From NCBI GenBank assembly GCA_020137815.1, contig CM035352.1:9052001-9116000 (forward strand): a DNA stretch of 64,000 bases, written 5' to 3'. This DNA is from Hormiphora californensis. Lineage: Eukaryota > Animalia > Ctenophora. Shown piece after piece: positions 1-64,000 of the stretch; within the stretch, counting starts at the first letter, position 1, and every line of letters begins with the position of its first letter. The notes beneath the pieces were generated by a model. It searched no databases. It was not told where the DNA came from and saw nothing but the letters and a program-made list of their open reading frames with translations. Made by a program: the position numbers and the translations under genes.

Positions 1-175
1 ACTGTATGGATTAGGGATTGGGCAATTGGGATTTATTGTTTAGCTCGTAGACCCTTTGTTACATTACATAGCATAGACTAGTATAGTATTAGTTGCTCAC
101 ATCAATCCAGCCCTCAGGCGAACAGTACCTTTGAAATGGACCCCTTGTATCACTGATCCCTCTATTCCCACACAG

Positions 176-831
176 GTACAAACCGTATGTGCCGAAGGAG
201 GGAGAGGACCCAATGTCAGAGTACATGAACCTACTGGCCATGCTGTTTAGTATGTGCGGCCTTATGATGCGCTTCAAGTGGGCAGCATGGGCAGCTGTAA
301 GTGATAATATTAATATCACATTGTTAATCATCCCCCCAACTAACTATCAAATCATTCTGGTTATTTGGGACAGACTGGACAGAGATCACCATATAATATC
401 GATGTGACGTGTTGTGATCAATCTTAGTAGTATGGGTTCATGTGGGAATGTATTATTGTGGGGAAGCCATTATATTAACCATGTCTCCCCTGTCACATAT
501 TGTTACACTGTGTTAGTTAGTTTAATAGTTTTGCCCTAGTGTTCCTTTTGAACTTACAACGTACAACTTGCACGTCTCCAATCTTTTAGTTAGGGAAACT
601 AACATTTCATGGGATGAGAGAGGGTCAAGCAATAGGTGTCAATATAATGCCTGGGAAATTAACTAAACCCCCCCCCCCTGACAGGTGTACTGTGCGTTTA
701 TTGGGTTTTCAAATTCACGAAGCTCAGAGGATACTAAGCAGATATTCAGTAGTTTCATGCTCTCCATCTCTAGTGTCGTAATGAGTTATCTACAGTCCCC
801 AACACCCATGGCAATCAGCTATTTCTCCTGA
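176..831 (+). CDS. WDR83OS: Asterix / PAT complex subunit; 3' exons 176-296 and 685-831, first exon probably upstream of the window
   Basis: Spliced translation [41 protein letters not shown]|[48 protein letters not shown] closely resembles Asterix; GT-AG intron 297-684. Confidence 0.95.
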
Positions 832-1077
832 ACACTTAACGGGCACTAGGGGACCTCCCTGCTCGTCTCGGGTGTATCAGACCTGGACAATGTGACAAAA
901 TGTGACAATGTGTCGTCCACGCTCGGAACCTCCCCCCAATATGTTTCTCTCTTTTTGTGTGACTATTAATAATGCGAATATGTATCAGTTAAAATTATTC
1001 TGTTTTTGAGACCTTTACTTTCCTGACACTATTTCACTGCTATTTTAGAGGCTGTTTAATGATCAACTATAATCAGT

Positions 1078-1090
1078 CCCCCCTCTCTAG
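1078..1090 (+). promoter_or_regulatory. Putative trans-splice acceptor of PDCL
   Basis: ccccctctctAG 12 nt before the ATG; only 271 bp back to the Asterix stop codon. Confidence 0.6.
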
Positions 1091-1102
1091 CAAGACTGAA
1101 AC

Positions 1103-3437
1103 ATGGCTACAATGGAAGACAGACTACTTGGGGAGAAACTCCACTATTACTGCAGCAGTAGTGAAGATGAGGGGGATGACAAAGAAGAGGAAAAAGAGAC
1201 GCAACAAGAGGATGAAGAGGGTGGATTCAACACAGAAAAGTCGAAGGAGGCCCAAGCAGAAAAGATAGCCGGGCAAGAGTGGAAGGGGGTGAGTAAACGG
1301 AGCGCGCGGTGTCTAACTCACATGACATTTCTTGTTGTCAGCACTTCGTGCGCGCGCACTGTACTTCGCTGAGCTTCCACAACGTCTTTACCCTCACACT
1401 TCCAAATGTGGATGGCATCAGCCCGGAAGCAGTGATGGCTACCAGAAAGCGAACACGTTGTTTTTTCAGGGTAACAGACGACATAACACTGGTGTAAAGG
1501 GAGTGAAAGAAGATGCGAGGGCCTATCAACGGTGGATCTTAGAAAAAGAACAGAAACGGATAGATGATCTGGCGAAAGCTGCTTCTCGATTCTCTCTCCA
1601 GGGTAACTCTCATAATGTCCTCCCCAGTCCCCCGATTATATAGCCCCATTATCTTCCCCTCGAGCTTCCCCTCGCCACACACCTAAATCCTAACCCCCCC
1701 CCCCCCCCCACTTAGAGCCTGATAAAGGGGAGGTTAGTGACCTAGAAGACGATGATGACGAATTCATGGCCGCCTATAGACAGAAGAGGATGCAAGAAAT
1801 GAAGGAGATAGTGTCACCAGTATTTGGAGTTGTTACTGAACTAACGGAGAACACATTCTGTGAGACTATAGATGCAGCTGCCCCTTACACTGATGTTGTA
1901 GTGTACATACATGAGAACCATATTGCTGCCTGCAGGAGGTATGTGGGGACCATTGTACAGGATGGTAGGGAGGTGGCCCCATCTTGGGGTGGTAGGGAGG
2001 TGGCGTGTAGAAGGAAAGGGTAGGAGTTATTGTATGAGTGTCAGGGTGTTTGAGTTGCTTGAAACTGTGTATGAACAATTCAAAAACTGGGTGAACAGTA
2101 GGGGGTGCCAATCTAGGATTTCTGAACTGGTTGAAGAGAGTAGGGGAGCTTTTCACTGTTCTGAACACTGTTCATTGAACTGTAGGGGGTGGTATTCACT
2201 GGATACTGGTCATTAGTAATGTGCTAAATTTAGAAGATCTGTAAAGAAAGACGTGAAATTGGATTCTTTGACAGGTCAATTGAGTCGCCTGACACTGTGT
2301 CATTTAGTGGGCTATAGGTAGTTCTAGAATCTCTAAGGGGGGGGGGGTGTGAACAATTTCTCTACAGAGCTGTGTGGGAAGAACTTAGGACATCAGTGAC
2401 AATAGACAGATCTCTCTGAGAGAGAGAATAGACAGATCGTCGCAGGTACGCGAACTGTGAAATAGAGAAAGAGAGGGAGAAAGATAGAGAAAGAGAGGGA
2501 GAGGGAGAGGGAGAGAGAGAGAGAGAGAGGGAGAGAGAGGGAGAGGGACTGAGAGTAATAGAGAAAGAGAGAGATACTTACTTCACTTTTTTGAGAGAGA
2601 GAGAGAGAAATGAAGCTGGATTTAAATTAGATCTGTCAAATCTGGATAGCTCCTGTATTTACTATTGTCACACAATTGACAACTCTAGCTCTGTCTTCCT
2701 CTGAACAAGACAAGTGTGAGAGCTTTGAAATAGAGAGAGCTGAGAGAGTGAGCTGGTTTAAACTTCTTGACGTCTAGCAAGACCTAGTTCGACCCTCTTT
2801 CTAGCTATGTAAAGGAGGTTTAGAACATGACAAGTCGATCCCGTGTCAGCAGGCAGCTTCATGGTAGTGCATCGTCTCTGATATTATCGCTGGTTCCTAA
2901 ATTCACGTCCCTTTCATCACAAAACAACCAATACCCATGCCAGGTATAAGGAGATGCTCCCTAGAATGGCTGTGGAGTTTCCACACACCCAGATATGTTG
3001 TATCAAGGCTAGTGCTGCCCAGATGAGCTCCAATTTCATACAGCGGGGTTTACCCACCTTCATTGCATACAAGTAAGTGTTGGAATCCCCAGTTACATTA
3101 TACAACCCCCAGTTGTAAAGCCTCATTTAAACAACTGGAAGGGCCGTTCTGTCGTGCGGCAGAGTTTGGTACGCTATAACCTAGAGCCACACACACACAC
3201 ACAACTGGAAGGGGTTTCATCTTCATTCCATGCAGGGCACTCGAAATAGTTCTAATCGACCCTTTATTAGGTTAAATCGACATCTAGTCAAGTTCTAACT
3301 GCACCTCTTTACTTTACAACAGGGCAGGTGAGGTGAAATCTACTTGGATTAATATTCGTGAGTTTATTGGTGACGATGCAGAGTGGGATGTGCTGATTGA
3401 GAATCTACAGGAACAGAGGATACTACCTTACATCTAG
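1103..3437 (+). CDS. PDCL: Phosducin-like protein 1; exons about 1103-1288, 1470-1602, 1716-1938, 2944-3072, 3323-3437
   Basis: N-terminal MATMEDRLLGEKLHYYCSSSEDE, NTGVKGV motif, FMAAYRQKRMQEM, thioredoxin-like C-terminus (GLPTFIAYKAGE); all junctions GT-AG and in frame. Confidence 0.93.
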
Positions 3438-3989
3438 AAAGGAGTTAGAAAGGAGCTGTTACTCAACAAGGAGTTGTTGATTACGGGGGAGTAAGTAGCT
3501 GGAACGGACAGTTCAGAAAACCCTTCTGGTATACACCGAACATCCTGAACTGTGTGTGAATCAAAGGGTACACTAAGGCAATTATTAGGTAATTGATTAG
3601 AAAAAGTTAACATTGTGTGCTGATTAAAAACGATAATAAACTCATAAGAGCAAGGTACCAAGAAGGTTTGGGAACAGTTACTATTTTTGTTATTCTTTTG
3701 GATTTCATTTAATTTGTATTGTATCATGCTTTTATCTATCTACATTCATCTAAATTACCAAGTGTTTTATTCACTTTCCTTTTTATAGATTCCCCCTTTG
3801 TCTCACCTGCTATGACGCCCACCCTAACTAACTACTAAAAGGTGAACCCCGCTCCCCCAGCTCGACAACTACTTTAAAACTCTACTTCTAACCCTAAACT
3901 AACTCCTAGTTCCCTCCCAAGTGCCATGTATCACTAACCCCTAGTTTTCTCATGAGACACCCCCCCCCCCCCCATGAGACTCATGTATC

Positions 3990-4001
3990 ACTAACCCCTA
4001 G
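3990..4001 (+). promoter_or_regulatory. Putative trans-splice acceptor of the zinc-finger gene
   Basis: ctaacccctAG (branch-like CTAAC plus C tract) 16 nt before ATG 4018. Confidence 0.55.
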
Positions 4002-4017
4002 TTATCTCCCAAGTGCC

Positions 4018-9130
<5,113 letters not shown>

Positions 9131-9589
9131 GAGTTCGAGGATAAGTTAATCACTACGTCATATTAGTTGAATTTGAGGATATATATTGCTGCGCCTGCTG
9201 GTATTTTAATTGCGTTCCTGTGTGTTATATTGTTTTGCTAAACATGGGATGTTTTTATCAAATTTTATGAGCATTATTGATATGCCTTGTCCATTAATGT
9301 GATGGGATAGTTTTTCCAGACTCATTTTTGAATTTCTCTTGATTCTACAAAGTTCCTTCACCCCCTCTCTCTAGACCCCTCAGCCAACCTCTCTCTCTCT
9401 CTCTCTCTCTCTAGATCCCTCACTCCATCCCTCTACTACTCTAACCCCATCCCCCTCTCCATCTAGTACATCATGGCACCACCAAGGCTGGATCCATGGA
9501 AGAACCAAGAGGAATGGAGGATGGTATACCCCCATCCCCCCTCTCCCTCTAGATCCCTCACCCCATCCCCCCTCTACTTCTCTAACCCC

Positions 9590-9609
9590 ATCCCCCTCCC
9601 TCCCTCTAG
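9590..9609 (+). promoter_or_regulatory. Putative trans-splice acceptor of LAS1L
   Basis: C/T tract plus ctctAG 6 nt before ATG 9616. Confidence 0.6.
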
Positions 9610-9615
9610 TACATC

Positions 9616-11001
9616 ATGGCACCACCAAGGCTAGATCCCTGGAAGAACCAAGAGGAATGGAGGATGGTATACGACCTCCTCTACTCCCCAAACCACCCAG
9701 ACATAACCAGAGGTCTATCCTTCCTGACCGTCTGGCGACTCCGCTCTCCCCGCCTGCCCCTCGCAGTAGAGTGTACTGGGGAGCTGGTCCGGGCTAGTTT
9801 AGAACTGGGCGATACCAACTCAATCATCTCCACCTACTCTCTTGCCATTATCCGGTTTGTTAATGGCTACACAGACAGGGCCCAGGCAGGACTCTTTGCC
9901 CGACCTACCCTGGCCCTGGGTTCCAGTCTGGGTATCCCAGAGTGGATAGTGTATATGCGACATGATGCTACCCACAAATCCCTACCAACCATAAGGGAAG
10001 CCCGGGCTGCTGCCCAGTTCGCACTAAGTTGGTTGCGGAGTCAGTACTGGGACGCCCAGGTGGAGCATGTTGCCATGGTAACGGACAAGTCACGTGATAT
10101 GCTGGAGAGGTATGTGGAACTACAGGGCAGAGTGGAGGGGAAGAAGGCCAAGAAGGGGGAGTTAAGTGAGATGATAGAGAGGATGTGTTCTCAGCCCTCC
10201 TACGAGATGGGTATACTGACAGAGAGCATCATAGACCGTTGCCTGGCAACCGATAATAACAAGAGTGTTGTCCCCCTGTTAAATCATCTGAGGAGAGTTA
10301 AACCTGTGTTGTTTGATGAGATTTGGGTATCTTTAACACGCCACTATAACCCCTCAACTGTAACTCATCTGCGGGCCTTGTTTTCTGAATTCCATCAGAA
10401 TGACCTCCTTCCATGTCGGGACTCACTAAGGGAATCAGTAGTCCGGGCCCTACTGCGAGTAGAGAACAACCCAGAAACTAGGGAGTTGTGTCAGAAACTT
10501 CTAGCGGGGATTAGTACACCGCTAGAGAGGTTACTTAACATTACAACAACCAGTGGTCCAGCACAACAAGTCAGTGGTCCAGCACAACAAGTCAGTTCTC
10601 CACCCCTTACTCAACAAGTCAGTGCTCCATCCATTACACAGCAACTCAGTGAAGGAGGGGAGATAGTGGGGACACTCCGTCAAATTGTTGAGAGATGCAG
10701 GAAGGATCAGGGAGCCAGTAATAAGAGGTTTACAATGTGTCATGTTAAGGACTGGGAGGGTGTTCCATTGGGATCACTGCCATACAGTGATGTTAGTAAC
10801 TACAGTGATATGGTAGTAGTCCAGGAGAAGACGAGGGAGAGGGAGCTGGTGAAGGAATGTACCCCGGTTGTGACAGAAACAAGTCATATTGTCGTTCCTG
10901 ATGTTCCAGAGACTGACACTTCAATACAGAGTGAAAGTAGTGAAGTTGTTAGTAAATTAGAGATCTTGAGAAAGAAAGTCAGACTTTTAGACGAAGAATA
11001 A
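9616..11001 (+). CDS. LAS1L: LAS1-like ribosome biogenesis endoribonuclease, intronless
   Basis: PWKNQEEWRMVYDLLY, LPLAVECT, YSLAIIRFVNG, LGIPEWIVYMRHDATHKSLP (HEPN RxxxxH motif), WLRSQYW. Confidence 0.93.
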   Translation: MAPPRLDPWKNQEEWRMVYDLLYSPNHPDITRGLSFLTVWRLRSPRLPLAVECTGELVRASLELGDTNSIISTYSLAIIRFVNGYTDRAQAGLFARPTLALGSSLGIPEWIVYMRHDATHKSLPTIREARAAAQFALSWLRSQYWDAQVEHVAMVTDKSRDMLERYVELQGRVEGKKAKKGELSEMIERMCSQPSYEMGILTESIIDRCLATDNNKSVVPLLNHLRRVKPVLFDEIWVSLTRHYNPSTVTHLRALFSEFHQNDLLPCRDSLRESVVRALLRVENNPETRELCQKLLAGISTPLERLLNITTTSGPAQQVSGPAQQVSSPPLTQQVSAPSITQQLSEGGEIVGTLRQIVERCRKDQGASNKRFTMCHVKDWEGVPLGSLPYSDVSNYSDMVVVQEKTRERELVKECTPVVTETSHIVVPDVPETDTSIQSESSEVVSKLEILRKKVRLLDEE

Positions 11002-11162
11002 TCATGATAATGTTTATCATTTTTAATTTATTGTATGCTTTTAACCTTTAGTTTACATCTTGTTGAGTTATTAAACCCATCATTTTCACTACTCATGTAG
11101 TAAGCTATGACTAGTAGAATAGAAGAGCTATTGATCATTAAACCTGCTTTATCCACTAAGCT

Positions 11163-20422
<9,260 letters not shown>

Positions 20423-20900
20423 ACCACCCAACACCTCCCCTACACATCACCCAACACCTCCCCTACACCTTTATACCTAACAACATCGAACAACAAGGAC
20501 ACACACTGCGGAGCTGAGAGAGATGTCTGCCAGTTGACACACACACACTGCGGAGCTGAGAGAGATATCTACCAGGTTTTGGGGCTTTTTGGGATTTGCA
20601 TCACGTGACTACTAGGACACGTGACTACTATCACGTGACTCTAGGAACATGTCTCAGCAGCAGGATGGTGAAGGATGGTGATGTGTGTTTTTTGTAAAGC
20701 TCGATACTCTATTTGTTTAACAAAAACGAAACCCACGACTTTTGATAGTGCCCCACAAATGAAATGTTCGACCAATATATCTGTCATTTTTATCGTTTTG
20801 CACACACGTTTTGTCTGAGTTTTTGTGCTCCTGCAACCCACCCCCTTCTACACCCTCCAACACCCTCCTACCCGCTCCAATCATCAACGACTAACCTAAT

Positions 20901-21602
20901 ATGGCCCTGGGATTGAGAAGTCAACCTATTGACATCATCAACACCTATCTTGACGGAGATGGCGCCTCTACCGCCGCGGTTGCCGCCTCACTAAAGAAGA
21001 AGAACACTGACCCAATTGCATGCATGCTGTCTATAATGTTCGCGGTTAACAGCAGGCAAGAGGATAGAGTTAAAGTATTTGAACAACAGATTCTTGACCT
21101 TACTAAAGAGAACAAGGAACTGAAAGAGGAGAACCAGGAACTCAGTGACCGCCTACTCCGCGCCGAGGCTTATAGTGGCAGAGCTACCAGTATTCTGACC
21201 AACGTGCCCCAACCAGCCGGTAACAATGAAGACACTGTTGCCGTGGTAACCGGGGTTGTTAAGAAGATTATACCTGATTTTACCCGTGAGAGGATCTCAG
21301 TAGCCCACCGCAACAAGCAACGTACTGACAACAAGCCACGCTCTATCACAGTGGTTTTCACCCACATCAGAGACAAGGATATTGTATCTGATTTCCGGAA
21401 ACAGCAACCTCTAAGACCCAACAAAATCGGGGTCTATCACTACACCCCCAAGAGTGTACTGGAGAGGAAACAACAACTGCAAGATCTGGACTGTGTAGAG
21501 AAGATCTACTATGATGGACCGAACCGGATGTTCAGTGTCAAGTTAGAAGGAGAAGAGAAATTCAGACGCAATGTGCTAACGAGAAATGACATTATGAACT
21601 GA
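20901..21602 (+). CDS. ORF1 of a CR1-group LINE (coiled coil plus RRM-like region)
   Basis: Coiled coil LTKENKELKEENQEL followed by ISVAHR...KPRSITVVF, typical of LINE ORF1. Confidence 0.75.
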   Translation: MALGLRSQPIDIINTYLDGDGASTAAVAASLKKKNTDPIACMLSIMFAVNSRQEDRVKVFEQQILDLTKENKELKEENQELSDRLLRAEAYSGRATSILTNVPQPAGNNEDTVAVVTGVVKKIIPDFTRERISVAHRNKQRTDNKPRSITVVFTHIRDKDIVSDFRKQQPLRPNKIGVYHYTPKSVLERKQQLQDLDCVEKIYYDGPNRMFSVKLEGEEKFRRNVLTRNDIMN

Positions 21603-22770
21603 ACTTTTATCTCGCGGCCAGGCTGAACTACTTAGTATATTTATTAATCTTAACAATACCAACATTTGTATCAGTACCTTCTACAGAGTTGGTACTCTCT
21701 CCACAGACAATTTTAGTGTTTTTCGACAACATATTCTCTCACTCACTAAATCACGTGGTTTTAGACGCCACCTACTGATAGGGGATTTTAATCTCCCTGG
21801 TATTTCCTGGCCCACAGCCACTTGTAGTAACTCATTAGAGAGTGACTTTGTAAATCTTTTAGTTAATGATCTGGGTCATACTCAGGTTATTGATCAGCCG
21901 ACACACATTTCTGGTAACACTCTGGACTTAGTTTTCACAAATTGTCCCGATCTTATAGATCAGCCAGAAGTTTTAGAACGTGACCAGATCTGTGTAACTG
22001 ATCACCTCGGTGTCACCCTGAACATTGATTTTAAAGTTCGTGCTCTAAAGGGGCCCGATCGTTATTATTATAATTTCGCCAATGCTAATTTCCTTTCTCT
22101 TAATGTAGCTTTAGCTAGAGTAAACTGGAACAATGTTATTACTGCCGATATCACAGCCTCATGGGACCGTTTCAGGTCCATCTTGATCTCTCTCTGTGAT
22201 CAATATATACCTAAAAAGCGTGTCAAAGGTAGTTTTGCCCCACTCTGGTGGGATCATGAGTGTGATAAGGCACGTAATAAGAAAGAGACGCTCCGTAAGC
22301 GGCATATTAAAGTGAAAACTGACGAGTCTAGGAATAGCTACTGCAGATCTAGGAAAGTTTTTAAATCCGTAATCAATGGTAAGATGAATAGTTACTTCGG
22401 TGTGGGTGACCAGGGAGGTATTTCCAAACGTTTTTGGTCCCACATCAAGTCATCTAAGAAATCTGCTAGGATTCCGGATACTGTTTTTCGTAACGATATT
22501 TCCAGATCTGATCCAGTAGGTAAAGCTAACTTGTTCAACTCTCACTTCTTTGAGCAGTTTACGTCTCCCAGTAACTATGATATTTCTATTGACTACTCTA
22601 CAGAGTCTGACCCAGACAACTTTCTTAATCTAGAAGAAGTTCACAAGGCACTCATCTCCATCAACTCATCCAAAGCCTGTGGGGCAGATGGTATTCACGG
22701 AAAAGTTCTTAAAAACTGTGCCGGATCACTGTCGTACCCACTTTGGCTACTTTTCAACAATAGTTTTAGA

Positions 22771-23086
22771 GGGGGGGGTGACACGTAACACTTTGTAACA
22801 CTTTGTAACATGTGCAGAAAACTTTTTGTGCACGTTACATGTTACAAAGTGTTACAAAGTGTTACAAAGTGTTACAAAGTGTTACAAAATGTTACAAAGT
22901 GTTACAAAATGTTACAAAATGGGCATTTTTTGCAACATTTTGCAACATTTTGCAACATTTTGTAACACTTTGTAACACTTTGTAACACTTTGTAACGCTT
23001 GTAACACTTTGTAACATGTGCAGAAAATATTTTGTGCACGTTACATGTTACAAAGTGTTACAAAGTGTTACGTGTCACCCCCCCCC
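22771..23086. mobile_element. MITE with G-run TIRs and internal 10-bp tandem repeats (tgttacaaag)
   Basis: GGGGGGGGTGACACGTAACA...TGTTACGTGTCACCCCCCCC flanked by TTTAGA at 22765-70 and 23087-92. Confidence 0.88.
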
Positions 23087-23402
23087 TTTAGAACCGGATC
23101 TATACCTGATGATTGGAAACTCGCTTCTATCGTACCCGTTTTTAAAAAGGGTGAGAAGAAGGATGTTTCAAATTACAGGCCTATTTCCCTACTCTCTTTA
23201 GTCTCGAAGCTTTTAGAAGATTTAGTTAGATCTAGATTACTTATTAGAATCTGTGGCCCACTCATTGATCCTAGACAGCATGGTTTTATGCAGGGTAGAT
23301 CGTGTAATACTCAGTTGATCCCTTTCACATACTCCCTTGCTGCCGGTATAGGTGATGGGTGCAGATCTGATGTGGTCTATTTTGACTTTGCTCGTGCTTT
23401 TG

Positions 23403-23850
23403 GGTAAGCGGTAAAGGTTGACCCGTCTCCTGAGAATTATATTTTTATTTGGCCATAACTCAGCCATTTCTTGACCAATTTGCAAAATCTTGGGCTCATT
23501 GGAAAAAAGACATTAAGATCTTTAAAATGAGCTCAATAAAATGAAAATTGGCGCAAATTGCGCGGCGTAGTGGCAAAAACGCGCATTTTACGCCATTGCG
23601 CCGCGCAAAGCCGCGCAATTTGCGCCGATTTTGATTTTCTTGGGCTCATCTGAAAGAGCTCAATGTCTTCTTTCCAATGAGCCCAAGATTTCGCAAATTG
23701 GTCAAGAAATGGCTGAGTTATGGCCAAATAAAAATATAATTCTCAGGAGACGGGTCAACCTTTACCGCTTACCTGTCTGGCGCCGCGACCCATCTGAGCG
23801 CACTGTTGAGAATCAAATTGGGGTCTGGCGCCGCCAGACAGCCGCTTACC
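23403..23850. mobile_element. Mutator-like palindromic MITE with 9-bp TSD
   Basis: GGTAAGCGG...CCGCTTACC; TSD GTGCTTTTG at 23394-402 and 23851-59. Confidence 0.9.
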
Positions 23851-25410
23851 GTGCTTTTGACTCCTGTAACCATGATTTAATACTTTCTAAGCTCAAATAT
23901 CAATTTAACGTAGATGGGGAAATGTTAAACTTTATCAAGAACTATCTCATGAACCGTACACAGCGGGTAGTAGTTGATGGGCAGGCCTCTGATACCCTAC
24001 CTGTTATCTCTGGTGTACCCCAGGGTAGCCTTCTTGGACCCATTCTGTTTATTATCTTTATTAACGATATATTTAATGAGGCAACTGAGGGCACTGGAAT
24101 ATCACTATATGCGGATGATACTAAGATCTGGAGACGTATTGAATGTATGTCAGATCACTACTCTCTCCAAGAGACTGTTAACAACCTCCAATCCTGGGCC
24201 GTCCGTAATAGAATGATATTTCATCCCAACAAGTGTCACACTCTTAGTATAGCTAGGACTTCTAGTCGCCACTCGATTGATAACTATCTAAATCAGCTTT
24301 CATTTCTTCCCTGTTATAACTATTTTTATGAATTAGATGGTATTATTTTAGATTATGTTACTGTTCAGAAAGATCTTGGAATTCTTATAACTCAAGATCT
24401 AAAGTGGACCACCCACTGTTATTACATTGTCTCTCTAATGAGATCTAGTTTTAATCGTTTAAGATACACCTGTTATTTTCTTTCGAACAGCTCCCATAAA
24501 CGATCTCTATATTTTTCTATGGTTCGTTCCTTTACTGAGCATTGTAATCCTATTTGGAACAATATTGGTAAAACCCATCTCTACAATTTTGAAAGACTCC
24601 AAAAGAGTATCGTCAAATGGATAAGAAATGAACCCTTAGCCTCTTATACTAATTCCGTTTATTTTAAATACCTTTTAGAACTTAATATTTTACCCATTAA
24701 AGAGCTGTTCATTTACAATAATCTTAAACTGTTTTACAAGATTCTCCATGATTTAGTGCCCTTGCCTTTGCCCCATTTTATTAGCTTGTCAGACCCAGCT
24801 TCACTTAGATATACCCGCCATAATGTTAATATAATACAAGGTCTAGATATCACTTCTTTTGATGACACTCTGAACATCAGGGCTCACCCTAACCTGAGGA
24901 ATACTTATTTCCACAAAACCACCTCGGTTTGGAACTCTATTCCGTATGAAATCAGGCAGAGTGCTAGCCTTCCTGGCTTCCTAGTTTCTCTCAGGAGGTA
25001 TCTCTATGACTCAGTCGATATCGATAGTATTTTACCATAGATTTCACATTTCACATTTCACATCAACAACAACAACAACAACAAAATGGATTTATATACC
25101 GACTAAATAGACAAGTACTCTCGATTGGTTCGAAGAGCAATTGCCATTCATAGCGGTTCTCTCATCCTATCTTGACATATTGGTTGACAAAAGGTCGCAA
25201 ATGGTAACTCATACTGGTGACTTATAACTGACATATATAGTAGACTTTATTAACTCTCAACACTTGGTGACTGTGGGTGACAAGTATAATCAGAAAAAAT
25301 AATAACAAAAATGATAAACTGAATAGTATCTTAGATTATAAAGAATTATGTGGCAGCAGCAGGGGTGACCGTGTGAGAACGGGGACTAATGAATAACCGA
25401 AAAGAAATTA

Positions 25411-28400
25411 TTAAAGACTGATGTCGAAAACCAAATAAGGTCTTTCAGAGAAGGTAACAGTAGCATCGAACAGGTAGGTCTTCAGGCGAATACGGAAGGA
25501 GTCCTCTGAAGGTGCGTCTCTGAGGTTCTCCGGTAGGTTGTTCCAGACATGGGGGAGATATTGGGATATTCTCCTTTTTCCCAGTTTGCTCACTTTCACA
25601 TTACCAGAAAGTAGCTTTAACTTGTAATGGTCTACTTTACAGCTCTGACGAGTAGACTTTTGCACTGCAGTATTTTCATCATGTTCCACTAGATCCTGAA
25701 GGTACTGAGGGGCACTTCCATAATAGATCTTGTACCCTAGTAAACAGATTTTGAAAAATATCCTCTTCTCAATCGTAAGGATATGGGAATCACGGTAGAA
25801 GGGGTCCAGATCAACTTTCCTCTCTCTGACTCCATGGATGTATCTTATTACTTGATTCATTAGTCCTTTCAGCGGCTTGATGGTAGAGGCCGGTAGGTTG
25901 AAATACAGGGCATTGCAATAGTCCACTTTGGATATGACCAGCTGGGAAGCAAGCATCAGACGTAGAGGTTTATCAATGAATCGGCGGATCTGCCAGAGGT
26001 TCCTCATAGTAACTCCAGCATTCCTCTTGACCATGGAGATTTGACGTTTCATATCCATTTGTTCATCAAGATAGACACCAAGGGTCTTTCCCGATTTTCC
26101 AGCCATGTCCATGGGGGAAATGATGTTCCCATTTAGCTCAAGAGTCAGGTCACTCTCCTCACGTACAATATCCATCTTCTTCTTCTTTCCCAGGATAAGA
26201 AACTCAGTTTTATCCTCATTAACCATCAGTCTGTTTTCAATCATCCACGTTCTTACCTCCTCCAAACATTTCTCAATAGTCTCCTTTGAACCTGTCCAGC
26301 CTTCCACAGGGCAGAATCCTATGTATATAGTGCTATCGTCTGCATAAAGTCGTATTGTGAGTCCATACTTCTTTACAATAGGTTCTAGTGGTTCCACATA
26401 CAGGGCAAAGAGGACAGGACCAAGGAGAGAGCCTTGGGGTACTCCATATTTGAGAAAGAGCCTAGGTGAGAGGGCATCTCCAATTTTAACTTTATAGCTC
26501 CTGTCATTGAGATAGCTAGTGAACCATTCGAGTACCGTTGATCCAATTCCAAACCGCTTCTCCAGTCTCCTCAAAAGCTGAGGGTGGTCAATGGTATCAA
26601 ATGCAGCCGAAAGATCAATTTGAACGACTGCCACAACATTTCCTCTGTCCATTTCCCCAAGGACATCATCAACGACTCGCACCATATGTGTCTCACAACT
26701 GTGGTTGGGGCGAAAACCAGATTGGCATTCACCTCGCAGGTCGTTTTTCTCCAAATGTTCATTTAGCTGTACATTAACAGCTTTCTCCGCTAGCTTGGAC
26801 AGAACACTGAGATTCGAGACTGGTCTGTAGTTCGCAAGAGAGTCCACATCTCCAGATGTATTCTTGATTGTGGGCCTCACAATAGCCTCTTTCAGTCCTG
26901 ACGGGAATACACCACTCTGCAAAGAAGTGTTCACGATTTTGGTAAGCACTGGTAGTAGAGTAGGGAGAAGCTGCTTCAGCAGAGAGGTCGGGATAGGGTC
27001 CAGGTCACAGAACTTATCCGGCAGGCTCTTAACAAGGCTTGCCACTTCATCTTCAGTCATAAGACTGAACGTCTCAAATCTTTCTGTCTCTCCTTCAAAA
27101 GCACCGGACTCCGTTGATTTCTTTTCACCCAATTCTTCAATCTTGTCACCAATCTTCTTCTGTAGTTTATCAATCTTGGACTTGAAAAACTCTCCAAACT
27201 CAGTTGCTAGTTTCTCCGGGTTGACCATATCTGGGAGGATAACATTGGAGTTACCCAATAGCTTGCTCAGTTGTTGGTTGAGCCTCTTTTGATCGCGTCC
27301 ACAGAGTTCAATATTTCTTCTGGTGTATTCTGACCGTTTTCTGACCTCCATCTTGTTGAAAGCTGACCTTAGTTCCACATACATGGCCCTTAGCTGCAGC
27401 TTCTCTTTTGTCTTGTCCTTTCTCCACTTTCTCTCAGCACGCCGCTTCTTCCTCCGGAGGGTTAGCAGCTCTTCATCCATCCATGGTGTATACTTCTCTT
27501 TCTTCCTTCTCTTCTTCATTGGACAGTGCTTATCAACCAGGGCTAGCAACGTTCCATATAACTTCTCAACAAGGCTATTAACATCCTCTTCATCAGCAGG
27601 TGAGGTAAACAGTCCACTGGCTTTTAGATCCTCATTAAAACTCTCCACATCCACCTTCGAGAAGTCCCGATACCAAATTGTCTCCGGCCGTTTCCTCTTA
27701 CTGATCCTCGCAGTCAGTTGTAGGTCCACTGTAATAAGATGGTGGTCTGAAGTAGTTCCCTCCTCCAAGATCCTAACTGGTTCAAGACAATCCGCTACTG
27801 TAGCATCCATCAGGGCTAGGTCCAGAGTACCTCCATGTCTGTGTGTTGATATCAAGGGAACCATCTGTTTGAAGTCAAACTCCTCGATCATCTCCTGTAG
27901 CTTTTTTGGATAAAATTCATCAGGCCTTTCCATGTGAAAGTTGAAGTCTCCCATGATTAATGGTGCCCCGACTTTACAGTTTAGTTCCTCAAGGTATCCC
28001 TTGAATTCATCCAGGAAGTGGCTCTGGGTATGAGGTGCCTTCTTCGAGTACGGTGGCCTATAGATGTTTACTAGCCGGTACATCTCATTAGCATTTCCAA
28101 TAGTAGTCTCTGTACACTCAAAGGTCTTGAAACACTTGGTAGGTCCAGATTTAACACCCAGGTCCGCTCTGTATACCATTGCTACTCCACCACCAATCCT
28201 CTGCTTCCTCGGTGCCGAGTGGATTTCCCATCCTCTTTCCTTTATCTCATGATGTTTAGCATTGTCACCTTTCCTCAGGTAGGTCTCTTGAAGAAGACAA
28301 ATATCAACAAGCTGGTCCTCAAGGTGTTCCAGTACACCAGCAGTCTTATTGACAAGGGAGTTGCAGTTCAAAGTTCCAACTCTTAGTGAGTTCTCCTTCT

Positions 28401-28440
28401 TTCCAAGAAGTCTCGTGCCTTCCGACTGTACTCGTTTTTT
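25411..28440 (-). CDS. LINE ORF2 (APE endonuclease + reverse transcriptase) with no ATG at its N-terminus
   Basis: LRVGTLNCNSL, LLQETYL, MGDFNFH, GGTLDL, SDHHLI, NYRPVSNL, DLSAAFDTIDH, YGVPQGSLLGP, LYADDS, ISKVDYCNALY. Confidence 0.93.
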   Translation of the reverse strand, partial: KKRVQSEGTRLLGKKENSLRVGTLNCNSLVNKTAGVLEHLEDQLVDICLLQETYLRKGDNAKHHEIKERGWEIHSAPRKQRIGGGVAMVYRADLGVKSGPTKCFKTFECTETTIGNANEMYRLVNIYRPPYSKKAPHTQSHFLDEFKGYLEELNCKVGAPLIMGDFNFHMERPDEFYPKKLQEMIEEFDFKQMVPLISTHRHGGTLDLALMDATVADCLEPVRILEEGTTSDHHLITVDLQLTARISKRKRPETIWYRDFSKVDVESFNEDLKASGLFTSPADEEDVNSLVEKLYGTLLALVDKHCPMKKRRKKEKYTPWMDEELLTLRRKKRRAERKWRKDKTKEKLQLRAMYVELRSAFNKMEVRKRSEYTRRNIELCGRDQKRLNQQLSKLLGNSNVILPDMVNPEKLATEFGEFFKSKIDKLQKKIGDKIEELGEKKSTESGAFEGETERFETFSLMTEDEVASLVKSLPDKFCDLDPIPTSLLKQLLPTLLPVLTKIVNTSLQSGVFPSGLKEAIVRPTIKNTSGDVDSLANYRPVSNLSVLSKLAEKAVNVQLNEHLEKNDLRGECQSGFRPNHSCETHMVRVVDDVLGEMDRGNVVAVVQIDLSAAFDTIDHPQLLRRLEKRFGIGSTVLEWFTSYLNDRSYKVKIGDALSPRLFLKYGVPQGSLLGPVLFALYVEPLEPIVKKYGLTIRLYADDSTIYIGFCPVEGWTGSKETIEKCLEEVRTWMIENRLMVNEDKTEFLILGKKKKMDIVREESDLTLELNGNIISPMDMAGKSGKTLGVYLDEQMDMKRQISMVKRNAGVTMRNLWQIRRFIDKPLRLMLASQLVISKVDYCNALYFNLPASTIKPLKGLMNQVIRYIHGVRERKVDLDPFYRDSHILTIEKRIFFKICLLGYKIYYGSAPQYLQDLVEHDENTAVQKSTRQSCKVDHYKLKLLSGNVKVSKLGKRRISQYLPHVWNNLPENLRDAPSEDSFRIRLKTYLFDATVTFSERPYLVFDISL

Positions 28441-29597
28441 AACATCTCAGCTCCGGCTGTTCTACTCATCAATCTCTCCTTCTCCATGATAAAGAAGGGA
28501 CACTGGAAACTGTTCGCTGTGTGGGTGGTGGCATTGAGCTGATCGATCTTGCTTCGGCTACTCTTGCAGTTTGCACAGCATCTGGAGTCAACTTTTCTAT
28601 CCTTCTTCACTTGACAATCCTTGAACCGATGATTTCCAGCACAGTAGGTACAAACTGGATCACCACTGTCTCTCCTGGGGCACATCACTGAGTCTGACTT
28701 GTGACCATAGCGTTGACACTTGAAACATTGAACGATATGGAATCGATCCTTCACAATGTGGATTTGAAAATCAAGGTTAATTCTGTCATTCCTTTTGCGA
28801 ACAATCTCCCGTATCTTTTTTGACATCTGCACAACTGCATATCGATCCTCCTTATGAAGAAAGATGACTTTCAGTTCCTCTTGGTGACTTTCAACCTGCT
28901 CTTTGATTTCCTCATTTTTCCTCAGTATTTCACTGTACACTTCCTCGGCAGTGGTAATTTCTCCAGCAATGTCTGAGATTGTAACTTTTGGATTGAGCTT
29001 CTTGGTGGTCAGAGTGGCTGTTGAAGTATCAAATTCAGATTTCAGCAGTTCTTCAGCTTTGTCTCGTTGAGACTTGTCCTTGAAAACTAGATTGGTATCC
29101 TCTTCATTCGAGCTGGTTCCATCAACTGGGATTGACTGCAGAGTCTTTCGTACCTTCGCCTTTACAACTTTCCACTTTTCCAGTCCAACTTTCTCAAGTT
29201 TGAGGGTGTGCTTCTGTGGTGTCTTCTTAGGGCTGGGGTTGAGCAACTTTCCAGTATCATCAGTCTTCTCCTTGCCGTTTATCGCCTTCTGTATCATGTC
29301 TGGTATGTTTGCAAAACACTCCCGCATAGCCTCAAGCTCCTTGAGAACCTGTTCAGACCTATCCTGTCCCACTACTGCTCCTTCTTCTGACTTGGTCTTC
29401 ACAAGGTCTTCCTGCTGCTTGTCCACCATTCTCAATAGGTTAATAGCAAAATTCCATAGAATATCTTTAGTGATACCCGCTGGGGGAGCTTTTTTACCTT
29501 GCAAGATTGGGTCCATATCCACAGGTAGATTATCTTTCATAAACGTGTCCAACTCTTTCCTCGTCCATAACTTTAGCGGGATTGCCTTCAATGTCAT
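28383..29597 (-). CDS. LINE ORF1, gag-like with three C-terminal zinc knuckles
   Basis: CFKCQRYGH...C, CTYCAGNH....C, CANC...H......C. Confidence 0.9.
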   Translation of the reverse strand: MTLKAIPLKLWTRKELDTFMKDNLPVDMDPILQGKKAPPAGITKDILWNFAINLLRMVDKQQEDLVKTKSEEGAVVGQDRSEQVLKELEAMRECFANIPDMIQKAINGKEKTDDTGKLLNPSPKKTPQKHTLKLEKVGLEKWKVVKAKVRKTLQSIPVDGTSSNEEDTNLVFKDKSQRDKAEELLKSEFDTSTATLTTKKLNPKVTISDIAGEITTAEEVYSEILRKNEEIKEQVESHQEELKVIFLHKEDRYAVVQMSKKIREIVRKRNDRINLDFQIHIVKDRFHIVQCFKCQRYGHKSDSVMCPRRDSGDPVCTYCAGNHRFKDCQVKKDRKVDSRCCANCKSSRSKIDQLNATTHTANSFQCPFFIMEKERLMSRTAGAEMLKNEYSRKARDFLERRRTH

Positions 29598-29810
29598 CAC
29601 TAGCTACGATCTGCAGGATAAATTCAAGGCCTCGCCTAACGACAACTAGTGTCAATCCTCCGGGTAAGATCCGGTCTTCTCTTGTCTTAGGCCTTGTCTT
29701 TCTCACACAGAAACTGTTACCAGTCTCTGATAAACCCAGAAAAGACAAAACAAAAAAGTATAAAGAGCCGAATATATACCAAAGAACTTAGCGAATTGGA
29801 AAAACGAAAC

Positions 29811-29849
29811 CTCAAATTAATTTGTTTAAAGTAGTGTTGAAAAGTTTGA
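29811..29849 (-). other. Genomic copy of the ctenophore trans-spliced leader exon
   Basis: Minus strand TCAAACTTTTCAACACTACTTTAAACAAATTAATTTGAG matches, from memory, the pleurobrachiid SL (...ACTTTTCAACACTACTTTAAACAAATTAATTTGAG). Confidence 0.85.
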
Positions 29850-31387
29850 GCCCAGTATGACCACTATGCCAGTTGGGGAGGTCTTCCCGTTTGGTTACCC
29901 GTGCCGATTTCCCTCCCCTCCCTCTCGTGTTTTCTAAACAAGTATACGTGTGTGCAAACGTATATTTTTATATTTTAAAAGTCTTAAACTGTACGCAGCC
30001 CTTAGTTGCTCTGTCTGGAGTACTCCAGTCAGTGTGGGATGCGTGGAACTGTGTTTTGAGTGATTTTGAAAATCCATTACTGTTTGATAGTTCCAAAATA
30101 GTTCTGAAATAAAAATAAGACCACACTACTGCACCAATATCAAGCATTTCTCAAAGCTAGTCGTTGCCATGCCAATGACATCACCGCACCGCCCGCAGAT
30201 CAAGCCTCGGTTTACCGGTAAACGCGTGGTAAATAAAACGAATGATAGATCGAGGGCTATATTAACTACTACTTTCTCACCCCCGTCAAATCAAGATCAT
30301 TGGCATTTGACCCCCTGCCACCCCTTACCTTAGAGACAAGAACTATAATGAACCACGAATAAAACTCTAATGATCCCAACTCTAATGATCCCAACTTGGT
30401 AACCACACTGCATACATGGTGCGTGAACTATTCTTCTCGATCATTGCACAATACACAATGAGTAATGGGGTGGTAAAAATAACTCCTATAGTTGTGCGTG
30501 CTGGCCCAGCTATCTAGTCAAACCTTCCTTTAACCTCCCGGCAGGGTTTCATTTTATCGCCATATTCGTCCACTTTCTTTCTAGTTTCTCTTCTCTCTCT
30601 TTCTTCTTCTTCTCTCTCCCCCTTCTATATATGAATATCTCTAACTCTTTCTTCCAAGTGGTTATATTGTTCCATGGTATATATATGAGCCCCTCCCCAA
30701 CCCCCTCCCATTCATAATTCACCTTGATCGGTAGGACTTAGGAATTTTCTTCAAGTTGTGGTCGAATGCCATCCTTGATCGGTAGAACTGTTAGTTACTA
30801 GTGTCTTGGTCTATTCGTTACTAGTTGTGATCTATTAGTTAGTTACTAGTAAGAATAGAGTTCCGGCACGCGTCTAGTACTGCATGCACCTATATAGTAT
30901 ATTCCATCCATATTTCCATAAAAGTTGCAGGGGGGGGGGGGGGGGCTCGGTGCACACCCAGGGTCCTACATCTCTCTCTCTCTATCCTCTCTCTCTCGTC
31001 TCTCCCCTTTCCTCCTCTCATCTCTTCGGACAGCCGTGGTCCATCGGGGCCACCTAATACGAGCGTTGCTCACAAAGATCCGGGGTGCACCCCCCCCCTC
31101 GGTCCATCACCATGAGGAAGGTCACAGTCCACGGGGTGGGAGTCCGTGGGTCAAAAAAAGCGGTTCTCCTACTCTCGCGCACACCCCGATATACCCCAAA
31201 AGAAAACATGTCAAAAAAAACCCTTATTCCCTCTCCAACTAGAAAAAGGCTCACTCCTCAATCTTACCACTCTCAGATGTCCTCATTTCCTCATCAGCTC
31301 TCTCTCTCTTCCATTCTATCTCCTTCTTCTCTCTCACTTTGTCTCTCTATCTCACTTTTTTCTCAATTTTTCAATTTTCTCTCTCAG

Positions 31388-32315
31388 TCACAGTGGGCTG
31401 GTGCGTATCAAAATCTTTACACACACGGACTACTCAGTTTGTGTTGCAGTGAGTTGCGTGGCGATCCTGTCTTGTTCTCTAGAACAATATCCTTGTTGAC
31501 AGCTTGTTGTGTGCCAGCTATTATATAGCACTATGCCCAGGAGCCTACTATGTCTGCAAAAGCAGGTTCAGCCCCGGGCTGAGTCTGGTGGATGTCGTCT
31601 TCCACCCATCACGCAACCTGCTGCAGACTCTGTTTGTTACACAAATTGGAAGTTTCTTGAAGTTCATGTTCTGATGAGAAGGATCAGATTGCAGATTTGG
31701 AGGAGACATTTGATAACCTTACCGATGAGGTAATCTAGTGCACAACATTTTAATTATTGTGTGTACCATTTAGATTACTAATTTTGTACGTGTAAAATCT
31801 GACTAACCTCTAGTCGAAATAATCCCTAATATGAGGCCCTATATTACACAATACGACTCGAAATCTCGTACTCTAGAACCGAACCATAAAGGGGATTCCC
31901 CGTCGGGGAGGGCGGAGCATGAATCACCCAGAGCCTATGCGTCGTTCGAGAGTGCAAGACCTAGTCACTTTGCCTAAATCAGGGCCCTAATTCTTATCAG
32001 AATATCAGGCCAACTGCTACGACCAGATACCCGGAAATTACGGCCGTATACAGGGTCTATGACATATGACGTCAACCAGTAGTCATCACCTCTCGACAAT
32101 GACCATGTGCATTTCAGGACCTTGATGTCCTGCTACGTGACGCATTGTGGGTTAAACGAGCGACTCAAGATTACTCCCGGTCACTTGACGGGGATCAGGA
32201 CGGTACAGGGACCATCCTAGAGGACGAGGAAGAGGGGTCGGAAGAGTACCAAGAGACAGAATCTGAAGAGTCTGATGTTGAGGAGATACCATCAGGCTCC
32301 CTCCTGCCGAGTTGA
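31388..32315 (+). pseudogene. 3' exons of an unidentified gene or pseudogene with an acidic C-terminus
   Basis: ...DQIADLEETFDNLTDE|gt (31730) ... ag|DLDVLLRDALWVKR...EDEEEGSEEYQETESEESDVEEIP* (32118-32315) joins in frame; the upstream exon needs frameshifts. Confidence 0.4.
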
Positions 32316-32746
32316 GAGTTTTCAGAGATTCCCTTCCTTTAATTTTTGTCTGTCTGGCGTTGTCACAGACACAGTTTTGAATTCTCAAAACGGGGTCCAG
32401 TGTGTGGCGCCAGACAGGGTCGAGAGTGTTTTTTGTGCGTGGAAAGGGAATCTCTGTGTATTGTTTTAACAAAATGAAAGGGGTGAATATATTTTGACAG
32501 CAGAAAATAAATTTCCATAATACAACATTGTACAAATAAAGATTTGATAATTAAACCCGGTCCCGAAAATACTGAAAAAAAGAGCACACACATCTGAAAA
32601 TAAATAGCACTTAAAATATATCATCACGCACGATCTGACACTAATCTGTCGATTAAATCTGAAACATCTCGTTGAAAAGTTTTTATAAACATGCTTCATG
32701 CATATTGCATTATATTGCATGCAGTCACTCGTTTAATGAAAATATT

Positions 32747-33194
32747 TCATTTAACATCCTCTGCTTCATTCTCGACAGATTTCGTTTTCTTGAAACAGCA
32801 TAACCAATCAAATGCCTCCGTTATGACCAAGTTTATCAATCCTGTGAAAAGCAAGTTGCGGTGAGAAAAGGGGAAAAACACATGGAAGCCATCTTTAAAA
32901 TATCAACAAACTTCTTGAGTGGTTGGACACTAATCAACATATTGTAGGAGCAATAGGATCTCATTACCTGATGTACTGATAATTCCTCCTATAATTCCCA
33001 GTAACCGGGCTAAGAAAATTGTTAAGTTCTTCTGTTTCTTTTCCACTATAGCTGCAATCGGTGAAAACTCATACTTGATCAAGATCCCTGCAGTGCCATG
33101 ACTCCCTGACTTGTGGTCAACAGCACGTATCTGAAAACCACAGAGTTACACCACTGACATCCTATTATTTCTATCTCTCTCTCTGTCTTTCTAG

Positions 33195-33225
<31 letters not shown>

Positions 33226-33240
33226 TCTCTTCTCTGTCTC

Positions 33241-33271
<31 letters not shown>

Positions 33272-34029
33272 TTGTTTACTCAGGACTCACCTGCTCCTGC
33301 ACAGTGTACTGGTAAGTCTGCACATTCACAGTATCCGTCAGGTAGAGCGTAGGAACAATCTGTAACGTGTCACGTGATCACAATTCGGAATAGTTACAGC
33401 GTCGTGCAACAAATGCTGACAAATGTTACTTTAAGCGCGCCAGGATCATCGCGCGTCACTGAGTTGTCTAAAACTTGTCTGACTTGAAATTCGAGTCTCT
33501 AAGCAAACGTATCGTCGCGAGTTCATAACCGGAAAAAAGATAAAAAAACATTATAAACTTGAAATCAAACCCTAAGCTGATTATTCTTTACCTGAATGAA
33601 ATACTGGAAGCTGTAATCAGCAATGGGTGCAATCCTGTGCTCTCCATCTAAAGCATAGTGCATGCCACCAACCCGGTCCCCAAATGTCAGCCCATCAATT
33701 CGGTGTGAAAAGTTCCGATGAACCTCCCCAAATTGGAGGTGAGCGTGACCCATCCCAGGCAACTTGACAGATCGACCTGAAACTAAAATATGTTAAACGA
33801 TATTTCACGATATAACTGACATTTAACTTTGCATTCCAATTTAAATTTGTCACATGTCAAATTCCATTGCTTTAGTTTTAGACGTGGCGCCACTAACCCG
33901 ACAAAATATGGAAGTTTCCTTTGACCTTGCTGACAGGTATTTTCCCGTAAAGACGACATGCATCTTTCGGGGCTTCATTTCCGTTGTCTTGTCTAGGTAC
34001 AAGGTGGACACCGTAGTCACCAATCAGAT
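32747..34029 (-). CDS. ERGIC2: ER-Golgi intermediate compartment protein 2, 3' half only; exons 34029-33898, 33776-33592, 33360-33292, 33070-32968, 32841-32747
   Basis: DACRLYGKIPVSKVKGNFHI, GHAHL, NFSHRIDGLTFG, FQYFIQIVPT, GSHGTAGILIKYEFS, FLARLLGIIGGI. Confidence 0.92.
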
Positions 34030-34343
34030 CTAAAAAGGGAATGTTATTGCAAATAGAAGAAGGACTGCTGTAGTTTGTTAGTGAGTATAAAAGTGTGATA
34101 GGGTGGAGGGGAAGGGGGGGGAAAAAAATTCCCCACATCTCATGTCATCATCCGTCATCTAAGTCTGTTAGGTTGATGGATTGATGATTGTTGCTTGCTG
34201 AGGGGTCGGTAGCTGAGTGAGAACTCCCGTTGCATCATCTATTTGTGTATTTTTTTGCCGAATTTTCTCTTTGTCAGCTGCTCAAGAAGCTGCTCAAAGT
34301 CATCATTACCACTCTAACCTCTATTGCCTGGATCCTTCTGCTT

Positions 34344-34713
34344 TGTAGGACTGGTGTGACCCCCCGAGAGACTGCAAACTCTCAGTGAGAATGCCCATCT
34401 CTGTGTAGCCTGGGTAGGACTGTAAAAAACCCCAGTGTGACTAGGTCGTGTGGTCACTGCTACACTCCTACCGGACTATCCATAGTCCGTACTCCAAAAG
34501 CTCCCGTATCCTTAGGATTTGTATTTGTATGCTTGCTAGAGGCTCTAAACCATAACACGGATATTGAGGGGCGTGAATCCCTTGCCTGCACGCAAACCAA
34601 TTGTAAATAGTAAACTCACATAAATAACAGATTGCCCGAATAATCTCTCTCACTTTACACCACTCCTCTCACTCTCCCCTCACTCTCCTCTCACTCTCAT
34701 CTGACTCTCCATA

Positions 34714-34795
<82 letters not shown>

Positions 34796-35542
34796 GGCCC
34801 TATTCTACTATAATACCCAAAGCCTGCCTGACTATCCCAACAAACCCAAGCCCAATCAACAAGCACACTGAGACGGCCCGCTCAGGTAGCGGTCTACTGA
34901 CTGAGAGACCAATGCACAGTAGCGCCTGTCGGGGAAGACCCTCCGACAAATATGGAGACCATGTTAAGCCCGTCCGATGACCATGGCCTGATAGCCAAGC
35001 AACTCTCCGACTTGAGCAAGCCCCAAGCAGAAGTGAAGATTTCTTCTTCTGCTCCCGAGTTTTGTTCCCATCGAAGGAGGGGAATTACCTCCGATCACGT
35101 GCCAAATCTGACATTCCCCATTGGCCACACGTCATGCTAAATGCGAGGTTCCCCATTGGCCAATGGTCACGTGACCTAGACCTCCACGGAACCTATACGT
35201 GTCCCAATTTCATAGGTGCGCCCAATATAATGCCAACTTTAGCATCCAGTGCCCTAATGGAAGTTTCTATCAAAAATAGCCCTTTTAGTGAGAAATCTCA
35301 TCCCCCAGTGCATTGTGTGGTCCCATAATAGTTTCAGATGAGATTCTCCTCTCTTTCCAACTCTCCCACGTCTCTCTCTCCGAGCACTTTACAAACTAAA
35401 TAAATAAAATATCGACCTCCATTACCACACACAAACAACTCCGACCCATTTGTACCTAAATAATATAAAATAATAAAATATATTTGCCCCAAACAAACTG
35501 ACAAACCTAAACACACGTAACATGTAGATCTGCCGCTCTACA
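34344..35542 (-). repeat. 3' LTR
   Basis: Direct repeat of 42213-43423; preceded on the minus strand by the PPT AGGGGGGGTGGGTA (35556-35543). Confidence 0.92.
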
Positions 35543-36009
35543 TACCCACCCCCCCTAAACAAACAAGAGTGTCCTTCAGCCCAGTGTCCTTGGCGGCATT
35601 TAAACCCGGCAGCGGCGTCTTACTCGGTCCAGTAGGAATGGTAGGATGTAGGAAGGTCGTAGAAGGACTGATAGGTGCCATGATGACAGACTGAGAACCA
35701 CTCGCAAACCCGTTGCCCCCTGTCCGATGGTAGAAGTACCTGCAACCGTCTGGAACTCCCACCTCCATCCGCGTGTCTCCAACTTGTATCTATCCCTATC
35801 CCCCAATGTAATGTTTGCCCGGCTCAGGATGTCGAGCCCTTTCCTCAAATTGTGAACTCTGCTTGCCTGGTCCTCGTTCCTGACGCTTGTTTAACAAAAG
35901 CGTGTTACTTGTCCTCTGGTTAACCTCCTCCTAGAATACTCCTCCCAAGCCTCGGAGTCTGGTTGCTGCAGCTCCTCGTAGTACGTAGCCATCTCCTCCG
36001 TTAGCGTCC

Positions 36010-36585
36010 TCATTTTATAAAGTTCATCTTTAGATCTTTTGGAAACTGCACCTCGAACTCCCCGTTTCTGAAATAATTCTGAACCTCGCGGAGTCTTGTA
36101 ACTGGAGTCCCGCCCACATACACATGTGTCTCCTCCGTTTCCATTGTGTAGCCCAAATCTGCTGACCCCACATAGACCATTGTCTGAAAACTTCCCTTAT
36201 CGGTAACCTTTACACTGCCCTTGATCCACTGGTTTCGTATTTTCTCCAGTCTCCACTTGTGCCAGCTGCCCGCAATATCTCCGACATCCCCTGTCTCCTC
36301 CGACCTCCCCTGTCTTCTGCCTTTCCCGGAACCGATAGAAGTTGTGTTTATCGTAGTTTTCTGATCCTCAACACATCCCTCTCGTCCTGCAGGCCACGCT
36401 GTCTGCCCATAGCGTGCCATAACCCCGCAGCCCACCCTCCACCTCTGATCCTTTGGGTTGATGTGCCCCATTTCCAAATTCTCCGATCGTCTTGCCCGAT
36501 ACTTTTGTAGTTCTTGGAATTTACCCGACCTCCTCATTGTAGTTTCCGGAGGGCCTATTCGAAGAGGTAAATCCAAACCTGTCAT
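36010..36585 (-). CDS. Unknown ORF in the env position of the LTR element, probably part of a longer frameshifted ORF
   Basis: 191-aa ORF; coding-like sequence continues in another frame (MRTLTEEMATYYEELQQPDSEAWEEY). Confidence 0.4.
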   Translation of the reverse strand: MTGLDLPLRIGPPETTMRRSGKFQELQKYRARRSENLEMGHINPKDQRWRVGCGVMARYGQTAWPAGREGCVEDQKTTINTTSIGSGKGRRQGRSEETGDVGDIAGSWHKWRLEKIRNQWIKGSVKVTDKGSFQTMVYVGSADLGYTMETEETHVYVGGTPVTRLREVQNYFRNGEFEVQFPKDLKMNFIK

Positions 36586-38892
36586 GGAAGCCCACGTGTT
36601 GCAAAGCGACTCCCAAGTCTGTCATCCAGCACGGCTCCGTCGAGAGCCATAGTTTCCGATGATCCACCCAGATGCGCCGATTTGCCTGCCTGTCGAACAC
36701 AAAATCACCTCAACACCATAAAATCACCTCACTGTATTTTACCGCGACCGGTGATACTTTTCTAAGTATGTAACATAAAAAATAAAAATCACCAGACTTT
36801 TAACACACTTTTATACCAAGGAGAAAATTTAAAATATTACCCTCAAATATTTTCTCAAAAAATGTTCCTCTCCGTTTTGCGTTCCTGCGTATTTATCGAC
36901 GGGATGGTCACATACCGTCGTCTCACCCCCCTCGAAAGGAAAAATGTTGGTCCGAGAATGAACCTATTGTATCCCCCTGGATACAATCACTTTTCTTGAC
37001 ATACCCTTTCCTCCAAAACCACGCCCCAGGTGCCTGCGCCACCTATTATATACGTCTTCCCCCGCCAGGCTTTTCTGTTCCCCCGTAAATTCCAATGAAC
37101 ATTCCTCCTATTGTTCATTTCCTTGTATTGTCTAATAAAAATATTCAGATATGATTTTAGGCACCTATAATAATTCACGGCTCCTTCCTGCCGTCCCCCT
37201 GTCGACCGCCGTTCCCCCGTTTAAGGTCTACAACCATCAGCTTTGAATTCATCTTCCCACCCATCCACCGTCCGTTATATAATATCAATATAATATGAAT
37301 GAGGTCGGGCGCTACTCCGATCCCCCTCTAATGCGTTTTCTGGTCGTCCCAACCCTGACCTATCCCCAATAATACCCACCACATGCTTAGCTACCAACCG
37401 ACCAATCCAGCCAACTAGCCAGCATGCCCCAATTTTTGCGCACGGCATTCTTGATGTGTCGGGATTTGACACACCCCCACCGATAGGTTGGTCACACCCA
37501 CGTTTTACCTTCTCCTGGTACACCGTGATAATAACCAACCTATAGGGGTGGGTAACTAACCTACACTAGTTTAGCACGTTTTGCCCGCGATGTGCTAATA
37601 TCCATGGGCAAAACCCTAGAGAGAATTAGAAACCCTATCGCATATATGCTTTTGCTTCCCAAGTTTTGGGAAAGGTGATAAACCTTCTGTGTGCCAGGAC
37701 CCAAAATAGCACTACAGTCGAAAACGCATTAACAAAGCTGATATAGGTGTATAAAGGAAATATAAATATATTATACGCTAATATAGCGTCCTAGGGGTCT
37801 ATCCCTGTGGATTCCCACCCTCCCCTGTCCCATGTTTTGTCTCTTAAACTGTATATACCTCCCCGGCCATACCCCGTGTTTCTCTGTGTCAGTCGTGGTA
37901 TGTCATGTGGTACCTTTGTCCAACCCAGGCTAGGATCTCAGTGGTGTGCCTTCTTCTAGACTCTTGCCGGAACCCTTTATCCTTGAGCTATCATTATTTC
38001 ATAAGCAATCCCGGCTTCAACCCATTATATTGGAAGACGACTGCCCGCTGCCGTATAGTGTCACTACCACTCTTGTTCTGCCCCACTAAGCGCATTTAAT
38101 ACGGAGAGCTCTACTCTAAGAGGAGTCACACTATGACACACTTGTATAGACGTGTCCCGTATACCTGCACTCAGCATGGTGTTACCCTACCCTCTAAGGA
38201 ATCATTCTAGTAGTAGCACTACACCTTCTTTCTTTCTGCAAATTACCAAGGCTACTTCAATACGGAGAGCTCTACTCTAAGAGGAGTCACACTTTGACAC
38301 ACTTGTATAGTCGTGTCCCGTATACCTGTAACCTGCACCGTGCTACCCTATCCTAATGAATCATTCTACTGCCCATTCTGCCAGTATTCAATTCTAGGAA
38401 CCGATCCCCCATACCTGACCGATCCCCCATACTGATCGTTACCTCTCATTATGCCCCTCCCTAGCATACCACTTCAAACCAGTACCAATTAAAACTGACT
38501 AGTACCATTCATTCCCAACTGGCTATCATATGTTTGGCCCTTACTTCTCATCTACTACTACTTCTTATCTACTACTGCGACCAGTCAACAACTTCGCCTC
38601 GCCCGACTCAATGAACTCAACCAACTGGACCATATTATTCATTTCCAGCATCTTACTTCCCCGTGTCGGCCGCCTGCTATAATTGGTTATACTGACCCCG
38701 ACCCGTGCACGTGTATACTGTGTACTGAATACCTATAACGGGTGCACTGACCTCCCTTTGTAAGGTTACTTTTGAATTCCTGGCCCTGCCCAAACCGAAA
38801 CTCTGCCTAAACTGAGAGCACCGCTACTTTATCTAAACTGGAGCATTAACTTAGTCTAATTCAGCTTGAACACTGGCCCCTGTTTTACTTCA

Positions 38893-39346
38893 GCTTGACC
38901 TAAACGGGAGCCTACTATCCTTTATTTCCGCTCGACCTAAACGGGAGCGTACTAGCCCTCATTTCCGCTCAACCTAAACGGGAGCGTACTAGCCCATATT
39001 TCTACTCGTCCTAAAATGGAGCGTACTAGCCCTTATTTCTCGTTCCGCTCGACCTAAACGGGAGCGTACTAGCCTTAATTTCCGCTCGACCTAAACGGGA
39101 GCGTACTTTACCTCACTTCAGCTCTACCTAAACGGGAGCATTGTCTTGTAATAATAGCTCTACCTAAACGGGAGCACTGCCTTATTATAGCTCGACCTAA
39201 ACGGGAGCACTGCCTTACGATAGCTCTACCTAAACGGGAGCACTGCCTTACGATAGCTCGACCTAAACGGGAGCACTGACTTATTAGTATAGCTCGTCCT
39301 AAACAGGAGCACTGACTTATTAGTATAGCTCGTCCTAAACGGGAGC
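38893..39346. repeat. Array of 13 GCTCnnCCTAAACGGGAGC hairpin units, period 33-43 bp
   Basis: Copies at about 38893, 38930, 38967, 39004, 39047, 39084, 39121, 39157, 39190, 39223, 39256, 39292, 39328. Confidence 0.92.
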
Positions 39347-42191
39347 TCTGCCTTATTATTATATCTGCGTTTAACCGGGAACACTACCTCACTTCCCTTG
39401 CTAGACCTCCTGCCCTGCTAGCTATAATGCCTACCCACGAGCCCTACCTCCTTACCTACCTAGACTTTCTGCCTTGTTAGCTATATCGACCCATACCACC
39501 TCACTAAACCACTCCGTTAGACCACCTCATTAGTTAGCACTACCATGCTAAACCACCTGCCTAGTTAGCACTACCATGCTAAACCACCTGCACTGTCTTA
39601 GTTAGTACTGCCTTGCTAAATTACCTGTCTAACTAGCACTACCTTGTGAAACCCCCTGTCTAGCTAACTGTGTCCTGTGCAAGGCCAACTGAATTGCTAG
39701 CTACACCGACCGGTACGCCCTATGTGTACTGTTACTTCCTTACACCCCATTTCCTTCCCGGGGGCCCTGTCTAATAGCCCTATCCTGAACTAAACCTGGG
39801 TTTTACTGAAACTTTTTAAGATACCTGATACTGTCTAAAACCGATATCCAACCGGCCTATTTTACTGAGACCCAGGTTGTAGAGACACACTTTATAACCT
39901 TCCCAGACCCACACCACGTCTACTGCCCAGGAAGTAATTCAAACTATCATACGTACTTCCCTAACCAACTCTCAGCTACGGTTAATAATACGGCCCCACT
40001 GAACCGCCAATAACTTCCTATCTACCGAGCCATGTGTCTCTCTGGACTGCCCGAGTGTAAAGCTTAATTCAGATCTAGTAACCTCCTACCTAAATCCTAA
40101 TCCCAATCCTAATCCTGATGAAACAATTGAATTGTCACTTAATTGATATCATGCTCTACATTGCCCCGCTTAATTATCATTAATTTTGCAAAGACTTTCA
40201 CAACGCACCTTCTTCCTTTTCTAGGCCCACAGAATGAGTACATTAACCGTTAATCGTGTATTTAGACCGCCATTCGGGCCTTAACATCACCTGATACTGT
40301 TCTTCACGCCAAAAAGTAACCTAGGAACTGGTATACTGACTTCAATACAGTTCATGTCGCATCCGACTACTTACTCGACTACTGTGTAGAAGACTGGGCA
40401 TGAGATCTATTCACTCACACCGCCTATTTATAGGACCTACCTTCCAGCCCGTTCCTACAGCCCTACTCCCTAGAGCCGCTTCACTACCAGCTTCCTGGCC
40501 GCACCACTGTCACCTAGCCCGTGTACTGTCATGTCCCACACCCTGATTGTGACAAGCCCCTACCCGGCTACCCCCACATGACGTATTCCAATTCTTTTTA
40601 GGAGAGAAACTTCATTTTACCACGCCCAATTTTAATTACCCCCTCCAAATTATGTCGTGATGAAACTGTGTTCCTTGATCATGATATTTAAAAAGTCCGG
40701 GAACTTTACTCACAGACTGCTACAGTTAGTGACATATTAGATTCTTAAACCGAAAAGAGGTGTCTGTGATATTTTCCCAACTTTTCCGATCACGCAACAT
40801 CCCCCGCCCGAACATTGTTGCACGCTACTCACCTTTGTAGCCCCAATGCAGCACCAAGGTTGATTTGCTGCCCAGAGTGTGTTACCGCAGCACTAGCCAA
40901 AATTTCTCTGAAATCGCAGCCCAAATTCTCTTTTCGACAGTAATTTTATAACACATAATAATAAATAAATCAATTGGTGTCATTGTTACCTCTCTCCTGG
41001 CTCAATCTCTGTCGCTGCGCAACTTTGATCTCGCCTGAGTGAGGTATCACTGTGTGTGCGGACCCCGGAGCCACCGGACACTATGTCTAACCTCAACCCA
41101 CACCCCAACTCACAACTCCACCCACCTCTCAACTCACATCTCAACTCACACCTCCAGCCCCTATTCCACTAACCTCGGACCCAAATACCAGCCCCAACCC
41201 GGCCCTTCTAAACGCGTATAGAGGTACAGCAAACTCTCGCCTCCGGTCTAACGGTCGAAGTTCGCTGTGAGTGATCTTAGCACTTGAGTCCGCACACTGT
41301 GTCAATGCCACCAAACGATTCAATAAATCCGAGTAATAATACATTATACAACGTGAGCGATAGTTTGCCCTCCCATAACCTCCAAATCCCCTATTCAGCC
41401 TCATTCTTCCACCCAAACAATACCTAAATCTTTAAATTTAAACATTGCCAGCAACATTAGCCAATGTGGCTGCACACCTTACCCTAAAAAGACTGTCTTT
41501 TCCTTTCTAACACGTGCCTAACATGTACCAAATTTCGGTTCTTTCTGTTATACTATGCAAATTTTAGGAATGAATGAATGGGTGTCTTACCATTGCAGCA
41601 TGACTCACGGCTGCCTCTGAACCAAATGGGAAACCTTTGCCCTAGAGTTTTGTGGGAATTTCTAAACATATATCAGCTGTGGGTTTAATATTAGTGTCTC
41701 CCGCCGGAGGGGTACCAAAATAAGGCAACTGCTGGAGCAAGCAATGTTTGTTTATAAGTTAAAATTCCAAACCGGGTCCCCGTCTGTGCATCCTCCAGCT
41801 CCCATAATTAACCATTAGCCTCACACCCCATATAAAAAGTCAAGCAGCAACAGGACAGGTCGCCAAGAGAGAAAAGAAAAGATTTGATGGCTTGGCGGCC
41901 GTCCTGCTACTACCCAGCCTTGTGTACCTGATTCTACAAGCATAAAAAATATCCACCGCCCATCAAAACCTATATTCCTATTTTAGTGATAAAATTACCA
42001 ATACAAATGCGAGCATACCTGCAAAGGTTGTAAATGAAAATCTGAGAATAAATTTCCTAACTAACTCCTGCTCCCTACTCAGCTCTCTCTCCGCCTAAAT
42101 AATATAATGCAAAGCCCTCTCTCCGTAAAATTGAGCCCTCTACCGTTCCAAAAAGCATAGCCTGCATACAAATGTCAACTCAGATGCTGAT

Positions 42192-42209
42192 ATCTGGTTC
42201 GTCGGACCA
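42192..42209 (-). promoter_or_regulatory. Primer binding site, probably tRNA-Tyr
   Basis: TGGTCCGACGAACCAGAT 3 nt after the 5' LTR, similar to the tRNA-Tyr PBS TGGTCCTTCGAGCCGGAT. Confidence 0.75.
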
Positions 42210-42212
42210 TAA

Positions 42213-43423
42213 TGTAGGACTGGGTGTGACCCCGAGAGACTGCAAGCTCTCAGTGAGAATGCCCATCTCTGTGTAGCCTGGGTAGGACTGTAAAAAACCC
42301 CAGTGTGACTAGGTCGTATGGTCACTGCTACACTCCTACCGGACTATCCATAGTCCGTACTCCAAAAGCTCCCGTATCCTTAGGATTTGTATTTGTATGC
42401 TTGCTAGAGGCTCTAAACCATAACACGGATATTGAGGGGCGTGAATCCCTTGCCTGCACGCAAACCAATTGTAAATAGTATAATCACATAAATAACAATT
42501 AAAAGCCCCAATAATCTCTCTCACTCCACTCCTTTACATCACTCCTTTACTCCACTCCCCTGACTCTTCTCTGACACTCTCCTCTAACTCTCTCACTCTC
42601 ATCTGACTATCTCCATATCTCTCTCCCTCTCACGGCCCTATTATACTATATCCAAAGCCTGCCTGCCTATCCCAACAAACCCAAGCCCAATTCACAAGCA
42701 CACTGAGACGACCCGCTCAGGTAGCGGTCTACTGACTAAGAGACCAATGCCCAGTATCGCCTGTCGGGGCAGACCCTCCGACAAATCTAGAGACCATGTT
42801 AAGCCCGTCTGATGACCATGGCCTGATAGCCATGCAACGCTCCGACTTGAGCAAGCCCCAAGCAGAAGTGAAGATTTCTTCTTCTGCTCCCGAGTTTTGT
42901 TCCCATCGAAGGAGGGGAATTACCTCCGATCACGTGCCAAATCTGGCAACCCCAATTGGTAGATTACCGCGTGTGAAGGAGGGGAATTAGGAGCCCTATC
43001 CGAAGGATGGGAATTAGGAATAAGGTCACGTGACCTACATCTCCCTCATCCCTGGAACCTGTACGTGCCCGAATTTCATAGGTGCGCCACACACAATGCA
43101 TTAAGATTCTAACTTTTATCCCAAGTGCACCTAATGGAATTTTCTATTAAATATAGCCCCTTTTAGTGAGAAATCTCATCAACCAGTGCTTTGTGTGGTT
43201 CTATAATGGTTCTCAGATGAGTTTCTCCTCTCTCTCCAACTCTCCCACGTCTCTCTCTATCCGAGCACTTTACAAACTAAATAAATAAAATATCGACGTC
43301 CATTATCACACACAAACAACTCCGACCCATTTGTACCTAAATAATATAAAATAATAAAATATATTTGCCCCAAACAAACTGACAAACCTAAACACCCGTA
43401 ACATGTAGATCTGCCGCTCTACA
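42213..43423 (-). repeat. 5' LTR
   Basis: TGTAGGACT...GCTCTACA; direct repeat of 34344-35542 with several indels. Confidence 0.92.
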
Positions 43424-43803
43424 GGTTCAGAGTTAATTATGAAGTGGGTTCCAGGGGACTGCTTTACCTTCTCCTTCAGTTCAACAACAAGCTTTTTCCG
43501 TTCATTCCGTTCTTCTACTGTTCTATCAGGAGATATAAAGACTTTGCCAAACTTGTCGTTCCCTTTCAGCAGGGATTTCTTCGACAGGATTGAAATTTGA
43601 GCTTCTCAGCTCCTCAGCACGACTTTCACAGGTCTTGCCGATGAGGACTGCTTTCCCAAGCGCTCGGCGGATTGCACTTTCGGAGCCTGTTCAAGCTCAC
43701 CAAAAAGAGACTTAATTTGAGTTTCAAGCTTCTCACCATTTACATTGTCTTTCAACTCTTCCAATCCATGGATGATGATGTTACACCCACGGTCCTCCGA
43801 TGC
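43424..43803 (-). pseudogene. Decayed LINE ORF1 fragment
   Basis: EDRGCNIIIHGLEE, RLGKQSSSARPVKVVL, KVFISPDRTVEERNERKKLV. Confidence 0.75.
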
Positions 43804-43818
43804 TGCCAAACGCTGGCG

Positions 43819-44803
43819 CAGGGACGGCGCTCGTGGGTGTCCGGGTGTCCGCGGACACCCAGACCAAAAAAACGGAGAGAGAAAAGAAGAAAAAATGGAA
43901 AAAAACAAAAAGAATTTGAAAAAAATCGGTGAAAACTGCGAAATTTTGGATTTGCGCGCAGCCGGGTGTCCGGAGCTCTGCCGGACACCCAGGTTCACTG
44001 CGCGCACCTGTAACGCACGGCAGAGCATAAAGAGGGTTCTTCCGCGCGCCACAGTGCATTTTGACATGACCAGGGTGTCCGGTTCACCCAGAAAGTTGTG
44101 TGCGCGCGGATGAGTTATTTTTGTTGTGATCAGAAAACTTTCATCTTTTTTTCCATTTTTCACAAAAGGAGTTCAGAAATGCTTAAAATCGTTTAAAAAC
44201 GCCTCAAAATGTCCGAAATTTTCGGGGGGCTTCGCCCCCTCAACCCCCACCGGGGCTTGCAGCCCCTGGACCCTGCCTGCGGGGGCTCTGCCCCCTACAC
44301 CCCCCCCCGGGGCTGCGCCCCTGGACCCTGCTTGTGGGGGTAAGCGGTAAATACTCACTCGGTTCTTCACATTTTTTGGACATTTTTGGCCATAACTCAG
44401 CCATTTTTTGACCAATTTGCAAAATCTTGTGCTCATTGGAAAGAGGACATTGAGACCTTTAAAATGAGCCCTAGAAAATGAAAATCGGCGCAAAATGCGC
44501 GGCGTTATGGCGTAAAATGCGCGTTTTCGCCATAGCGCCGCGCATTTTGCGCCGATTTTCATTTTCTAAAGCTCATTGGAAAGCTCTTAATGTCTTCTTT
44601 CCAATGAGCCCAAGATTTTGCAAATTGGTCAAGAAATGGCTGAGTTATGGCCAAAAACGTCCAAAAAATGTGAAGAACCGAGTGAGTATTTACCGCTTAC
44701 CGCTTGTGGGGGGTTTCACCCCCCACACCCCCTGACCGAGGCTGCCGCCCCTGGCCCCGGACACCCAGGAACTTGCTGGGCCCAAGGCCCAGCGCCGTCC
44801 CTG
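43819..44803. mobile_element. hAT-type MITE, copy 1 (contains a nested MITE)
   Basis: TIR CAGGGACGGCGCT; 8-bp TSD CGCTGGCG. Confidence 0.92.
44339..44701. mobile_element. Mutator-like palindromic MITE related to 23403-23850
   Basis: GGTAAGCGGTAAA...TTTACCGCTTACC; 9-bp TSD GCTTGTGGG; empty site present in hAT copy 2. Confidence 0.93.
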
Positions 44804-45175
44804 CGCTGGCGCAGCGTGGGATAAGGCAACGCTTTTCAACCCTAACAGCAATCCGACACCGGGGTCTCAGATAATAAACGCACACCACGATCGGTCACAG
44901 GGTGAACCTGCAAAGTGGTACAACACCGAAGTGTTCAACCCTAACTCTAAAAACCAAACACGCTGCAGCGGCGGAATTTTTCAAAGTTCACGAGCGCGAG
45001 CGTAAAAACGGTGCGCGCGCATGCGCGGCGTTGATTATGGTTTTGCGCGTGTCAATTCGCGCGCAAAATCACTGACAGAATTTTATTTTATTTTCATATG
45101 TTGGCCGCCACCCCCCCCAAAAAAAATTTTCATAAAAAAATCTTGGTTGCAAAAAAATCTTGGTTGCATATCAAC

Positions 45176-45784
45176 CAGGGACGGCGCTCGTGGGTGTCCG
45201 GGTGTCCGCGGACACCCAGACCAAAAAGACGGAGAGAGAAAAGAAGAAAAAATGAAAAAAAACAAAAAGAATTTGAAAAAAATCGGTGAAATCTGCGAAA
45301 TTTTGGATTGCGCGCAGCCGGGTGTCCGGAGCTCTGCCGGACACCCAGGTTCACTGCGCGCACCTGTAACGCACGGCAGAGCATAAAGAGGGTTCTTCCG
45401 CACGCCACAGTGCATTTTGACATGACCAGGGTGTCCGGTTCACCCAGAAAGGTGTGTGCGCGCGGATGATTTTTTCTTGTGATCAGAAAACTTTCATCTT
45501 TTTTTTCTATTTTTCACAAAAGGAGTTCAGAAATGCTTAAAATCGTTTAAAAACGCCTCAAAATGTCCGAAATTTTCGGGGGGCTTCGCCCCCTCAACCC
45601 CCACCGGGGCTTGCAGCCCCTGGACCCTGCCTGCGGGGGCTCTGCCCCCTACACCCCCGCCGGGGCTGCGCCCCTGGACCCTGCTTGTGGGGGGTTTCAC
45701 CCCCCACACCCCCTGACCGAGGCTGCCGCCCCTGGCCCCGGACACCCAGGGACTTGCTGGGCCGAAGGCCCAGCGCCGTCCCTG
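45176..45784. mobile_element. hAT-type MITE, copy 2
   Basis: Same TIR; 8-bp TSD ATATCAAC. Confidence 0.92.
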
Positions 45785-46113
45785 ATATCAACACGCCCAT
45801 TGATCAACTCTACCGAAGGAATGAGTCAAGCAAAAAGCAATCATACGGTAAACGGGTTCGAGAAGTTGAAGGAGGGACATTTTCTCCATTGGTCATGAAC
45901 ACAGCGGGTGGGATAGCTAATGAGTTTCACAAAGTCTTGAAGACACTCTCATCCCGAATCTCAACAAGAACAGGAGAACCGTACGCTGAAGTGATGGCTC
46001 ACCTCAGAACGAGGTTACGGTTCTCATTACTGAGGACATGCCTCATAGCCTTGAGAGGAAATCGGAGGAAGATCGCCATCGCCAACCTAGCCTGCACTGA
46101 GCTTGTTACGTGA
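45785..46113 (+). mobile_element. 3' fragment of a CRE-clade (RLE-type) non-LTR retrotransposon
   Basis: NESSKKQSYGKRVREVEGGTFSPLVMNTAGG...YAEVMAHLRTRLRFSLLRTCLIALRGNR. Confidence 0.8.
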
Positions 46114-46344
46114 AGTGAATAAGAAGAGGATAAGAAGAATTATCAAGACCGTGAATTAATTAATTTATTGTTGCAACTTGAAAAGCGCTGCCTTATCCCG
46201 CGCAGCAGCGTTTGCCAAGGTTGCAACGGGGCGGTGCAAAGTTAAAATCTGGCCAGCGTTATAATGTCCATTTTATTTCAACTGTTCACCCCCCAAAGTC
46301 GTGCGCGGAATTGTTTTAGACACAGAATTGTGTTAGACACATAA

Positions 46345-48198
46345 TAGAATATAAGATCTGTATGATGGTATACAAATCCCTGAATAATGGGACGCCTGGA
46401 TACATATCAGAAATGCTGCAAAGACGGAAACAAAAACCGATGAGTTTAAGAGTCGACTGTGACACGACAAGACTGGAAGAGGTACACAGTAACTACAACT
46501 ACAAAACCACTGAGAGAGCTTTTAGTATAGCTGCTCCGAGGATCTGGAATCGCCTACCTAAAGAAATTCGAACCACGGAAACCTTGCCGATGTTTAAAAA
46601 GGCCTTGAAAACCCATATGTTTACTTTGGCTTATGGACCTGAATAAACCTCACTCGGCATTATATCAGCACCACACCATCTTCCCGGCACAAATCTACCC
46701 GCACCATTTCCTGGGCACCCAGCCCAGTTAACTTCACAGTAAATCCGCTGTTGTCCCCCAGGCTCCAGCTCCGCACATAAACGCTTCATTATTCCTTGCC
46801 TATACTATTCCTTGCATGCGGTTCTAAATCTGATCCTGTTTCACAACTTTTGGGAAATAGATCCCTCCCTTGGCCTTACCTGGTTCGTTCCTGAGTTTCC
46901 AGACCCACACTCCAGCTCCCTTATATCCCACCTATGACCTGCTGTCTAAATCCTACATCATTCCTTCCTGGAACTAAATAGTCTGCCTCCCTGTCCTTAC
47001 ATGGTTCGCTCCTGGGCTCTCGTGTCCTGTCTGCTGTCTCTCGCTATCACTGCCACCACGCCCTACTTCCAGACCCGCACTCCAGCTCCCCTATATCCCA
47101 CCTATGACCTGCTTTCTCAATCCTACATCATTTCTTCCTGGAACTAAATAGTCTACCTCCCTGTCCTTACCTGGTTCGTACCTAGGTTCTCGTGTCCTGT
47201 CTGCTGTCTCTCGCTACCATTGCCACCACGCCCTACTTCCAGACCCACACTCTAGCTCCCCTATATCCCACCTATGACCTGCTTTCTCAATCCTACATCA
47301 TTTCTTCCTGGAACTAAATAGTCTACCTCCCTGTCCTTACCTGCTTCGTTCCTGGGTTCCCCGTGTCCTGGGTGCTGTCTCTTCTTCCAGACCCTCTCTC
47401 CAGCTCCCTTACATCCCACCTATGACCTACTGTCTCTATTCTGCACCATTCCTTCCTATATTCCTTCCTGCATCCCTTCCTACTTTCTACACCATTCCTT
47501 CCTACATCTACCTGAGACTTAGTAGAGGGACCACCCATGACTGAGTCAATGAGTTAATATTTTCAAGTGTGCATTTTGTGTAAATTGTTAACATTTTCTG
47601 GCCTCTGAGTTGTTTAGCAGAGTTTGAGTAGCTGAGGTTCCAGACTGGCTGAGTTTTATGCCGAAGAATGAAGAAAGAAGACCCATACATACCGTTTTAA
47701 ACGTTTTCTCGATAAAAACTAGTCAAGGACTCTTCAGTGAGTGTGTGTTTGAAAGACAGCTAATTTATTATTTATTACCGAATCTGTGCGCATGTTTTTG
47801 TGATTGTTTGTTTGTCTGTGAATGTGTTTGTAAGTGTGTTAGCATGTTTTTGTATTAACCGTTTTGTATTGACTGTTATGTTGATGTTGTGTTTTTGCGT
47901 CTGTGACTTTGTGTATTCTGTTTAATCTGTTTTTATGTTTGTCTGCTTGTTTTGTTAGTTCATTACCTTGTTTTCTATAACCCCTTGTTCCTCGTATTTT
48001 GTGCATCTAATGCTACTAGGATGTGTATCACTGTCTCTAAGTATTGTTTAAACCGCTTTAGGAAACCGCTGATGTGAACTGTATAGTTTCACCTCTCAGC
48101 CTTGTATCACTTTTATTGGTGTATGGTGTAAGAGCGGGACGAAGTTATATCTTATTTGAGTGACTTTGTGATAAATTGTGCGTAAACTTAAACTTAAA
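46345..48198 (+). mobile_element. 5'-truncated L2-group LINE: ORF2 C-terminus to 46646 and a long 3' UTR with about 176-bp tandem repeats
   Basis: VYKSLNNGTPGYISEML...RAFSIAAPRIWNRLP..FKKALKTHMF; repeats at about 46870-47440; (taaact)n tail; 3' boundary uncertain. Confidence 0.7.
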
Positions 48199-49968
48199 CT
48201 TTTGCGCGTTTATCACATGTTAACGTGTAGCGCGCGCAGCGTAAATTAAAATATCGCACGCGCACGAGTTGAGGGGTGAACAGTTGAATAAAAATGGACT
48301 TTAGTCTGATTTTTAATAACTGTCGTTTTTTTAGAGTTTTTAAATTTCTTAAAATGACCATAAGTTCGGTTCCTGATGAGATAGAGACTTGAAATTTGGA
48401 GGTTATGAAGATCCTGGTAAGTTCTTCCGAACCTCCAAATTTCAAGTCTCTATCTTATCAGGAACCGGAGATATGACAAACTTTGTTATTTTTGAGAAAC
48501 GACAGTTATTTAAAATCCGACTTAAAATCTGGGTGCTTGGTGAGTGCTGACAAACGGTTTTTAGGATTAGGACTAATTGCTGAAGTAGGGTTTGGGTTGG
48601 GGTTAGGCCTTGACATTTCCTAACAGATAAACTTTGAATTAGCCAAAACGGTTCAGTGGTTTGGCGGTTAGAGCCATTTTAGTGAATCAACTTTTTTGGC
48701 AGCGTGCACCTGTAAAAAGGTCACCCGAACATCCAGATCGTAACGGGGCCCTTAAAATTGCTAACAATTCATCGATTTTGGCGGTCGATACGGGTTAGGG
48801 ATTCCCGTTAGTGTCTGGTTTGGGTTTGGTTTGGGGTTATCGGTTAGTGCTATCGATTGTCTATCAGATACCGTTTAGTTTACTCAATTTGGTCATGTGG
48901 TTGCGGGGCTAGCCGTTTAAAAAAGTCGGTCTAGAAAATAAAAGTGTACTCTTTTTGGTAGAGCGTACCTGTAAACAGGCTGCAAGACACCCAGATTAAT
49001 CACGCCCGGTTGCAACTTCCAAAATTCGGAAAATTTCTGACGTAAATGTTCACAGCGTAACGAGTTTTGACCAATCATTGCGAAGATTAAGTTAAACTTT
49101 TCCTATCAGAAGATATAGTTCAATGAAAAGCGTCAGAAAGCCAGCTAAGAACTCTGAGAACCTTTCCACTGAGATACCAGAGGGTGTTGGTGTATCACAG
49201 GACAGTATTTCATTCAAATGTAAGGGCTGTGGAAAATCAGGTTATCACCCTCTTGAATCAGGGTACCGACTTGTTAAAACAGCCATGTTGGTGGAAGCTG
49301 CAACCCAAACTAGGGATGGCTCAATGCTCCCTGAGATACGAGTTGAGGATGCTGGGGTTGTGGAGAGTTTGGGACTTTTGGATCCTATAAACGTAGAAAA
49401 AGAGGCCCTATCAACGGTGACTCCCCTCCTACTACTTATTTTCGTGCATTGTAGTTGTGTCTTCGGATGGTTAGTTTTGCAGGGGGAGGAAATATCAAAG
49501 ACGAAAAGCCGATTAATGATTTTTAGTTAGTTTTTATTTCCTGTACAGTGTAATAGATTCTAAATCTTCCTATTATTTTCAGATGATTGTTCTGACTCAG
49601 ATGAAGAGGAAACTGGTATGAGGATGAGGATGGTAGCTTTGAGATGAAATGATTATAATATTGACCTCTGAATCATTCTGGTGAAGAAGATGCTCAGCCT
49701 TGTTCTACCCAAAATATCACACCTCCAAACCTTTGCCAGATTCACACACCAATCCAATCAATTATCAATCCATATTGCATCTTGTATATCTTAAACCAAA
49801 TCTACAACATTTCCATACCAAACAGGCTAATTATTCTCCGATCAAATTCTTTGGTTAACTCTTTTTCGGACTCTTCCAGTTTATCGGTCAAAGCCAGATT
49901 CAATTTTCTCGACAGAACTTCTTCTGATGACATAACCAACTGATAGTGATAATCGTTTCCAGTGTAAA

Positions 49969-50646
49969 ATGAGGGGGTGCTCTGTTGTAAAACTTAGAGA
50001 AAATGAACTGTTTGAGCACGTTAGAATTGATCATGCAGATAGGAAATATCGGTGTAAAGTTTGTCCTATGGCATGCAAAAAGTCCAGTCATCTTGCTCAG
50101 CACATTCTGATTCACAGTGGAGATAAACCTCACCAATGTGACGAATGTGGAATGAAATTTGCACAAAAAGGTGTTTTAATGCAACATCGTCTTTCTGTCC
50201 ACTGTGATCCTAATAAAAAGATTGTTGCTTGCCGACTCAAAGGTTGTGGATTGAGATTACCCAAAAATGAGTTGTACGAGCACATTAGGACTACACATCC
50301 GAAAGAAAAGTTCCAGTGTGATGTTTGTCCTATAAGTTTCAAAACACCGACACAACTGTCCGTACACAAGCGGAAACATGATAAAAATAAACCATACAAA
50401 TGTGATATTTGTGATAAGAGATTTACTCAATACGGTTCTCTTAAAAATCATCTTAATTTACATACCGGGAAGCTTCCATTCAAATGTGATGTGTGTGGTA
50501 AAGGTTTTGCTCAACCAGTTTCTATCAAGAGGCATATGAGGACACACACTGGTGAGAAACCTTTTGCTTGCTCTCACTGTGGGAAATATTTTGCCTCATC
50601 TTCAAATAGAAAATGTCACGAAGTTTCCTGTTCTGTGATAGAGTAA
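49969..50646 (+). CDS. Tandem C2H2 (Kruppel-type) zinc-finger ORF; possible upstream exons (49123-49416, about 49583-49740) look degenerate
   Basis: About 8 fingers with HSGDKPHQC, HTGKLPFKC and HTGEKPFAC linkers. Confidence 0.8.
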   Translation: MRGCSVVKLRENELFEHVRIDHADRKYRCKVCPMACKKSSHLAQHILIHSGDKPHQCDECGMKFAQKGVLMQHRLSVHCDPNKKIVACRLKGCGLRLPKNELYEHIRTTHPKEKFQCDVCPISFKTPTQLSVHKRKHDKNKPYKCDICDKRFTQYGSLKNHLNLHTGKLPFKCDVCGKGFAQPVSIKRHMRTHTGEKPFACSHCGKYFASSSNRKCHEVSCSVIE

Positions 50647-50652
50647 TAGTTA

Positions 50653-52584
50653 AAGTGAGAGTGGACCAACACAGAATTGGACCAGATTGTTAGAACTACA
50701 GTCGGACCCCGATTTAGGGACACCCTCGGGGAAAGGGTCTTGTCCACTAACCGGGGTGTCCACTAAATCGGGGTGAGCCATATTTGACCCAAAAACCTAT
50801 TTTATTGCCCAAAATGCTATATTATTAAACTAAAGACACCTCAACTGTTATATGCAATATTCGTATTGATGACATGAATTTCTGATTAGAAAAAGAAATA
50901 TAAAAGAATTCTTTTTCAAAAAAATGTGGAAAATTTTCTAAGTTATACCAGCCCGTCCGTTTTGTATTTCGAATCGTTGCAACTTACTGGATATCCTGTC
51001 TAATTGCGGTTCAAAACGAACCGATACGTGATACCATACCGAATCGGGGCACCCTAAGCGGGTGAGGAAGTATAAACATTTCAAAATAACTTTTTCTCTC
51101 AAAATTTATGGGGAGCACCGATCAAAGCATTGACAATCGTACTGTAAATTTTGCAAAAAAGTTATAAAATTTTTTAAGGGATACCAGCCACGTCCGAATC
51201 GTGTTTCGAATCGGTGCATCTTATTGCATGTCCTGCTGCTAATTAGACGGAACGAATCGAAAGTGATCCCCATCGAATCGAAATTTTGACGCTTGGACCT
51301 TGGTGAACTTGTGATTCGATGGGCACCATGGGGATCACGTATCGGTTCGTTCCGAACCGTCTAATTAGCAGAAGGACATGCGATAAGATGCACCGATTCG
51401 AAACACGATTCGGACATGGCTGGAATCTTTTTGAAAAATTTCACAAAAAATTTCCCAAAAAAATTCAAAATTTTTGGGGGGAAAAAATCCTGTCCCTAAA
51501 TCGGGTTGTCCCTAAATCGGGGGTCCGACTGTAATAGAGAATAGTTCTCTGAGCATTTTGCCCTTTTCCCGCTTAAATTATACTCTCCATCACGGAGATA
51601 TTTTGTCACAACGGTAGAATTTCTTTTTCTGTATTCTAGGCACACATGACAGGGTGCACTGCACCCTGTCACAGTGCGCACACATGCATAGACACTAGAC
51701 AGGGATTGGTAAACTGATCATTCTCATTTAAGTGGCAAAATTCAAAATGCTAAGAGAGCTATTCTCTACTAACGGGTGACAACTAAAATCTGGACTTTTC
51801 TGTGAGCTCTAGCGCCGGCCCCGCTTGAGATAAAGCTTCAGGCCTGAGCAAGAACGATTTTTCAGACATTTTGAATCAGAATAACACAACGGGAAAAACT
51901 AAAAAGTTCATTTTCATTGCGATATCTCATCATTTCCTCTTGACCCACCAAAGCATGTGTACTTGAAATTTACACACTTTTCTAGCACCTCTAGCGCCTG
52001 TTCTTTTTGAGATACAGCTTCGAGGCAGCGATAGAATGATTTTCAGACGATTTTGAACGAAATTAATTTTGTTTCACACTCCGATAATCTCAATTCAATC
52101 ACAGAATCATCTGTAACAACACTTCAAAGTGTAGTTTACAGGTAATTTGAGAAATCGCCATTTTGACGATCTCTCGAAACATTTATGACGTGGAAAACCA
52201 ACTTCCTGATAACTAAATGTTGAAACTTGGCAGTTTATGTTGGTTATCATTATGGCATGAACAACCATTATTTCAAATTTGAGATTTACACTCATCGGGA
52301 AGGTCGTTTCTGATCAAACCAGAATCTCAAATCTCCGTAAACATGCTTTGGTGGGTCAAGAGGAATGATGCGATATCGAAATGAAAAATGAAAACTTTTT
52401 AGTATAAATTTTCCGTTGTGTTATTCTGATTCAAATTGTCTGAAAAATCGTTCTAGCTCAGGCCTGAAGCTGTAAATCTCAAGCGGGGCGGCGCTAGAGC
52501 TCACAGAAAATTGTCCAGATTTTTTAGTTGTCACCCGTTTCTTCAACATCGTGTCTAACTTCTGCTGTCGGTCCACTCTCACTT
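50653..52584. mobile_element. Long-TIR non-autonomous element with two MITEs nested in its left TIR
   Basis: aagtgagagtggacc...ggtccactctcactt; the inverted match continues at 51771-51960 versus 52340-52539. Confidence 0.75.
50699..51531. mobile_element. Tc1/pogo-type MITE with TA TSD
   Basis: TA|CAGTCGGACCCCGATTTAGGGACA...TGTCCCTAAATCGGGGGTCCGACTG|TA. Confidence 0.9.
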
Positions 52585-52924
52585 GTACTGTTTGCTATTA
52601 TTATATTGAAGAAGATAAACTAGACACAACCATAATATAATAATGTATCTAGTTATTTGAACATTATATTCTCAAAACAAAAGAGCAAATAGCAAAACTA
52701 TGAAAAGTGCGGAAGGTCCCATACGCATCATGTCGGACAATCATAACAGAAAAATTCATGACGGATAGAAAAGAAAAAGAGAGACCGTAAATAAGTCAAA
52801 CAATTGAAGATGTTCGGAAATGTACATCATGAAATAATTGCTTTGCTGCATGGATAGGACGAAAAGACGTGAAGACTGTACCAAAAACAATGAAAGTAGG
52901 AGAGAAGAGAACATTGGTGAGCGA

Positions 52925-53002
52925 TGGAGACGAGTGAGAGAGAGTGAGAGGAGAGAGAGAGAGGGAGGAGAGCAGGAGAAGACGTGAGAGAGGAGAAGAG
53001 AG

Positions 53003-53047
<45 letters not shown>

Positions 53048-53183
53048 GAGAGAGAGAGAGGAGAGAGGAAGGAGAGAGGATAGAGAGAGAAGGGAGATGA
53101 GAGATGGAGGGGAGGAGAGAGTTCGACGAGAGAGAGAGCGGAGGAGAGAGGAGGACGAGCGATTGAGGAGAAGATAGAGAGAG

Positions 53184-53264
<81 letters not shown>

Positions 53265-53310
53265 GAGAGAGAGGGAGACAGGGAGACAGGGAGGATAGAG
53301 AGGGATAGAA
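52925..53310. repeat. Degenerate (GA)n purine tract
   Basis: Visible simple repeat. Confidence 0.9.
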
Positions 53311-53548
53311 CGAACAGGAATAAGTTACCCTCGAAAAATATTGAGATACCGAGGGATATCTAATGAGAGTTCGTGATGATACCCGGCAGGAGCAAAAGGT
53401 GTAAGTGGGTCACCTTTCCCGCCAACTAATTTCAATTAGTTTTTGGCTTATGTATTGTATAGTAAATTCAAGATATCGATCAAGATAACGTAATTCTGAA
53501 AAAAGAGATCTGAGCAAGAATTAAATAGGGAAGAAAATCGAAAAATAC

Positions 53549-53623
53549 TGGGTTTGACCGGGAATTGAACCAGGGACCTCCAGAGGGACATACTCGGAGC
53601 TATACCACTAAGCTGCCAAACCC
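53549..53623 (-). pseudogene. tRNA-like sequence (pseudo-tRNA or SINE head)
   Basis: GGGTTTG/CAAACCC acceptor stem, AGCTTAGTGG A-box, GGTTCAATTCC B-box; anticodon loop TATGTCC is non-canonical. Confidence 0.65.
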
Positions 53624-53671
53624 CATGGGGTTAAAAAATTTGTGCTAGCCCCTGAATGTTCATTAACTTAC

Positions 53672-56600
53672 CTGTAAATCCAGCTGGTTGATAGTAAATG
53701 TAATTCTCAGTTAAAGGAACACTTGGAAAGGAAAGTATCGTCTCATCACTACACAGGTTCACTGTGATGTCTCCAGTGATGGCAGCAGATAGTATAATAT
53801 CCCTCCAAGTGTCTTTCACTTTTCGCTGAAAGTATCAATTATTATTTAAACTTAGATTGTTTTTTCTAAATATAACTTTTGAAAAGGAGTACACACATGC
53901 AATGTACTTACCGTGGTATTAAGGGATAGTTGTACTATCTGATTATTGGTTAAGGCACCATTAAACCAGTTGAAGTTAGCAATGCTGCCTGCAAATGACT
54001 GGGATGTTTCGAACGAAGGACTCCCTATTCCACCGTCATGCTCCTGATTGATTAGTAATTAATAATTAGTAATTAGTAACTAGTAATTGGTAATTAGTAA
54101 TTAGTTATTAGTAGTTAGTGATTAGTAGTTAGTAGTTAGTAATTAGCTGCTACAACACGGACACCTTTGAACCCGATTGACAGACACGACAGTGAAGTAA
54201 GAGATGGGATATCGTAAAATGCTTCGGGTCACAATGTGATCCGATCACATGTACGGGGGGGGGGGGGGGTTTGATAGCACTATGACTCAAACTACCGAGT
54301 ATTACATTCAAGTTCAATACCTGTGCAAATACGACCCATAAGTTGGATAGATCAAGTGATGATTTAGTAGTTGAAGATGGTGTACCACAATCCCCATTAA
54401 CACATAGAGTGATTCCACTAGAGGTTAGGTCGAGTATACTGCACAAGTGGTACCAAGTACCCGGGGAGAGAGGTTCCTGTGGAGATTAACGATAACCAAA
54501 TAGCAAGACAACAACAAGATCGAGAGAGCCATGATTAATATCACTACTACATTAGTAATATCACTGCTATACTGTTACCTCATAGTACTCTGTGTTACCG
54601 ATCCATCCCATCCACAGACCAAATCTTCCTGAATTATCAATGGAGAAGCACAAAGTGTCAGCGTACGTAGCAAAGATGTAATCTGAAATGGTGTGAAGAA
54701 CATGGTGCATGGTCCTAACTTCTCTATTCTACCGCGTGGCCCAAATTAAAGGGAGGGTACGTTGGCCTTCTTTTCACCTAGAAGTTTAATTTCAATCACT
54801 CTGATATTTTGACACAATGTCTGCATGGTTACTCATTCGAGGAATCGGAGGGTGAGATTCCTTCCTACGCCTGATGGAGTGCGGGCCGGGGCTAACGTCT
54901 AGCACAACCCTACTAAAAGGGATGTAGCTAGCGATAGTGTCTAAAGACTCCATCTCTGGAGAGCATACCCAGGGGACAAACCACACACCCCCTGTAATGG
55001 GTCTCTCCATCTAACATGGACTAACCCAACCCCTTAATCAAGATTAAAAAATTCCAAACTACTAATAAATTCACTCCAGGTACAATGGTAGAAAACCAGC
55101 AGAGACCGGAGTTAAACACTTCATTATATTATTACCCAGGGGCTCTTTTACGTTCCCCTGTAACTACCAGAGCCAAGTTTTGGGACGGGGCAACTACAGG
55201 GATGCCCAAATCAAATGGGCTACCCTTGCTCCCGACCTTACATAACCTAACTAAAGAACCAATATATAGGCCAATAGGGTGTGTAATTCGCCGACCCCCA
55301 GGCCACGGGGCCTTAATTCCGTGGTCACGAGGCGTCTCTTCTTTCCCTTTTAAAACAACGGGGCATATCATTACTGACCCGCCATAATCCCATGCTATAT
55401 GGAGAATTATATTACCTTCACAAACCATCTAAGTGAGGACTCTCACTACCCTTATCTCCCCCAAATAGCTAGAGGACTCTCAGCAACTCCGCACAGGGCC
55501 CCCATCCCAGGAGGGCCCTTCAGGGAGCACCCTCTATCCGGGGAGCACCCTCCATTACATGAGGGCACCAGCCCCTGTAAAACGGGACTATCGCCCGTAA
55601 GAGAAGCTGACCTTCTAAATGATGGAGATTCGGGCAGTGTAGCGACAGGGAAAGGGCAGAAGAGTCAAATCGCAGCCCCGAATAGTGCAGGTGGAATCCA
55701 AATGACCCTCCGAAAGGAAGGGACAGGGAGGTCCAACACTGCCCGCGGAGCCCAAGACAATCTGCCGCCCCCACCCCAGAAGGAGGGGCAGCAGAGTCTA
55801 GGGCCGCCTCCAGGACCCTCAGCAGCCAAGAAAATAATTAAAAACATCAGAGTAACACAAATTAACCTCCATAAAAGTCATGAAGCATGGGATGACATAA
55901 TCACCTGTAACCAAACACGATCACAAATTATCCTAGCCCAAGAACCACCTATTATAGGGAAAACATCTAAAGTTAGAGCCAGCGGAGGATTCTCTGCCCT
56001 ATATGACAAAAGGGCTCAGAGACCACGTGCGAGCATCTTAATCAATAGTAACCTAGGGAGGAACGTATTTCTCCTTGACAAATTCACTGACAGGGACACA
56101 GTCACTATCCTTGTCAAACTGGGCACCAAATCAGTCATTTTATGCTCAATGTACATGGACAGAGAGCTAGAATGCCCTCCTAAATTACTAGGAGAGTTGG
56201 CAGCCCACGCAAAAAGAAATAACCTGAAACTAGTAATTGGATCTGATACCAACGCCCACAACACTAGTTGGGGGGCACTGGTTGAAGATCCTATTGGGAA
56301 GAAAAGGGGAGATGCACTATTAGATGCCATTGTAGATCTTGATCTGCATGTATCGAACGTGAATTGCCCCCACACTTTCGACAATGGAACAAGAAAAAAT
56401 GTGCTAGATCTTACCATGACCAACAACCATGCACTGGACATGATACAAGACTGGCAGACAGTAGAAGGAAAATGCAGATCCGACCACGTACCCATCACAT
56501 TTGTGTTGAGGGACATGGACGGTAGCAAGATCCGCTCATTCTACAATATTAAGAAAACAAACTGGGCCCTATATAGACAACTTGTGGAAAAGGGCCTAGA

Positions 56601-59600
56601 AGAAACAGGACTGATAGAAATGGTAATATCAAATGCCGAAGAACTTGAAACAGCCAACGAAAAACTAATAGAACTGATGCTGTGGGCATACTACAAGTGT
56701 ACCCCAAAAACATACGTTTCCGCCCACTCCAAAGACCCCCCGTGGCTCAGTGGGGAGGTCAAGGCAGCTAGGGAAGAAATGTTTGATAAACTGAGACACG
56801 CCCAGACCACGAAAGTGCATCAGGACTGGGACTCAGCAAAAGCAGCTCGAAACAAATACACAAAAACCAAAAACCAGTCTAAATTTAAAAACTGGAAAAT
56901 ATGGGCTGAAGATCTCGATGCATATTCAGATGCCCAGAAGGTTAGCCAAGTGCTCAAGAACAGTAAAGATTATAATCTCAGCTGTATCTTTGACGCAAAT
57001 GGTGAACTATCACAGTCCCCTAAAGAAACCCTCCAGATAATGGCAGAGGTTCACTTTGGCGAGGACCACTCAACTAGACCCTCCCTCAAGGACAAAACTG
57101 AAGCCCTAGAAGGGGAGTGGTCTGATGAAAAAACATTCTCGAAAACACGTATCATCAAGGCGCTGAGGGAATTTAAACCCTTAACAGCTGCTGGGCCGGA
57201 TGGCATCAGGCCCATCATGATGCAAAAAGTAGCAGACATTATTGCTGAACCATTTGCAAAGATAGCTAAGGCATCGTACAGTCTAGGGGTAACCCCCAAA
57301 TCCTGGCAGGAAGCAGAAGCCATCTACCTGCCCAAGCCAGGAAAGGATGACTATCGTATGCCTAAATCATACCGAACAATTACCCTTGCGTCAAACCTCC
57401 ACAAACTCATGGAACGGTTAATTCTATGGCACATTGAGGTAGACCAAAAAGTACACAAAAAATTAAACAAGTCGCAATATGGATTTAGAAGAGGCGTTTC
57501 AACAGAAACAGCCCTCCATAAAGTAGTACGCAAACTCGAAGGCACCCTCATGCACAAGGGCATTGCCCTGGGCACGTTCTTGGACATCGAGGGAGCCTTC
57601 GATAATGTGGCATTCCAAGCTATGGAAAGAGCCCTTCATGCAAAGCTACGCGACAAAAGAACAGCGGTCTGGATCACCTACATGATCTCAAACCGCGAAA
57701 TAACCACGAACCTAATGGAAGAGTCCCTTACTATAAGAGCCACCCGGGGTTGTCCCCAGGGAGGAATACTTTCCCCGTTCCTATGGAACCTGGTAATGGA
57801 CGATCTACTAAACCATAGCAAAAAGAATATACCAGGTGAACTACAGGGCTTTGCGGATGACTTATGTCATATAGTAGCAACCACAATGCCCTCCGGAAGA
57901 AATGGACCCTCTGCGGACATACTCCCTCTAAGGGACGCGACCCAGAAGGGGCTTAATTCCATAAACGCCTGGTGTAAGACAGTAGGGCTCAAACTAAGTG
58001 CCCTGAAATCGCATATAGTCATATTCACCCATCGAAAAAATGTGAAAATTGGAAACCCGATCAAAATTCAGGGTAACCCTATCAAAGTGTCCGAATCCAC
58101 GAAGTTTCTAGGGATTACCCTTGACAGCAAACTGAACTGGAACGAGCACGTAAACAAACAAATAAAAAAAGCAAAAAATATCCTGATGCAGTGCCGTAAA
58201 GTGGTGGGACCCACGTGGGGACTAAACCCTAAAACGGCCCTATGGATATACACTGCAATAGTGAGACCCACCTTATGCTACGGGGCAATGGTCTGGGCTA
58301 ATGCAATGCGAACCAAAACAAACAAAGAAAACATGATAAGGGTACAGAGGCTAGCACTCAAGATGGTAACTGGGGCCATGCCCTCGACGCCATCAACAGC
58401 CCTAGACACAATCACAAACACCGCCCCGATCACCGACCATCTGAGGTACTGTGCAGCCAAAACTGCATACACCCTAATGGCAACGGGAGAATGGGAAGGG
58501 CCAATAAAATCAGACCTAAAGACCCCAAAAGTGTTCACTTCGCATGCCAACACGGTATCACGTGATCTCAGAACTCTGGAAGCAGAGGGCAGATGTCACG
58601 ATCTCACAACCCCGGAACTCACCCTAGACAGGGAATTCTCGTTAGAGATCCCAGAAAGGGAGACGTTTTTGGAGGATGGAGACAAGTACACGATAGTTGC
58701 ACACACTGATGGGTCAAAAATTAACAACAATGCCGGTGCAGGATACATTATCCACTCTGGCGAAACAGAGCTAGCTCGAAATTCGTATAACCTAGGCCCC
58801 GAAGGAACTGTCCCGGCGGCAGAAATGTATGCCATACAACAGACGGCTCAATATCTCCTGGATAGGGGAACAGCTAACGAGCGAATACTCATAAACTGTG
58901 ACAGTCAAGGGACAATAAAGACCCTAGACTCCACGACATGCAGATCAAAAACCACGATAAAGACTATCAAAAATCTGAACACCCTGGCCATATTCAACGA
59001 TGTCATGATTAGATGGATCCCGGCCCATCAAGGGTACGATGGAAACGAAATAGCAGACATCTTGGCAAAAAGGGGTGCTCAGGAAATCGAAGAAGTTACT
59101 CTCATACCAATTCCCAAAGCGGCAGCCTATGCAGCCCTCAGGGAGAAGGTTAAAACCGGACCCATCAAACAAACCAAACATATGGACATGATGTGGACCG
59201 AAAGATATGAGAGACCTCTTCAAAAACTTAATAGAACAGACCTAAGGGCGGCGACACACCTACTCACAGGGCACTGCCACCTTAACTACCACATGAAAAA
59301 ATTAAAAAAAGTCGAGACCACAACCTGTGCAGCATGTGGGATGGAAGACGAGACAATAAAGCATGTACTTACTGAATGCCCCGCCCTTTGGAAACTCCGA
59401 CAGGAATCCTTTGACAGGCTGGGCCTCAGCATGTACGAAATTAGACACCATCAACCCCTTAGAAAAACGATCTCGTTCTATAAGAAGGCGATGGAGATAC
59501 TTCACCCCCCTGAAACCACCCCTTAAAGGGAGGTTTCCCCTGTGACTTGGTATGGCACCAGCTCCCCAAGTCTCCTTGGGCCGAAGCAGTTGGCAACATA

Positions 59601-62200
59601 CCAGCCACACCACCCAGGACGGGGAACGGGAGCCTCATGGCACCCACCCCTTACTGGCTAGTGCTTCGCACTAGCCAGCGTCCTCCCAGAAGAAGAAGAA
59701 GAACATTCGAGGAATCCGAAGTTTCAGCCCTCTGGATAAAAGTTCATTTTTTTTCGACCGAATGAACATTGAATGAACACCAATATGGGACCATATTTCG
59801 GTACCAAAGTTTCACAAATTTGTTTGGCTATCGATTTCCTATAGAATGGGACCAGTCTGAGCTTAATTGGATCACCACAAGAATCACAGTGATCCGTTTT
59901 CTAAGCCTGGGGTAAGTCATGTGATCCCCATCAAATTATGACGTGTTAGCAAGAGAGCTTACATTTTAACGGATGCTGTATCGGTACACCATCCTCATTA
60001 GCAGACGTGATACGTGATACTCGTCCGTTACACCTGCTTATTGGCACTTAGTAATGACGCTATCGTCTCATTAGGTGTCAGATGACCAAACCTAGGGTTA
60101 GATAACTAGACACTGTGTCTCTTGTGGTGGTCCAATTGAGCTCAAATTAGTCGCGTTTGAAAGGAAATCGATACCCGAAGGCGACTGTGAAATTCCGGTT
60201 CCAAAAAGCATTCCTGTTTTCAAGTTCATTCAGGATTCATTCCAATGGGAAAAATGAATTTTAAGATAGAGAGCTTAAATTCCGGCTAACATCGAAATTG
60301 ATCAAGTGTAGTGGCCGTACAGATTTTTAGCGCCTGAATTTACCGATTTCTGGTCAAAACAGGTCAAAATCGATGTTTGGTAAAAAAATATCATCTTTAA
60401 ATAACTTATTTCACCCACTAAACGTGATTCAATTTTAATAAAAATTCAGATTGCCATTTGTTGATACTTGCTCTATTGTATGACAGTTTTTTAAATAATA
60501 AAATCGAATTTAATCAAGAGAAAACCTCAAAAAACCCGAAAAACGAAAAATTGAGTTCATTAATGAACTTTCAACTTTTATGATTTGAAACTTCGGATTC
60601 CTCGAATGAGTACCCATGCAGACATTGTGTCAAAATATCAGAGTGATTGAAATTAAACTTCTGGGTGAAAAGAAGGCCAACGTACCCTCCCTTTAATTTT
60701 ACCTATATCTGTAGAATAAAAACTAAAAATACCTGAAGACGGGGACTGCCAAGAGAGTCCATTGATCCACGTACACATAGTCATCTGGTCAACAGAGGTA
60801 CCTGTATTATTGAGTGTTATAATGTGGACATGTTATAGTTCAATCCCTTTACTCTTTGGATGCACACTGGATATTTGGCAAAATAGTAAATGGTAAAATA
60901 GTAAATGGTAAAATAGTAAATGGTAAAATAGTAATTACATTGCTAACTTACTGGACTTGAATCCGTCAGGAAGGAAATAGATATAGTTATCGCCACTACT
61001 GGGACTTGGAAATGAGAGTGCTGTATCCACTTCACAGTATTGATGTTGAGAGGTCACCACTGAGCCGTATATAGTTTCCTGTAGAATGTCCTCCCATTTC
61101 ACCAACCTGTCCGACCCAGATGGAAGCTGCAGGTGGAGAGTTATCATTTGTAACAGCCCCTTAACAGGAGGGTGGAGGGTGGAGGGTGGAGGGTGGAGGG
61201 TGGAGGGTGGAGGGTGGAGGGTGGAGGGTGGAGGGTGGAGGGTGGAGGGTGGAGGGTGGAGGGTGGAGGGTGGAGGGTGGAGGGTGGAGGGTGGAGGGTG
61301 GAGGGTGATCATTTGTAACAGCCCCTTAACAAATTACTATTTGTTATGTTCTAACCCTCCTTTACATTTGTGTTTCGCGGGCGCACGAAACAGAGTCTAG
61401 CCAGGCAAACTATTATAATACTGTACATTATGTACAGAATTTACCTGTGCGCACAACGATGAGGCTAATAGAGCCACATCAGTGGTTGAAAGAGCTGAAT
61501 CGAATATATCAAATTGATAAAGATTCCCTGAGAAGGCCTGGCTGCTGTCATAATTAGAGGGGTCAAATCCATCGTCTGGTTCCTGAAAGAGTAATTAGTT
61601 CATAGTTACTAACAAATTAGAGTGTTACCTGGCAGCCCCCACCGACCCCTTATATGTAATGCATTGAGTGTTACCTGGCCAATAACGATATGTCCTTCTC
61701 CGGACTCGACAGTTAGAGTTGGAAGTTGGTCCGCTACATCTACTGTCCCATTGAGGTATGCAGTGACACCTTTAGACTTCTCATATACCACGCAGACATG
61801 ATTCCAATCGCTGACAGCTAGTGTCCCCTAGTTGATAACTGTTAGAATCATACTATATCGACATAAATCTCATTTGTAATCTCATATCGACATAAATCTC
61901 ATTAGTAATTTCTTTCTCTCTTTGATCCCTAATGGCTGGACACACTCACTGTAGTCTTGAACCAATAGGAACGAGAAATAAACCCAAGGTGTCCATCTGA
62001 ATAAATAGATATCTGTATAAGATCAGCTCCAGTCTTTCCATAAGTAAACGGGTACATTGTAACACCTATAGAAAGTTATGTTACTATGGTAACTATGGTA
62101 ACTATATGGTAACTATATGGTAACTATGGTAACTTACTATGGCCCTCCTCCCGGATCCAACCGCAAACCGAAAACGAGTCAAACTCTGCACCATCCGTTC
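53672..62200 (-). CDS. Multi-pentraxin/LamG-like domain protein, internal exons only; the 5' part lies beyond the window and the 3' part was not found
   Basis: FSVCGWI, WNHVCVVY...YLNG...IVIGQEPDDGFD...QAFSGNLYQFDIFDSALS; second domain MTMCTWI, WYHLCSIL...VFAQEHDGG...QSFAGSIANFNWFNGALT; about 10 GT-AG exons. Confidence 0.85.
54847..59703 (+). mobile_element. Intact single-ORF LOA/Lian-type LINE
   Basis: 13-bp TSD CATTCGAGGAATC at 54834-46 and 59704-16; (AGA)n tail. Confidence 0.93.
55399..59526 (+). CDS. APE endonuclease-RT-RNase H polyprotein, 1375 aa
   Basis: QINLHKS, LAQEP, GSDTNAH, SDHVPI, GCPQGGILSPFLW, QGFADDL, HTDGSK, WIPAHQGYDGNEIAD, CAAC..H....C. Confidence 0.95.
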   Translation: MENYITFTNHLSEDSHYPYLPQIARGLSATPHRAPIPGGPFREHPLSGEHPPLHEGTSPCKTGLSPVREADLLNDGDSGSVATGKGQKSQIAAPNSAGGIQMTLRKEGTGRSNTARGAQDNLPPPPQKEGQQSLGPPPGPSAAKKIIKNIRVTQINLHKSHEAWDDIITCNQTRSQIILAQEPPIIGKTSKVRASGGFSALYDKRAQRPRASILINSNLGRNVFLLDKFTDRDTVTILVKLGTKSVILCSMYMDRELECPPKLLGELAAHAKRNNLKLVIGSDTNAHNTSWGALVEDPIGKKRGDALLDAIVDLDLHVSNVNCPHTFDNGTRKNVLDLTMTNNHALDMIQDWQTVEGKCRSDHVPITFVLRDMDGSKIRSFYNIKKTNWALYRQLVEKGLEETGLIEMVISNAEELETANEKLIELMLWAYYKCTPKTYVSAHSKDPPWLSGEVKAAREEMFDKLRHAQTTKVHQDWDSAKAARNKYTKTKNQSKFKNWKIWAEDLDAYSDAQKVSQVLKNSKDYNLSCIFDANGELSQSPKETLQIMAEVHFGEDHSTRPSLKDKTEALEGEWSDEKTFSKTRIIKALREFKPLTAAGPDGIRPIMMQKVADIIAEPFAKIAKASYSLGVTPKSWQEAEAIYLPKPGKDDYRMPKSYRTITLASNLHKLMERLILWHIEVDQKVHKKLNKSQYGFRRGVSTETALHKVVRKLEGTLMHKGIALGTFLDIEGAFDNVAFQAMERALHAKLRDKRTAVWITYMISNREITTNLMEESLTIRATRGCPQGGILSPFLWNLVMDDLLNHSKKNIPGELQGFADDLCHIVATTMPSGRNGPSADILPLRDATQKGLNSINAWCKTVGLKLSALKSHIVIFTHRKNVKIGNPIKIQGNPIKVSESTKFLGITLDSKLNWNEHVNKQIKKAKNILMQCRKVVGPTWGLNPKTALWIYTAIVRPTLCYGAMVWANAMRTKTNKENMIRVQRLALKMVTGAMPSTPSTALDTITNTAPITDHLRYCAAKTAYTLMATGEWEGPIKSDLKTPKVFTSHANTVSRDLRTLEAEGRCHDLTTPELTLDREFSLEIPERETFLEDGDKYTIVAHTDGSKINNNAGAGYIIHSGETELARNSYNLGPEGTVPAAEMYAIQQTAQYLLDRGTANERILINCDSQGTIKTLDSTTCRSKTTIKTIKNLNTLAIFNDVMIRWIPAHQGYDGNEIADILAKRGAQEIEEVTLIPIPKAAAYAALREKVKTGPIKQTKHMDMMWTERYERPLQKLNRTDLRAATHLLTGHCHLNYHMKKLKKVETTTCAACGMEDETIKHVLTECPALWKLRQESFDRLGLSMYEIRHHQPLRKTISFYKKAMEILHPPETTP
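61148..61307. repeat. (GGGTGGA)n 7-mer microsatellite
   Basis: About 22 units flanked by duplicated atcatttgtaacagccccttaaca. Confidence 0.95.
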
Positions 62201-63029
62201 CTGAACAAAACTTTGTTAATTCATATGAAACCATACCCGCGTATATGATTCAGGTTATAAACCACCCCCCCCCCCCTGCTGATATTTCCCGCAGTCTACT
62301 GTGGTATATCAAATAATTCCCTCCCTCTGTTTTCACACCTTTCATAATTCCCGGGGTCGTTTTATAAGAAATAACCACGGCTAGTAAAGTGATGAAATTT
62401 GATAATCCCCTACCGGGGATTATCACACGATATTCCCCTCGTCGCTTCGCTCCTCGTGGATATCGTATTGATATACCACCCTGACAGGGTGGTATATCAG
62501 ATTTCATCCCTCTACTAGCCGGGGTTATCTATATTATATGTACCAGAAAAAGGAAAACCAGTGAAAATGTGTAACTTTCACCATTCACGTTTATGAAGGT
62601 GAGATTTTGAACATTTTGGAATCCCATTGATATTAGTACCCAATTATGTAATATTAAAAACCCGGCCACAGTAATTGGTAAAAGTACATATTAGTTTTCA
62701 TCAAGGGGGTTGTGTATATTACACTTTCTCCGACACGGGACTCAAGCACGGGGGTGCAGGTAGCCTACAGAAGGTGAGGTGTGACAGTGATTTCTTTCTG
62801 TGCATGAAAATGCAGAATCGGTTAGGGACCGTTCCCTCCTCCCAATGGCTTGTTGACATAGCCCTAACCAAGCCAGCGGAGGGGGATTAAGAGCTCAAAC
62901 GGGCATACGATGGTGTGGTATGACTTTTGGTGAAAGTGAAGTGTCTTGTCCAAGTTGAAATCCGGGTTCCTTATGTACTGCGGAAGGGGTCTTGCCCAGT
63001 GTCCCGATCTCTGGAATATGAAGGAAAGA

Positions 63030-63830
63030 TAAATGCAAAAATTCTGCAGCAAAACAAAATCCTTGCAGCAAAATGAAAAAATATTGGGGACTGCAGCAGC
63101 TGCTGCTGCAGCAGCAGAAGATATTTCCCATACTTACACACAGAGATACAGCAGTGCTGCAGTGTTAACAGTGTGTAACAGAGAGATAGAATATGTTGGG
63201 GCATGCCACAGTTGTGCGTAATGCACCGACAACAGTCGAGTAAGGGGGAGGGGGAAAGAAAAGAGAGATTCATACTTTAACAAAGATCTCTTTTTTCCCC
63301 ATAGCTTTACAAAGGGGTGAGATCGTTATAGTCACTGTTGCAGTACCTGCGTGGAATTTTCTCGGAATTTTCCATCTCTGCAGTCGCTGCAGCACTGCAG
63401 CAGGGAAGGGGAAGAAAAGAGAGATTCATACTTTAACATAGCTCTCTTTTTTCCCCATAGCTTTACAAAGGGGTGAGATCGTTATAGTCCCTGAGTGGAA
63501 TATTCCAAGACATTTCCACTGCTGCAGCAGCACTGCAGCAGGCACTGCAGAGATGGAATATTCCAAGGAATTTCCACTACTGCAGGCTGCAGTAGTGGAA
63601 ATTCCTTGGAATATTCCATCTCTGCAGCAGCACTGCAGCAGGCACTGCAAAGATGGAATATTCCAAGGAATATTCCAAGGAATATTCCAACCTTATAGGG
63701 ACCTTATAGGGACTGCAGTAGGGAAATATTCCAATGTTAGGGGTACTGGGACTGCCGGGGTATTTTAGGACGGCAAAATCCCTATCCATGACTGCAGCAA
63801 ATAGTAAAATTCCTGCAGCAAAACGAGCTC
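63030..63830. repeat. CTGCAG / GGAATATTCC-rich repeat, probably inside a DNA transposon that runs off the window
   Basis: Multiple palindromic ggaatattcc and ctgcagcagcactgcag units; a block of about 85 bp is duplicated at 63250 and 63408. Confidence 0.6.
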
Positions 63831-64000
63831 CCAAAATGAAAATTCCAGGCGTGAAAAAAAAATCGGGACACCGGGGGGTCTTGTTAGCCAATAGGAGGGC
63901 ACCGGGTGGCGCGCTCTCATTGGTTCCTTCAGCATCCAATCAGAGAACAGGAAACAGGAAATCGGATAGTTTCGGACAATTTCGGGATAGTTTGTGACAA

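Follow-up and report, generated by a model that had tools for sequence, protein, structure and literature searches.

The window analysed here, a 64,000-nt stretch of Hormiphora californensis DNA, carries on its minus strand a LINE that begins with the host's own spliced leader (SL). The features of the element and its insertion site are as follows.

29811..29849, minus strand: spliced-leader exon, the 3' 39 of its 43 nt with the first 4 nt missing, equal to the published leader as well as to the exon of the SL gene in locus L011
29598..29810, minus strand: 5' UTR, 213 nt, predicted to fold into one long imperfect hairpin (z −3.2)
29802..29818, minus strand: 5' arm of a predicted junction helix, formed by the final 8 nt of the SL and the initial 9 nt of the UTR
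29621..29637, minus strand: 3' arm of the predicted junction helix, which stops 23 nt ahead of the ORF1 AUG
28383..29597, minus strand: ORF1, 404 aa in translation, gag-like, three Cys/His knuckles, type I ORF1
28434..28440, minus strand: A-AAA-AAC heptamer, in frame with ORF1, where ORF1 and ORF2 overlap; a candidate −1 frameshift site
25411..28446, minus strand: ORF2, intact, 1011 aa stop to stop, APE endonuclease and reverse transcriptase by Pfam
25085..25410, minus strand: 3' UTR, the stretch from the ORF2 stop to the tail
25064..25084, minus strand: (TTG)7 tail, read in the sequence
25041..25061, plus strand: (ATTTCAC)3 tail of a neighbouring CR1-like element, the insertion site, outside the LINE

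The first-pass annotation had described a 5' UTR of about 210 nt, intact ORF1 and ORF2 and a (GTT)n tail, all of which were borne out by measurement, with the ORF1 ATG at 29597 and ORF2 open across 28446-25411. Its view that the 3' UTR of the host CR1 resumes on the far side of the SL was unsupported, as the CR1-like element finishes at a stop codon (25038-25040) and its own repeat tail, which directly precedes the LINE tail, leaving the two elements tail to tail. Comparison of the right flank with the CR1 and the rest of the window returned only chance matches of 14-22 nt. A separate repeat is resembled by 29922-30118.

CR1-group LINEs end in a short tandem-repeat tail and make no clear target-site duplication. 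The window element accordingly ends in (TTG)7 and a distant relative (L007, described below) in (ATT)n, and no duplication was found, the longest word common to both flanks of the window element being 6 nt and not adjacent to the ends. The L2 label presumably holds and is drawn from C-terminal motifs; the RT tree took in only unnamed relatives. Pfam matched ORF2 to PF03372 (Exo_endo_phos)/PF14529 and PF00078 (RVT_1) only, with no RNase H; the APE domain lies at the N-terminus and the RT follows, confirming the APE-type assignment made earlier. A Pfam search of ORF1 gave no match, and its look-alikes in the Atlas, zf-CCHC (13% of members) and PRE_C2HC clusters, serve as leads only. By the three gag-like knuckles read in its translation, ORF1 fits the type of the L2 subgroups, a three-CCHC type that PMC4120745 also lists for Jockey and one CR1 subgroup. 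The window element is an intact L2/CR1-group LINE from a ctenophore lineage with SL-headed full-length copies.

Comparison with a second copy (L010, 95.7% identical) gave an ORF1 dN/dS of 0.21 (Fisher p 2e-10 once 270 nt of ORF2 are counted in); judged by these substitutions, ORF1 is under purifying selection, indicating that the lineage went on transposing. The ORF2 frame has no ATG ahead of the endonuclease domain, and the A-AAA-AAC heptamer, which PMC5009743 lists as one of the shiftiest, recurs with the same frame relation in the window element, L010 and L007, that is, in both families. Its sequence and position make it a likely candidate −1 ribosomal frameshift site for ORF2. No stimulatory structure 3' of the slippery site was conserved, the three elements giving three different folds.

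The 39-mer that had been proposed as an SL at 29849-29811 proved identical to the 44-nt Hormiphora californensis leader printed in PMC8527503 over that leader's final 39 nt, and likewise to the 3'-terminal 39 nt of the 43-nt SL RNA gene exon on L011. A 17-nt part of it occurs exactly once in the window, with no further match when up to 3 mismatches are allowed. Identity to the SL gene exon is complete in all three SL-headed genomic copies (39/39 in the window, 35/35 in L010 and 43/43 in L007), and the join sits exactly on the splice junction of the exon. This precision points to splicing, since ligation or template switching to the SL RNA would be expected to bring intron with it. Past the exon, the SL RNA gene reads GTAAGC and the element GTTTCG; the comparison with the SL RNA intron that the first-pass annotation had proposed gave a match at 13/40 positions after TTTGAG, i.e. 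a different sequence, indicating that the element is neither inserted in an SL gene nor an SL RNA chimera.

L010 lies beside another flank and carries 35 nt of the SL at an identical junction. L007 belongs to a distant family (43% identical to the window element in ORF2, at 1.76 substitutions per site) and bears the whole 43-nt SL; this second SL-headed family makes the case stronger than it had been in the earlier annotation. The junction also appears in the contigs of 4/7 runs (X1, X2, X7, X13). Contigs from two organisms run through it unbranched, among them X7 (471 nt, depth 609) and X1 (1623 nt); the unbranched X13 junction contig (204 nt, depth 543) is some 16-fold deeper than one truncated copy, which X13 keeps as a separate contig at depth 34. 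Loose ends at the junction in X2 consist of SL letters, and no non-SL sequence upstream of the junction was seen in the contigs of X1, X2, X7 and X13. The X5 contigs have a gap over 29731-29826, which includes the junction, and are uninformative there; X14 (0 contigs) and X22 (share 0.00) likewise contributed no information on the element. X1 spans the element and the SL with neither flank, the pattern expected of an SL-headed transcript; this run is labelled 'DNA?', and its RNA status was judged from coverage alone. A further joint, 26191-29811 in X1 and X22, consists of 21-22 purine-rich letters followed by unrelated sequence and was rejected as a chance match to another SL-headed RNA.

The junction common to copies with different flanks in the window, L010 and the contigs answers the call for independent copies. 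Together with the leader match and the comparison with the SL RNA intron, it leaves the first-pass annotation unrefuted on all three of the grounds it had named, and the proposed origin by trans-splicing followed by reverse transcription is well supported by the SL at the splice junction of these copies. An assembly chimera or the one-off processed copy that had been offered as an alternative found no supporting point; the second flank of L010, the recurrence across runs and the SL head on a second family refute either version, leaving it hardly credible.

Searches further afield found 156 ORF2 relatives at E<=0.001. Scanning viral contigs and GTDB genomes for the SL pattern gave no match, and the viral contigs held no ORF2 relative. 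ORF2 relatives did turn up in GTDB, apparently in eukaryotic sequence that was binned with bacteria. Among the best 80 such loci a convincing ctenophore SL was present in 0/80, and only one (L034) retains even part of a related ORF1, making these loci uninformative on SL-headed LINEs.

The 5' UTR bears on how the SL is maintained. Its junction helix is predicted to close the long hairpin across the SL junction with 17/17 pairs (7 of them G-U), a quality reached by 0/500 shuffles, with a predicted pairing probability of 0.97 for the helix and 0.96 for the SL's AG. In L007 the UTR fold as a whole was not significant (z −0.5), and the two families' UTRs have only a 13-nt local match in common. 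The SL's own AG is a GAG preceded by A-rich sequence, a weak acceptor, whereas putative host acceptors in the window were YAG in 5/5 (a small sample, read by eye), which argues against the use of the SL's AG. Its pairing argues against re-splicing as well, since the site could be hidden like internal ones. Those internal acceptors are an AAG at +24 and a polypyrimidine tract with CAG at +84, the latter used by none of the copies seen. Hexamer counts for the host acceptor gave no signal. No ribozyme of HDV-like or hammerhead type was found among the curated families of Rfam at E<=1 in 29400-30400, nor any ribozyme family in L007 or L010 at the Rfam gathering score.

Between the window element and L010, the UTR differs by 4 substitutions and 2 one-base gaps, a divergence of 1.9% against 14% at silent sites, a degree of conservation that an internal promoter would explain too. 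For this pair, a rate of change as low as that of the UTR would by itself leave the SL unaltered. Such a promoter would belong to a leader captured once by trans-splicing and templated ever since, with transcription starting at SL base 1 and selection, for translation or for the junction helix, keeping the SL without re-splicing. LINEs as a rule have internal promoters (L1Tc, for example), and this reading agrees with the slow UTR divergence, the complement that the UTR evolved to the SL's final 8 nt, the weak, paired GAG that re-splicing would have to use, and the full 43-nt copy of L007. However, the unpaired SL bases also equal the current SL gene (35/35 in L007 and all 31 present in the window), and SL identity persists across the ORF2 distance separating the families, while only the leader's 3' AATTTGAG motif is called mostly conserved between Mnemiopsis and Hormiphora in the accessible part of PMC8527503. 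The SL is, moreover, short by 4-8 nt in 2/3 copies with known flank. We regard a once-captured leader as rather unlikely.

A perfect current SL could also arise without the GAG acceptor if rare master copies resided at the exon/intron border of SL RNA genes, used their promoter and sent out the dispersed copies as offspring, and non-LTR elements that target SL exons are known (PMC4640811). What tells against this are the flanks. Consistent with the earlier view that this is not an SL gene array, SL gene sequence from L011 was present in 0/3 known upstream flanks and SL intron in 0/2 known 3' flanks; no two of the five truncated copies share a flank, which together with the separate flanks of the full-length copies indicates dispersed insertion. 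Both SL genes in L011, which lie within a 5S rRNA array, are uninterrupted. Residence in SL genes is accordingly improbable.

An ordinary YAG acceptor would explain the precise current SL if a hidden master had its own promoter and outron and all SL-headed copies were dead ends. Rare variants do drop out of contigs, and X5 shows nothing over the junction; yet the junctions of X1, X2, X7 and X13 lack non-SL sequence even though X13 retained a low-depth truncated copy. Such a master would have no means of passing on its promoter; selection on the ORFs nevertheless persisted in two organisms and two families, and we give this version little credence. As a retrotransposon cannot inherit a promoter upstream of its RNA 5' end, ORFs kept under selection would instead favour renewal of the SL.

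Our preferred reading, which we hold to be somewhat probable, is that full-length copies start with the host SL and regain it in every cycle, when a new leader is trans-spliced at the 3' AG of their own SL copy. A genomic copy would be transcribed from upstream of or within the SL, through read-through or imprecise initiation, perhaps aided by an internal promoter, and the spliceosome would swap everything up to AG|G for a fresh, capped 43-nt SL, restoring the 0-8 nt lost at integration. We infer re-splicing at the integrated AG; the predicted hairpin would hide the stronger AAG and polypyrimidine-CAG acceptors, and the weak A-U/G-U rod end at the SL junction would stay the most accessible site. 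ORF2 would likely be produced via the −1 frameshift, and target-primed reverse transcription would copy the RNA nearly to the cap. A bolder extension, which we offer as a tentative possibility, is that a whole ctenophore LINE clade dispensed with a promoter and 5'-end processing of its own, read-through transcripts being cut and re-capped at the carried SL with the UTR hairpin steering the spliceosome, and that its heads make up a large share of the dispersed leader copies in Hormiphora.

Every LINE has to rebuild its full 5' end although its RNA cannot carry an upstream promoter; internal promoters, ribozymes and head-to-tail arrays are the solutions known. If SL renewal is true, trans-splicing by the host onto a leader that the element brings along would be a further solution, here in an animal and at the level of families. 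SL-headed LINEs would also offer an explanation for the dispersed SL copies counted in Hormiphora (718) and Mnemiopsis (491) in PMC8527503; among the genomic loci examined here, 3/3 such copies head a LINE. The literature search, whose range excluded Repbase and most subscription papers, turned up nothing on LINE copies in genomes that begin with an SL. The predicted UTR hairpin with its 17-bp helix across the SL junction and the A-AAA-AAC heptamer in both families appear to be new here.

Among known elements, the closest likeness is to CR1-group L2, Daphne, Crack, Kiri and L2B LINEs with a type I ORF1 (RRM and three CCHC), as described in PMC4120745 and PMC13343379, which share the two ORFs, APE and RT without RNase H, a three-knuckle ORF1 (in the window element three knuckles were read and the RRM part is putative), a short tandem-repeat tail, no target-site duplication and dispersed, often 5'-truncated copies. 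Unlike these, the window element is SL-headed, its UTR is predicted to pair with the SL and its ORFs overlap at a slippery heptamer. NeSL and CRE1/SLACS/CZAR use a restriction-like endonuclease. They too are non-LTR retrotransposons adjoining SL exon sequence, and NeSL and CRE1/SLACS-type elements insert into SL genes (PMC4640811). The window element differs in having APE, in being dispersed and in having flanks that are not SL gene. HDV-like ribozymes cut L1Tc and R2 out of a co-transcript; SL renewal would serve the same need, that of defining a 5' end on a read-through transcript, but no ribozyme family matched, and in the proposed cycle the host spliceosome would do the cutting and a cap would be added.

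Animal transposon RNA is a known substrate for SL trans-splicing: about 30% of Hydra TE Iso-Seq reads bear the SL (PMC12220107), and in C. elegans Cer1 a subgenomic RNA is SL1-spliced whereas the full-length 8-kb RNA is not trans-spliced (PMC3315495). The Hydra report, in its accessible part, places the SL on reads and not on genomic copies, whereas the ctenophore LINEs have it in genomic copies. Dinoflagellate SL-relic retrogenes (PMC12014239 and PMC3942190) likewise arise from trans-spliced RNA that is reverse-transcribed, writing the SL into DNA at the splice junction, and they are re-spliced at their SL relics (PMC12014239). Their recycling leaves a tandem relic each round, whereas a single SL, with no tandem, heads 3/3 genomic copies here (window, L010, L007); and they are host genes copied in trans, whereas here the leader travels with an autonomous element, and the host is an animal.

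The minus-strand 39-mer at 29849-29811, which the first-pass annotation had recognized as the spliced leader (SL), was exactly the last 39 nt of the H. californensis leader, printed as 44 nt in an excerpt of PMC8527503, where 56% of Iso-Seq reads carry this leader and 718 copies of it are counted in the genome; the match identifies the host as a pleurobrachiid ctenophore. The UTR, ORFs and repeat tail described behind it were all present.

Directly after the leader (-): 5' UTR of the window LINE, 213 nt
From ATG 29597 (-): ORF1, 404 aa with three Cys/His knuckles
28446-25411 (-): ORF2, APE and RT, without RNase H
3' end (-): 3' UTR, then a (TTG)7 tail

We placed the LINE at group level, in the CR1 group, within the frame of excerpts of PMC4120745 and PMC13343379. 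At the ORF overlap, an A-AAA-AAC heptamer is in frame with ORF1, and ORF2 occupies the -1 frame, in the window (28434-28440 (-)), in L010, a further copy of this family, and in L007, a LINE of a second family. This heptamer ranks among the shiftiest in the part of PMC5009743 consulted, and its presence in both families suggests a putative -1 frameshift in a LINE; the literature searched yielded no example of -1 frameshifting in an L2-group LINE.

The LINE lies tail to tail with a CR1-like element, at the end of the latter, and no target-site duplication was found when the ends around it were compared. The far flank had been taken for a continuation of the host CR1 3' UTR, which proved unsupported; the CR1-like element already ends in its own (ATTTCAC)3 tail. 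That two-ORF element (20895-25061 (+)) is broken by two inverted-repeat inserts, at about 22770-23090 and 23403-23773, the second having a relative at 44339-44701. The right flank (29922-30118) holds sequence that is multi-copy by contig depth in runs X5 and X7 and is probably another repeat. Elsewhere in the window we noted two further LINEs with RT and RNase H at 17777-19978 (+) and 55378-59526 (+), the latter encoding APE, RT and RNase H in a single open frame of 1382 aa, a 441-nt inverted repeat around 21-nt tandem repeats (11593-14666) and an array of 33-37-nt repeats (38852-39391).

The SL head on this LINE is real and family-wide, and two distant families have it. Metagenome contigs were scanned for the SL followed by GT, a search that can find GT-starting sequences only, and gave 15 matches at 14 loci, 11 of which begin within the SL and continue into a long host-type ORF; we read these 11 as probable mRNAs. 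L010, 95.7% identical to the window LINE over 1753 nt, carries 35 nt of SL and the identical junction behind an unrelated upstream flank, and so supplies the independent copy that the first-pass annotation had called for. L007 (1-4950 (-)) is a complete, intact LINE that starts with all 43 nt of the SL, ends in an (ATT)n tail and has flanking sequence at either end. In the remaining locus, L011, a tandem unit of 778 bp is repeated in which SL RNA genes, two in number, alternate with 5S rRNA genes.

263-381, 693-735, 1041-1159 and 1471-1513: SL RNA and 5S rRNA genes of L011

Comparison of the bases past the junction with the SL RNA intron, as had been proposed, revealed no match: the intron starts GTAAGC and agrees with the first 40 nt of the element at 13 positions. 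This shows that the element did not arise as a chimera with that SL gene and is not inserted in it. That its master copies reside in SL genes is very unlikely.

Sequencing evidence was taken from contigs only, in 7 distinct runs of 22 listed. Run X1 (organism A), labelled 'DNA?' and read by us as RNA, reached from 25094 across the element to 24 nt inside the SL with zero depth on either flank, and the loose ends of X2 at the junction were SL letters; in X5 the junction fell in a hole, and neither X14 nor X22 was informative on the element. In organism B, X7 gave a single 471-nt contig, of depth 609, that begins in ORF1 and takes in 27 nt of SL, and X13, from a separate study, a single 204-nt contig with the junction and 16 SL letters (11 further letters unseen) at depth 543. 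Both carry the two L010 indels, which makes L010 of organism B's type. X13 also kept a truncated copy as a separate contig at depth 34. By this measure the SL junction stands for roughly 16 copy-equivalents, and variants of low copy number can come through assembly. In no contig of the seven runs was the junction joined to anything other than SL, X5 having its hole there. Master copies with a native acceptor are rated as improbable, and a one-off copy is scarcely credible. Five 5'-truncated copies (four in X5, one in X13) stop in the UTR hairpin region, at 29642, 29664, 29677, 29687 and 29728. At 29801, loose ends in X5 and X7 led to contigs from both organisms with SL and about 10 UTR-like nt before the sequence becomes a different one; they may represent a third SL-headed family.

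Between the window and L010, ORF1 showed dS 0.14, dN 0.03 and dN/dS 0.21 (Fisher p 2e-10 when 270 nt of ORF2 were included), and the UTR 4 substitutions and 2 gaps over 213 nt. An ORF2 tree was built from 83 sequences: 80 of 120 listed relatives, picked by length and one in three beyond rank 62, to which the window, L007 and, as root, the neighbouring CR1 were added. The window and L007 fell in one 13-member clade (support 1.0), whose deepest split separates them, at a distance of 1.76 substitutions per site; ORF2 identity between the two is 43% and their UTRs have a 13-nt local match only, yet the leaders of both equal the current SL gene exon. From these two families we infer an SL head as a putative trait of the 13-member clade.

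For the first 255 nt a single long hairpin was predicted (z -3.2 for the window, -4.4 for L010). In the helix that closes it, the final 8 nt of the SL and the 9 nt that follow form 17 uninterrupted pairs with a segment whose end lies 23 nt ahead of the AUG. The pairing probability of this helix is 0.97, and 0/60 and 0/500 shuffles did as well; none of 11 host mRNAs came near it (best probability 0.69, with 8% of shuffles as good). The L007 UTR fold was not significant overall (z -0.5); as a duplex its junction may pair in the window's register, with C-G replacing U-A at two sites (a duplex as good arises in 2% of shuffles). The common junction pairing is a prediction from two families and does not amount to covariation evidence. 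No Rfam family of ribozyme matched the 5' end. A polypyrimidine tract and CAG at +84, used by no copy seen, would be buried by the hairpin; as an acceptor it looks superior to the GAG of the SL.

Because the join coincides exactly with the splice junction in both families, the proposal that the element RNA was SL-trans-spliced, and thereby acquired its leader, is well supported. We lean towards renewal of the leader by trans-splicing as the simplest account, because the SL is perfect and current on lineages this far apart, the ORFs are still selected and no copy with another 5' end was seen. Against renewal at the SL's own AG, the site is GAG whereas the host acceptors identified by eye are YAG in 5 of 5 cases, and that AG is paired in the predicted helix. 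The conserved UTR could also be an internal promoter; a hard-wired leader with such a promoter is less likely than renewal, and the strictly promoter-less version is at best tentative. The YAG sample came from the multi-exon host gene in the window, which we take to be ERGIC-like; a Las1-like uninterrupted ORF and a C2H2 zinc-finger ORF were also noted.

9610-11001 (+): host gene
About 32800-34030 (-): host gene
49936-50646 (-): host gene

No published account of SL-headed genomic LINE families was found in the literature searched, a scope outside which Repbase, Derelle et al. 2010 and the Hormiphora supplements lie. In the excerpts consulted, Hydra has the SL on about 30% of TE reads (PMC12220107) and Cer1 on a subgenomic RNA (PMC3315495). 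The window LINE differs from NeSL/CRE-type elements, as described in part of PMC4640811, in its APE enzyme and dispersed location. Dinoflagellate mRNA recycling, judged from portions of PMC12014239 and PMC3942190, works in the same way, but leaves tandem relics that the window LINE lacks, and the passenger here is an autonomous element.
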